64,000 bases of DNA from Ochotona princeps (lineage: Eukaryota), in assembly GCF_030435755.1 (NCBI RefSeq), contig NC_080855.1:24722445-24786444 (forward strand), in the 5' to 3' direction. Below, piece by piece: positions 1 through 64,000 of the stretch. Positions within the stretch are counted from its first letter, which is position 1. Each line of letters begins with the position of its first letter. The position numbers and the translations under genes were made by a program. Under the pieces are notes generated by a model. It made no database searches. It saw nothing but the letters and a program-made list of their open reading frames with translations, and was not told the origin of the DNA.

Positions 1-84
1 AGGAAATGATGAGAATACACGAAAAGGACTCCACTTCACGAAAGAAGATTTTTGTCATCAGAAAAAAAAGAAATTCTTTTTTTT

Positions 85-411
85 TTAAGATTTTATTTAT
101 TTTATTGGAAAGGCAGATGTACAGAGGAGGAGAGACAGAAAGGAAGATCCTCCATCTGATGATTCACTCCCTAAGTGGCCGCAACGACCATTGCTGAGCC
201 GCTCCAAAGCCAGGAGCCAGGAACTTCTTTCTGGGTCTCCCACGCAGGTACAGGGTCCCAAGGCTTTGAGCTTTCTTCTAATGATTTCCCAGGCCAGAAG
301 CATTGACCTGAATGGGAAGTGGAGCAGCCAGGACATTAAGCAGCACCCATATGGGATCCCGGCACATGCAAGACAAGGACTTTAGTTACTAAACTATCAC
401 ACTGGGCCCTC
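85..411 (-). mobile_element. C-repeat SINE (rabbit tRNA-derived), antisense
   Basis: T-rich tail complement, core ggtacagggtcccaaggctttgagc…, tRNA-like head complement …gggatcccggcacatgcaagacaagg. Confidence 0.8.
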
Positions 412-438
412 TGTGCTATTTTTTTAAGAATTTCTTTT

Positions 439-752
439 GGGCGCAGCGTGATAGCATAGTGGTTGGGGTCCTTGCCTTGAGCGCGCCGGGATCCCCTTGG
501 GCGCCGGTTCTAATCCTGGTGGCTCCACTTCCCATCCAGTTCCCTGCTTGTGGCCTGAGAAAGCAGGCAAGGATGGGCCAAAGCCTTGGAACCCTGCACC
601 TGTGTGGGAGACCCAGAAGAAACTTCTGGCTTCAGATCAGCTCAGCTCTGGCCATTGTGGCCACCTGGGGAGTGAACCTGCAGATGGAAGATCTTTCTCT
701 TTGTCTCTCCTTCTCTCTGTAAATCTGACTTTCCAATACATAAATCTTTAAA
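439..752 (+). mobile_element. C-repeat SINE, sense; followed by (AG)n
   Basis: Head gcgcagcgtgatagcatagtgg…, core ccacttcccatccagttccctgcttgtggcctg, tail region, then agagag. Confidence 0.85.
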
Positions 753-772
753 AAAGAGAGAGAGAGAGAGGG
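753..772. repeat. (AG)n microsatellite
   Basis: agagagagagagagag. Confidence 0.8.
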
Positions 773-1008
773 CTGGCACGATAGCATAGTGGTTAAAGTC
801 CTCGCCTTGAACGTGTTCTAATCCTGGCAGCCCCGCTTCCCATCCAGCTCCCTGTTTGTGGCCTGGGAAAGCAGTCGAGGACAGCCCAAAGCCTTGGGAC
901 CCTGCACCTGCGTGAGAGTCCCGGAAGAGCTCCTGGCTTCTGGCTTTAGATCAGCTCAGCTCCAGCCATTGCGGTCACTTAGGGAGTGAACCAGTGGATG
1001 GAAGTGAC
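772..1008 (+). mobile_element. C-repeat SINE, sense, 3'-truncated
   Basis: ggctggcacgatagcatagtggttaaagtcc…cccatccagctccctgtttgtggcctgggaaagcagtcgaggacagcccaaagcc. Confidence 0.85.
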
Positions 1009-1282
1009 CATACAACATGCCCATGGCCCCTCCACCACACTCGGAGAAGCTGTGGCCTAGGCCACAGCAAGGCATTTAGTATGGGGTAGGGGAGATGGGA
1101 TTGGAAAGAAACTGAAGCCCAACTGTCACAGGCCTATAATGAAGCTGGCAAGCTTCTTTTGGAAAGAGCCAAACAGGAGATATTCTGGCGTCTGTAAGCC
1201 CCATGGTTCCCTCCACTCCTTAGCCTCAGGCACTGCACCTGGGAAACCACCATCAAGGACCCGTGATAAAACTAGACTACTG

Positions 1283-1646
1283 GGGCCGGGTGGTAGTCTA
1301 GTGGCTAAAGACCTCGCCTTGTATGTGATGGGATCCCATATGGGTGCCGGTTCATATCCCGGTGGCCCACTTTCCATCCAGCTCCCTGCTTCCAATTTTA
1401 GTATTTGTGCAACCAAAGCTCCAGCTCCCTGCTTGTGGCCTGGGAAAGCAGTCAAGAACAGCCCAAAGCCCTGGGACCTCGCAGCTGCATGGAAGACCTG
1501 GAAGATGCTCCTGGTTTCGAATAGGCAATGCCACTATTGTGGCCACTTGGGAAGTGAACCAGCAGATAGAAGATCTTTGTCTCTGTCTCTCCTTTGTCTC
1601 TACAGATGTGACTTTACCAGTAAAAATAAACAGATCTTAAAAAAAA
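1283..1646 (+). mobile_element. C-repeat SINE, sense (with internal duplication of box region)
   Basis: tRNA-like head, two copies of the …cagctccctgctt… segment, A-rich tail. Confidence 0.8.
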
Positions 1647-1968
1647 TGGCCTGGTTCAGTAGCCTAGTAGCTAGTTCTCGCCTTGCCTGCCCGGGATCCC
1701 ATATGGTTGCCTGTTCGTTCATATCCCGGCAGCTCCACTTCCCATCCAGCTCCTTGCTTGTGGCCTGGGAAAGCAGTCGAGGACAGCCCAAAGCCTTGGG
1801 ACCCTGCACCTGCGTGGGAGACCCGGAAGAAAACTCTTGGCTCCTGGCTTCAGCTGAGCTCCAGCTGTTGCGGTCACTTGAGGAGTGAACCAGTGGACGG
1901 AAGATCCTTCTCTCTGTATATCTGACTTTCCAATAAAAACACATAAATCTTAACAACAACAAGAAAAA
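1647..1968 (+). mobile_element. C-repeat SINE, sense
   Basis: ccggcagctccacttcccatccagctccttgcttgtggcctgggaaagcagtcgaggacagcccaaagcc…ctgactttccaataaaaacacataaatctt. Confidence 0.85.
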
Positions 1969-2284
1969 ACTAGACTACTGGTCAGATTGGATCTGCAGGC
2001 TGTGATTCCACACCCCCTAGCCTAGAACAGGCCTTAGGCCTTTGAACTTGAACTTCCCAGTGGGAATTTTAGGGAGCTGCCCAGCTACAGTCTGGGCGGT
2101 GCTTCCCAGCCCCTCCCACTGGTCCCTTAGTGGTGCTTACCTCGCTGCTCCTTCCCCCATTGTGTCTGCTTCCCCAGCAAGGCGTGTCTGACTCCCTCCC
2201 CACAGCAGTCCTGATAGGACCCATCACAGTGGGCCTGGGAGGCAGCTCTGATAGCTGCACAAGAGAGGGGGGCCTGGTCCTTAC

Positions 2285-2480
2285 TGGTACTTGAGAGTCT
2301 CCTGATAGTTCCTCCAGTTGGCGACCTCCAGAGAGCAGCTGTCCAGGCCCCGGACACAAGGCGGGTCATTGGCTCCGGCTGTCCCATCCACAAAGGGACG
2401 CAGTCTCACAGCCACCCGCACACGGGCTGGAGGCGGCCGGCGGCCAGTGCCCATCTTGCTTAGCCGACAGCGACCAGCTC
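2285..2480 (-). CDS. KIF22: KIF22 (kinesin-like DNA-binding protein / Kid) internal coding exon (exon 2); acceptor ...ctcttccag|GAGCTGG (phase 1), donor CA|GTAAGG
   Basis: Minus-strand ORF 2281..2532 translates [66 protein letters not shown]. This is near-identical to the human KIF22 N-terminal motor-domain start (…[66 protein letters not shown]). A polypyrimidine tract plus AG lies upstream and GTAAGG lies downstream. Downstream exons fall outside the window (lower coordinates are SINEs/intron). Confidence 0.85.
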
Positions 2481-3757
2481 CTGGAAGAGAGAAGGAAAGT
2501 GTTAGGCACGCAGCTTGGTGGTCATAGCTCATTTACAGGGGAGCACTTTACCCTGGCTCTGCCGTGGGCAGCCCTGACGAGAGGTTAGGGAGTGCTAAGC
2601 AGGCCTCTCCAGCCATGGTGAATACACAAATATCCTGGAAGATATGGCTCAAGTATAGGTTTGGCTGCAGTCCCCCAGATCCTGCACTTCTAACAAGTGC
2701 CTGGGTTTAGCTATGGGACCGTTTGATGGGCCAAGATGGGCAGGTCAGCTTCTCAGAGCTGTTCCAAGGACTGAGCTGACAGGCAGCCCCAGGTGGATCC
2801 AGATAATGAACTCTCTCTCTGTTCCTCACCTGCATTTAGACATACACAGAGGTACCCAAACACGCTCCCTAACCATTCATGGTAGTTTTCTCTGAGCAAG
2901 GACTGCGTGGCTGTTTTTCTTGTTGCCCATTCTGTAATGCTCCAATGGTTGCATTTATAAAAAACACCCATACTCAACCTCTTTGTTTGGCAGGGATCAG
3001 GTTGCAGAGCAGCTGGCAAGCCCTTGCTGTCCCAGCTCAGTCTGCAAAAGGCCCTGACAAGAAATTCTTATAAGCATTCCACTGAGCTTGCTTCTACAGG
3101 TTAAATCTAGGTCACTTGGAGAGATGATGGGCATGGGCACTAGGCCGCACTTGGGGGGCCCGCATCTCCTGTCAGTGGGCCTGTGTGGGAGTCCCCACTC
3201 TGCTTCCGGCTCCAGCTTCCTACGCTCAAGTACCATGGGAGGCAGCAGGGCACAGTTCAAGTACCCGAGGCCCTGGCACCCTCATAAGAGAACTTTGCAT
3301 TGAGTTCTGTGCTTCTGCTCAAACAGGGCCATCACAGGCATTTTCAGGAATGTACTGGTGGTTGGAAAAAAAACCTCAGACTGCTATCTCTCACTGCTCT
3401 TCAAATAAACATAAATATGTTTAGAAAGCACAACAAAGACAAAGACTTTAAGTGTATTTCTGGGAGGATTAAGTAATCTGAAACTGTCTTTTGAGTTGTA
3501 TACTACTGTGGAGGGTAGCGTGGATTCCACAGTTTGCAGCTGGTAGCAGAATTCAAACTAGATCTCCTCCCCTCCCAAATTTGCTTTTAATGAGGATGCC
3601 CATGGCCTTCCATGGTGGGCCAACTCTGCCTGCCTCCTCCCAGCTGGGGACCTACAGGCCTCAGAGGAGACAAATGTTGTTCTGGCATAAGAGACCAACA
3701 TCGACACAGCAAGACAAAAAGAAGACAAAAAGTTACCTATAGGGGCGGAATCGGAGA

Positions 3758-3975
3758 GGCTGGCATTGTGGCACAATGGGTTAAGCCACCATCTGCAATC
3801 CCAGCATCCACAAGTGCTAGTTTAAGTCCTGGCTACTCTGGATTCAATCCTTAAAACAGGATGGCACAAGTGCTTGGGCCCCTTCCACCCAAGCGGGAAA
3901 AGCAATGGAGTTCCTGACTACTGGCTTCATGGAAGATCTCTTACTCTAACTGCCTTTTAACTAAAAATAAGTACA
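3758..3975 (+). mobile_element. Divergent tRNA-derived SINE (C-repeat-related/older subfamily)
   Basis: ggctggcattgtggcacaatgggttaagccacc…ctaactgccttttaactaaaaataag. Confidence 0.5.
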
Positions 3976-4214
3976 TAACCCTCCCCCACACCCCCCACAA
4001 TGGATCTCCTAACCCCCTACCCCTCATCACCAAACAGCTCACAGAGCACCTGGCCACCTGGTTCTCACGGTAATCCTGAGAGTCAGGACCAAGCAGGGGA
4101 ACACATGCAGATGTACACGCACGCAGACAGAACATGAGGGGCGCACGGCAGGACTGACTTGCCTAACACACACAGGTGCCACCTCCGCCTCGCCAGCCCA
4201 GGGTTTCAGAGAAT

Positions 4215-4530
4215 AAGATGGCAGATGCAGTGTGGTGACACAGCAGGCAGAGCTACCACCTGCAATGCCAGCAACCCATATGAGTGCCAGGTCAAACAAA
4301 TCCACCACTTTCCATCCAGTTGCCTCTGAATGCACTTGGGACGGCAATAGACTATAGCCGGGTACAGGGCCCTGGCACCTACGGAGGCGACCCTGATGAG
4401 TTCTTGCTTCTAAGCTTTGGCTTGGCCCAGCTCCGGTTATAGCAGCTATTTGGGGAGTGAACCTGTGGGTGGAAGACCTCTCCTTCTCTAACTCCGCCTT
4501 AATTTCTTACCTATAAAACAGGAGTATCTG
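4215..4530 (+). mobile_element. Divergent C-repeat-like SINE
   Basis: …ccactttccatccagttgcctctgaatgcacttgggacggcaatag…gggagtgaacctgtgggtggaagacctctcc. Confidence 0.5.
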
Positions 4531-4771
4531 TTGGGTTGTTCATTAAGGAAGAATTAAGCTAATTCATCTAAAGTGCTTAGAACAGCATCCTATGCTTGGC
4601 TAAAGTGTTCATATACATCCCCCACTTTGCAGATGAAATTTCTGCATGACTGGATCAGCTAACTGGCCCAAAGTCAAGTTAATGAGAGCTTCAAATCAAA
4701 GTCTGATTCCAAAGTGCATTACGTCAGCTTGCAGGCCCCCACAGCACCTTTACTTTGTTTTTTGTTTTAAG

Positions 4772-5085
4772 GCTGATTTTTTTAATTGGAAAGTCAGATA
4801 TACAGAGAGGAAGATATTCCGTCCACTGGTTCACTCCCCAAGTGGCCTCCAACAGCTGGAGCTGAGCTCTGATCCGAAGCCAGGAGCCTGGGTCTTCTTC
4901 CAGGTCTCCCATGCGGGTGCAGGGTCCCAAGGCTCTGGGCCATCCTCGACTGCTTTCCCAGGCCAACAAGCAAGGAGCTGAATGGGAAGCAGGCTGCCGG
5001 GATTAGAACCGGTGCCCATATGGGATCCCGGGCGTACAAGGCAAGGACTTAAGCCACTAGGCTACCATGTGGGGCCCAGGACCAC
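4772..5085 (-). mobile_element. C-repeat SINE, antisense
   Basis: …ggtgcagggtcccaaggctctgggcc…gggattagaaccggtgcccatatgggatcccgggcg. Confidence 0.85.
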
Positions 5086-5204
5086 CTGCGCTTTGAATCC
5101 CCATGAATCTGGAGCCAGAGACCATCCCACCTACTGGCTGTGTGATCTCAGAAAGGTGGCCTAACTGTGCAACCTCAGTGTCTCTACAAAAATAACAACA
5201 GGAG

Positions 5205-5400
5205 GGAAGGGGGCAACATTGTGGCACACATGTTAAGACTCCTGTGGAAGATGGCCCAAGCGTTTGGGTTCCTGCACCTACATGGGAGACCTGACAGAAG
5301 CTCTGGGCTCCTAGATTTGGTCTGGCCCAGCCCTGGGCCATTTGGGGAATGATCCAGCAGATGGAAGATTTCTGTCTCTCTCTGTAACTCTACTTTGACT
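5205..5400 (+). mobile_element. C-repeat-like SINE, partial
   Basis: gcaacattgtggcacacatgttaag…ggccatttggggaatgatccagcagatggaag. Confidence 0.55.
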
Positions 5401-5424
5401 GTGGGATGGGGGGGATCTTTTAAA

Positions 5425-5735
5425 GCACCAGCATCTCATATGGGCCCCAGTCAGTGTCCCAGCTGCTCCACTTTCACATCCAGCTCTGTGTGTCTCCTGG
5501 GAAAGCAGTGAAGGATGGCCCAAAGCCTTGGGACCCTATACCCATGGGGGAGGGAAGAAAGAGGGGGGACCAAAAGGAGGTTCCTAGCTCCTGGCTTCAG
5601 ATCAGTTCAGTTCCAGCCATTCCAGCCATTTGGGGAGTGAAACAGCAGATGGAAGGGAAGATCTTTCTCTGTCTCTTCTCTCTGTAAATCTGCCTTTCCA
5701 ACAAAAAGAAATAAATCTTCAAAAAAAAAAAAATT
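5425..5735 (+). mobile_element. C-repeat SINE, sense, poly-A tail
   Basis: …gctgctccactttcacatccagctc…gggaaagcagtgaaggatggcccaaagccttgggaccc…aaaaaaaaaaaaa. Confidence 0.8.
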
Positions 5736-5744
5736 GAAAGCCAG

Positions 5745-6030
5745 GGTTAAAGAGAGAGTATGAGAGAGAAAGGGAGAATCTTCCGTTACTGGTTCACTCC
5801 CCAAATGGCTGCAACAGCCAGGCCGAAATCACCAATCTAGCGCTACCTCCAGATCTCCCACATGGGTGCAGGGGTCCAAGCACTTGGGCCATCCTCTGTG
5901 GCTTTCCTAGGCACATCAGCAAGGATCTGCACAGGAAGTGGAGCCGCGGGGTATAGAACCATATGAACTGGGTATAGTGCTCATATGGGATGCCAGCCTC
6001 CCAGCCTGTGGCTTTAGTCGCCATGCCATA
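5745..6030 (-). mobile_element. C-repeat SINE, antisense
   Basis: …ggttcactccccaaatggctgcaacagccagg…gggtgcaggggtccaagcacttgggcc. Confidence 0.75.
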
Positions 6031-6377
6031 ATCCTTTCCCCTGCACATCCATATTCTGAGTTGTGCTGGCATCTCGGGTACCTCCAACTCCCCCCGTTCT
6101 AAACTGAGCCCTGCCCCATCCCGCTGTAGTCTCAGCTCTTCCTCTGCCCCCACGGTGAGTGAAGCCAACCAAGATGGGTCTGTAATTCCACCTCTTCTCT
6201 TCCAACCAGTCAATTATTCACAACTGTAACTTTCTTAGTTGATCTGTAAATGAGTCCACTACTCCACCCTGCTCCCCAGCCTCCGGCCTCCTCTGCAATC
6301 CTCCCTCCGCTCCTGACACTGCACAGCTCAGTCCCTGTGGTTCCTAAGTTCTCTCACACCTATGAGCCTTCATTCTT

Positions 6378-6708
6378 TTTTTTTTAAAGATTTATTTATT
6401 TTTATTGTAAAGTTAGATATACAGAGAGGAGAGACAGGAAGATCTTCCGTCCGATGATTCATTCCCCAACTGACTGCAATGGCCAGTGCTGTGCTGATCC
6501 GGAGCCAGAAGCCTGGAACTTCCTCCAGGTCTCCCATGCGGGTGCAGGGTCCCAAGGCTTTGGGCTGTCCTCGACTGCTTTCCCAGGTCACAAGCCAGGG
6601 AGCTAGATGGGAAGTGGAGCTGCCAGGATTAGAACCGGTGCCCATATGGGATCCCAGTGTGTTCAAGGAGAGGACCTTAGCCACTAGGCCACCATGCTGG
6701 GCCCAAGC
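6378..6708 (-). mobile_element. C-repeat SINE, antisense (near-consensus)
   Basis: T tail, then …gggtgcagggtcccaaggctttgggctgtcctcgactgctttcccagg…gaaccggtgcccatatgggatccc…gccaccatgctgggccc. Confidence 0.9.
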
Positions 6709-6844
6709 CTTCATTCTTGCTCCCTGGAACATCTCTGTCACTGCTGCTTCCACTCTATCTCCTAAGTGACTGAGATAAAATAATCACCATTCTTTAAAAA
6801 CAAACAAAAACACGAGACACCTCTGTGACATAGAAGGCTAATCT

Positions 6845-7140
6845 GCCTACAGCACCAGCATCCCATTAGGGCACTGGTTAATGTCTCGGGTGCTCCACTT
6901 TGGATTCAGCTCCCTGCTTATGGACTGGGAAGCAAAACAGGGGATGGCCCAAGGCCCTGAGTCCCTGCACCCAATGGGAGACCTGGAAGAAGCTCCTGGC
7001 TCCTGATTGGCCCAGTTCCAGCCACTGTCCACTGTGGCCATTTGGAGAGTGAACCGAATGGAGTGGACGGAAGTGGTTGGAAGTGGTGTCTCTCCTTCTC
7101 TCTGTAAACTGGTCTTTTCAATAAAAACAATATTTAAAAC
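6845..7140 (+). mobile_element. C-repeat SINE, sense, divergent
   Basis: …gtgctccactttggattcagctccctgcttatggactgggaag…ctctctgtaaactggtcttttcaataaaaac. Confidence 0.7.
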
Positions 7141-7299
7141 ACACACCCCAACAGCCCCCTCCCCTGTAGAAAGGACCATCCTCCTCCAGCGTGGTCAGGC
7201 AGCCCATAGCTCTCTGTGGCTCCTCCAAGCAGGTATATTGTACACTCCACACAGCTGCAGCCTCCCCGACTTCTCTCCCTAACTGCGAACTCTAATGAG

Positions 7300-8300
7300 T
7301 TCACTCTGCTGCCCTTCCAGCACTCGGGCAGTGGGGGGGGCTGGGGGCAGAAGGGGAGTGACTGAACAGCCTCAGATTTGATGAAGAAGCTCGCCCTCTC
7401 CCCCCGGCTCCCTCCTTTCCCATTCCCGTTCTTGCCCCAGCTGCAGCTCGGTCTGGACCTCGGACCCAACTTCCGCCTCTCCAGGGAGCTCCTCGTACCC
7501 AAACACTGGATTCTACCCACAGTCCTTTCCTCACCCCGCAAAACACACCTGCGGCCCCAGTTCCCTTCAGCTGGTCTCCCCCTGATGGCTCCAGGCATCT
7601 TTCCACAGAAGTGAAGCTCCACAAGGACCGGGGCCGGGCCTCTCCCCCTTAACGCCAACCGACCCGAGCGCAGAACGAGGCGGACCGGTAGTAAAGTGGG
7701 GAGCTCCCCATCCCCGCACCCCCACCGTTCCCGTCTCCCCGACAACACGCCGAGCCACGACCAGACTCGGCAACATCACCCCACGAGAGCTCCAGGTTTC
7801 AGGATCCGACCTCCCCCAGGCCAGAGCCCCGTACCTGAGGCCGCCGCTGCCATCCCGCGCCGCCTGGGGTGTGCCGAGGCCCTGGCATCCATCCCAGTCA
7901 CTCCCTCCCTCCGCCCGCCTCTCCCGTTCGAATTTGCTGGGCCCCGCCCCCCGCCCGTGCTCCACCAATCAAAACTACCCGCTGCCAGACGTCCCTGCTG
8001 GCGAAGCGCTGCGGTACCAACCTCTAGCGGCTCGCCTCCGGGTCCTTCAAGAAAAAGCTTCCCCTGGCGCAGGGAGCCTGCGTGCGCCCGTCACGGAGCC
8101 GTTGACGTTGCCGCGCGCGCACGACCGCGGCACCGGGCGCTCTAGACATCTGCCTCGGTGGTAATTGGCGGAAGCGGCTGTGCGCCATTTCCAGGCGTGG
8201 GGGGTTTGCAATGTGGAGACTTGACGAAGCAGAGAACGAGCCCGAAGAGAAATCACAGGGAGGTTAGCAAGTTTCGGGAAACCGGCGATTTACCACGACT
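7300..8300 (-). promoter_or_regulatory. KIF22: CpG island with CCAAT boxes (ccaatca ~7963; attggcgg ~8164). Probable KIF22 promoter and 5' exon region.
   Basis: Very high GC and CpG density (many cgcg/gcgc). TATA-less, with CCAAT/GC-box motifs. Located ~5.5 kb upstream (minus strand) of KIF22 exon 2, with no other gene expected between ZG16 and KIF22 by synteny. The minus-strand segment ~8188 (ATGGCGCACAGCCGCTTCCGCC…) resembles the human KIF22 exon-1 coding sequence at DNA level, but no in-phase GT donor was found, so the exact exon is unresolved. Confidence 0.45.
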
Positions 8301-8336
8301 CCGCGGGAACCAAAAGGGGATGAAACTCTAACAGCT

Positions 8337-8500
8337 CTAAGCTGACTGCCTTTGCCCGTACTTCTTGCTTGCGTCCGCATTCTTATTTAAAGCTTGACAG
8401 AACACACCGGCGGGGCTCAGCCATTTTGGAATGATCCAGGCTGACGGTCTGGGAGGAATATCGGTCCTTTCTTGTCCACAGGTGGCTGGCGACTCCCTGG
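8337..8500 (+). repeat. Diverged direct repeat copy 1 (LTR-like/unclassified); partner at 10152-10310
   Basis: About 160 bp of recognisable homology with 10152-10310 (…agctgactgcct…cattct…aaagcttgaNag…cccggcggggctcagccatttt…cttgtcNNcaggNtNgcg…). Confidence 0.35.
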
Positions 8501-10151
8501 TGGTCTGTTCAAGAACAGGATAAAACACGGGTCCTGCTGTCCCCGAGGTCGCCTGCTTCCCTGGTCCGGAGCCCGCGACCCGGGCTTGGGGACTCCAAAG
8601 CACAAGCCCCCGCAGGTGTCGGGTTTCCTTCCGAGGCTTGAGCGTGGACCGCGGACCCAGGGACGCAGACGCCTCTGGTGGGAAAGGGGCAACGTCTGAA
8701 CGGGTGAGTCTGTGCTCAGGGGCAGCCACGTCGGCCGACACAGGACGGGTGTGTGTGAGTGAGTGAGCTGGGGCCACGGGATCTGAGTGGGCTCTAACCT
8801 GCGGTTCCATCCTGATTCCAGTCCACCGATCATTCTGGAGTTTCAGCACATCTAAAATGAGGCCTTGTCCTACAGGTCATGGTAGGTCATTTTAAAACAG
8901 GATTTTCAGGAATATACAGGACTGGCCAACCTTCGGATATGACACTGGACATTTCACTAATTTCCCCATATGTGTGTTTGGGAACCCTTGATCAGTCCCC
9001 CTACATAGACTCTTGGTGTTCGCTTGTTTCTGCTACCAGATCCCCAGACACCTGGCCAAGCTCTCGCAGGTCACCAAGCTGCCCCCGAAACCACCGCCAT
9101 GTGCCTCTGGGACCCAAGCTGGGAAACTTGAGATAAGGTCTCAGGGGTTATTCCCATGCCAGGTGCAGGTAGGTTTGCCCTTCCTACAAAAAGATGGTTG
9201 CTGGAGCCCTCCAAGGTTGCTGATGTTATCCAGCAAGATCCACAGCATGGCTTCATGCCCTTCGACCCCGAAGCACCTAGTCACCAATTGCTGAACGGCT
9301 CCAAACCCAAATTTTAAGAAGATTGTTAGATATGCTAGGCTACCCCAGTCTCCTGTGTGGAGGTGGAACCTGAACAGGGTGACTTGTCCCAACCCGAGGG
9401 ATGACCCCAGGTTGAGGTGTACTGAAGTGCTGGTGCTAGGAGGGGTGGGGCGGGGAAATGGCCAAAACCATCCAGACTGCCCAGTGCTGACAGCCAGTGC
9501 CTCGGCCACATGGCAACCTTGTTCAGCTGACCAGGAACGTATTTCGCCACTTGGGAAAATCCAGCTGGTCCTAGCTATAAACTTGGACTCAGTAGGACTG
9601 ATGGTACAGCCTTGCCAAGAGTGGGCTATATTCATTTGCTTGTTCCTCAAGAGTGTTTCAGCTGGTACCCTGGAGCTGCGGCCGTAAAAGTACAACAAGG
9701 ACAACTCAGCCAGTTAACCCTACAAATAAAGATTGCCTGGACCATGGTCCAGAAAAGCCAGGTAGTCTGACACTGTGCGGCATAGCAGGAGAGGAGACAA
9801 GCGGAAAGCTGTGTACGCCTCCACTAGGGGCGTGGCTTCTGTGTGTGCCAGCCAGGAGTAGTAAGAGAAAATGCCAAACAATTGCTGGAAAGAGTACAAG
9901 GAAAGAAGAAATAGGCCTCCTCAGGGTGCCAGGCAACTTGGACTTGTGTGAAAGTTCCTCACACATTTCATTCGGTCCGGCGTTGAGACAGATTCCAGCT
10001 GCTAGCACAAGTGGATCTGAGAAACCTGCAAGAAATGGACCAGAGATTAAGGTGGTGAGAGGAGGGAATGGGGCAGAAGAAAAGCCAGGATGGAGTCCTC
10101 AGAGAGCTTGGGAAGTCTGGGAAACTGAACCTAATGTGGAATGAAAGTACC

Positions 10152-10310
10152 AACTCAAAGCTGACTGCCTCTAATTAGCTTTTGTCCGTGCTCCCTCATT
10201 CTTGCCCTCTAAAAGCTTGAGAGAATAGCCCGGCGGGGCTCAGCCATTTTACAGTGGGAGAAATCGTAGTTCTTCCTTGTCTGCAACAGGCTAGCGGTTC
10301 CGGACACTGA
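10152..10310 (+). repeat. Diverged direct repeat copy 2 (partner of 8337-8500)
   Basis: See copy 1. The two copies lie ~1.8 kb apart in the same orientation. No primer-binding site or gag/pol was recognised between them. Confidence 0.35.
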
Positions 10311-11084
10311 GCCAATGCACCCCATGTGTCCCAGTGCTGTGGATGATTCTCTGTCTCCCAGCGGCATAGGTGCTCCCAGCAAACAAGGAAACTGATGCCT
10401 GGCAATGGGTAAGAGTGACCTGCGCTATGCCACCTTGCTCCTAGTGGCATCAGTTCCTTGGGTGTTTAGTGGATTGCAGGCTCCTGTACAGTCAACGCCC
10501 CCAGCCTCCCTGCAGAGCCCAAGGCCACTGTGTGTTGCCCTGTGTTGTGCCCCTGCTGCAGAGGTTTCTCCCTTAGGAATTCACCACCTGCTGAGTCAGC
10601 CTCGCCCACCAGCCAGTGCCCCTATGAGCTCAGCAACTCGAGTAGTTCAAGATCGAGACTGGCTTTTTTGTATGAAAAGAATTGGGTGACACTACGTCTT
10701 GTAAAATAGCCATTCCACTAAGTTAAGCAGCAGAGGCTGGTTTTGTTATGGGAACCTGGGTGCCTCCCAATGGACAAGCGCTCCACCCCTCCCCTGGAGA
10801 TACTCTTGACAAAAACGGTTGAACCTGGGTCTGGCTTTCACTGGCTAAGACTCTAAGCAGCTCAGAAGTCTTCAGATGCGACTCTACCAGGAGAGCCTCA
10901 AAGCACAGTCTCTGGAGTTGTCTTTCAGGTTTGTATACATGTTCTGGAGATAGGTGCAGTCATCATCCACGCTGGATGGAGTCAGGTCCCACCACAAAAG
11001 CAACACCTGTGCACATGGGCATGAAGTACCCAGAGGTCACCTTGGGCTTATTTTTAAATTTTTATTTTATTATTATTTTTTAAT

Positions 11085-12930
11085 AATAATTACATGGTTG
11101 ATCGAGGTTTAAGGAAAATTGGGTGAATTCATTGTTTCCAAATTTGCTATTTCTTCTTGCTGTTCCTGGGGGAAGGGGGGAGACAAAGGGGAAGACCACT
11201 CATGACTTTCCACAAGTCCCAGTACCCAGGAATGAGAAACCACCACCTCACATCAACCCAGTGTGTACATATTCCAAGTGTTCTGTCCAAGTGGTTTGGA
11301 TAGTTCTGAAATGCTGCCAGCTTCACCCTCCCAATGATGTCACCCTCCCAATATCCATTGGCTCCATTCACTGAGATTTTTTGCTGTCATCATTTGTTTG
11401 GGGTAGTTGTCCAGTTAATTCTGTTCTGCTACAGCACCAAATGTGCTGCCATATTCTTCTCTTACAACAGGGCTTGTGTCCACTGCTCCACCTTTTTCAT
11501 TAAGTGGGGCATGTTCTTGCAGGCAAGTACAAGTACCTAGACCAGGAGTCCCAAGCATCACCGGATCCCCAACCCCTGAAACCCAATATCCTCCTGGGAC
11601 AGGAGACCCAACCTGTGCCTAATCCCCCACCCCTGGGGCTCATGAACCTGACACCCACCTAGTAGGTGAACCCTGGGACCTGGGCCAAAAAACCCAAGCC
11701 CTGCCAGATCCCCCACCCCTGGGGTTTACCAACACCCACCTAGAAAGTGGGGCCCAGGCTTACAACTCACCTCACCTCAGCATCTGCAGTCTTATTGCAC
11801 AGCCTGGCCTAGTCTAGTCTGCCTGTCGTTCCAGCTCCTGTTGGTGGGTGCTGTAGCCTATGCCATCCCAGCCTGTCTTGGTTATAATGTGAGCTGGCAG
11901 TTATTGCAGCCCGATCTGGCTCCTTCTACCCACTGCCCTGGTTCTCAAATCTGCCAGTGGGTGTGCTGGCCCAGACTAGTCTGTCCCCAGACCTGACCCA
12001 CATGTACACCAGCAGATACTGTAACCTGGCATGATCTGGGCTGCTCCTTGCCTTACTTCTGTGCTCCCCTGCGGAGGCTGCGTCCCAATGAAGGAGTTTC
12101 CTAAGCTCCTCCATCGAGTCTCCTCCCAGTGGTAGTTCTTGCATACACCATTGGGTTATTGACCCAGGTTGACTTTGTCCACCTCCTGTCCTGATACGAA
12201 CAACCGGCCACACCCATTCTGGCTCTTGTTGGGTGTTACAGCCCATTGCTACCTGGTCCGTGCCCAGACACAGCTTTCACATAGTTCAGAAGAGCCAAGA
12301 CCTAGTCTGGCCTATTCTACACCCAACCTGGCTCTCACAGGTACCAGTGGGGGCTGGAGTCAAGCCCGATCTTCCACCGTACCGGTACACACCCACACCA
12401 GTGCATTCTGTAGCCATGTACAGCCACACCTGCTGCCCTCAATTCTATTCTCATTCTCACCAGTTGGAACCCCAACCCAGCTGGAGTACCCGCTTAGCTC
12501 CCCAGCAAGGCCTGACCCCATCTGCAGTTCTTAGGTGAGCCAGCGAAGATTGCAGCTCCACATTTGTGAGTCCACATTGCCTCCACAGATTCTATCAGTC
12601 CTACTTCTCTCACTCTTGTTTTCCGCTCCAAACCACTTTGGTGTCGGTTCCCTACATACATACACATGTCATGGACTTGTCAATGGAAGTCCCTCAGTTG
12701 TAATTCCTAACCTAGGCATAAAAACTACAGGTCATCTCCTACTGCACTTGTGTGATCCCAGCATCCCCTGTAAATCAAGACCCTCTAATCGTGAGGGTAC
12801 GTTCCTAGGAGGCCTGAGGGGCTTTGCCCAGCACCTTTGGTGCCCGAGCCAACAGCTACTTGCCCCTAGCCAGTCAAATAATCTAACCTCCAGGATGGGG
12901 TGATCTTGGAGCCCCACCAAGCTTCCCTCC
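11085..12930 (+). repeat. Composite repeat copy A: ~470 bp head (ttacatggttgatcgagg…) + degenerate ~75 bp tandem array
   Basis: The head is homologous to 21000-21590, 49650-50110 and (reverse complement) 54300-54990. The array carries the recurring core …accagtgggtgctgNagccNggcc…tctgtccccag…ccagctcNcatgct…. Confidence 0.6.
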
Positions 12931-12974
12931 CCCCGGGGAGATAGTATGCTCAGCTGGACACACCTGTGCCAGCT

Positions 12975-13225
12975 TATTTTTATTTTTATTTATTTTATTT
13001 GAAAGGCAAAGTCACAGAGAAGGAGAGAGATCATTGCTGGTTCACTTCCCAAACAACTGCAATGGCCAGAGCTTAGCCTTTCTGAAGCCAGGAGCCTAGA
13101 GTTTCCTCCAGGTCCCCAGGGGCCCAAGGATTTGAACCATCTACAGGTTTCTCAGGCCACGAGCAGTGAACTGGATTGAAAGTGTACAACGTGGAATCAT
13201 TGCCCATGTGGGTTACCATTGCCAT
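12975..13225 (-). mobile_element. C-repeat SINE, antisense, divergent
   Basis: …ggttcacttcccaaacaactgcaatggccagagc…gaagccaggagcc. Confidence 0.65.
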
Positions 13226-13227
13226 GT

Positions 13228-13375
13228 TTTTTTTTTTTTTTAATTTAGTTATTTTACTTGAGTTTCAGAATGACAGATAGAGGTGGGGAGAGATAGATCT
13301 TTCATCCATTGGTTCATTCCTCAAATGGCTGACATGGCCAGAGCTGAGTTGATCTGAAGTCAGGCGCTTCTTTCT
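13228..13375 (-). mobile_element. C-repeat SINE fragment, antisense (tail end)
   Basis: 15-T tract + …ggttcattcctcaaatggctgacatggccagagctgag. Confidence 0.6.
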
Positions 13376-14251
13376 TTATCCTTGGATCTGTGAGATCAAC
13401 AACATTTCAGAACTAACGGGACCACTTGAACAGAACCCTCAGAGCATGCTCCACATCAGGGACCCTGGGATGACATCAAGGTGGCCATACCCCATCCCCA
13501 GGTACTGGGGCAGTTGGGAGGCTGCATGTGGCTTTTCTTCTCTTCCCTCCCCCCAAATATAGAAGATAAAGGGGAAAAAATTGATAGTTATCAGCGACTT
13601 GGGGAAGGTTGGATGGAGAAAGGCAAGATGAAACTCAGAGCATGCAGAATTTCAGAGGAAACAGATAAGCTTTAGTGATCCTGTAGCGTGGAATGGGGAG
13701 GATAATCAGAATTGCTGAAAGTCGATTTTAGTGTTTTCAGCACAAATGAGTGTTTGAGGCCGCGGCTTTGTCAGTTTGGTTTAATCCTTCCATTTGGTAA
13801 TGCATGAGCACATCACACCATCTTGATGTTCTGTTGTATTTCTATCTCAGTAAAAGATAAAGTAGACAATGGCATAATATTCTGTTCCATGGAAGTGACT
13901 ATTTGAAGCAATAAAGTCATTGTTGTAAAAACAGCCAGTGGTGAGTTTATTTTTACAGTGTTGATATTTCTTTACAAAATTACATGTCTGTAGCTGTTAT
14001 CTTTGTCTAATGGGGAATATGACTTTGACATTCCCTGTGACACAAAGAAATTAACTGCCTACCAAACCTCGAAACTGCCAGCATTTGAGAGCCCTAAATG
14101 TGATTTCCAAAACTGCTTTACCGGACTCTGTCGCCCTATTCTAATGCTTCCCCTGGATTCTAACCAATCCCTGATACACTGGTGCCAACCAAAGATGAAA
14201 GTGTGTCTACCTTGGAATTTCCTTTTGAAAAAATTATTTTTACTTTTTTAA

Positions 14252-14578
14252 AATGAAGATTTATTTATTTTTATTACAAAGTCAGATATACAGAGAGGAG
14301 GAGAGACAGAGAGGAAGATCTTCCGCCCGATGATTCACTCCCCAAGTACCGCAACGGCCAGTACTGCGCCAATCCAAAGCCAGGAGCCTGGAACTTCCTC
14401 CCAGTCTCCCACACGGGTGCAGGGTCCCAAGGCTTTGGGCCGTCCTCGACTGCTTTCCCAGGCCACAAGCAGGGAGCTGGATGGGAAGTGGAGCTGCCGG
14501 GACCAGAACCGGTGCCCATATGGGATCCCAGGGTGTTCAAGGTGAGGACCTTAGCCGCTAGGCCACACCGCCAGGCCC
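14252..14578 (-). mobile_element. C-repeat SINE, antisense (near-consensus)
   Basis: …cgggtgcagggtcccaaggctttgggccgtcctcgactgctttcccaggccacaagcagggagctggatgggaagtggagctgccgggaccagaaccggtgcccatatgggatccc. Confidence 0.9.
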
Positions 14579-14589
14579 TATTTTTTCTT

Positions 14590-14910
14590 TTTAAAAAAGA
14601 TTTATTTAGTATTTATTTTCATTGGAAAGGCATATTTATAGAGAGAAAGATCTTCATCCACTGTTTCACTCCCCAAATGGCTGCAATAGCCAGAACAGAG
14701 CTGATCTGAAGGCAGGAGCCAGGAGTTTCTTTGGGGTCTTCCACGCAGGTACAGGGTCCCAAGGCTTTGGGCCATCCTATACTACTTTCCCAGGTCACAA
14801 GCAGGAGGCTGGATGAGAAGTAGAGCAACCTGGACATGAACCAGTGTCTATGTGGGATGCTAGCACTTGGAGGTAGAAGATTGCCAGTTGAACCAACACA
14901 CCGACTCCTA
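14590..14910 (-). mobile_element. C-repeat SINE, antisense
   Basis: …ggtacagggtcccaaggctttgggccatcc…ggaggctggatgagaagtagagc. Confidence 0.8.
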
Positions 14911-14924
14911 CTTTCACTTCATTT

Positions 14925-15130
14925 CAAAGGAAGAAGTAGAGATCTCCTATCCACTGGCTCAGTCCCTGAATGCCCACAACAGCCAGGCTGAAGCCAGGAG
15001 CCCAGAATTCAATCCAGGGTAGCGTTAGTAGGAAGCTGAAATCAAAAGTGCAGCCTGGCCTTGAACCCAGGCACTTGGATATGGAGTGCGGGTGTCCCGA
15101 GTGGCAGCACCAGACCCAGAATTTCCCTTA
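14925..15130 (-). mobile_element. C-repeat-like SINE, antisense, divergent
   Basis: …aacagccaggctgaagccaggagcc…gaacccaggcacttggatatgg. Confidence 0.45.
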
Positions 15131-15868
15131 TACAATGGCATAGGCAGGTTGCACTAATGATATGGTGGGGCCCCAAGGAAAGACACCTGTTGTTATTTTC
15201 TGTTAGAGGTGGGAGGGGAGCTTGATGTGGGCCTCCCTTGTGGGAGGCAAGAGCCCAACCACCACACCATCACTTCTGCTTCCCAGAATCTGCATAAGGA
15301 AGGTCAAGTCAGGCACTGGAGCTGGGAATCAAATCCATCCCTCCGATGTGGGACATGGATGTTCCAATCAGCATCTTGACCACCAGGCTGGACCCCTGAC
15401 CCACACTACCAGTCTGGAAGAGCTAAGCAGGAGCACCAGGGTTTATGGATAATGATGAGTGATAGGATCTGAGAAAGAAAAAGGAAAATGGTCCAGGTCA
15501 CCCACCCACAGTGAACAGGGAAAGGTCAAGGGGGAGGCGGCAGCCTTGTGGCCAATAAGGCAGTTCTCGAAGGGGCCAGCGGCACATCTGGGGTTTGGGC
15601 CATGCACCACGACTGCACCTCGTCCCCCCAGCTCAGAACCCCTATTTGGAAAAGCATTCTCAAGAGTTGAAGAGTTGGTGCAAGCCAGCATCTTATCTCC
15701 TCAGGTCACCTTGTAATGAAAAGCCCCGAATTCTTATGCCTCTGTCCCTTGGGCCCCCGACTCCTTCCTGACTGATGTCCAGCAGGTGGCTGGAAATGAG
15801 ATTTTGCACGTCGCAGCTGCACATATGCCCACATTCACACCAGCTTTAGACATGTCTTTTTATTGAAC

Positions 15869-15874
15869 CATTTG
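15869..15874 (-). terminator. ZG16: Polyadenylation signal AATAAA (plus strand tttatt) ~40 nt downstream of the ZG16 stop
   Basis: AATAAA hexamer on the minus strand immediately 3' of the ZG16 TGA. Confidence 0.5.
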
Positions 15875-15909
15875 GATGGGAACAGTCATCAGGGAATTCA
15901 CACCCCATC

Positions 15910-16213
15910 TCAGCACTTGGGGTAGTTGTCCCAGTGCAGGCCGATGGCGTTGAGGAATAAACCAGCCCGGCCGCTGATGAAGCGGAGCACAGTGTTGGGA
16001 TACAGGGGAGCGGCATTGAAGCTCACTCCTGTGTCCTTCCCGAAGGACAGGTAGCGACCCTTGTCCGTCACAAAGACCAGCTTCCTCACGTAGTACTTGT
16101 ACTTCCCGGACACCTGGATCACCGATTCCCCTGGGTGCAGGACAATCTCCTCCAGGTCCCCCAGTTTGCCACCCACATAGTCACTCCACACCTTGCCATA
16201 GCGCACCTGGAGA
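15910..16213 (-). CDS. ZG16: ZG16 (zymogen granule protein 16, jacalin-type lectin) coding exon 3, incl. stop TGA at 15910-15912
   Basis: Translation (G)LQVRYGKVWSDYVGGKLGDLEEIVLHPGESVIQVSGKYKYYVRKLVFVTDKGRYLSFGKDTGVSFNAAPLYPNTVLRFISGRAGLFLNAIGLHWDNYPKC* matches human ZG16 residues ~65-167. Acceptor is cctatctcctcag|T. Confidence 0.9.
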
Positions 16214-16809
16214 CTGAGGAGATAGGGTGGTAGGGCAGAAAGGGAAACCCTGATTATTAGAGTTATCAGAATGGTAGGGTCCCCTGGCCTGCACGTGGAA
16301 CCCTCCAAACTTCTTTGGAGTCTAGACTTTTATCGTGTCCCTCATCCCTCCACTTGAAAGAAGCAAAGGGAGCTACAGGGGCTCCTGTGTGGGAGACGGA
16401 AGAGGCATATCCAGGCTGCCCCAAGCCGCAGATCCAAGGACCCGGGGAGCCAGGCCCAGAGTGGTGGCTCAGTTGCTAAACCTAAGGATTTGGAGCCATA
16501 TTTGGCTTTGCATGTGACGGAATTTTCCAGCTCTTAACAAAGTGGGAACTATCTCAGGAGAGGCACTGAGCAGACTTGGAGGGTAAAGGCCAAGGATGTT
16601 ACTGAATCTTGAACCTTGAACCTTGTAGGGGGGCTGAGCTGGTCAATTTCCAGTCCCTCAAGAAACTGATTGGCATTTGGGGGAGGAAGGAGTTGCAAAG
16701 GCATAGATCAGAGTCCAAGACCTCTAATAACTTTCACCATTTCCTGGTGTCCTTGTGCCCTGATGTAATAAGAGTCCCCCAAGCCATGGAATGGCTTTCA
16801 CAGTCTTAC

Positions 16810-16942
16810 CCCACAATAAAGAGAGAGTTGACTCGAACACGGATGGCGGTGATGGGGCCCTCCAGCTGGTTGCTTGAGTGGGAGAACCGCTGCCCTCCAC
16901 TGCTTCCGTACTCCCCGTTGTAGGATGAAGACCTGGCCTGGA
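16810..16942 (-). CDS. ZG16: ZG16 coding exon 2 (phase 1 in, phase 2 out; donor GG|GTAAGA)
   Basis: Translation (A)IQARSSSYNGEYGSSGGQRFSHSSNQLEGPITAIRVRVNSLFIVG matches human AIQARSSSYSGEYGSGGGKRFSHSGNQLDGPITALRVRVNTYYIVG. Acceptor is ccactgcag|TC. Confidence 0.9.
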
Positions 16943-17099
16943 CTGCAGTGGGAAGGAGACGTTGCAGGCAGAATTGCCCAGTGCCAGTGCCCAGTGCCCC
17001 AGGACAACCTCTACAAGTTTTGGGCAACAGCAGTGCGAGGGACCACGCCCCTCATCCCTCCCATGATGCTGTCACCAGACCCCTCAGCGTCTCACTTAC

Positions 17100-17154
17100 T
17101 GGCAGTGGCCGAGGCCAAGGCACAGAGAAGGGCTAGGAGAACCAAGGTCTGCAT
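17100..17154 (-). CDS. ZG16: ZG16 coding exon 1: ATG + signal peptide MQTLVLLALLCALASATA, donor A|GTAAGT
   Basis: ATG at 17154..17152 followed by a hydrophobic signal peptide (human MLTVALLALLCASASGNA). A canonical GTAAGT donor gives phase 1, which joins exon 2 in frame. Confidence 0.85.
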
Positions 17155-18949
17155 CGTGAGCTGCAAGGCAAGAAGAGAGACGATGAAGGGATGAAGAGGG
17201 CTGTTCTAACCCCCGGGGTGGTCCTGGGCTCTGGGACAGACTGAAGGCTGTCTGGTCCCTCAGCCTCCACCTCGCTGGAGCCTGGCTGAAGGTTTCAGAG
17301 GACTGTCCTGTGACCTCTAGTCCCCTCCTCCAGGTCTGATCTGCCATGACCCCAACGCCTCTGGCCCTCTGGTTAGGCTACAACCAATGGCTGCTTTTCC
17401 CTCTTCAAGCAGGAGTTCAGTCCTCCCTCTCTGGAGAAAGCTGTGCCACCTGCTGTCCTGACCCAGACAGGAAGGACACCATCCGAAGGCTGAGTAGGAT
17501 GCGGCCAAAGCACCGAGATAGCTGAAACCAGAACCTAAGCAAAAGCCAACAAGCCGGCCTGTAGTCGCTTGGTCTCTATTACAGGGTCTGGTTTAGATCC
17601 CTAACCCTGTGCTGGTCTCAGATCAGACACAAAAGGGGCTTTTGTGTCACCTGACATTGCAAATGGTGGCAGGGGACATGATGCCAGCAGCCAGTGCCCA
17701 AGCTGTTTGGGTGGCACTAGTAACCTTGAGAAGTTGAAGGAGGAGTCAGGAGCAGCTCAAGGCGCTGGATGCCAGAGCCCTAGCCTCTCCTTCACCATGC
17801 TTTATCCACCTAACACACACCTGGCCTCCTCCAGTCACCTGAGGGTGCTGGTGGTTCCTAGCCCTTAACAAGACCCCTGCAAACTTCTGCTGCTGGGTTA
17901 GCTTCCGCCCAGGCTCTCCTACTCGAGTCTGTCCTGCCGCTCAGCCCCTTCCACAAATCAGATTAGAATCCTGCCCAAGGCAGACCCAGGAATCCATCAC
18001 CCCCTCACCTGGAAACTTCGGGTGCTAGGTAACCCCTTCAAGACTTGCAGAACTTTTATACCAACCCCAAGCCCTCCTCCCTGTTTGTCATGTGAACCTC
18101 ACCTCCTGAACAAACACGGTCAACCTCTTAGAACATCTTGCCCTGCCCCCCCGCCATGAGAGGTGGCAAGATGGGGACCCATCTGAGACAAATGTCAGAA
18201 GGGGCAGAATAAGTGTGAACCACAGTTGCCACGAGCTATGGGTGACCAGAGGAGCTGGCCACCTCCAGAGTGCGGTGTGGAAGGTCTCCCCTCCCAGCAA
18301 TCTGCAGGTGCGCTCACCTGCACCTGAGTGCTATGGGAATAGATACTGCTCCCCACAAACACCCAAGTTGAGAACACAAGGTCAAGGCCTTGGCCTGTGG
18401 GGTACCCACAACTTGTCAAATACTCTCTGCTTTCCCTTCCCTCATGCTTAACTGTCCTCAGCCCTCCTCCCCGCCCCCAAAATGACAAAGTTTGATGAAG
18501 CTCACGGTGGACACCCCGGAGCCAGCAGAGAATCTTCAGGCTGGAGACGGCACCCCCATTCCTGCCAGCTGAAGGACTGAGGGGACACAGGGTCCCTTTG
18601 GGGTGGGGTTGGACTTTGCAGTCGGAGACACTGAGGTACTTCCTGAGGCTTCTGCTCCACCCCTTGGATCTGACACACCTGCAAGGTGGGTGTCAGGTGG
18701 CTGCCCCCTGAGCCCCTGCTGGGTGGGACTGATGGCTCCCCACCTCATGTCCCGAGGGCCCACTCCTGAGTCAGACAAGAGGTAGACTCCCAAGGACTGC
18801 CCCCGTAGTGACTCCTGTGAGTCAACAGGTGATGTTCGCTGTGGACAGAAGGACGGAGCCCAGGGAGGGGCTGGAGAGAGCAGCATCACTTATCAATCGA
18901 TGCTCCATGACCTGTGGCTTGGGGCATCCCACTCCCTTCCCTCGCCCAG

Positions 18950-19300
18950 GCCAGGCTGGCCATCTGGAGCTGAGGAGTCATCCCAGATAGCCAAGGGAGT
19001 CCCGCCCTGCGGAGCCGGAAGTAGGGCGGCGAGCTTCCAGGAGCCTCGCTGGCCCCCAGCCAGGAGCGCCAGTGCGTGTCATCACCTCCTTGCTCCTCTC
19101 CTTTCCTCCTCACGTTCAAGACAAGCACAACCGCTTCACCCCACTGTGCCTGCTCCTCTTGGCTCCTGCCATCTTCCTCTCTCTCTCTCTGCCTTCCTCT
19201 CCTTTCTCCCTCTTCGCCGTCTCTTTCTCTCATTATCCTTGGTCCCAGGGGAGCGGAACACATAGTCTTGACCAAACAGGGCACAAGTCAAGATGGCAGT
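18950..19300. promoter_or_regulatory. GC-rich promoter-like island with an ETS/GABP-type CCGGAAGT motif and GC boxes, in the intergenic region between ZG16 and C16orf54
   Basis: gccaagggagtcccgccctgcggagccggaagtagggcggcgagcttccagg… followed by a CT-rich tract. No coding homology recognised. Confidence 0.25.
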
Positions 19301-19527
19301 CCTGAGCTGTCTGAGGTGAACAGCTTGGGGTCCCCTTAGGACAGAGACCGTAAGGGGTCTCCCGGCCCCGCCCCTGACCTGTCCAGAGACAAGGAAGGCC
19401 ATCTTGGGCCGGGGCTGAGGTCTTCGCATCTGTCTCTTGTGGTGACTCGATATCCAGGGAGAGGGAGGCAAGGCAGCAGGACACCGCACCTCCCACCTGT
19501 CATTCTGGTCTACATTTTAATTAAAAA

Positions 19528-19840
19528 AAAAAAATTTTTTTTTTTTTCATTAGAAAGTGAGATATACAGAGAGGAGGAGAGGAAGATCTTCCATCCGATG
19601 GTTTATTCCCCAAGTGGACACAACGGTTAGAGCTGAGCTGATCTGAAGCCAGGAGTTTCTTCCAGGTCTCCCATGCGGGTGCAGAGTCCCAAGGCTTTGG
19701 GCTGTCCTGGACTGCGTTCCCAGGCCACAAGCAGGAAGATGGAAGGGAAGTGGGGCTGCTGGGATTAGAACCGGCGCCCATATGGGATCCTGGCCAGTAC
19801 TTTAGCTGCTAGACTACTGTGCTGGGCCCTACATTTTAAT
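19528..19840 (-). mobile_element. C-repeat SINE, antisense, long A/T tail
   Basis: a12t14 tract + …gggtgcagagtcccaaggctttgggctgtcc…gaaccggcgcccatatgggatcc. Confidence 0.85.
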
Positions 19841-19861
19841 TTTCAAAGATTTTACTTAGAG

Positions 19862-20155
19862 GCCAGCATTGTAGCACAGTGGGTAGAGCTGCCACTTAAG
19901 ATAGGTGGCAGTTCGTGTCCTGGCTGCTCCACTTCCCATTCATGCTCCCTGCTAATGGCCTGGGAAAAGCAGCAAAGAATAGTCCACGTGCTTGGACCTG
20001 CCACCCATGTGGGAGATCTGAAAGAAGCTCCTGGCTTCAGCCTGGCCTAGCTGGGTGTTGTCAGGATTTAGAGAATGAACCAGTGGAAGGACTATCTCTG
20101 TTATTCTTGTTCTCTCTCTCTCTCTCTTCTGCCTTGCAAAATAAATGAAAACATG
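19862..20155 (+). mobile_element. C-repeat SINE, sense, followed by (CT)n
   Basis: ggccagcattgtagcacagtgggtagagc…ctgctccacttcccattcatgctccctgctaatggcctgggaaaagcagc. Confidence 0.75.
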
Positions 20156-20407
20156 TTCATAGGAAAATGGAACAAAAACCCAACCTCATTTTGGTGCATG
20201 CGTAGTTTTCTCATAATTCCTCACTTTCCACCAGCTTTTTGAAGTCTGAACAGAGTAAACAAAAGAGAAACTCTAAAGCCACAAGTGAGAGGGGGGTGTG
20301 TGTGTGTGATGAATTTGGAAATAACTAGGACAATAGGGTAGCTGGCAGCAAACAGTGGGTGCCAGCAGGAGGTGTGGTCTGGGCTGCAGCCAGGGTGACC
20401 AGATGGG

Positions 20408-20578
20408 GTCTTTTTTTTTTTTTTTTTTTTTTTTTTTAGATTTATTTTATTTTTATTACAAAGTCAGATATACTGAGAGGAGGATAGATAGAGAGGAAGT
20501 GGAGCTGCCGGGATTAGAACCAGCGGCCATATGGGATCAAGGCGAGAACCTTAGCCACTAGGCCATGCTGCCAAGCCC
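20408..20578 (-). mobile_element. C-repeat SINE, antisense, internally deleted, ~30-nt poly-T, flanked by TSD cagatggggtctt
   Basis: TSD copies at ~20398-20410 and ~20579-20591. The body is tail + …ggaagtggagctgccgggattagaaccagcggccatatgggatc…. Confidence 0.8.
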
Positions 20579-20814
20579 CAGATGGGGTCTTGAGAGGCCA
20601 TGGTCAAGAACAAGTGCTTGCTGGCCTGCTTCCAAGCCCCTCCAGCCAGAACACGCCTACATTTCCACACCCCAACTTGCTCCTACACCATCTCTAGAAC
20701 TTCCCCAGACACCCCCTCTCCTGTCCCCGACCTCCACCACCAATGGCAGAATCAGCTTTGAACCCAGCCTCCTTCTGCCCAGGAACACAGCACTCTTTTT
20801 CTAAAGCCCAGCAT

Positions 20815-20912
20815 CACAGAGTGATAGCCAAGCTGGAACAGACCAAAACCAGGATCTAGGAGCTTCTTCCAGGTCTCCCACATGCATGCAGGATCCCAAG
20901 CATTTGGGTCAT

Positions 20913-20913
<1 letters not shown>
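20815..20913 (-). mobile_element. C-repeat SINE fragment, antisense, adjacent to (TG)n
   Basis: …gagcttcttccaggtctcccacatgcatgcaggatcccaagcatttggg. Confidence 0.55.

Positions 20914-20962
<49 letters not shown>
20914..20962. repeat. (TG)n microsatellite, ~24 units
   Basis: tgtgtgtgtg… uninterrupted. Confidence 0.9.
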
Positions 20963-20965
<3 letters not shown>

Positions 20966-20994
20966 ACATCGTTGACCAGGGTCAGAAGAGTGGA

Positions 20995-22950
20995 GGACTA
21001 GAGGACAGCGGGTGAAATCATTGTTTCTAAAATTTCCCTTTCTTCTTCCTGTATCTGGAGGAAGGGGAAAGATTAGGAAAGAAGCTGTACTCAGCATCCC
21101 AACTGCCCCAGTACCCAGGGATGGGGTACGACCACCTGATGTTATCCTGGGGTCCCCTAAGTAGAGCTGCTCCCAGGATTCTGTTCAAGTGATTTTGATG
21201 TTCTGAAATGCTGTTGATTTCATTACTCTGAGGGTGAGGATATCCTTTAAGGTCCATTCACTGAAATAGTCCACCTTAGGGTCTCCATTTGCCCAGATAT
21301 TTGCTGTCAACGCTTGCCTGCAGGAGTAGTCCAGTTTGTTTTGCCCTCCGTCTTCTGCTATGGTACCAGATGTTCTCTGCAGGCCCCAACAAACCATCAC
21401 ATCCCCCATGTGCATTTGGGCATGCCATCCACTTGTCTGTCTTAGCCACTGAGGAGGCCCAGTTCTGACACATGTACTCCATGGTCAGACCACAGATCCT
21501 ACAATTCTCCCCAAGGTTGGAGCTCTGAGTCCAGTTGTTCAGTTGGGCAGAATCCCCAAACAATCCTCATCTGAGTGGTCCCAGACCTGACTCTTGTGTG
21601 TGCTTGCCAGTATGGAGTCTGGCTCAGTCTGTCACCCACATCAGCCTACACACATACTGTTAGTTGCAATTGCTGGGTCAGTTCTGTCTCCAGCCCCATC
21701 TCGTATTAAACCAATGGATACTGTAGCCCAGCCCAACCCTACCCACCACACACTTGGCTCTCATGTACACCAGAGTGAACTGCAGCCTAGTTGGAGTGAC
21801 CCTATAACCCCCACTAGGCCTACCCGGGCCTGGTTCCTTGCCAGTATGTGCAGCAGACTGACCCAGTCTGTCCCACATCCCATTCATCTCTCTCTCTCTC
21901 TTTTTAAAAGATTTATTCATTTTATTACAGCCAGATATACACAGAGGAGGAGAGACAGAGAGGAAGATCTTCCGCCCGATGATTCACTCCCCAAGTGAGC
22001 CGCAATGGGCCGATGCGCGCCGATCCGAAGCCAGGAACCAGGAACCTCTTCCGGGTCTCCCACACAGGTGCAGGGTCCCAATGCATTGGGCTGTCCTCAA
22101 CTGCTTTCCCAGGCCACAAGCAGGGAGCTGAATGGGAAGTGGAGCTGCCAGGATTAGAACCGGAGCCCATATGGGATCCTGGGCTTTCAATGCGAGGACT
22201 TTAGCCGCTAGGCCACGCCACCGGGCCCATCCCATTCATCTCTTGCACACGTCAATGGGCATTGAAGTCTAGCTCAACCCAACTGTCCCCACTATCCAGC
22301 TGACACTTATGCTGGTAGGCCTGCCCCCAGCCCTGGTTCTCATGTTCAATAGTGGGAGTTGGAGCCCATCAGAGAGGTGCCCAGTTTCCCTACTGGACCC
22401 ACTCCCCACCCGGGATCTCATACTTCTCAGGTGGTTCTGCAGTCTAGATTGACAAGACTTGCCCCCAGTCCCAAAACTTGCCAGCTGATCCTGCAGCCAA
22501 GCCCAACCCACCTGTCCTTACTCTGGCTCATGCCTACACCAGTGGATACAATGGGTTAGTTCAGCCTGGCTCTCCCGCTAACCCAACTCACATGCAGATT
22601 AATAGGTGTTATATCCCTGTCGAGCCTGGTCTGCCCTCAGTCCCAGTTCTCATGCTCACCAGTGTGATTAGTGGCCCAGTGGTAGAGCACCCCCCACCAC
22701 AGTCTCCTACCAGGCTCATACCGCCCCCATACCAGTCTCATGTTTGACCAGTGGGTGCTGCAGCCAGTCTGGAATGGCCTGCCTCATCTTGGTATTTGCC
22801 TGTGGGTGCTGTAGCCTGGCTGGGCCTAGTCTGTCCCCAGTTCCAGCTCATGCTAGTGGGTGCCGATGTTGAGTTATCTTTTCTTGAGTTATCCCAGGGA
22901 CATCAGCAAGGAGCAAGATCAGAAGTAGAGCAGCTGGGACTTGAACCAGA
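20995..22950 (+). repeat. Composite repeat copy B (head 21000-21590 + array), interrupted by a nested C-repeat SINE at 21900-22228
   Basis: Same head-plus-array organisation as copy A. The SINE insertion is bounded by the TSD atcccattcatctct. Confidence 0.6.
21900..22228 (-). mobile_element. C-repeat SINE, antisense, nested in composite repeat B; TSD atcccattcatctct
   Basis: TSD at 21876-21890 and 22229-22243. The body is near-consensus. Confidence 0.9.
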
Positions 22951-24207
22951 GCACATGTTTACACAATGGTATTTCACTCAAAGATGCTCATCTTATAAAC
23001 ACCCTGAGCTCTGCGCTCAGCCTTTAGGGCTCCAAGAAATCAACTAGAATCCAATGAGCAGCCCAGAGGGGTCCCTCTGCCCCCTTCATCCCTCCCATGC
23101 CCTTTGCCCATAGCCGTTTCCCAGCAACCTGCACCTGCAGCTGCCCTAACACTTTCCTCCCCCTTCTCCCCACAGTGCATCACAAAACCTCCTCTCCCCG
23201 GGGGCCTGGCTCCATCTCCTCCCGGCCCCTCCACTTCAAACAAGAATCTGTCATTCTGTCTCCGGACCTCCCTGGGTGCTCCCTGAATCACTCTGTTATG
23301 GTTCTAATTACCCTGCTTGCTAATTTATCTGTTTACTTGGAGGCTTTCTCTTATGCCTTTTGCTTTATCTCTCTCTTAGTCCCAGCCCTCTTATCACACC
23401 TGGCATCAGGCAGGCCCAGAGAAGATTATTTTGTGATAAGCCAGGGAGCCCTTCCCATCTAGCACCGAGCTGTGCAGCCCCCACTCCCCAGAACCCAGTG
23501 CCTGCTGCTGCTTGGTGCCTGGCAGCCCTATGTCTCTCTTCTTCCAGGGTTTGTATTCAGGAGTTATCCTCATATTTGAGAGACAGACCGAGAGCTCCCA
23601 TGCTGGGGTTCCCTTTTCCAATTACCTGCAACAGTTTAGCCTAATCAAAACTGGGAAACTGGGAATTCTAGGCAGGTCTTCCGCGTAGGTGGAGGTGACT
23701 CAGCGGCTTCAGTCACCACGGCTTCCTCCCACAAAGGGAGGAAGGTTGGAATCCGGATGCAGATAGCAAGTCCAGGTGTTTTTATAGCCCCAGTAGCCAT
23801 GTAAGGCTCACGGTTCTGGTTCATGTTCAGAACCGGAAATCCACACAGAATAAAGTTCAGCTCAAAACAAGTTTCATTGGCAAGGGTCACTGGTCTGGTG
23901 CAGACAACAGGCCAGGGAAGTCATACCCAGGGGATGTGAGAGGTTGTTTTTATTATGGGGCTGCAATGCTGGGGTTTGAAGGGCAAAGGAATGGGCCTTA
24001 TACAGTGCTATAAGTTCCTTTTGAACACGATGAATCCACTAGTCACGGCCGAGGTGGGGGCTGCATTCTGCAGGTGCGGCCTGATCAGCCAACTTTCTCA
24101 GCTTCCCACTCCCTAAGGCTGGGTTTTCTTTCATTTCTTATTTATAATTCCTTCAGAGAAACTCTGCATTGGGAAGAATGCTGGGCATAAATATAGACTT
24201 TATTGGG

Positions 24208-24532
24208 CCTGGCACAATTGGCTCAATCGGCTCATCCTTCCTTGCAAGTACTGGGATCCCACAGAGGCACCAGTTCATATCCCAGCTACTCTACTTCCCA
24301 TCCAGCTCCCTGCTGGTAGCCAGGGAAAGCAGTAGAGGATGGGCCAAAGCCTTGGGCCCTGCACTCACATGGGAGACCCCAAAAGAAGCTCCTGGCTCCT
24401 GGCTTCAGATCAGCTCAGTTCTGGCTGTTTTAGTCATTTGGGGAGTAAGTCAGTGGATGAATGATCCTTCTCTGTCTGCCTCACCTTCTCTCTGTAAATC
24501 TGACCTTTCAATAAAAACACTTACTTAGAAAG
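24208..24532 (+). mobile_element. C-repeat SINE, sense
   Basis: …cccagctactctacttcccatccagctccctgctggtagccagggaaagcagtagaggatgggccaaagcc…. Confidence 0.8.
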
Positions 24533-24539
24533 ACAGAAA

Positions 24540-24845
24540 CTATTTATTTATTTGAAAGGCAGAGTTACGGAGGGAGAGGAAGAGACAGAGAGATCTTCCA
24601 TCTGCTGGTTCATTCCCCAATTGGCCGCAAGAGCCAAATCTGGACCTGGCTGAAGCCATGAGCCAGGAGCTTCTTCTATTGGATTCAGGAGTGCAAGTAC
24701 TTGGGCCATCCTCTGTTGCTTTCCCTAACATGTTAGCAGGGAGCTGGACTGGAAGCGGAGCAGCTAGGTCTCAAACCCTCCCCACATGGGATATTGGCAT
24801 CACAGGTGGTGGCTTAACATGTTATGCCAAAGTGCTAGGCCCCAT
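24540..24845 (-). mobile_element. C-repeat SINE, antisense (variant subfamily)
   Basis: …ggttcattccccaattggccgcaagagcc…gagtgcaagtacttgggccatcc. Confidence 0.7.
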
Positions 24846-25959
24846 GAGGCTTAATTTTTCACAGGTCCTCTGTTGCCAGTTTCAGTCTGAACACCCACAC
24901 CAAGGTGGCCCCAGTGGCTCAGCCTCCGGGGCGGGCCAGGCGCCTGGCTGTGTCTCACTGTGGCAGGTGGGACCATGGGATGGGGGGCAGAGGGCAGGAG
25001 AAAATAGTCACTTGGTGATTTAGCAAGCAGGGACACTAAGAGCCAAGCTGGGCTATTTTTGGTTTTGGTTTGTTTTTGTTCCACTTTTAGTACATGTGCT
25101 GCCAAAGCAAGCACTTGTTCTGTTTTTGATTTGAGAGGCAGAGAGGGAGAGAGTGCACTCACTGGTTCATACACCCAGATGCCTGTAGCTGCCAGAGCTG
25201 CTGAGTTCGGCAGAGCCCAGGCTCTGGGAGTCCAGGGTAGGTCTGCCATGAAGGTGGCAAGGAGCCAACCGCCTGAACCATGCCCTCTGTCATGGCTGGC
25301 AGCAGTGGCAGGCAGCTAGAGTCACCGTGACACTGTTGTCTTATCCACCATGCGTGTCTTTGGGCTAACTCCGTCTATGACAGCCCACTCCAGCAGGAAC
25401 TAACCAGGGTTGCACAGACCCCTTCCTAAGGCAGTGACCCAGCCACCTGCTGCTAGGAGGATGCCACGTGGAGTGGCATCTGGTGCGGTGGGTACATGCT
25501 GCTTGGGACTCCCACTTGCCCGGTGGCGTGCCTGAGCTGGATCCCTGCCACCCCTGTGGGAGCCCTGGCTGGAGTTTCCACTTCCCAGTCCTGGCCTGGT
25601 CCAGCCACAGCTGTTTCTCTTTCTCTTTTTTTTCTTTCAATAAATATAATTAAGTAAATGAGATCACCACACCAAGAATCAAGTAAGCCAAGGATTGGCA
25701 CATGGACCTTTGAGGAAGTCCCAAAAGCTCAACATGATTAGGGGTGGCTGTGCTCCACACGCTGGGGACGACTTTCATGCAGACCATGGCAGAGATGGGG
25801 AAGCCAACAATGCGGGGGCTGCAGGGCTTGGCAACAGCAGAGCGACACAAAGTACAGGTCACTTCCCAGGGTTCAGGAGTTGTGCAGGGGTAAATGTGTG
25901 GAGAAGCTGGGGAGTGACCTCGACTCTCCCACTGAATGTAGTTCCCTGCAGCTGAAACT

Positions 25960-26230
25960 GTGGCACGGCAGCTTATGCCAACACTCAGGGTGTTGGTGTC
26001 CTGTATTGGAGCGCTGCTCCTAGTCCTGGCTTTTCTGTTCCCAGCACAGCTCTCTGCTAAGGCCCCTGGGAAAGCAGCAGAGAATGCCCCAAGTGCTCCC
26101 TTGTGGGAGACCCGGATGGAGTGCTGGGCTTCACTTGCACCGCTCCAGCCATTGTAGCCATCCAACCAACAGGTACAGGAGCTGTCTCCAGCTCTCTCTC
26201 CCTCCATCACTCTGCTGTTTAAAAAAAAAA
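25960..26230 (+). mobile_element. C-repeat-like SINE, sense, divergent
   Basis: …cccctgggaaagcagcagagaatgccccaagtgctcccttgtgggagacccggatggag…. Confidence 0.5.
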
Positions 26231-26239
26231 TTTTTTTTT

Positions 26240-26530
26240 AAGTTGGTTTAGTTTGATTGGCAAAGCAGATTCACAGGGAGAAGGAGAGACAGAAAAATCT
26301 TCCATCCACTGATTCACTCCCCAAATGGCCACAATGGCCAGAGCTGAGCTGAGCTGAGCTGAGCTGAAGCCAGGAGCCAAGAGTTTCTTCTGGGTCTCTC
26401 ACACAAGTGCAGAGTTAGATTATCCTCCTTATACTTTCCCAGGCCATAAGCAGGGAGCTGGATGGGAAGTGGAGCAACTGGGACACGAACCCATAGGGAT
26501 GCTGGTGCTTGCAGGCACCATCCCCCAAAT
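26240..26530 (-). mobile_element. C-repeat SINE, antisense, with internal (GAGCT)5
   Basis: …ctgattcactccccaaatggccacaatggccagagctgagctgagctgagctgagctgaagccagg…. Confidence 0.75.
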
Positions 26531-26556
26531 AAAATAAATTTAAAAAATAAAACAGG

Positions 26557-26860
26557 GCCTGGTGTAGTAGCCTAGTAGCTAAAATCTTCACCTTGCACAC
26601 TCTGGGATCTCATATGGGCTCAGTTTGTATACTGGCAGTCCCACTTTCCATCCAGCTCCTTGCCTGTGGCCTGGAAAAGCAATCAAGGATTGCCCAAAGC
26701 CTTGAGACCCTGCACCCGCGTGGAAGACCTGGAAGAAGTTCCTGGCTCCTGGCTTCGGATTGGCTCAGCTCCAGTCTTTTGAGGCTACTTGGGGAGTGAA
26801 CCAAGAGACGAAAGATCTTTCTATGTGTCTGCTTTTCTAATAAATAAATCTTTTTTTTAA
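26557..26860 (+). mobile_element. C-repeat SINE, sense
   Basis: …gtcccactttccatccagctccttgcctgtggcctggaaaagcaatcaaggattgcccaaagccttgagaccc…. Confidence 0.8.
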
Positions 26861-28009
26861 GCAAGAGAATTATCTCTCTAGCTGTATGGACCATTTCCTT
26901 GATGCTCCTCTTGTTGTCAGCAGTCAGTTTGTTCAAAGTGAACAGAAAAGGCGAGGGTTGGTTAACCTCAGAGAAAAATAGAATGCAGAGGAACTCGCCG
27001 TTAAGTTCAGCACCAGACCCTTATCAAGTCTGTGGGTGATAAAAAGTAACAGATCAAATGTTCACAAGATTACAGGTCGCATCGTCTGAGTTGTTAAAAT
27101 ATATATATAAATTCTCCATTAATTAAATAATTTAAAAAGGAAAGATGAGAGAGAAAGAGGTAAGAAAAGGCAGGCTGACCGAAGCGGTGTGGTGTGCTGG
27201 TCCCAGGCACAGGCCGGCTGGAGTCCAGCAGCTGTGTGCTGGATGCCTTGGCCAAGTAGATGCACCTCTCTGGTTCCTCCTCTTGAAACACAACAAGAAG
27301 GAAAGAAACAAATGGTGACGGCTCTATCGACGTCTTAATGTCTTAGCAGGGCTGTGGCTTGGAGAATCAGCGGGAGTAAAGCTCAGAATAGTCTAGTGGG
27401 CGCTGAGGTGTCCCTGTGCAACTCCAGCAGGCACAAGGAAACACAACGCTTCCAGTCCTGATGAGCGGCACCATCCAACAGAAAATTCTTCATAATTCCT
27501 TGTGATTTATTGTTGTTTTATTTTCATTTTATTTGAACGAATGTCAGAAGGAGAAAGATGCACAGAGAGAGAGAATGTGTGTACCATCTACTGGTACACT
27601 CCCCTCCTGCCTGCGCCAGTCAGGGCCTGGAGCCCGGAGTACCATCCAGCTCTCCAACCTGGAGGGGAGGGACCCAGGTACATGAGCTGCTGCCTCCTAG
27701 GGGACACATTAGCGGGAGTTAAAATCAACATCTGGGACTTGAGCGCAGGCCCCTTGGGCCACCCAATGGCATGTTCACTGCTGCGCAAAAGGCCAATGTT
27801 TTAGTTATAAAGCTAAAGGATCCAGTCCCAGCACTGCATTTTCTTCTCTCCCTGCTTTATCAGCTACTCTGTTGACCAATGAAGGCCTAGTACAGCTCCA
27901 CCAAAAGCCAGAATCACGTATTCTATCTTCCTTGGTGCTTCTCAACTTTACTGATTAGAGTATGCATCTGAATCTGTATCTTGTCTTTTGATCAGCACTC
28001 TTCATGTCT

Positions 28010-28285
28010 ACTCGTTTTGCAACAGACTAAGGACAAGGCTGAAGCCAGGAGCCAGGAAGTCCACCTGGGTGGCAGGAGGCCCAAGCCCTCAGACCATCTG
28101 TCATCTGCTTGGATTGGAAATACAGCAGCAGAGACTCAAACCGAACCATCTTTTGCTGCTTCCCTAGGCCACAAGTAAGGAGTTGGACCAGAAGTGGAGC
28201 AGCTGGGACTAGAATCCGTGCCCCTATGGGATACTGACACCAGGGGCAGAGGGTTGGCCTGATATGCTACAGCAGTGGCCCTTCG
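28010..28285 (-). mobile_element. C-repeat-like SINE, antisense, divergent
   Basis: …gaagccaggagccaggaag…ggaagtggagcagctgggactagaatccgtgcccctatgggatac. Confidence 0.5.
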
Positions 28286-28384
28286 CAGTTCAGAAGAAGG
28301 AGGTGCAGGAGGTCTCATTGCTGCAGGGTGAGTTCCAGGCACAGCAGCAGGGCAGGTGGAAGAACTTAATTGTAAATGTAGCTA

Positions 28385-28660
28385 CTTGGTGCTAACAGCG
28401 GTTCAGCAAGGTAATCCTCTGCCTGCAGTAATGGCATCTCATGTGGGCTTAGATTCAAGTCCCAGTCACTCCATTTTTCAATCCAGCTCCATGCTGGTGG
28501 TCTGGGAAAACCTTGGGACCCTGCATCCACATGGAAGACCCAGAAGGTCCTGACTCAGTTCCAGCTACTGTGGCCATTTGGGAAGTGAATCAGTGGAAGG
28601 AGGATCTCTCTCGCTGTAAAATCTGCCTTTCAAATAAATGTTTTTTTTCTGAAGAATTGG
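28385..28660 (+). mobile_element. C-repeat SINE, sense, divergent
   Basis: …cagtcactccatttttcaatccagctccatgctggtggtctgggaaaaccttgggaccc…. Confidence 0.65.
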
Positions 28661-29724
28661 CTACCCTGCAGCTAGCTTTGTGCCTGGTCACCTATGAAGA
28701 CACCACTTAAGGTACTTGTGGCCCCCACTGGAATTCTGCTCCATCTCCTGATTCCAGCTCCTGCAGGTACATTTCCCTCCGGGAAGCAGCGGTGATGGCT
28801 CCAGCCACTGGGTTCTTTCTTGCCATGTAGGGGCACCTAGTTTAGGTTCCCAGATCTCAGCTTCAGCTGGAAGTAGGAGGGCAGATCTCTCTCTGCCTCT
28901 TAAAAAAAAAAAAAAATCGGTCAACTTGCACTTCCTCCTAGTGCCAGGTACATCCATAAAGATAAAGGCTGAAAAATTGTCAGGGACTTGGAATCTGGCC
29001 CAGATGTGTAGTGTGGCTTATGGGAAAAGGCTTGGTAAGTACCCTAAAAATTAAAAAGTGATGGGAGTATGAGCTGAAACTGCTATGGTGATAAATACAG
29101 TTACTGTGATCTTAAAGGCTAGACTGTCCTTGAAACTCTTTGAAGCATGGAGAATGTATCTGTTTTAGTCGTTTTTATGATTTTTGGCTAGAGGAATTTT
29201 AGGATGCTTTTATTAATAGATATGCTTTTAATTATTGTTTGCTTGCTTATGGGGCTGTAGGGGGTGTAATTGTAGGGGAATTTGTAACTTTTGTCTTGGA
29301 TCTTTATGTTTTTTTCCCTTGTGACATATTTTTCCCATTATGTGATGGGTAAATTGTAGAAATAGAAATGTAGTAGGAATATATTACTGATTAGCAGGTA
29401 ATCACATGTGCCTTGGCCTTGGAGTCCTGGCTGTTGCTCCATGGCTACTACTGAAGAATGAACAACGGCTTGCTTCGAAGAATATGAATACAGTATTTTG
29501 CAGAATTATCTTTAGAGGCACCTGTTTAACCATGAAGTAACAAACACAATGACCAAATGTCTGCATGCCCCCTTTATCATGAAGTAAAAATAGAACAATT
29601 AAATGTTTGTGCAGAAGCTTGTGATGTGGCTGGGTAAATTAAAAAGGGACAGCTTCTTGATCTATTGGCAGAGGGCACCCAGTAACAGTATCTGTGTCTC
29701 TTCTTTCTGCCGAGTCCACACACC

Positions 29725-29965
29725 CTTCTCAAGCTCCGAACTCAGCTGGAGCTGGTCTCTACCACCAATCCAAAGTCAGGATCCAGGAGTTTCTCCCAGA
29801 TCTCCCACATGGGTTCAGAGACTCAAGGCCTTGGATTATCCTCCACTGCTTTCCAAAGTCATAAGCAGGGAGCTGTGTGGCAAGTGGAGAAGCTGGGACT
29901 ACCATATGGAATGCTGGTTCTGTAAGTGGAGGATTAGCTTGCAGCGCTATGGTGCTGGCCCCCAA
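29725..29965 (-). mobile_element. C-repeat SINE, antisense
   Basis: …ccaaagtcaggatccaggag…tcataagcagggagctgtgtggcaagtggag. Confidence 0.65.
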
Positions 29966-30017
29966 TTTTGTTGATTTCTTAAAGAAACATTTTAATCAGG
30001 AAAACTATAAGCTTGTG

Positions 30018-30350
30018 GGGCCCAGCACAATGTCTCAGTAGCTAAATCATCACCTTGCATGTGCTGGGATCCCATATGAGAGCTGGTTGGTATTGTGGTG
30101 GCTCCACTTCCCATCCAGCTCCCTGCTTGTGGCCTGGGAAAAGAGTGAAGGACGGCCCGCAGTCTTAGGATCCTCTACCTGCATGGGGGACCCGGAAGAA
30201 GCTCCTGGCTTTGGATTGTCTCAGCTCCGGCCACTGCAGCTACTTGAAATGTGAATCAGCAGACCAAAGACCTCTCTCTCTGTATTTTCTCCTCTCTATA
30301 AATCTGCCTTGCCAATAAATATAAATAAATCTTTAAGAAAAAAAAAATCA
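30018..30350 (+). mobile_element. C-repeat SINE, sense
   Basis: ggggcccagcacaatgtctcagtagc…ggtggctccacttcccatccagctccctgcttgtggcctgggaaaagagtgaaggacggccc. Confidence 0.85.
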
Positions 30351-31239
30351 AACGTGTCCTTTTATAGTAAAACCACATAGAACTACTGCCAGGTGCACAT
30401 TTGGCCTGTGGTAGCACAGCAGGCTCTATTGTAAGGCTGTATTCCCATAAGGGGTCCATGTGCATCCTGGGGCTTGGCAGCCTCAGGGCTCCCTCGCAGC
30501 CTGCAGCCTGCCCTCCTTCTTGCTCTTCCTGGAAGCCACCGGGACAAAGCTGAGTCAGGCTGTCCTGTGACCATCTTTTTTTTTTTTCCAGACTCTAAGT
30601 GTGTCAGCCTATTTTTACAGGCACGTTAGATGGCGGTCATTTTGCTAAAAGGGTATGCAGGCCTGTTACGAGCTGTGTGGCATGCCAGCAGCTTGCTCGA
30701 CCTGGTTTTTTATCATTCTGCTCCCCCTCCCATGCATACACACATACATGTGCCTGTGCGCGCATGCACACACACAAGTGGGTAGTGTGACCTCAGGCAC
30801 ATTTTCTTTCTTTAAGCCTCTTATTTGTCATCTGCTGCTAAATGAGTCAAACTAGATCATTTCTGGAAGGTTTCTGGATTCCAGGCACTGAGGACATGTC
30901 ATTACACTCCGCACCCAGCCTCCCCGGAGTTGCAGCAGCTGGCCTTAAGAACAGCTCCCACTGATGGTGGGGGCTTGGAGCCCGGCCCGGGCCTTCTCCA
31001 TGCCCCGGACCCTCACCAATGGACTGATGTCCTTGCTACTCAAGCCTTACCTGGCAGGTATGTGGGGCCTTCAGAAAGTTCACAAAAAATGTAATTCAAC
31101 TGTAAGTTAGTTTTGGTGCCAAAAAAAAAAAAACAAAAAAACGGAAAGTCACGCACAGAGAATCTTCTAAAACTTCACGGAGAATGTGTGTGGTTGAAAA
31201 GCAAGGCATCCATTTCTTTTTTAAAAGAAGGTTACTTGT

Positions 31240-31495
31240 TGGGGGTCAGTTCGATGACCCAACTGGCTAACCATCCACCTACAAGCTCCTGCATCCCAAA
31301 GGGGCGCCAGTTCATGTCCCAGCTGCTCCACTTCCCATCCTGCTTTCTGCTCGTGGCTTGGGAAACCAATGGAGGATGGCCCAAGGACTTGAGACCCTGT
31401 ACCGGTTATGGCCATCTGGGGAGTGAACCAGAGAATGCAAGCTCTTTCTCTCTGCCGTTCCTTCTGTCTGCAAAATTAATTTTTAAAAATAAAAG
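31240..31495 (+). mobile_element. C-repeat SINE, sense
   Basis: …cccagctgctccacttcccatcctgctttctgctcgtggcttgggaaaccaatggaggatggcccaagg. Confidence 0.75.
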
Positions 31496-31496
31496 A

Positions 31497-31830
31497 TGTA
31501 TTTATTTTACTTGAAAGGCATAGTTACAAGGGGTGAGGAGGATGAGACACAGAGAGGTCTTTTGTCTGCTGGTCCACTCCACAGGTGGCCACAGCAGCCA
31601 GAGCTGAGTCAGGCTGGAACCTGCAGCCAGGAATTTCTTCCGGGTCTCCTGTGTGGGTGCAGGGGCCCAAACCTTGAGCCATTCTCTGCTGCTTTCCTAG
31701 GCACAAATGCCAGGCACTAGAACAGTGTAGCAGCCAGGACAAAAACTCTCAAGTCTGGAACCCAAAGCCTATATGGAATGCAGGCACTGCAAGCTGCAGC
31801 TTAACCCACAGACCACAACACCAATCCCAC
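31497..31830 (-). mobile_element. C-repeat SINE, antisense
   Basis: …ggtccactccacaggtggccacagcagccagagctgag…gtgggtgcaggggcccaaaccttgagcc. Confidence 0.7.
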
Positions 31831-32932
31831 CAATGCTTCTTTTCATTTCATTTTCCCATGAATTATTTGAAGTGCCCTTGAACTTTTCAACCACCGTGGG
31901 GTTAAGTGTTCTGAAGGGACAAGGAGTTCTAGGGCGGGGTCTCAGTGTGAAGGTGCTGGTTCCTACAGGAGCAGGGGGGCTCAGGCATCCTGCAGGAGGC
32001 AGTGGGTCCTCTGGGGCTGGAATGGGTTCTCGGTCCTCTCTCTTTTGGGCATGGGGGAAGGGGAGAACATTCTGGGTCCTAGGGTGGCTAAGGGTGAGGC
32101 CAAGCCCACAGGCTCCACCCTCCCCAGGAAATATGTCCTCACCACAGTGACCACATCCCCCCAGGTCGCCCTGGAGACGCTCCAGGGGACGGGGCAGTGG
32201 GCGCAGTTGCTTGGCAACAGGTGGTGTCCTCCCTTCCGCCTTTTGGGTGCTGGGCAGACCAAGGCCCTGCGCCTCCCAGCATGCACAGGGCAGGGCGACT
32301 CAGAAAGAAAGACAGCGCGGAGTGTGGCACTGATCTGCTGGGAGGTGAGGGTCGCAGGAGGGCCCTGTGGATGGGGAGATGAGGGGATGGGGGAGATGGA
32401 GGGTGTGGGGAACACAGCTACAGGCTGGGCAGGGACAGGCAAGAAAGACAGAGGCGGGTCAAGGCCAGGGCACAGCGGGAGGGTTAAGAGGTGCAGGCCT
32501 GGCAGCTGCTACCGATGGACATGGTGACCAGTTACGTGGAGCCTCCAGAAACGGGGCCACCCCCCAGTATTTGGGGGTATAAGGAGCTCCCACTGGGGGA
32601 GCCCCCACAAAGGCCTGAGAGGAAAAATTGTTTTCATTTCCTCTTTCTCCACTTCCTCCCCAAGTCGCAGCAGGAAGCAAGGGGGCTTGGGACGGGAGGA
32701 AAGAAACCCTGGGGCTTGGAGTTGGTGTGAGGGAAGTGGGTCTAGAGGAGGAGCTCTGCCCCCCAACACCTTACTGGCTCCTGGGTCCCTTGTCCTTGAA
32801 CCATAGTCCAAATCTCTGCGGCCCCTGTCTGCCTCCAGCTTTCTGGGACACCTCCACCCCTCTGGATTGGACCAGACCAGCCCCCACCTCACCAGCTTTT
32901 CTCCCCGCCTGGGCCCCATCTCCTTCCCCCAG

Positions 32933-33697
32933 ATGCCTTCGACTGCACAGCAGCCCTCCGGGCAAACGGAGATGCCCGCTGAGCCCGAGGCAGCCGTCCT
33001 GTGGCCCTCACTGCCATGCGGGCCCTGCATTCCCATCATGCTGGCCCTGGCCTCCCTGGCCGCCTTCTTCCTGGTGACCACAGCCGTGCTGGCCGAACGC
33101 CTGTTCCGCCGCTCGCTGCACCGAGCCCCCGGCCCCGACTCGCCCACGCTGGTGTGGCGCCCGGGCGGAGAGCTGTGGATCGAGCCCCCCAGCTCGGCCA
33201 GGGAGCGTTCCGAGGACTGGTACGGCTCCGCGATGCCGCTGCTGACTGATCGGGCGGTTGACCCGCCCACCCCGGGGGGCACCTTGGAGGCCCGGGCCAC
33301 GGCGCCCCCCGCCCCTCTGGCATCGCACTCCGTTGCTCCCAGTTCCTTGCTGTCCATGACGACCGCTCCTACCGTCCCGGCCCCCTGCACCTTCTGGGGG
33401 TCTCACCCATGGGAGGAGAGACCCCACCAAGCGGGCCTGGTGCGCTGGTCGGAGCCGGAGCCGGAGCTGCGGCCATCGCCGGCTCCGCGGCCATCGCCGG
33501 CTCCGCGGCCATCGCCTGCCCCGCGGCCATCGCCTCCACTGCCATCCCCACCGGCCCCGAGGGGTGGCGGCCCCCAGCCCTGGAGGCCACGACCCGGGAG
33601 CCCTGAGCCCGACTGGAGCCTGCAGCCCCGGGTCACACTGGAGCAGATATCAGCCTTCTGGAGGCGAGAAGGTCGGACCAGCAGCGTGGGATTCTGA
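32933..33697 (+). CDS. C16orf54: C16orf54 ortholog (small single-pass transmembrane protein). Complete CDS in one exon, 254 codons, stop TGA 33695-33697. The ATG immediately follows a splice acceptor (ctccttcccccag|ATG).
   Basis: Translation MPSTAQQPSGQTEMPAEPEAAVLWPSLPCGPCIPIMLALASLAAFFLVTTAVLAERLFRR…TLVWRPGGELWIEPPSSARERSEDWYGSAMPLLTDRA…GTLEARATAPPAP…RVTLEQISAFWRREGRTSSVGF matches the human C16orf54 protein as recalled from memory. The memory-based points are the PWPSLPCGPCIPIML…TAVLAERLFRR TM region and the C-terminal LEQISAFW(K/R)REGRTSVGF. The ORF-track start at 32867 is an upstream in-frame Met, probably not used. Confidence 0.8.
   Translation: MPSTAQQPSGQTEMPAEPEAAVLWPSLPCGPCIPIMLALASLAAFFLVTTAVLAERLFRRSLHRAPGPDSPTLVWRPGGELWIEPPSSARERSEDWYGSAMPLLTDRAVDPPTPGGTLEARATAPPAPLASHSVAPSSLLSMTTAPTVPAPCTFWGSHPWEERPHQAGLVRWSEPEPELRPSPAPRPSPAPRPSPAPRPSPPLPSPPAPRGGGPQPWRPRPGSPEPDWSLQPRVTLEQISAFWRREGRTSSVGF
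33470..33556 (+). repeat. C16orf54: In-frame 18-bp tandem repeat (~4.5 units) encoding (PSPAPR)n inside C16orf54
   Basis: ccatcgccggctccgcgg repeated. Protein reads RPSPAPRPSPAPRPSPAPRPSPPLPSPPAPR. Confidence 0.8.
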
Positions 33698-34456
33698 GCC
33701 CCCCAGACACCCTGCCTCAGGGGCACTCCAAGACTCAAGGTCCCAGCCACAGGGCAGCCCTAAGCCCACCTCACGGATAGACCATGCCCTTCCTGGCCTC
33801 TCTCTGGCTGGACCTCAGCTCCTTCCCTGGGTCTGGACAGTGAGCAGGCTCCACCACCCTGGCTGCAGGCTCGAACTGGCAGTGGGCCAGAAGATGGCAT
33901 CTAGGGAAAGAACTCCAGGTAACAGGTGGGCAAGAAGGAGCACCAAGCTGACTGCTTCCACCAGAGGTCATGATTAATCGTCACCCAGGACTGCAATGGG
34001 TGGGGACGCCAAGGGTCAGCTGAGCCGTCAGGGGCTGGCGGCATCTCAGCTTCCCAGAAGCCCACGACTCAGCTGACCTCCCTGTTCCCAGGCGGTCCCC
34101 CAGGAAAATACAGAGATAAGACCAACCTGGGCTAAGGAGGGGTCACCACAAAACCAAAACCACTGCTGACCTTGACTTCCTGGGGCACTGAGGAGGTGCT
34201 TGCTCGACCGTGGCAGGGAGGGGCCTCCCTTCCCTGCAGGCGGGGGTCAGAGCCTGTCAGGCTCCTGTGCCAGCGCTGAGGAAGACCTTGGCCTGGGAAA
34301 GCTGTGTGGGATGTAAGAGAGAGCCATTGACCCAGCCCAAGAAGGGTCCCAAAGTGTGACCACGACCGCCTTCCTGCTCTCCCAGGCAACAGTTGTCCAC
34401 AGAGGCAGAGGTACCCCAAGACAGGCTTCCCTATAAAGCTTCACCCGCTAAGAAAT

Positions 34457-34680
34457 GGAGCCCAGCCTGGCTATAGCGCAACTGGCTAATCCTCTCCCTG
34501 CAAGCGCCGGGATCCCATATGGGTGCCAGTTCGTGTCCTGGCTGCTCCACTTGGCATCGGATTAGCTCAGCTCCGGCCATTGTGGCCATTTGGGAAGTGA
34601 ACCAGTGAATGAAAGATCTCTCTGGTTTTCCTCTCTGTAAATCTGATCTGCCTTTCCAATAAAAATAAAGGAAAATAAAA
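34457..34680 (+). mobile_element. C-repeat SINE, sense, internally deleted
   Basis: …cgccgggatcccatatgggtgccagttcgtgtcctggctgctccacttggcatcggattagctcagctccggcc. Confidence 0.75.
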
Positions 34681-36139
34681 ATTACCTGGAAAACATTTTT
34701 AAAGAAAGTAGAGCCCAGTGCTCTTGGTCCGCCCTGCCCTCTCTTTCAGCAGACCCCTGCCCCCTAGTGGAGGAGGTAGGGTGGGGTAGGCCCACGAAGT
34801 TTCCATTCCCTAGCAGACAGATTGTCCACATTTCGGTCCTACGTGCTAGGACTTGTGTCAGAGTCCCCCCTTTGCACCCTGAAGTGTATTTTCTGTATGC
34901 TTTTCTCTAAATGGGCTACTGTTTGCTTACTGCATGAACTGTAAATAAAGGAACCTGTGTTGTATGACTTCTCTAAATGGAACACCAGTCTCACCCACCC
35001 TGAGTAGAAGGTAAAACAAGGAAACAAAGACAAGGTCAACAATGACCTGCTTTCAAAGTGGACTTTGTTCCCCTGCTAGAGCCACTGACTCCTTCCTCCC
35101 CCGGCTCTGCTCTTTGTCTGGCACGTCACGATGACTGGCAAGTCACCCAAGTGGTAGACCCAAGTGCAAGGGTCCCCTGTGCATGAGTGGCATGTGACTG
35201 AGCCGGGGGGGCTTCAGGTAGAGACAAGATAAGACAGATACAAAACAAACTCAAGGCACAGATGGGGCTCCCGGCAACTCCCCATCACTCCTGGGCGACC
35301 GTCCCTGCAGCTGGTGGGACTGGCTGTGGGGACCAGACGGGGACAAGTGTTTGGAGAGCACGTGTCTCTGAGTCAAGCGTTCCAGAGAGACAGTGAGGGG
35401 TGAGTGGGATGCTACGGGCATATCTCTGGCTTGCCACCTGCCTGGACCGCCTGTTTCCTTGGAGGCCTTGGGGAAGTGACTCCTGTACCCCCTGGCTCTT
35501 TCTGTGTACGAGAGAACTGAAAGTTGGAGATGTTCTTCTGGCTGTGACGTTTGGAGAGGTTATATAATGAAACATGGTTGGGTGGACAGATGAGCAGATG
35601 CATGGTGTGGTAGCTGGATAGGGAGGAACAAGCAGGCGTATGTGTGCGTGAGTGGCTGGGTAAGTGGAGGAATGTATCCTTCAGACAGAGTTCATTACTG
35701 CTTCCAGAATCGCCTCAAATACAACCGAGAGCCCATGCATTGGGGGGCTGGCGCGACTCAATTGGCTGTTCCTCCACCTGCAAGTGATACGTGACTCCCT
35801 CCCCATTGACTCTCCAACCTCGCTCCTTCCTGCCCTGCCCCTGAGCCCACGACGCCGCACCTCTCCTTTGCCCACTCCAGCTGTGCTCCTGTCCCTACTC
35901 CTGCACTGTCCCAGAGCGGCCTTCTGTGCCCACGGCCCCTGCACCCAGTCAGCTGACAATGCCTAGAAGGCTTTGCAACTCCACACAGCTTGCGAGAGCA
36001 TCTCCACACCTGTTGGTGACAGACAGGTGCAGCTGCTCAGAAACAGGTGACTGTGCTTTCACTGCCCATCCCAGGGGGAACTGGGAGGGCTCCCGCACAC
36101 AAGAGAGGCAGAACTCCACCTTGGCCACTACTCTAACTG

Positions 36140-36275
36140 TGTGCATGAACGCTAGCTGCGTGAATGAATCCCACTGCGCTAGCTGCGTAGATGAACGCCA
36201 ACCACGTGAAAGAAGCCCACTGCGTTAGCTGCGTGGATGAAACCCACTGAGTTAACTGCATGAATGCCGCTTTTC
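36140..36275. repeat. Minisatellite, ~30-bp unit x4 (CACTGCGYTAGCTGCGTRGATGAAnCC)
   Basis: actgcgctagctgcgtagatgaacgcc / actgcgttagctgcgtggatgaaaccc / actgagttaactgcatgaatgcc, in tandem. Confidence 0.6.
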
Positions 36276-36292
36276 TCCAGTTAAAACCCATC

Positions 36293-36470
36293 AGTGGGGC
36301 CGGTGTTGCAGCACAACCAGTTGAGACACTACTTGCCCTGCACCTGCAAAGGCAGTAGATGACAGTCCACGTGGGAGACCCAGATGGAGATCCAGGCTCC
36401 GGGCTTCAGCCTGGCCCAGCCCTGGTCACTGCAGCCATCCGGGGGAATGAACCAGCACCTACGCCCCAAG
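36293..36470 (+). mobile_element. C-repeat-like SINE fragment, sense
   Basis: …gggagacccagatggagatccaggctccgggcttcagcctggcccagc…gggggaatgaaccagc. Confidence 0.5.
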
Positions 36471-36926
36471 CTGTGCCCAACTGCTTCTTTTCCTGTAGTC
36501 ACCTTCACATACATGGCTCCCTCCCTGGAACAGTCTTCCTCCCTACACCTGTTCTTGGCTAATCCTTACCCTCAGGGCTTCAAGTCGAGGTCACTTTCAC
36601 TTCCTAGGGAATCCTTCCCTGGCAGCCTCTGACCAGGCTCCTGATGGAACACACCGTGGGCCCTGTGACGTAAGGGATGCTTCTGGCTGCAGGGAGCAGG
36701 ACCACAGGAACTTATGCCATCAAGCCCAGAAGCGTGCAGACTCAGTGCTCTGCATGGGGGCAACTGGAAGGGCTCCAAGGAAGCCGACATTGCTGTGCCA
36801 TGCCCCTCCTCCACCGTCCCTCAGTGTTTTAGAACCTTCCCAGCTTGCCTGCTCCCTCCAGGTGTAACCACACATCACAGGGGGTCCTCACCTGTCAAGG
36901 CTGTCACAAGAAACCCAGCTGAAGGG

Positions 36927-37255
36927 GCCCAGTGTGATAGTGTAGCGGTTAAAGTCCTTGTCTTGAACGCGCCGGGATCGCATATGGGCTCCAGTTCTAA
37001 CCCCGGCAGCTCCACTTCCCATCCAGCTCCCTGCTTGTGGTCTGGGAGAGCAGTTGAGGACGGCCCAAAGCCTTGGGACCCTGCACCCGCGTGGGAGACC
37101 CGGAAGAGGCTCCTGGCTTCGGATTGGCTCAGCTCCAGCTGTTGCGGCTCACTTGGGGAGTGAACCAGCAGATGGAAGATCTTCCTCTCTGTCTTTCCTC
37201 TTCTCTGTATATCTGACTTTCCAATCAAAATAAATATGAAAGAAAGAAAGAAGCC
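36927..37255 (+). mobile_element. C-repeat SINE, sense (near-consensus)
   Basis: ggcccagtgtgatagtgtagcggttaaagtccttgtcttgaacgcgccgggatcgcatatgggc…ggcagctccacttcccatccagctccctgcttgtggtctgggagagcagttgaggacggccc. Confidence 0.9.
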
Positions 37256-37494
37256 CAGCTGATAGGGAGAGATGAGGAACCAGGGCCTGGCACAGGCCAC
37301 AGGGCATTCATCTTCTCTGTGCTGAGTCCACCCCACACAAACTCAGGGCAAGAGAGACAGGTAAGGGTGGAGGTGAGCACTCCTGGGCAGGTGACAAACT
37401 GTGAACAGGCTCTGCTGTCTGCCAGTGAGGTGACAAGTGAGAGTGAGTATGGGAACATGTGTGCGTATGTGTGTGTGCATACACAGGAAGGGAA

Positions 37495-37715
37495 TTTAAA
37501 AAGCTGATGAGAAATGGAGCTGAGTTGTTCAAAAGCCAGGAGCCTCCTCTGAGTCTCCCATGTGGGTACAGAGTGCCAAGGACTTGGACTGTCCGCATTG
37601 CTCTCCCAGGCCACAAGCAGGAAGCTGGATGGGAAGTGGAGCAGCCAGGAACTTGAATCGACGCTCTTATGAGATGCAGTGTTGCAAGTCACAGCTTATC
37701 CCATGGTGCCACAAA
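37495..37715 (-). mobile_element. C-repeat SINE, antisense, partial
   Basis: …aaagccaggagcctcctctgagtctcccatgtgggtacagagtgccaagg. Confidence 0.65.
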
Positions 37716-37950
37716 GCTGGTCCGACTCCTCCATTTCTGATCCAGTTTCCCACTAATGCGCCTGGGAAAGCAGTGGAAGATGAGATGACTCAAGTGTTTG
37801 GGTTCCTGCCACCCACATGGGACACCCAGAGAGTATTGGAGCTTCAGCCTGGCCCAGACAGGGCTGTCACTGGCATTTAGGGAGTGAACCAGAGGATGGA
37901 AGACCTCTCTCATTCTGCCTTTCATATAATCAACCTCTATTTTAAACCGA
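37703..37950 (+). mobile_element. C-repeat-like SINE, sense, partial
   Basis: …gcgcctgggaaagcagtggaagatgagatgactcaagtgtttgggttcc…gggagtgaaccagaggatggaagacc. Confidence 0.55.
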
Positions 37951-38444
37951 GAGGTGACCATGGACACAGTGAGTTTAACCTGGGGGTGCACCGGGGCATG
38001 CTGGGAAGGGAAGGGGACTAGGAGAAAGAAGGACCCCAGGCCCGGGAAAGGGCCCAGTGAGAAGAGCCAAGGGTGCCCTTTCCCATCAGGCGGCCTTGAA
38101 GGACTGGCAGCTCCCAAGGCGTGGGCAGGGCCTGGCCTTGGCCCTGGGAGGGGCTGACTGCGCTGGGCTGCCTGTGGCCCACCTTGGAGCTCATCAAGAT
38201 GACTCAAACATCTGGTGCCGACAAAGCATATCATGCAACAGCTGGCAACCAGTCAAGACAACCAGAGTAGGGAGGCAGTGATGGCTATGGGGACACACCT
38301 GCTAAGGGCTCAGAGTCCGAGTGCAAAGAATTCAAAACTCTCAATGGCACGAAAAAATTAAATTAAAAAACTGGACAAAGGACTCCAACAGACATTTCAT
38401 AAAAGAAGACAGAAAAGCAAAACAAATTATGGCCATGACAAAGG

Positions 38445-38690
38445 CTTGTCTTACCTTAGGTGCCTTGGTTCAGTCCCTGGCACTTGGGTTCTTGACTCCA
38501 GCTTCCTGCTAACACATACCCTGGGAGGCAGCGGGGGAGGCCCAAGAAGCTGGGTCTCTGTCATCCACGTGAGAGATCAGGATTGAGTTTCTGGCTCCCA
38601 GCTTTGGTCCTAGCTCAGGTCTAGCCATTTCGGTACTTGGAAAGTGAACCAGCAGATGGAAGCTCAAATCAATAACGTAAAAATTAAAGA
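38445..38690 (+). mobile_element. C-repeat-like SINE, sense, divergent
   Basis: …ggtgccttggttcagtccctggcacttggg…ggaaagtgaaccagcagatggaagctc. Confidence 0.5.
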
Positions 38691-39654
38691 TAAAACCATC
38701 ATGAGTTACACCCTCACAGCCGGTAGAGGAGCTCCCTACAGAAACGTGAGCCATAGCAGGTGCTGGTGAGAATATGGAGGCACAGCGGATGCTGGTGGGG
38801 TCGGGGTATGAACACCAGCACCGGACCAAGCAGTGTGCAGTCTCCTTCAGAAGCGGGGGCTGCTGTCTGCGCTGCAGGCTCAGCTCGGGCACACACCCTC
38901 CGGGCACATCTGTACCCCCAGCGGCCAAGTCCAGAGCCCGGTGAGTGTTCACCTGCATGAGCTGAGCCCCAGAGACACAAGCCCAGAGACTTTTGATGAC
39001 TTGGGAAGTGCTACAAAACGGTCACATTGCAGTCGGAATCCCAGTCTTCCCTGGCAGGACATGATTATCACCGTCACACAGAGACCACAGGTGGGCTGGG
39101 TTCCCAAAAGGTTGGCAAGCCGGAAAGGCGGGAGATTCTTCTCCCAAAGACTGATGGGCTCCCAGCATCACGTCTGAAAAGGAGGCTCCTGGTTCTTCAG
39201 AAAGGGTCTGTCTGGGAAGAGGTGGGGACCACATGAGCAGCAGCAAAGATCTGCTTGGGGTCGTGCCCAGCAGCGTGGGGGCAGGAGACAAGAACACGGG
39301 CTGACAGCCGAGGAAGCCTTGGCAGGTGGACCTGCAGGGCTCTCTGCGAAAATTTCAGTACCCCACTGGGGTCCTGGGGCAGGATGGGGATCTGATGAGA
39401 GGATGAAGCTGGACCAGTGATGGCCTTCGATTGCCTTCAGTTCCTCCTAGCTTTCATCCTGAGATGTTGTCCTAGCACCTGCAGCCACCTTTGCTAGTCT
39501 CCCCAGTCCAGGCGGGGAGCACAAAGGCAGATGGGAAGCTGTGTGCCTGCAGTGCCCTCTGGTGACCAAAAGGGGGTTTGACATGTGGTTTTCTTTTTCC
39601 TTCCTTTTTTTCTTTTCAAAAGATTTATTTATTTTTGTTTATTATTTTTATCTG

Positions 39655-39965
39655 TTTTTAAAGATTTATTTATTTATATTAAAAAGGCAGATATACAGAG
39701 AGAAAGAGAGACAAAGATCTGTCCGCTGCCTCACTCCCCACATGGCTGCAACAGCCAGAACTGAGCCAATCCAAAGCCAGGAGCCAGGAGCTTCTTCCAG
39801 GTTTCCCACATGGGTTCAGGGTCTCAAAGCTTTGGACCATTTTCTACTGCTTTCCCAGGCCACAAGCAGGGATCTGGGAGCAGCCTGGACACAAACCGAT
39901 GCCTGCTTGGGATCCTGGCACATGCAAGGCAAGGATTTACCCATGGAGCCATTACACCAGGCCCT
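39655..39965 (-). mobile_element. C-repeat SINE, antisense
   Basis: …ctcactccccacatggctgcaacagccagaactgagcc…tgggttcagggtctcaaagctttggacc. Confidence 0.75.
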
Positions 39966-40245
39966 ATTTATTTTTATTGGAAAGGAAGATTTACAGAAAG
40001 AAGAAGAGACAGAAAAATCTTCCATCACTGGCTCACTCCACAAATGGCCATTACAGCCAAAGCCGGGAGCTTCTTCCAGGTCTTCCCCATGGTTACAGGG
40101 ACCCAAGGACTTGGGTCACCCCCATTGGCTTCTTAGACCATTAGCAAGGAGATGGATGGGAAGTGGAGCAGCCAGGACTCAAACTGGCACCCATATGAGA
40201 TGCTGGTGCTGCAGGTGAGGCTTAGCACACTACACCGTGGCCCTG
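39965..40245 (-). mobile_element. C-repeat SINE, antisense (tandem to previous)
   Basis: …ggctcactccacaaatggccattacagccaaagccgggagc…ggttacagggacccaagg. Confidence 0.7.
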
Positions 40246-41023
40246 GCCCCTGACATCTGGTCCTTGATGTCAGGACCAGTATTTTCCTTACGTGATTTCT
40301 CTTTGCTCTTCTGCACCCTAGAATATAAGCCCCAGGAAGACCCAAATGTTCATCTCCCTCCTGCTTGCTGCACAGTATCCCCACCTGCACCACTGTCTCT
40401 CCCATGCCCAGCCATGCCCAGTCACACCAACACCAAGACCTCTTCAGCAGCCTCCTCCTGGTCTCCCCACCCCCATCACGGCCATGCTGACTTCCTCCAC
40501 CACACCTGCCCATGGCAAATCCTGGCTGAGCTGCAGTCATGCTGACCACACACCCAGCCGAGCTCCAACTGCTCCTGGAGCCGAGTCCAGAGCCTTGGAC
40601 CTACCATTCTGTGGTCTGGAGCTGGTCAGTGCCCCAGCCATCCTGTCTTCCCCAGTCCCGGCTTCAAAGCTGCCAGCAGACAATGCAAGCCACTGCCGCG
40701 GGGTGGGGGTGGGGTCTCTGCCGCTCCCCAGGGCCGGCCCCCAGCTCATCACTTATCAGTCCTGTTTTATGTGCTAGAGAGTTCTTTCTGGCCATTGGGT
40801 ATGGGTTCTTACCATGCACCCTGAGCTCCCTGCACAGGCCGCTGTAGTTCTTGTGACCTTAGCTGCCTGGCTCATGGTGACCACACAGCACCATTGATGC
40901 AATGAACACCTGACTCAGCAGAGGTACTGTGCAGCTGGGAGGGGGCCCTGTGGCCCCTCCTAACCCTGACCAGGCCGCTCGCCAGGTGCTCACGACCACC
41001 CAAAAGACCCAAAAGGTTGAGTC

Positions 41024-41029
41024 TTTATT
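41024..41029 (-). terminator. QPRT: QPRT polyadenylation signal AATAAA (plus tttatt), ~165 nt 3' of the stop
   Basis: AATAAA on the minus strand downstream of TGA 41190-41192. Confidence 0.5.
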
Positions 41030-41189
41030 AGACCCATTTTACAGACTGGGAAACTGACATGCGCAGCAATGAAGTCAGTGGGCAGCTGGGGCAGGAGTCG
41101 ACCCAGGCTCACCCTGACTATGCCCCGTTGGCCACTGTCACCCTGGGGGCACCACCTCCCCACCGCTGCTGGCATTCCTTCCCTTGGTT

Positions 41190-41770
<581 letters not shown>

Positions 41771-41860
41771 TCATGTATTCGGGGATTACTTTTATGGGTG
41801 CAAAAAGGGTTAGATATCAGCAACATTTGAAATCTGGGTCTGACACTTCCATGAGACTCA

Positions 41861-42616
<756 letters not shown>

Positions 42617-43007
42617 TCAGCCTGGGAGGACAGTATACATGGTGACAACCTGTGGATTGGCCACAGCCAATCAGCAAGAAGATCGGGTGTTCCAGGGGCG
42701 GGTACTGGGGCCCAGGGTGGTTCTGGGGGCCGGATGGGGTTGCCCAACAGAGCAAATGGAAGGATGAAGCACCCCAGGGTAGGTGTTGGGCACAGCACTT
42801 GCCATCGCTTGGAACACCAACATTGCACACCTGAGCCTGGCGGTGAGCTCTAACCCACTGGGCTCTCAGCCCAGCTGCCTGCTAGCGCATACCAGGACAG
42901 CAGGGGCTCAGGTACATGGGCCCTGACATCCACCAAGAGACCAGACAGGAGTTCTGGCTTCTACGTGCCAGTGGAGAGAAAACCTCTCTCATCAAAAATT
43001 AAAGCAG

Positions 43008-43320
43008 GGCCAGGTCTGGTGGCCTAGTGGCTTAAGTCCTGACCTTGAACGCGCCAGGATCCCATATGGGCACTAATTCTAATCCCGGCAGCCCTGCTTC
43101 CCATCCAGGGAAAGCAGTCGAGAACGGCCCAAAGCCTTGGGACCCTGCACCTGTGTGAGAGACCCTGAATCAGCTCCTGGCTTCAAGTCGGCTCAGCTCT
43201 GGCTATTGTGACCTTTTGGGGAGTGAAGCAGTGTATGCAAAGTCCTTCCCTCTGTTTCTTTGTCTCTGTAAATGTGATCTGACTTTCCGATAAAGATTTA
43301 TTGAATATTTTAAAAAAAAC
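43008..43320 (+). mobile_element. C-repeat SINE, sense, internally deleted; within QPRT intron 1
   Basis: ggccaggtctggtggcctagtggcttaagtcctgaccttgaacgcgccaggatcccatatgggc…cccatccagggaaagcagtcgagaacggcccaaagcc. Confidence 0.8.
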
Positions 43321-43660
43321 TATTTATTTGAAAGGCAGAGTTAAAGAGACAGGACGAGAGAGAGAGAGAGAGTGAGTTTCCATCTGCTGGTTCACTCCCC
43401 AATTGGCTGCAACAGCTGGGACAAGGCCAGGCCACAGCTAGGAGCCTCATCTGGTCTCCCATGTGAGTGCAGGGGCCCAAGCACTTGGGCCATCCTCCAC
43501 TGCTTTCCTAGGCCATTAGCAGGGAACTAGATTGGAAGTGGACCAGCCGGGACTCGAACTAGCACCTATGTGGACCAGCCCAACTCGCTGTTTAGGCCAT
43601 TTGGGACTGAACCAGCAGATGGAAGCACTCTCTGTGTAACTGTATCAAGTAAAATCAGTT
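43320..43660 (-). mobile_element. C-repeat SINE, antisense body abutting a sense-oriented 3' fragment (chimeric or two adjacent fragments); QPRT intron 1
   Basis: Antisense part …ggttcactccccaattggctgcaacagctggg…, then sense ggccatttgggactgaaccagcagatggaagcactctc. Confidence 0.6.
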
Positions 43661-44391
43661 AAGATTTAAAAGAGGAAAAAGACGTGGAGAGCAGACCTGG
43701 GCCCTGGCCCCTGACCCCAGGTGCTCTGATCTGGGCTCCGAGTGCCCCCAGCTTAACCCCTGAGCCAGACACCTACCCAGGGCCAGTGGTGGGCTGGCGG
43801 AGGACCACAGAGGGCATGCCAGGCCCGGGGTTGCCACACAGCAAACTGATGGCAGTCAGCCCTGTGAACTTAGGGGTCGGGGTTGGAGGTTCCTCTGCTT
43901 CTTTCTGGCCCTGGGGGTCTCCTCCAAACCCAAAGCCAAGGTCAGCTGGCATTTCTACAGGGGCAGACTGCCCATGGGAAGAGGGCAGGGACAATGAGAC
44001 TGCAGCCCTGTTCTTCAGGGGCATCCACGGGTCCTCGCCCCGGAAACTAAGGGTTTGGATGGAGTGTGTGTATTGGTGGGGCTTCCTTCCTTAGCAGCAG
44101 CTAATGGACGCTCTCAGGGACCTGCCAGGGCAGTGGACAGCAGACAGGACCCCGACGCGGTACAGCATTGCCACCTGGTGGCTTGAAGAAGACTTGCAGC
44201 CTCGTGGACAGCCCTGGCCTTCCCGGGGAGGAGGAGCTGAAGGGATGGCAGGCAGGAGTGGTGGGATGAGAGACGCTGTCTCAGTCTCTCTGTTGTAACC
44301 CTGTCTTTCAAACAAATAACTATATCTTAAAACAAAGGGGAAAAATTCCACTGTTTTGGGCATGAAATGCACTCCAAAAAAGGCAAGTTGA

Positions 44392-44700
44392 TGGGCCTGG
44401 AGCAATAGCCTAGTGGTTCTCGCCTTGCATCCACTGGGATCCTATATGGGTGCCGGTTCGTATCCCGGCTGCTCCACTTCCTATTCGGCTGTGGCCTGGG
44501 AAAGCAGTGGAGGATGGCCCAAGGCCGTGGGACCCTGCACACATGTGGGAGGTCCAGAGGAAGCTCCTGGCTCCTGGCTTCAGATCGGCTTAGCTCCAGC
44601 TGTTGTGGGAGCAGACTAGCGCACAGAAGATTCTTCTGTCTCTCCTTGTCTCTGTATATTTGCTTCTCCAATAAAAATATAAACTATTTTTTTTTGAAAC
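44392..44700 (+). mobile_element. C-repeat SINE, sense; QPRT intron 1
   Basis: …tggagcaatagcctagtggttctcgccttgcatccactgggatcctatatgggtgccggttcgtatcccggctgctccacttcc. Confidence 0.8.
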
Positions 44701-45061
44701 AAGACAAATTGATATAGAGTGACAGGCACAATTCAGTGGTTTCTCAGGGCTGGTTGTATGAGAAGGGGGCGGGGTCTTATTGGAGTGACAGACATTTCTA
44801 TGAGCCAGACCACTCGGTACATTTGGGAAAAATCAGGGCCTTGGGCACTTGCACAGGGACCAACGCACTGACCGACGACATGAGCCATTCCCTCCTTACA
44901 TTTCAGGGAGCCAACGCACCCAGGCGGTCAGCATCAGACGTCAAGTTCAAGAGCCCCCCAAGCCCGCCCTGACAGCTGGACCCGTGGCTGCTGGCTTACA
45001 CCTCAGACAGTTCAACTGTCTTCCTTTTGACTCATTTCTACTTCAAGATCCAGAGAACAGG

Positions 45062-45370
45062 CCCAGCGAAGTAGACTAGCAGCTAAAGCCCTCACCTTGC
45101 ACGCACCGGGATCCCATACCTGTGCCAGTTCTAATCCCGGCAGCTCCACTTCCCATCCAGCTCCCTGTTTGTGGCCTGGGAAGGCAGTCGAGGACGGCCC
45201 AAAGCTTTGGGACCCTGCACCCGCGTGGGAGAGGTTCCTGGTTCCCGGCTTCGGATCGGCACAGTACTGGCCGTTGCGGCTCACTTGGGGAGTGAATCAT
45301 CGGATGGAAGATCTTCCTCTCTGTCTCTTCTCCTCTCTGTATATCTGACTTTGTAATAAAAATGGATAAA
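45062..45370 (+). mobile_element. C-repeat SINE, sense (near-consensus); QPRT intron 1
   Basis: …ggcagctccacttcccatccagctccctgtttgtggcctgggaaggcagtcgaggacggcccaaagctttgggaccctgcacccgcgtgggag. Confidence 0.9.
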
Positions 45371-45729
45371 TGTTAAGCAGTGCGAGCCCCCATTTGCTGC
45401 AATTCAAATCTGGGGAGTGGGTGTTTAGTGGACAAGACACCGATGTGCCCCATTCACGTGTCTGGGTTCAGTTTCTGAGTCTGATTTCTGACCCCAGCTT
45501 CCCGCCCATGCGGACCCTGCAAGCCAGTGGCGATGGCTCAAGCAGCTGGTCCCTGCCATATACACGAGAGCCAGAGCTGGACTGAGTGCCAGGCTCCAGG
45601 CTGCAGCCCAGCCCCGGCCACTGCAGGCGTTTGGGATGGATGAGGCACGGGAGAGCTGTCTGCCTCTGTCTGCCTGTCAAATAAGAAATATTAAGAAGGA
45701 AACTTGTTTACTGAAAATTATGTTCTCAC

Positions 45730-45970
45730 AGGGGCCAGTGCTGTGGTATAGTAGCTTAAGCCTCCACCTGCAGTGCTGGCAACCCACACGGCCACCGGTT
45801 CAAGTCTTGGATACTCAACTTCCAAACCAGCTCCTTGCTCAAGTGCGTGGGAAAGTAGCAGAGGAAGGTTTAAGTCCTTGGGCTTTTGCACTCACATGGG
45901 AGACCTGAAAGAAGCTCCTGGCTCCTGGCTCTGGACCAGCCCAGCTCTGGGAGTGAACCAGAAGATCCAT
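45730..45970 (+). mobile_element. C-repeat-like SINE, sense, partial; QPRT intron 1
   Basis: ggggccagtgctgtggtatagtagcttaagcc…gtgggaaagtagcagaggaaggtttaag. Confidence 0.55.
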
Positions 45971-46199
45971 TCTTCAAAGGGGGAACCACAGCTCCTGAGG
46001 TCAGTAACTTGCTGGAGTTGCCGCAGTCCCAACGGGATATAACTCCAGGTCATTTCCAAAGGAAAGTCACCAGGCTGACTGGAAGGTGCCCAGCGTGTCA
46101 CCCTGCATGGGACACAGCCCCCCCACTGTTCCTGCTAAATAGGCTTCATGGCCCCACCAGAGGACCCCCAAACAGGGAGTGGAGGGGAGGTGACAATGT

Positions 46200-46960
46200 G
46201 GTGAGCTGTGAGCCGTCAGGGACCTGTGCAGGGCACACGGAAGGGGCTGGTGATTGCGGAGCCCGGTGCCCGCCCCATGTCTCCTGCCTCCTCTCCGGCC
46301 CCTCCTCCCCCCTCCTACTGCAAGTCAGGAACAGACTTTGCCCCCACCTCTGAGCTGTCGACAAGCAACAAAGTCCAGGGCTGTCCCTGCGCCAAGCCCC
46401 TCTAGCCCCTAGGCCACTTTCGGCCCAGCCCTATTCTGAACCACTCTAGCCCCTCTCCTCCCCAGAGAGGAGCTCTCCAGGGCCCCAACACAGCAGGAGC
46501 AAGAAGGGCCGAGAGGCCTGGTGCAGGGGGAGCTGGGGTGGGACTGTGACGTGGGTGGCAGGAGGCAGAGGGAGGAGAATAGCCGGAGTGCGCAGGGCAC
46601 AGGCGGTCCTGCAAGATTAGGAGAGGGGCTGGGGGAGCCGGGGCACAAGGGAGCAGGTGGCCCTGTACCTGCTGCATCCATGATGACTCGGGCTGCTGGC
46701 TGGCGTGTCCACTGCTGGGATCCTCTGACCCAGTGGTGGGGCTGAGGCCAGAGCCGGGGGTGGGGCTGCCAGAGGAAGGGGCTGGTCCAGCCGGCAGGGT
46801 CAGCCTTTCAGCTTGCTGGGCCCTCCCCCTGTCCTCCCTGGGGACCCTGGCACGTCCATGGCTTGGAGAGCCAGTAGCCCTGTTTCTGCCTGGCTCTGCC
46901 CAGAGCACCAGGCTGGGAACAGGGGAGCTGGGCTGTGCCCTGAGTGAGGGCTGCACGCCT
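46200..46960 (-). promoter_or_regulatory. QPRT: CpG island / putative QPRT promoter and 5'UTR
   Basis: GC- and CpG-rich, with GC boxes. Contains the QPRT start codon exon. The long minus ORF here is low-complexity Pro/Ala/Ser. Confidence 0.55.
46669..46681 (-). CDS. QPRT: QPRT first coding exon: ATG GAT GCA GCA G (M D A A, phase 1), donor |GTACAG; 5'UTR lies in the CpG island
   Basis: Joined to exon 2 this gives [18 protein letters not shown] (human MDAEGLALLLPPVTLAAL). Good Kozak context (atcATGG). A ~4.1 kb intron follows. Confidence 0.65.
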
Positions 46961-47044
46961 CCTGGGTGGGAAAACTGAAATGGAGGCTTCAGTTCTGCTT
47001 CCGTCCTCTTTGATGTCTAAACACATTTTAAAAAATTATTTGCT

Positions 47045-47345
47045 TTATTTATTTTCCGAAAGGCAGAGTTAAACAAAAAGAGAGAGATCTTCCATCTGCT
47101 GGTTCAGTCTGATGGGCTGCAACAGCCACAGCTGGGCCAGGCTGAAGCCACGAGCCTAAAACCCCATCCAGGTGTCTCACAGGGGCAGCAAGGACCCAAG
47201 CACTTGGGCCATCTTCCGCTGCCTTCCCGGGCATGTTAGCAGGGAGCTGAATCAGTAGTGGAACAGCTGGGATTCGAACCTGTGCTCATATGGGATGGCA
47301 TTGTCACAGGTGGCAGCTTAACCTTCTAAGCCACAATGCCAGGCT
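47045..47345 (-). mobile_element. C-repeat SINE, antisense
   Basis: …ggttcagtctgatgggctgcaacagccacagctgggcc…ggattcgaacctgtgctcatatgggatgg. Confidence 0.7.
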
Positions 47346-47539
47346 CTCAAACACTTTTTTAACCTTTTGAAATTGTTTTTTTCCATCTAAAATTTTCAAT
47401 TTTATCGTACAATTCTGTATAGTCTGGGATTGTCCTCCCCCAGTCCACCCTCTGACTGATTTTTCCCCTATTGTCACAACAGTACATTTTTTCATAAGAA
47501 GCTACAATTCCATCAGCCTGCTATTTAAGTGTGCCCCAA

Positions 47540-49215
47540 CATTGCTGCTACAGACAATGTCAGACAGTCCGTCATCCCATTGCAGTCCACCTGGGGGTTG
47601 GTCCCCAAAGAAAGCCTGCCAGACGTGATCCCAGACCTGACTCCTATGTGTGCCAGCCAGTGCAAGGTTTGGCTCAATCTGTCACCCACATCAACCTACA
47701 CACACACTGGTAGGTAGAGTCGCCAGTCAGTTCTGTGCCCAGCCCCATCTCATATATAAACCAGTGGATGCTATGGACCAGCCCATCTCTGCCCACCACA
47801 CACTTTGCCCTCACACATACCTGAGGGAACAGCAGCTCAGTCAGAGTAACCCCCAGGAATGCCCAGCAGGCTTGTCTCTAGCTTCATTTCCTGTGCATGC
47901 TGGTATATGCTGCAAACTGGTCTAGTCTATCTTGCATCCCATTTGCCTCTTGTACACATTAGTGGGTGTTGCAGCCTAGCTCAGCCTGACCCACCTCACT
48001 ATCCAGTCTGCATGTATGCAGGTGGGTGCTGCCATCTGTCCAGCCAGGTCCAGCCCCAGCTCTGCTTCTCTTGCTCACTGGTAGGAGCTGCAGCCCATCA
48101 GAGGGATGCCTACAACTTCCCTACTAGGCCCACTCCCAGCCCCATATCTTGCCCCTTCCAGGTGGTACTATGGTTCAGTGTGACAGGACTTGCCCCCAGT
48201 CCCAGCATTTGCCAGCAGATGTTGTGGCAAAGCCTGACCAGCCTGCATCTACTGTGGCTCATGCGTGCAGCAGTGGGTATGTTGCTTAGCCCAGCCTGTC
48301 TCTCCCCCTAAGAGCTCATACGCAGGCCCCTACCGGGCTTACCCCTCTCTCTTTCGGGGTCTTGTGTATGTTGGTGGGTGCCATGGCCAAGCCCACCTCA
48401 CTGGCCTTTGCAAGTAGGTGCTGAAGCCTGGCCCAGCTTGGCCTGTACCCAGTTCCAGCTCATGCTTTGGGTACTACAGCCTAGCCCAGTCCAGCCAGTC
48501 CCCATTCCTGGCCCTAATGTGAACCACCTAGTGTTATAGCCTGAGCTGGCCTGTCCCACACCCCTTCTCGTAACTGCCAGTAGGTGCTATGAACTGGCCC
48601 AGTACAGCCTGCTCCCAGATCAGAGCCACACATATGTTGGCAGGTACTGTAACCTGGGCTGGTTTGCTCCCGGTCTCAGTTCTTGGGTTCACCTGTAGGG
48701 ACTGTGTCCTGACAGAGGAGTTCCCCAATCTCCTCTAACAGGTCTTCTCCCAGTCACAGATCTTGTGCATTTGGTTTGGTTCTTGGCTTTGGCTGACTTG
48801 GCCCACTTCCTGTGCTGGCTACAGCAGCCTTGTCCAACCAGGCCACACCCACTCCGGCTCTTACTGTTAGATGCCACAGCCCAGCCCCATGTGGCCCATC
48901 CCCAGACTTGGTTTTCATGTGCTTCACTGGGTACCAGGCCAAGCCCAGCCTGTCCTACACCCACTCTGGCTCTCACAGGCACCAGTGGGTGCTAGAGCCT
49001 AGGCCAGTATGCAACATCCCAGACCTAGTCTACACCTATGCCGTGGGATACTTCAGCCATGTCCAGACCAATCTGTCACCCCATTCCAGCTCTCATGCTC
49101 AGCAGTGGGAATCACAGCCAAGCCAGGACATCTCCTTAATTCCCTTGCCAGGTCCACTCTCGGCCACAGATCTAGCACACTTTGTTTCTCCTTCTCTCTG
49201 TAAATCTGCCTAGCC
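47540..49215 (+). repeat. Composite repeat copy C (5'-truncated head + array), directly upstream of copy D
   Basis: Head 3' part (…ccccaaagaaag…cccagacctgactc…gtcacccacatca…) then the array. It shares the internal segment ctgtagggactgtgtcctgacagaggagttcccca with copy D (51130). Confidence 0.55.
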
Positions 49216-49218
49216 AAA

Positions 49219-49220
49219 TT

Positions 49221-49252
<32 letters not shown>
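49219..49252. repeat. (AC)n microsatellite, ~16 units
   Basis: acacacacac…. Confidence 0.9.
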
Positions 49253-49254
<2 letters not shown>

Positions 49255-49649
49255 GAGGCTACAGTCCACCTGGCTGTCCTCCAGGGAATCACAGAGCTTG
49301 GTGTCAAGGCTGTAGCTGGGCACAGCCCCAACTCCATTCTCCACTGGCCCTTGGGCATAGCTGATGCCCACTCGGGATCTTCTGGGCCCGAGGAGCGCCG
49401 TCCTGCCAACAACCCAGAGAGACTCTGCCCGAGCCCAGCACACTCGCCTGCCTACGGTCAGCCTGACCAGCTGCTTCAGGCAATTGAGCTGCTCCTTCAG
49501 GCAGCGTCAGCAGCCCATGGGGCTCAGGCTGGACAAAGCAAGGGATGGCCTGGGGCTCTGACATCAGCCCTGACCCTGGGTAGACTGTACACAGAAGGGG
49601 TGTGGGTTGGGGGCACCAGAAGGCCAGCTCCTGTATTTTTTAAAATTAT

Positions 49650-51500
49650 ATTTTTGACAATCTTTACATAGTTAATTAGGGTAAAAAGGTACAAGGGCTA
49701 TAGGAAAGTGGGTAAGAGTATTATCTCCATATCGTTTCCTTCATATATCTGAGGTAAAGGGAATATTGAGGGAGAAACCCCACCTAGTCTCCCACCTACC
49801 TCAGGTCCCGGATGTGGAGCATGCTCTGAGATACTTGCTCAAGTGGTTTTGATAGTTCACCAGTTATGAATCACTGCCAATCTCGCCACTCCAAGCATGA
49901 TGAGGTCATTGAAGAATCCACTGATTGACATAGTCCATCATAGAGTCTCCATTTGTCCAGTACTTCGCTGCCAACATATAGCTGAGGTGGTTGATTGACC
50001 TGTTCTGTCTTCCGTCTTTTCTTGGTTAGGGTTCTGAGTCTGCCATTTCGATTGGGGAGATCCCCAAAGAAAGTTTGAAGTGTTCCCAGACCAGATTCTT
50101 GTATGTACTAGCAAGTACAGGGCCTGCCACAGTCCATCGCCCTGATCAGCTGGTGGTTGCAATTGCTGGGTTGGTTCTGTTTTCAGCCCCGACTTCCACT
50201 GGAACCAATGGGTGTTGCAGTCCAGCCTGGTTCTGCCCAGCACATACTCGGCCCTCACATAAACCAGTGGGAGCTGCAGCCCAGTCAGACCGACCCACAA
50301 TAACCCCCACCAGGCCCACCCCCACCCTGGTTTACCAGTATGTGTAGCAGACTACTCCAGTCTGCCCCATATCCCATTTGGCTCACATACATGTCAACAG
50401 GCACTGAAGCTTAGTTCCATCTAACCAGCTCAACCATCCAGCCCTCACAGATGTTGCTGAGTGTCTCTCTGTCCAGCCACTCCAGCCCCTTTCCTAGTTT
50501 TTTGTGCCCTCCAGCGGGAATGGCAACCCAAGAGGGAGGAGCCCACTGTTTCCCTCCCAGTTCTCTCTCACTCCCAGACCATGCACTCTCCAGGTGGTTC
50601 TGTAGTTTGACTTGACAGAATTAGCCCCCCATGCCAGCTTCTGCCAGCTGTTGCTGCGGCCAAGCCCCAACAACCCTCACCCACTCTAATTTTGTTTGCA
50701 CCAGTAGGAATAATCCGCCCATCCTGGCTTTTCCCTGATCTAGTCCACATGAGGCGCACAGGTGCTGTAGCCCTGCCTAGTCTGGTCTGCCCCCATCCCA
50801 GCTCATGCTCTCCAGTGGGTGTAGCCGTCCAGCAAGGGAACCACCCCTTATTCCCCTACAGGCTCTGCCCTCTCCCTTCCTGGTTCTCACGTGTGCTGGA
50901 TGGGTGCTGCAGTCACATCTGGTACAGGCAACCTCACCCTGACATTCCGCATTGTGGACTGGTTTTTGTTGCGACCTAACCCGGCCCGACCCACACTCTG
51001 TTCTGGTGCTCGGATTTGCCAATGGATGATGTGAACTGCTTCAGCTTGGTCTGCCCTTGACCCATGCCAAATGTATGCCAGTGGGAAACTTTCCATGGCC
51101 TATTCTGGGCTGTTTCCTATCATGCTTCTTGCACTTACCTGCAGGGACTGTGTCCTGCCAGAGGAGTTGCCCAGGCTCCTCCATCAGAACCCTCCCAATG
51201 CCAGATTTTGCGCATAACAGGGGTCCATGAGCCAGCCCTACTCAGTTCACCTCCTGTCCTAGTAGGAACAGTGGCTTGTCCTGACTGGCCTTCAACCCAA
51301 GCTGGTTCCTGCTGTTGGATGATTCAGCCCAGCCATGGCTCGTCCGTACCCACATACAGCTCACACATGGCTCAGTAGGGGCTGAGACCTAGCCTAGTCC
51401 GTCCCACATCTACTCTGGTCCTCCAGGACACCAGACGGTGTTGGGGTCTGGCCGGCTTGGTGCGTCCAGTCCCAGTCCACACTTGTGCCAAGGGAAACTA
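49650..51500 (+). repeat. Composite repeat copy D (full head + array)
   Basis: Head ctttacatagttaattaggg…ccatcatagagtctccatttgtccag… then the ~75 bp array to ~51480. Confidence 0.6.
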
Positions 51501-51639
51501 AAAGTGTTTCCTGACCAGAATGACAGCTTCTGTATTTTTAATACTGATGCTTAGGCACACTGGGAAAAAGATGATTCATTTAGGGGCTTTTCGGGCCTTG
51601 GTGGGAGCCTCACTTGGGGAGGGGGAGGGGCACAAAGAG

Positions 51640-51760
51640 GACCAAGGAGCCAATGGGTTTCAGAGGGGCAGAGGACGGAACACTGGGCCTGCTGTCTCCA
51701 GGCAACCCCATTGTCTGCTGCCTATATAAAGCCCCAGCATGCCTTGCTCTGGCAACACTT
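51640..51760 (+). promoter_or_regulatory. Promoter-like module: GC box (gggagggggagggg ~51617), CCAAT box (agccaatggg ~51652), TATA box (ctatataaag ~51723)
   Basis: Canonical spacing CCAAT to TATA is ~70 bp. It lies upstream of the ORF 51989..52417. Confidence 0.4.
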
Positions 51761-51988
51761 GGTGGGATTGTCAGACCAGTTTAGCACCCCGCACACAAAC
51801 ACGTCCTGGCGATAAGCTGGCCTACGCTCCAGCGTACACAGCTTTCTGGGACTGCTAGGATGTCCCATGGCTCTACTTTGGAGCTATGTTTTATATTTTG
51901 TTGAAGTGGTGCTGAGGAGGGACGTGAAAGAACATCAAGATGAGACTACGGCATTTTGCTGACAGAGCTCTGAACACTGTTCCAGATC

Positions 51989-52417
51989 ATGGAACAGAAG
52001 AACAAATTATTAGCCGATTATCAGAACACCTTAAAGGAGAAAGATGCCAAAATAAGAGACCTCCACACAAGGCACACAGCTCTGTTGAGCGACCGAGAGA
52101 AAATGGAGCCTCTCACTGATCCTATAGACGGGAATTCCAGCGCCGACAAGGTACCATCCGCTGCAGTGAAACACACCATCCAGAAACTGCCAGCAGAGTT
52201 GGCAAAGGAAGTTCCCCAAATCCTCAAAACTCGTGACCAGTCTAATTCAACAACAGGAGATGCCTTAAGTCAGCTCCAAGGTTTGGGAGAGGCCTCCAAC
52301 AAATCCTCAGGAGAAGGAACATGTGTCACCTGGAGAGAGCCTTTGAAAGACCTCCATGAGGAATTGAAGAGCCTGAAAAGATCCTTAGTGGCCAAAGACG
52401 AAATATTGTTAAGATAA
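51989..52417 (+). other. Unassigned intronless ORF, 142 codons (MEQKNKLLADYQNTLKEKDAKIRDLHTRHTALLSDREKMEP…LHEELKSLKRSLVAKDEILLR*). Possible first exon or retrocopy fragment.
   Basis: ATG-initiated, AT-richer than its surroundings, not a repeat. It is ~230 nt downstream of the TATA/CCAAT module, ends 8 bp before a SINE, and has a possible internal donor GACAAG|GTACCA (~52148). No homolog recognised from memory. Confidence 0.3.
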
Positions 52418-52429
52418 AGATAAACAGAG

Positions 52430-52660
52430 GGACCCGGCACAGTAGCCTAGAGGCTTAAGTCTTCGCCTTGCACCTGCCAGGATCCCATATGGGTCCCAGT
52501 TCATATCCTGGCTGCTCCATTTCCCATCTAGTCCCTGCCTGTGGTCTGGGAAAGCAGAAGACGGCCCAAAGCCTTGGGACCCTGTACTCACATGGGAGAC
52601 CCAGAAGAAGCTCCTGGTTTCATATCAGGCCAGGCCAGGCTATAGCATCCGATGGCAAAG
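52430..52660 (+). mobile_element. C-repeat SINE, sense, 3'-truncated
   Basis: gggacccggcacagtagcctagaggcttaagtcttcgccttgcacctgccaggatcccatatgggtcccagttcatatcctggctgctccatttcccatc. Confidence 0.8.
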
Positions 52661-55010
52661 GCTAGGTGATGGGTTATGCTGGAATGGGTTGGAGCAACCT
52701 CCAGGCATATGCAAGATCTGTGGCTGGGAGCAGGCCTGTTTGGGGAGCTAAGGGACACTCCAACTGGGCTGTGGTACCCACTGGTGAGTGTGAAAGCTGG
52801 AATGGGGGTGATGATCTGGGCTGGACATGGCTACAACATCCCTCAGCATGAGTGTGAACCGGGTCTGGGATGTGCCAGACTGGTCTAGGCTCCAATACCT
52901 GATAGTCTCATAAGAGCCAAGGTGGATGTAGAACAAGCTGGATAAGATCTCTGCACCTGCTGAGCCATGAGAGAGCTAGGTCTGGGAGTGTGCCATGTGG
53001 ATCTGGACACCCAATGATAAGAGCTGCAACAGGTGTGGGCTGTTCAGGCAAGGCCATTGTATTGCTGGGACAGGAGGTGGGCCAAGTCAGGCTAGGTCAA
53101 GAATCTACCCATGTGTAAGAAATCTGCAACTGGGAGGTGACATGCTAGAGAAACTTGAGGAACTCCTCTGTCAGGCACAGTGCATGCAAGTAAGTGTAAG
53201 AACCAAGGCTGGGAGTAGCCCACATCAAGGCCAGGTTACAGTACCCACTAGCATACATGTAGGTCAGGTCTGAGGGCAGACCAGGCTCAGCCAGTTCATA
53301 AAACCAACTAGCATTTATGAGAAACAGGGTGGGATGCAGGACAAGCAAGGCTGGGCCACAACACCCACCAGTTTACATTAAGGTCGGGACTGGGGGATGG
53401 TGAGCTGGACTAGGCTTCACACCTGCCAGTATGAGCTGGAAGTGGAAGTAGACTGGCTGAGCCAGGCTGTAGCACCTGGTGGTGAATGCCAAGGTGAGGT
53501 GAGTCATGCCGATCTGGGACACAGCTCCCACCAGCACTCATAAGACCCCAGAATGGGGATAAGCCCGGTAGGGGGGTTTTGGGGGCTATCCTGCTGGTGA
53601 ATATGACAGCTGGAACTGGGGCAGACCAGACTAGGCAGGGCTACAAAAGCCACTGACCTGCATATGAGCTGGGTTAGGGGGAGAGACAGGCTGAGCTAAG
53701 CAACCGTATCTACTGGTGTACCATATCTAAGTATAAGTGGGGGCTGGTCAGGCTCTGCCGCAGCATCAGCTAGCAGGTTTTGGGACTAGGGGCAAGTTCT
53801 GTCAGGCTAGACCACAGAACCACCTGGAAAGTGCAAGATCTGAGGCTGAGCATGGGACTAGTAAGTAAGGAAACTGTGGGCAACTCTCTTATATGCTGCA
53901 GCTCCCACCAGTGAGTATGAGAACTAGAGATGGGGCAGGCCTGGCTGAACAAGCAGGCAGTGTGAGCTGGATAGTGAGGTCAGTCAGGCTGAGTTAGGCT
54001 TCAATGCCCAATGATGTGTACAAGAGCTGAATGGGATGCGAGACAAACTGGACCAGTTTGCTGCACATACCAGCATGTACAGAAAGCAGGGCTGGAGGCG
54101 GACCTGGTAAGGGTTATTGGGGGTCATTCCAACTGGGCTGCAGTTCCCACTAGTGTGCATGAGGACAAAGTATGTGGTGGGCAGGGATGAGCCTGGTTGT
54201 AGCATCCATTGGTTTGTATTTGAGATGGAGCTAGGGACAGAACTGACCCAGCAACTGCAACCACCAGTGTTTGAGTAGGTTAATATGGATGTTGTACTGA
54301 GCCAGACCCCACACTGGTTGGCACACACAGGAATCAGGTTGGGGTCACCCCTAGGAAGATTTTTTGGGGGGAACCACCTCCCAACTGGATCACTGGACTC
54401 AGAACTCCACCATGGTGAAAATCACAGGGTCTGTGGTCTGACCGAGCAGCACATGAGTCAGAACTGGGTCTTGTTCATTGCTGAGGCCTGTGCAGTGGAC
54501 AGCATACCCAGAATGCACCTGGGGAACATGACAACCATCCATTGAAGGCCTGCAGAAATGTCTAGTACCATGGATGGCAGTATAAATCGAACAGCTCTCC
54601 CAGCCAAGTTTTGACAGCGAGAATCTGAGCAAATCAAGACTCTAGGGTGGATTATGTCAGCCAATGCACCTCGGAAGGATTTCCTCAACCTTGGGGCAAC
54701 GAAATCAACAGCATCTCAGAACGATCAAAACCGGTTAACGAATATCCTCGAAACATGCTCCTTATCGGGGCTCCTGGGATGTTACCGAGTGCTCATCCCC
54801 CATCCGCCGGCACTGATTTGGTTGGGCTGCCGAGGAAGGGCCTTCTCTCCCCCACACCCCCAGATATAAGAAGAAAAAAGGAGATTGGGAACAATTGTCT
54901 CATCTACTTACTTATACCTCTACCCTCCCCACCGTAGTCAGTGGTCCACAGGCATGTATCCCTCCTAACTATGTAAACATCATAAAAAATAAAATGAATT
55001 TATTATTTAA
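52650..55010 (-). repeat. Composite repeat copy E in inverted orientation (array 52650-54300, head 54300-54990)
   Basis: Reverse complement of the head is clear (…ctgtggtctgaccgagcagcacatgagtcagaactgggtc… vs copy B). The terminus …cctaactatgtaaacatcat matches the head start ttacatagtta in the + copies. Confidence 0.6.
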
Positions 55011-56303
55011 CAATAAGAGAAAACGGATCAAAGATATGAAAATTTTAAAAAAGATTAATCACTTTCTTTTGTTTGCAACAAACATGGTATTACAAGCACT
55101 TCCGCAGTGGTCACCTGGCTTTCAAAAACATAATTGTGAGTGATCTTGACAAGTATGGGAAGTCATGTGCAGCCATTGCCATAACTGACGTATTTAGTCC
55201 GATCACCATCTTCTGTGCTTCCTACTTGTTTCTCTCAGTCCTGCTCTTTGAAATCTTAGAGCATCTACCTTGGCTCTGGTTTTCACTCATCCAAATGAAC
55301 TTGAACATGGAATTCCAGGCAGCACAGTAGCCACCAGGAATATAACAGCGACGGAGGCAAAGAGCTCACCAGCTGCCCCGCCCCTCTGCCCCCATCCCAC
55401 CATCACTCCCTTCGGAAGTGTGGTGTGAGTCTCTATTTCAATATTTACAGTACATTTCATATTTTCTTTGCCCTGAAATCCCAGACCACCCCACCACCAT
55501 CACCCACCCTGCTTCCTTCAGCACCTAGAAACCAGCCACAGCAGACAGGCAGCACCGGGGCAGAGGAGGAGCTGCTGGGCTCCCAGCACAGTCACTGGAG
55601 CTGCCAAAACTGAAATGGTGACACTTGGTTTGGTAAATGTCAACCACGAGTTGCGGTAGGTCCAAGGGACTTTTCCAGCTTACTTCTGCTATGCAAATAA
55701 ACACACCATGTGAGAACTAGGGGAAGGTGGCCAGCGCTTTACCCGCTGCCCCTGGGGTGCCTACCCCAGCTAGCAGGAGGCCAGTTTGCTCCAAGGCTGG
55801 GCCCCACAGGGTTGAGGCAAGTGGACCTGAGGCCTCTTCTACCCCCTTGTCTCCCCTTCTAGCTCTCGCTGTTCCTCAGTCTGACCACCTGGTCCTCCTA
55901 AGAAGCCTCCAGGCTTTCTAGGTTAGTTGGAATACTGGTGTGATACCAATTACTCTGTCTCAACAACTTCCTCTTTGCAAATTTCCTCTGGGTCCTGGGC
56001 AGCTAGCAAAGTCCTCTGGCCCACATCATATCCCGGCGGCTCTCAGCATACCCCGGGGAAGGAGGTGGGGGGATGATCTTAGTCTCTCCTCACTAGTTCA
56101 GAAACACCCCCCCCCCCATGGCCTGACAACTCCAGCTTCTTTCCTCTCCTGGTTGGCCTTCTCACTGCTTGCCCTAGGAGGAGGGAGAGAGGTCAGCTCC
56201 TGAAAGCACAAAAAAGGCAGCCAGACCAACAGCAACCTGAGCATCTAAGAGAGGCAGGGTCCCACAGCACTGAACCCCCACTGCAGGCTGCCTCCCTGCC
56301 TCT

Positions 56304-56350
56304 GTGTGTGTGTGAGTGTAACAGTGTGTGTGTGTGTGTGTGTGTGTGAA
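56304..56350. repeat. (GT)n microsatellite, interrupted
   Basis: tgtgtgtgtgtgagtgtaacagtgtgtgtgtgtgtgtgtgtgtg; a second (TG)n(CG)n tract lies at ~56541-56570. Confidence 0.85.
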
Positions 56351-57419
56351 GGATGTATAAGTGTGAGGGTGTGTAAATGTGAAGCTGTGTGTATATGTCA
56401 GTGAGGGTGTGTGTGGGTGCTGGTGTGCACTGGCGCGTGGAGCCTTTCGAGGAAGGGGGACGAGGCTGCGCCAGGAAGCCTGTACTTGGGTCACACCTGC
56501 GGAGTATTAACCTTTGGCATTGTATGACCTTGGGCTATGGTCTTTGTGTGTGTGTGTGTGTGCGTGCGCGCGCTACTGGCTCTCGGCAAAAACAAGGACA
56601 CACAAACTCTCAGCAGAGGAGGGAGGGCACCCTGAGACCCACATCTGTTGGCCACTGCAACCCCTTCCTGCCCACCCCCCATCACCCCGACACCCTATGA
56701 CTCATTGCTCCCCTCCACAGGGGGGAAATTGTCAGCCTGCCCAGACCACACTCAGGAATCAACCCACACAGAGGGACACTGCCTGCCCAGAGCTTCTGAA
56801 AACGACACCTGGCCAGGAACTCCCGCCCTCTGCCCTCAGAAGGAGGAAGCGTCAGCCTGCCCCCACCTTAGTCCAGGCCTGGAGGACAGAGTGGGGGGCG
56901 TGGGGGCTGGGGCAGGGACAGGGACCAGCCCAGAGTCTGGGAAAGCTACATGCCCACGGGCCTCAGGCTGGCCACGGGCCCAAGGACTCCAAAGAAGATT
57001 ATGGCTGGGGCAGGGTAGGGGGGCGGTCAAGAACTTTTCAAAGCTCATTCCCCATGGCAGTTCATGTGTGGGCCCTTTCGCCTCTTTCGCACACTCTGGA
57101 CTCCCTCCTGGGGGAGGAGGGATGAGGAAGGGGAGGGTTTTCTGAGAAGTCCAGATCGTCGATCCCCTGGATTGACTCCAGAGAAAGACGGGCAGAAAAG
57201 TGATGGGAGACATGGGACTTCGGAAAAGCCATGGGGGGCCATCCCAGCTAAGGGGCTGGTTACAGGGATTTGCCTGCAGGGGTGGGGTGGGAGGGAGCAA
57301 GACTCCAGGGTGGTAACACCTGGAGACGCCTGGTGAGGGAAAGGTTGGAAGTAACAGTAGCAGGGGAGGTGGAGAGGTAGGGGCGTGGGGAAGGGCAGCG
57401 AGCTCCAGCACCCGCTCAT

Positions 57420-58922
57420 TCACAAGCGGGGAGGCTCAGCCCCAGGCCCCGCTGCTGGCCCATTGGAAGTAGGGGCGTCAGCAGCCTCTTCCTCGCAACC
57501 CACCAGCGGCTCCTCCTCTTCCCCCATAGGGCCGGGGCCTGACCCAGGCCTAAACTCCTCCAGAGCCACCGAGCTCTGTCGAGACTTCCGCCGACCAAAG
57601 AAAGTGCTGAGCGTGGGCAGCTGACCAGACTCCTCCACCTCGGGGGTTCCCGAGGCTTTGGGTCCCCCCGACTCTCCTGCGATTGTTAGCACAGCCTCCT
57701 CATCGGCAACCCTCACTGGCCCAGCCCAGGCATCCACAGCACCGTTGTATTTTCCGCTTGTGCTTAGAGTCAGGACGCCAGTCCGCCGCTTCTGCCGCCG
57801 GCGCCAAAACAGGAGCAGGGCCAGGAGAAGTATGACCACCAGCACAGCCACCAGCATGGCCACCAGCATCATGCCACCCATCTCTGGCTGCACGCTCGTG
57901 TTTCCAGAGGGCTCCTTGGTAGTCACCACAGCAGTTTCTACCCTAGTGCCAGAGGTCTCCAGGGAGCTAGGGACCACGGTGATAGGGTGACCATTGGTTG
58001 CACTGGTGGTCTCCACAGAGCTACTTGCCATGGTGGTAGGGAATCCACTCATCTCATTGGAGGTCTTGGAAGAGCTGGTTGCCATGGTGATGGGGATTCC
58101 GCTGCTCCCACCGGGGGTCTCCACAGTGCTGGTTGCCATGGTAATGGGGATTCCGCTGCTCCCACCGGGGGTCTCCACAGTGCTGGTTGCCATGGTGATG
58201 GGAGTTTCCCTGGTCCCATCCTTGGTCTCCACAGAGCTGGTTGCTATGGTGATGGGGGTTCCACTGCTCCCACTGGGGGTCTCCACAGAATTGGTTGCCC
58301 TACTGATGGGGGTTCCACTTGTCTCACTGCTGGTCTCCACAGAGCTGGTTGCCATGGTGACGGGGGTTTCACTGGTCCCCCTGGTGGTCTCCACAGTGCT
58401 CATTGCCATAGTGACAGGGAATCCACTCGAACCCTGAGCTGGACGTGAAAAGGACAGAGTGCCTTCAGGGGCCTTTGGGGTGGCCATCATGGGCATGCTC
58501 TCCCTGGAGACGGGAGAGGTCCCTGAGGTACTGGTCACCGTGGTGATAAGGTGTCCGCTGGGCTCACCAGAGGCTGCTGGGGTTACTAGAGGAGAGCTGG
58601 TCATCGTCGCTGGAATGTGGGATCCCTGAGAACTCGCTGCCACGGGGACAACAGGCTCCCTGGCCACACTGGAAGTCTCAGGGTATATGAATGACTTCTC
58701 AGAGGAAACTTCCTGGGAGGTTTTGGATTCAGGTGCCAGGGAGCTACCGGGGGACTCACTCTCACCGTCTCTCGAGTTGGCCTTCCCAGAGTCCATTACG
58801 GCCAAACTGGTGGAGGAGATGGAAGGCACGGTATTTGACGGTGAAATGGAGAACAAGGCCTGGGAACTCACCACTCTGGGGGCCCAGGAACCCCCAACAA
58901 GAAGGAGGAGGAGCAGGGCCAT
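57420..58922 (-). CDS. SPN: SPN (sialophorin / leukosialin / CD43) complete CDS in a single exon: signal peptide, mucin-like Ser/Thr-rich ectodomain with 18-aa repeats, TM (GMMLVAMLVAVLVVILLLALLLFW), conserved cytoplasmic tail
   Basis: The ORF 57420..58946 (508 codons) starts at TTG in the track. The true start is probably ATG 58922..58920 (MALLLLLLVGGSWA…), and an acceptor ccccacctgcag| lies ~35 nt upstream, as in human SPN (non-coding exon 1). The tail RRRQKRRTGVLTLSTSGKYNGAVDAWAGP…LPTLSTFFGRRKSRQSSVALEEFRPGSGPGPMGEEEEPLV matches human CD43 RRRQKRRTGALVLSRGGKRNGVVDAWAGP…RPTLTTFFGRRKSRQGSLAMEELKSGSGPSLKGEEEPLV. Confidence 0.9.
   Translation of the reverse strand: MALLLLLLVGGSWAPRVVSSQALFSISPSNTVPSISSTSLAVMDSGKANSRDGESESPGSSLAPESKTSQEVSSEKSFIYPETSSVAREPVVPVAASSQGSHIPATMTSSPLVTPAASGEPSGHLITTVTSTSGTSPVSRESMPMMATPKAPEGTLSFSRPAQGSSGFPVTMAMSTVETTRGTSETPVTMATSSVETSSETSGTPISRATNSVETPSGSSGTPITIATSSVETKDGTRETPITMATSTVETPGGSSGIPITMATSTVETPGGSSGIPITMATSSSKTSNEMSGFPTTMASSSVETTSATNGHPITVVPSSLETSGTRVETAVVTTKEPSGNTSVQPEMGGMMLVAMLVAVLVVILLLALLLFWRRRQKRRTGVLTLSTSGKYNGAVDAWAGPVRVADEEAVLTIAGESGGPKASGTPEVEESGQLPTLSTFFGRRKSRQSSVALEEFRPGSGPGPMGEEEEPLVGCEEEAADAPTSNGPAAGPGAEPPRL
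57942..58433 (-). repeat. SPN: Coding tandem repeat in SPN: ~9 units of 54 bp (18 aa, e.g. GSSGIPITMATSTVETPG)
   Basis: Units: GSSGFPVTMAMSTVETTR / GTSETPVTMATSSVETSS / ETSGTPISRATNSVETPS / GSSGTPITIATSSVETKD / GTRETPITMATSTVETPG / GSSGIPITMATSTVETPG / GSSGIPITMATSSSKTSN / EMSGFPTTMASSSVETTS / ATNGHPITVVPSSLETSG. Confidence 0.85.
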
Positions 58923-60249
58923 GTCCTGGGCAGTCAGCAGTGGCAAGAGATGGGACCTGCAGGTGGGGACATGGGAGCAGCAGGATTGAGGGGAGGCCAG
59001 CGAGGCACACTTCCCTGCCAGCTGCCAGGCCTGGTTTGCGGTCTAACAGCTCTTTCTAGCCCTGGCTTTTGCTATTATCACCAAGTACCAGGGAGCAGCT
59101 GCACTCACTCCCCATGAACTCCGAATCCGGCAGTGCCACCTCCACCTCTGGGCCTGCCTTGATTGCCCCCCTCCACTTCCCGTTCAGCCCCTGGGTCCTC
59201 TCCCCCACTGCTGCCACCATCACTGAGCAGGAGTCCTTCCCGGCCACAGGCCCAGCCCCAAGCCCCCACACCGAGGACCTTTGCTTCCCAGATCATACAC
59301 TCTCACCAGCTTCGGTTGATAATCGCAGCACAGAGCTGGGGCGGCCACTCCAACGGCTCCTGAGGCTGAGGCGGGACTGGGGCAGACAGGGCCCCAAGGG
59401 GAAAGGAAGTGGGCCCTGACTCCACCCACCCCACCCCTGCATCAAGCCCCACCCCAGTCAGCTCCTCTAAGGAGAGCCTGAGAGGGTACCTGGGGACCCC
59501 TTTTGGGGGCAAGGGGAAGTGTTAGCCAAGGTCATCAGGGATGCAGGTGGGGGGGTCCCTTGGGGTGGGAATGTCAGGGTTGGGGTGATGGAAATGGACT
59601 TGAGGATGGAGGGGTTCTGGGGAGTAGAAGGGAGGGGCAGGTGGTTTGCCATCTGAGGTCCCCTGATGCGACTTTGGGTGGCGTTTCCTGTGCTGACTCT
59701 GACAGAGGGTGTTGGTGGGGGTGGAGGGGAGCGGGAGGTGTGTGACAATGTTCTCACAGATCTGTGAATCCTTGATCACCGTCACACCACAAGGCGCTGG
59801 AGTCACTGTCCCCGGCCGGGGAGGCATCCCTCAACCACACACAAGGGCACCAAACTCTGCTGAGACCAGCAGAGCCAGGAACCTGGAAGGAGTACCACTG
59901 GGTGGAGCATTGGCTGGGGTGTGTCGGGCTCTCAGCTCTCCTGTCTGCAAGGTTTCTCTTTCCTGACTTCCCTCATGAGTAAGCCCTGCCTTGTGGTATG
60001 GTGGGCACTTTTAGGTTTTGTCTTACTTAAGAAAAAAAAAAAAAAAAAGACAAAAATCCAAGCTGATTTGTTACAAAGCAGCATATGAACACAATGGAAA
60101 CTGTACTTTTCTCATAACTTTTCTGGAAGTTTAATTTTTTTTTCAAATAAAACAATACACTATGACACAGAAGCCTCTGTCTTTCCAAGTTGTCTACAGT
60201 CCAGTGAGTGCCCCAGATGTGGCCTCACCTTCTTTTGATTTTTTTCTTG

Positions 60250-60535
60250 TTTATTTATTTATATCCTATGTGAAAAGCAGAGAGAGGGAGAAGTTTCATT
60301 GGTGGGTTGTTCTCCAAATGTCTGCAAGATCAGGCAGAAGCCCAGAAGTCCACCCAGGCCTCTCCAGTGAGTGGAGAGAGAGAGAGAGAGAAAGAGAGAG
60401 GCCCAAGCCCTGAGCTGCCACCTGCTGCTTCCCAGGGTGTGTATCACCAGGAAACCAGAAAGGGAGCCGGGATTCAAACCCCACGCCCTCCAGTTCAGGG
60501 AGTGGACATTGTAAGAGGCTTTTCTCAGCAGTGCC
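60250..60535 (-). mobile_element. C-repeat-like SINE, antisense, divergent, with internal (AG)n
   Basis: …ggttgttctccaaatgtctgcaagatcagg…gagccgggattcaaaccccacgccc. Confidence 0.5.
60369..60402. repeat. (AG)n microsatellite
   Basis: gagagagagagagagagaaagagagag. Confidence 0.8.
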
Positions 60536-61289
60536 TATAACTGCTTTTCACTGAGCAATCAGAGGGACCGGATGGCCCTTCAGACCCCGTCCCTGCTCCA
60601 CCCCATCCCCAACACAGCTCCCAGCCGAGCCCACCACACCTGACATGGCCACTCCCCCTGCCTTATCCACACTGCCACTGCTCCTGCCCATTCTGTCCTA
60701 AAAACAGCATACCCTGGGGCCTCCACTCCACCTGTAGAACCTGACCACTCATCCTAACTTTTCCTTCTCTGGCCCACCTCCTCTCCAGCCTGCGCCACCA
60801 GCCACGATCCTCTCCTTTTCTCTCCATACGCTCCCACCTGCCTCAATCTCCAGGTCATCCTTTACTTTCTGCTTATATTTTTCTTTCTCCTCTCCCTGGG
60901 TCCTTAGAGGCTCTGGGATCTCAGGCCTGGATCTGCTCACACAATCTGTCACCAGTCCCAAGAAGGTGCTTGGTACCCAGTTAGGAATCCACTTCAGTAT
61001 ATCAACTCAAGATGTCTGGCTGAGAGAAGGCAGAGGGTTCTAGGCTGAAGGATCCAGGCACGGGGATCCAAGATGGGGGCAAGGTGAGAAGTGGGGCCAC
61101 AGAGCCAGTCACTCTGCAGCCACGGCCGCCACTGACACCATCAGACGTCATCAGAAGTTAACCAGCTTTTACTAAGAGAACAACTCTACTCTCCACAGGC
61201 CCCAGCTCCCCGGTGGGCCTCTGAGGGGCTAATCCAAGCCAGACTTCAGGTGGACAGGAGCTGGTCAGAAGCCACAGGAGAAGATCTGG

Positions 61290-61548
61290 GCCCCCTGTAC
61301 CGGCTCCAGGCTACACCACCTGCTCTTGGGATGGCCTCCCTGCCCTTGAGTTCTTCTGCACCCCCCGAAGGTGGACAGATGGCCCATGTAGGTGGCAGGG
61401 GCACAGACATGTGGACTACCTCCTGCTGCTTTCCCAAGAGCACCAGCAGGGAGCTGGATCCCAACCAGAGCAGCCAGGACTCGAACCAATGCTCTGATGG
61501 TGATGTCACCAGCAGTGGATGAGCCAGCCATGCCGCCACACCAGCCCC
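61290..61548 (-). mobile_element. C-repeat-like SINE, antisense, partial
   Basis: …cagcagggagctggatcccaaccagagcagccaggactcgaaccaatgctctgatgg. Confidence 0.5.
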
Positions 61549-62349
61549 TAGTCTCACCATGATATCAAGGATGCAGGAAGATGTGTTTGAGCTAGGGGGC
61601 TGTGGATTTGGATTTGGGCAGAGGGTCTCCTGTGAGTGTGGAGGGATGACCCAATGTCTCTTTCAAGGACTGGGAGGCATTCCTTGGCCAGAAGTTCAGG
61701 GTCCCCATCTCACTGTCTCTGGGATATGTGCAGAACGGGATCCTTAATCCCACCGCTGCCCACCCGCAAGCCCACCCGATGCCATCCCTAGGGCACACAG
61801 CTCCCTTTGCACCGTCTCACACTCTGACTCCACGGAACCTTCCAACCCCAACCACGCCCTCTCCTCTTCCTCACCCTCCCTGTAAAATGCTCACAACCAC
61901 CATACAAGCTGAAATGGACTGCCCGCCATCCCCCTTGGCCACCTTAACAGAAATCAGGCCAGCTTGACCTCTGACACCATGGTGACCTTTGACACGGTAG
62001 ATGTTTAGGCTCACCCACCCAGAGCCACAGGGTCCGGCTTGCTCCCTGGCCTGCTGCCCCGGGCTCCCGGCCCAGGCAAGCAGCAACATCCCTTTAGAAT
62101 TTCTTTCTAGCGAGAGAAAGTGATAAAAATGCCTGGTTTATCTATTTTTTTTTCATGGTTATCAATGTAACACATTCTCCAGGCACTGGGGTGCTTATCT
62201 GTACAACAATGGTCCTGCTGCTCACCCTGTCCCCAAGCTGCTGATGTCATAATCCCAGAGAGGTACCACTTTAAGGGCCAAACTTGGTTTGGCCTTGACG
62301 CTTCCATGTACCCACACCCCCAACAGGTGGATTCCTTTACTTTTTTCTC

Positions 62350-62575
62350 TTTCCTTTCTGGAAGGCAGAGACACAGAGATCTTTCTTCTATTGGCTCACT
62401 CTTGACACTCCTCCCCTCCACCCCACCCCTCAAATGCCCACATCAACTCAAAGCCAGGAGCCAGGAACTCAATCCTAGTGTCCCACATGAGGATGACAGG
62501 GACGCAGCTGCTTGAACCATCACTTACTTCCTCCCAAAATGCACATTAGCAGGAAACTGGAATCCAAAGTGGAGC
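62350..62575 (-). mobile_element. C-repeat-like SINE, antisense, partial
   Basis: …aaagccaggagccaggaactcaatcc…gcaggaaactggaatccaaagtggagcc. Confidence 0.5.
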
Positions 62576-62577
62576 CA

Positions 62578-62870
62578 GGGGGCCAGTGCAGTGGCTCAAA
62601 ACAGACTAAACCTCCACCTGTAGCACCAGCAGCATCCCATAAGGTTCTAGTCCCAGCTGCTCCACTTCCCATCCAGCTCTCTGCTTATAGCCTAGAAAAG
62701 CAATGGAGACAGCTCAAGGCCCCTCACCCTCATGGAAGACCTGGAAGAAGCTCCTGACTATTGGCTTCAGATCAGCGCAGCTCTGGCTGTCTGGGAAGTG
62801 AACCAGCAGGTAGAAGCTCTCTCTGTCTCTCATTCTCTCTGTTTATCTGTTTTTCAAATTAAAAAAAAAA
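62578..62870 (+). mobile_element. C-repeat SINE, sense, poly-A tail
   Basis: …cccagctgctccacttcccatccagctctctgcttatagcctagaaaagcaatggagacagc…aaaaaaaaaa. Confidence 0.8.
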
Positions 62871-63041
62871 TTTAAAAAAGTGGATCCAGAGCTCAACCTA
62901 GACATTCTGCTATAGGGTGCTGATGTTCCAGGTGGCCAAACACCTGCCCCTATTTCTGCTGCTTGCAGCTGTGCACTTCCGCTCCCTTCCCACCCAGCAT
63001 CAGCACCTCCCACCTGCCAGGTTAGTTAAATCCCTGTTTTC

Positions 63042-63340
63042 AGGAGTCAGTGTTGTGCAGTTAAACTGCTACCTGCAACATCAACACCCTAAATGAGCTC
63101 TAGTTTGAGTCCCAGCTGCTCCACTTTCAATCTAACTCCCTGCTAGTGAGCCGGAAAGCAAAAGGGGTTTGCCTCAGTGTTTGGGTCCCTGTAACCCCGC
63201 TGGGACTCCTGGCTCCTGACTTTGGCCTGGACGCATCCCAGCACATGGAAGCTATTTGGAGAATGAGCCAGTGGATGGAAGATCTCCCTTGCTCTATAGC
63301 TCTGTCCTTCAAATATACACATTATCCTTTAAAAATCTGT
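63042..63340 (+). mobile_element. C-repeat SINE, sense, divergent
   Basis: …cccagctgctccactttcaatctaactccctgctagtgagccggaaagc…gagccagtggatggaagatctccc. Confidence 0.65.
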
Positions 63341-63524
63341 TCTTCTTTTCAGGTCTGTTGTAATGGTCACCTTTGTGACCCTATTCAATATTTAGCTTTG
63401 GTGTCAGACCCTGTGGTGCAGTGTGGCTGAGTGGCTAGCTATAGCTTTCAGTTTTAGCTTTTTAAAAAAAAAAAAAAATTTATCTAAAAAAAGAAAAAGG
63501 AGGCTGGGTATGGCTCCTTCCCTT

Positions 63525-63645
63525 AACTCCTCCCTTCCCCCAGAAACAGGAAGAAGAAGTAGAAGATTTGGAAACAATGACCATACCCACTTTTCCCTAA
63601 CCCCTGACCCTTCCCACGCTGATCAACTATGTAAACATCATCCAA
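63525..63645 (-). repeat. Fragment of composite-repeat head terminus (copy F)
   Basis: cccccagaaacaggaagaagaagtagaagatttggaaacaatg…ctatgtaaacatcatcc matches the copy E end cccccagatataagaagaaaaaaggagattgggaacaattg…ctatgtaaacatcat. Confidence 0.45.
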
Positions 63646-63649
63646 AATA

Positions 63650-63965
63650 ACTTTAAAGAAAGATTTATCTATTTTTACTGGAAAGGCAGATTTACAGAGA
63701 GAAGAAGAGATAGAGAATATAATCTTCTGTCCTACTGGTTCACTCTCCAAGTGACTGCAACGGCTGGAGCTGAGCTGATCGGAAGCCAGGAGCTTCTTCC
63801 GGATCTCCCACATGGGTGCAGGGTCCCAAGGCCTTGGGCTGTCCTCTTCTGCTTTCCCAGGGCACAAGCATGGAGAGAGACAGGAAGTAAAGGAACCAGG
63901 ACCTGAACCAACACCCACACGGGGTGCTCGCGCTTGCAAGGCAAAGATTAGCTAATTGAATCAAC
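63650..63965 (-). mobile_element. C-repeat SINE, antisense
   Basis: …ggttcactctccaagtgactgcaacggctggagctgagctgatcggaagccaggagc…gggtgcagggtcccaaggccttgggctgtcc. Confidence 0.85.
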
Positions 63966-64000
63966 ACGTTGGACCCTGTGTGACTTGCTTTGCTCGGTTT

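What the first reader, a model, noticed from the sequence alone, without database searches (positions are those of the whole stretch)
47540..55010. Locus-restricted cluster of an unclassified composite repeat (550-bp head + ~75-bp degenerate tandem array), including a tandem pair and an inverted pair between QPRT and SPN
Copies C (47540-49215, +) and D (49650-51500, +) are adjacent in tandem and share an internal marker segment (ctgtagggactgtgtcctgacagaggagttcccca / ctgcagggactgtgtcctgccagaggagttgccca). Copy E (52650-55010) is the same element inverted, so D and E form a ~2 kb inverted repeat around a ~1.1 kb unique segment. Further copies sit at 11-13 kb (A), 21-23 kb (B) and a fragment at 63.5 kb. 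Five to six copies within 64 kb, all intergenic or intronic, look more like local low-copy repeats or segmental duplication than a dispersed high-copy TE. Human 16p11.2 is noted for LCR-mediated rearrangement, so a comparable substrate here is worth attention. The alternative is a novel lagomorph element with subterminal tandem repeats. It is not a C repeat, and it does not begin or end with a TG…CA dinucleotide pair.
Basis: seen in the sequence. Interest (0 to 1): 0.6.

Follow-up and report, generated by a model that had tools for sequence, protein, structure and literature searches.

The report
Old poly(A) retroposon copies in pika
The repeated blocks are real, but they are old, separately inserted copies of a 2.3-kb non-coding LINE-dependent retroposon in the American pika (not rabbit), and they are far too diverged to act as rearrangement-prone duplications.

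Summary
A profile search finds seven fragments (A, A2, B, C, D, E, F) totalling 8,973 bp, 14% of the window. Three corrections apply.

- The element reads the other way round. A degenerate tandem array of about 1.65 kb (24-26 units) is 5', and the ~600-bp unique "head" is 3'.
- The array period is about 60 bp, not 75.
- The window is Ochotona princeps: the QPRT exon is 100% identical to pika and 87% to rabbit.

All five preserved 3' ends run into A-rich tails. Copy D is flanked by a 26-bp target-site duplication (23/26) at a TT|AAAA site. Three copies share one 5' end and flanks never align. Neighbouring copies are not each other's closest relatives (K2P 0.36-0.59). The longest exact match between any two copies is 28 bp.

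This is therefore a non-autonomous, L1-type retroposon family, not a set of local duplications or low-copy repeats. No L1 ORF1 or ORF2, Pfam or Rfam signal was found. The rabbit and hare SPN-QPRT loci carry no copy.

Its layout resembles SVA, but it is not an SVA. Genome-wide copy number could not be tested, so the high local density is unexplained. Interest is low to moderate.

The parts
52706..54985 (+). Copy E. The only full-length copy, about 2.27 kb: a 5' degenerate array of ~60-bp units (about 52712-54360), a ~600-bp unique 3' region, then an A-rich tail at 54977-55016.
   Evidence: nhmmer profile positions 4-2321, score 2358. 17 unit hits at E<=0.01 among 26 listed hits. Tail is 57% A and 90% A+T. 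No target-site duplication found.
49641..51513 (-). Copy D. Profile positions 124-2316 with small internal deletions and a short A-rich tail.
   Evidence: nhmmer hits at 51525-50021 and 50020-49660. Highest CpG o/e of the copies, 0.22.
51514..51539 (-). 5' target-site duplication of D, AAAAATACAGAAGCTGTCATTCTGGT, preceded by ...CAGTATT. The target therefore reads TT|AAAA.
   Evidence: Local alignment of the two flanks scored 17 against a null mean of 6.9; 0 of 300 shuffles reached it. Junctions printed.
49615..49640 (-). 3' target-site duplication of D, AAAAATACAGGAGCTGGCCTTCTGGT (23/26 identical to the 5' copy), directly after the A-rich tail.
47582..49192 (-). Copy C. Complete 5' end and array; the last ~570 bp (the unique 3' region) is missing.
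   Evidence: nhmmer profile 4-1748, score 1650. The adjoining 234 bp (47346-47581) shows no similarity to the canonical 3' region. A 45-bp C-SINE tail plus (AC)n abuts the 5' end.
22228..22865 (-). Copy B, 5' part. The copy is 5'-truncated at profile position ~739.
   Evidence: nhmmer profile 739-1394.
20958..21892 (-). Copy B, 3' part with a complete 3' end. The tail has become (AC)n. B is split by a later C-SINE insertion at about 21892-22227.
   Evidence: nhmmer profile 1378-2317. The SINE has a perfect 16-bp target-site duplication, CATCCCATTCATCTCT.
11699..12559 (-). Copy A, 5' part. Its 5' end is the same as in E and C.
   Evidence: nhmmer profile 2-900. 5' ends aligned.
11093..11520 (-). 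Copy A, 3' part, after an internal deletion of about 0.7-0.9 kb. Followed by a 40-nt tail that is 70% A and 100% A+T.
   Evidence: nhmmer profile 1812-2309. Tail composition.
13371..13582 (+). Fragment A2. Part of the unique 3' region (profile 2035-2257), inverted relative to A.
   Evidence: nhmmer E=1.2e-38.
63499..63640 (+). Fragment F. The last ~140 bp of the element with an A-rich tail, followed by a C-SINE.
   Evidence: nhmmer profile 2180-2314, E=8e-19. 3' end ...TCAACTATGTAAACATCATCCAAAATAA.

Best explanation
The blocks are copies of one non-coding, non-autonomous retroposon family of the pika lineage.

A full-length element is about 2.27 kb. It starts at a fixed 5' end (G[C/T]NTNTGC[A/T]AGATCTGTGGC...). 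It then carries about 1.65 kb made of 24-26 degenerate ~60-bp units (core consensus GCTGCAGCACCCACTGGTATACATGAGAGCCGGGTCTGGGGGCAGGCCAGGCTG). This is followed by a ~600-bp unique region ending ...TCAACTATGTAAACATCAT, with an AATAAA-like signal and an A-rich tail.

Proposed mechanism: a master copy was transcribed, probably by RNA polymerase II, and polyadenylated. The RNA was copied into nicked TT|AAAA sites by target-primed reverse transcription using LINE-1 proteins supplied in trans.

Shown: discrete shared termini, A-rich tails at every preserved 3' end, one clear long target-site duplication at an L1-type target, lack of coding capacity, and independent insertion of the copies.

Inferred: L1 as the driver, Pol II transcription, and the existence of a master gene.

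The array was already degenerate when the family spread. Units at the same position in different copies are 64-75% identical, while units within one copy are about 52% identical. It is a fossil tandem array, not a currently variable one. The copies are old, CpG-depleted, mutually 61-73% identical, and inert as recombination substrates.
For: - Seven fragments found by profile search, E-values 0 to 1e-19.
- E, C and A share the same 5' end. E, D, B, A and F share the same 3' end. Flanks beyond these ends do not align.
- The 31-40 nt after all five 3' ends are 45-70% A. Only 1.4-2.7% of random 40-mers in the window reach that.
- D has a 26-bp target-site duplication, 23/26, at ...TATT|AAAAATAC; 0 of 300 shuffles reached the score.
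- No ORF longer than 132 codons in the consensus and no Pfam hit. No Rfam family.
- No L1 ORF2 or ORF1 similarity anywhere in the 64 kb. The same ORF2 probe does detect L1 fragments in the hare and rabbit loci.
- Unit model: 61 of 61 hits inside copies, 0 outside. Median spacing 60 bp.
- K2P distances between copies are 0.36-0.59 for pairs sharing at least 600 aligned columns, and neighbours are not the closest pairs. CpG o/e is 0.09-0.22.
- A C-SINE with a perfect 16-bp target-site duplication is inserted inside B, so B predates it.
- No copy in 21 kb of the hare or 31 kb of the rabbit orthologous SPN-QPRT locus.
Against: - Only one of four copies with usable ends (D) shows a target-site duplication. 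E, A and B show none.
- C lacks the 3' end that a target-primed insertion should always retain, so a later deletion has to be assumed.
- About six insertions in 64 kb is a much higher density than expected for a family of modest copy number. L1-mediated retroposition has no known local preference.
- No copy from any other locus or species could be retrieved. A translated search of 5.8 billion proteins and one metagenome DNA scan both returned nothing. Dispersal across the genome is therefore inferred, not shown.
They were validated only by the positive hits.
Confidence: 0.75

Rival explanations
1. Local low-copy repeats or old segmental, tandem and inverted DNA duplications within the QPRT-SPN region. 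On this view the copies are potential substrates for non-allelic homologous recombination.
For: Seven fragments lie in 64 kb, and three of them within 7.4 kb as a tandem pair and an inverted pair. No copy was found in the rabbit or hare orthologous loci. Genome-wide dispersal could not be demonstrated.
Against: Flanks are unrelated beyond precise shared termini. D carries its own target-site duplication. All 3' ends have A-rich tails that differ in sequence. Neighbouring copies are not each other's closest relatives, and all pairs are at K2P 0.36 or more. The longest exact shared tract is 13-28 bp.
Confidence: 0.06
2. 5'-truncated 3' ends of an old lagomorph LINE-1 family with a very long, internally repetitive 3' UTR.
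For: Rabbit L1 3' UTRs are unusually long, 1.2-1.58 kb (PMC8346653, Table 1). I also recall, without checking, that 78-bp internal repeats were described for rabbit L1 (L1Oc). The A-rich tails and the L1-type target-site duplication fit an L1 equally well. B and D are shorter at the 5' end.
Against: Three copies (E, C, A) start at the same nucleotide position, which random 5' truncation does not produce. No copy continues into ORF2, and no ORF2 or ORF1 similarity exists anywhere in the window, although the probe works on hare and rabbit. The rabbit and hare loci contain an L1 ORF2 C-terminal fragment, presumably followed by its 3' UTR, yet the element profile finds nothing there.
Confidence: 0.1
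3. Solo LTRs or the non-coding internal part of an endogenous retrovirus, for example a non-autonomous ERV such as the rabbit OcuNERV.
For: The size of about 2.3 kb and the lack of coding capacity resemble OcuNERV (2.5 kb, PMC8346653). Internal tandem repeats occur in some LTRs.
Against: There are no terminal direct repeats within the element. There are no TG...CA ends. The target-site duplication is 26 bp rather than 4-6 bp. A-rich tails follow every 3' end.
Confidence: 0.03

Closest known systems
SVA, LAVA, PVA and FVA: the VNTR composite, L1-dependent retrotransposons of hominoid primates
   Same: Non-coding and about 2 kb. A G+C-rich internal tandem array sits upstream of a ~0.5-kb unique 3' module, followed by a poly(A) signal and tail. 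Long target-site duplication at an L1-type target. Many copies are full length with a defined 5' end. Found in a GC-rich, gene-dense region.
   Different: No (CCCTCT)n start, no Alu-like region and no HERV-K-derived SINE-R. Units are about 60 bp and were already degenerate before dispersal, rather than 35-50 bp and variable in number. The family is old and inactive. The host is a lagomorph, whereas the papers read here describe VNTR composites as specific to hominoids (PMC4432496, PMC7353768).
L1-dependent retroposons in the broad sense (processed retrocopies of non-coding Pol II transcripts; the 'Retroposon/L1-dependent' class of repeat libraries)
   Same: No coding capacity, an A-rich tail, a target-site duplication at TT|AAAA, and occasional 5' truncation.
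   Different: Ordinary retrocopies are single or few in number. Here at least six insertions of the same 2.3-kb unit lie in 64 kb, which implies an amplifying family.
LINE-1 3' ends (rabbit L1 families, 3' UTR 1.2-1.58 kb)
   Same: Same tail and same insertion signature.
   Different: No ORF2, a fixed 5' end, and no similarity to the L1-bearing parts of the rabbit and hare loci.
Lagomorph C repeats (CSINE)
   Same: Share the same insertion machinery signature, and are interspersed with and nested in these copies.
   Different: No sequence similarity. About 300 bp, tRNA-derived, Pol III.

Membership tests
L1-dependent non-autonomous retroposon | 3' end followed by a poly(A) or A-rich tail in independent copies | tested here: met
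   5 of 5 preserved 3' ends are followed by 45-70% A. Only 1.4-2.7% of random 40-mers in the window reach this.
L1-dependent non-autonomous retroposon | Target-site duplication of variable length, about 7-30 bp, at an A/T-rich TT|AAAA-like target | tested here: inconclusive
   Clear in D: 26 bp, 23/26, target TATT|AAAAA, 0 of 300 shuffles. Not detectable in E, A or B.
L1-dependent non-autonomous retroposon | No reverse transcriptase or other coding capacity of its own | tested here: met
   Longest consensus ORF is 132 codons. No Pfam hit. No L1 ORF1 or ORF2 similarity.
L1-dependent non-autonomous retroposon | Dispersed copies at unrelated genomic sites | not testable with these tools
   Within the window the flanks are unrelated. 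No pika sequence outside the window could be fetched.
SVA-type VNTR composite retrotransposon | (CCCTCT)n hexamer repeat and antisense Alu-like region at the 5' end | tested here: not met
   The 5' end is GCATATGCAAGATCTGTGGC..., followed directly by the array.
SVA-type VNTR composite retrotransposon | Central tandem-repeat (VNTR) domain | tested here: inconclusive
   24-26 degenerate ~60-bp units are present. They are positionally conserved between copies, so variable copy number is not shown.
SVA-type VNTR composite retrotransposon | 3' module derived from HERV-K (SINE-R) or another identifiable source sequence | not testable with these tools
   The 600-bp 3' region has no Pfam, Rfam or protein-database match. 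No mammalian DNA library was available.
LINE-1 (as a 5'-truncated 3' fragment) | Longer copies continue into ORF2; 5' ends are scattered | tested here: not met
   E, C and A share one 5' end. There is no ORF2 similarity in the window, and the probe is validated.
Solo LTR / ERV | TG...CA termini and a 4-6-bp target-site duplication | tested here: not met
   The termini are not TG...CA. D's duplication is 26 bp.
Low-copy repeat / segmental duplication able to mediate NAHR | Paralogous blocks of at least 1 kb at about 90% identity or more, with long perfectly matching tracts and co-duplicated flanks | tested here: not met
   Pairwise identity is 61-73%. The longest exact tract is 28 bp. Flanks do not align.

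The most novel reading that the evidence does not exclude
This would be an uncharacterised, Ochotona-lineage composite retroposon built like SVA (tandem array, unique 3' module, poly(A)). It would be a second, independent origin of a VNTR-type L1 parasite outside hominoid primates. It would also show a strong regional insertion or retention bias, at about six insertions per 64 kb of GC-rich, gene-dense DNA.
Probability: 0.2. Interest if true: 0.5.

Novelty: new member of a known kind. Interest (0 to 1): 0.3.

Why it matters
If the family is confirmed genome-wide, it would show that L1 can be parasitised by long, array-bearing non-coding RNAs outside apes. Such elements can also persist unrecognised once they are mutated, a difficulty for repeat classification that Storer et al. 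point out explicitly (PMC9025800).

For this locus the practical message is negative. The three elements fill 5.8 kb of the 10.6-kb pika SPN-QPRT spacer, which is 7.3-7.6 kb in rabbit and hare with no copy of the element. However, they are too diverged to promote 16p11.2-type rearrangements.

The result also corrects the species assignment of the window.

Tried and rejected
- **TRF**, at default settings and at minimum score 30, found no array in the copies. The periodicity only appeared with autocorrelation and an iterated unit HMM.
- **Translated search.** Consensus ORF pieces of 80 or more codons (10 pieces, 1,030 residues) were joined into one query against 5.8 billion proteins, in the hope of catching repeat-derived ORFs from other loci. 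There were no hits.
- **Pfam** on six element and spacer ORFs gave nothing above noise.
- **Rfam** at E<=1 gave only one sub-threshold snoRNA chance hit.
- **Bacterial promoter/terminator scan** was not informative for a mammal.
- **Exact-protein look-ups** of the window's SPN and of the pika QPRT (P0121) were not on record, so no extra pika DNA was obtained.
- **One metagenome scan** with a 23-base degenerate pattern from the best-conserved block gave 0 matches.
- **The 142-aa ORF** between D and E gave 0 hits in 1.84 billion representative proteins.
- **Target-site duplications** for E, A and B were not found.
- **A hidden alternative 3' module** in the 234 bp next to copy C was tested and showed no similarity.
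- **HAL1, OcuNERV, solo LTR, DNA transposon and L1 3' UTR** were considered. HAL1 (no ORF1 similarity), OcuNERV and solo LTR, and the L1 3' UTR were rejected on the tests listed under membership. A DNA transposon was rejected because inspection of the termini shows no terminal inverted repeats.


Full report

Yes. A self-comparison of the window shows a high-copy ~300-bp SINE, the lagomorph C repeat.

A MAFFT alignment of five copies was turned into an nhmmer profile and searched back against the window. It gave seven fragments:

| Copy | Coordinates | Strand | Profile positions |
|---|---|---|---|
| E | 52690-54958 | + | 4-2321 |
| C | 49192-47582 | - | 4-1748 |
| D | 51525-49660 | - | 124-2316 |
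| B | 22865-22228 and 21892-20958 | - | 739-2317 |
| A | 12559-11699 and 11520-11093 | - | 2-900 and 1812-2309 |
| A2 | 13371-13582 | + | 2035-2257 |
| F | 63499-63636 | + | 2180-2314 |

Together they cover 8,973 bp, 14% of the window.

**2. Anatomy, and the corrections it requires**

*Termini.* Three copies (E, B, D) end at the same position on the "head" side, and the ends printed show the same terminus in A and F. Three copies (E, C, A) end at the same position on the array side. Beyond both points the sequences stop aligning. This is a discrete unit of about 2.27 kb, and E is the only full-length copy.

*Orientation.* The sequence after the "head" terminus is A-rich in all five copies that keep it:
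- E: ...CTATGTAAACATCATAAAAAATAAAATGAATTTATT
- A: ...CCATGTAATTATTATTAAAAAATAATAATAAAATAAAAATTT
- D: ...CTATGTAAAGATTGTCAAAAATATAATTTTA
- F: ...CTATGTAAACATCATCCAAAATAACTTTAAAG
- B: ...CGATGTAAAA(CA)n

These stretches are 45-70% A. Only 1.4-2.7% of random 40-mers in the window are that A-rich.

*The tandem array.* TRF sees nothing. Autocorrelation gives a weak peak at lag 59 in E and C. An iteratively built unit HMM finds 24-26 units in E and 10-22 in the others. At E<=0.01, all 61 hits in the whole window lie inside the five large copies on the expected strand, and none lies in the remaining ~54 kb.

The core consensus is GCTGCAGCACCCACTGGTATACATGAGAGCCGGGTCTGGGGGCAGGCCAGGCTG. The median spacing of adjacent units is 60 bp, range 46-88, not about 75.

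Units within one copy are only about 52% identical to each other. The array regions of different copies align in register at 64-75% identity for most pairs. The array had therefore already decayed in the source sequence before the copies were made.

**3. How the copies arose**

Copy D is flanked by AAAAATACAGAAGCTGTCATTCTGGT (51539-51514) and AAAAATACAGGAGCTGGCCTTCTGGT (49640-49615). These match at 23 of 26 positions. The alignment scored 17 against a null mean of 6.9, and 0 of 300 shuffles reached it. The upstream flank reads ...CAGTATT immediately before the duplication, so the target was TT|AAAA. From established knowledge, that is the preferred nick site of the LINE-1 endonuclease. A long target-site duplication that begins with A's, plus an A-rich tail, is the signature of target-primed reverse transcription.

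No such duplication was detectable for E, A or B. That is unsurprising at their divergence, but it does leave the case resting on one copy plus the five tails.

The element has no coding capacity:
- The longest ORF in the consensus is 132 codons.
- Six ORFs gave no Pfam match.
- A translated search with joined consensus ORFs found nothing in 5.8 billion proteins.
- Rfam found nothing.

The same ORF2 probe did find L1 fragments in the hare and rabbit loci, so the probe works.

**4. Independent insertions or local duplications?**

Flanks are unrelated. Each copy has its own truncation or deletion: C lacks the last ~570 bp, A has an internal deletion, B is 5'-truncated and split by a SINE, and D starts at profile position 124.

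K2P distances are 0.36-0.38 among E, C and B, and 0.45-0.59 for pairs involving D or A. The physical neighbours C-D (0.53) and D-E (0.54) are more distant than E-B or C-B, which lie 25-30 kb apart. Local duplication predicts the opposite.

All copies are strongly CpG-depleted (o/e 0.09-0.22) with a TG+CA excess of 1.4-1.6 in the five large copies.

D's target-site duplication is only about 12% diverged (3/26, with a wide confidence interval), and D has the highest CpG o/e. Part of D's distance from the other copies may therefore reflect a different source subfamily rather than age.

The C-SINE inside B has a perfect 16-bp target-site duplication. This shows that B predates that SINE insertion.

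**5. Could the copies drive rearrangements?**

The longest perfectly matching tract between any two copies is 13-28 bp, and D versus E is 63% identical. From general knowledge, homologous recombination between paralogues needs hundreds of bp of near-identity. The 16p11.2-type scenario is not supported.

**6. Species and comparative context**

The window's SPN protein is only 52% identical to rabbit and 58% to hare leukosialin. The QPRT exon (42547-42047) is 100% identical over 178 residues to Ochotona princeps QPRT and 87% to rabbit. The window is American pika.

The hare locus (L001, 21 kb, SPN to QPRT) and the rabbit locus (L002, 31 kb) contain no match to the element profile, and the rabbit locus, the only one searched with it, has none to the unit model.

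Orthologous anchors place rabbit 4580-4761 opposite window 55448-55284, and rabbit 9841-10047 (around QPRT exon 1) opposite window 46850-46641. The spacer from the SPN stop codon to QPRT exon 1 is 7.3 kb in rabbit, 7.6 kb in hare and 10.6 kb in pika. Of the pika spacer, C, D and E make up 5.8 kb. At this locus the insertions are thus specific to the pika side of the lagomorph split, or were lost in leporids.

**7. Comparison with known families**

*L1 3' end.* Rabbit L1s have long 3' UTRs, 1.2-1.58 kb (PMC8346653). However, three identical 5' ends, no ORF2, and no similarity to the L1-bearing leporid sequence argue against an L1 3' end.

*ERV-derived.* OcuNERV-type non-autonomous ERVs (2.5 kb with two 500-bp LTRs, PMC8346653) and solo LTRs are excluded. 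The element has no terminal repeats, D's duplication is 26 bp, and every 3' end has a tail.

*SVA-like.* The layout most resembles the SVA/LAVA/PVA/FVA VNTR composite retrotransposons: tandem array, ~0.5-kb unique 3' module, poly(A), and mobilisation in trans by L1. The papers read here describe those as specific to hominoids (PMC4432496, PMC7353768). This element lacks the hexamer, the Alu-like region and SINE-R, so it is an analogue, not a member.

[quoted passage not shown] That describes the present situation.

**8. What remains open**

I could not reach any pika sequence outside the window, nor any mammalian repeat library. Three things are therefore untested: whether the family is dispersed genome-wide, how many copies exist, and whether Repbase or Dfam already holds it.

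The local density of about six insertions per 64 kb is high and unexplained. It implies either a very abundant family or a strong regional bias towards GC-rich, gene-dense DNA.

**9. Verdict**

The segmental-duplication/LCR interpretation is rejected. Interest is low to moderate.

Noticed in passing
window 42047-42547 (QPRT exon) and 57420-58922 (SPN): The window is from the American pika, Ochotona princeps, not rabbit. The QPRT exon is 100% identical to the pika protein and 87% to rabbit. SPN is only 52-58% identical to rabbit and hare leukosialin.
   Followed up: yes
window 51989-52417 (+), with upstream motifs at about 51640-51730: A 142-codon K/E/L-rich ORF sits in the 'unique' spacer between inverted copies D and E. 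It is preceded by CCAAT-like and TATATAAAG motifs and ends where a C-SINE begins. It has no Pfam family, no hit in 1.84 billion representative proteins, and no DNA match in the rabbit locus (the hare comparison was run only at a strict cut-off). It may be an orphan gene, a lncRNA exon, or chance.
   Followed up: partly
window 21892-22227, with duplications at 21876-21891 and 22228-22243: A C-repeat SINE is inserted inside copy B with a perfect 16-bp target-site duplication, CATCCCATTCATCTCT. This gives a relative order of events and shows SINE activity well after the element's spread.
   Followed up: yes
L002 5675-6050 (rabbit) and L001 14675-14743 (hare): Both leporids carry an L1 ORF2 C-terminal fragment in the SPN-QPRT spacer. 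The pika window has no detectable L1 coding remnant at all in 64 kb.
   Followed up: partly
window 58001-58427: The 54-bp x 7.9 tandem repeat found by TRF lies inside the SPN coding exon (minus strand) and encodes the 18-residue mucin repeats (...TPITMATSTVETPGGSSG...). It is unrelated to the element's array.
   Followed up: partly
window 32867-33697 (+), repeat at 33469-33534: A C16orf54-like single-exon ORF, recognised from memory of the human protein. It contains an 18-bp x 3.7 repeat encoding (PSPAPR)n.
   Followed up: no
window 47346-47581: 234 bp lie between the 3'-truncated end of copy C and an inverted C-SINE. They are unique in the window and unrelated to the canonical 3' region of the element. 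They lie about 0.5-0.7 kb upstream of the QPRT exon-1 anchor (46641-46850).
   Followed up: partly
window 52614-52683: About 70 bp directly upstream of copy E's canonical 5' end weakly match an internal part of the array (profile 764-836, E=7e-7). This could be an extra array unit or a remnant of another copy, cut by the SINE at 52416-52643.
   Followed up: no
window 36145-36266: TRF reports a 46-bp x 2.1 (or 27-bp x 4.6) tandem repeat. It was not examined.
   Followed up: no
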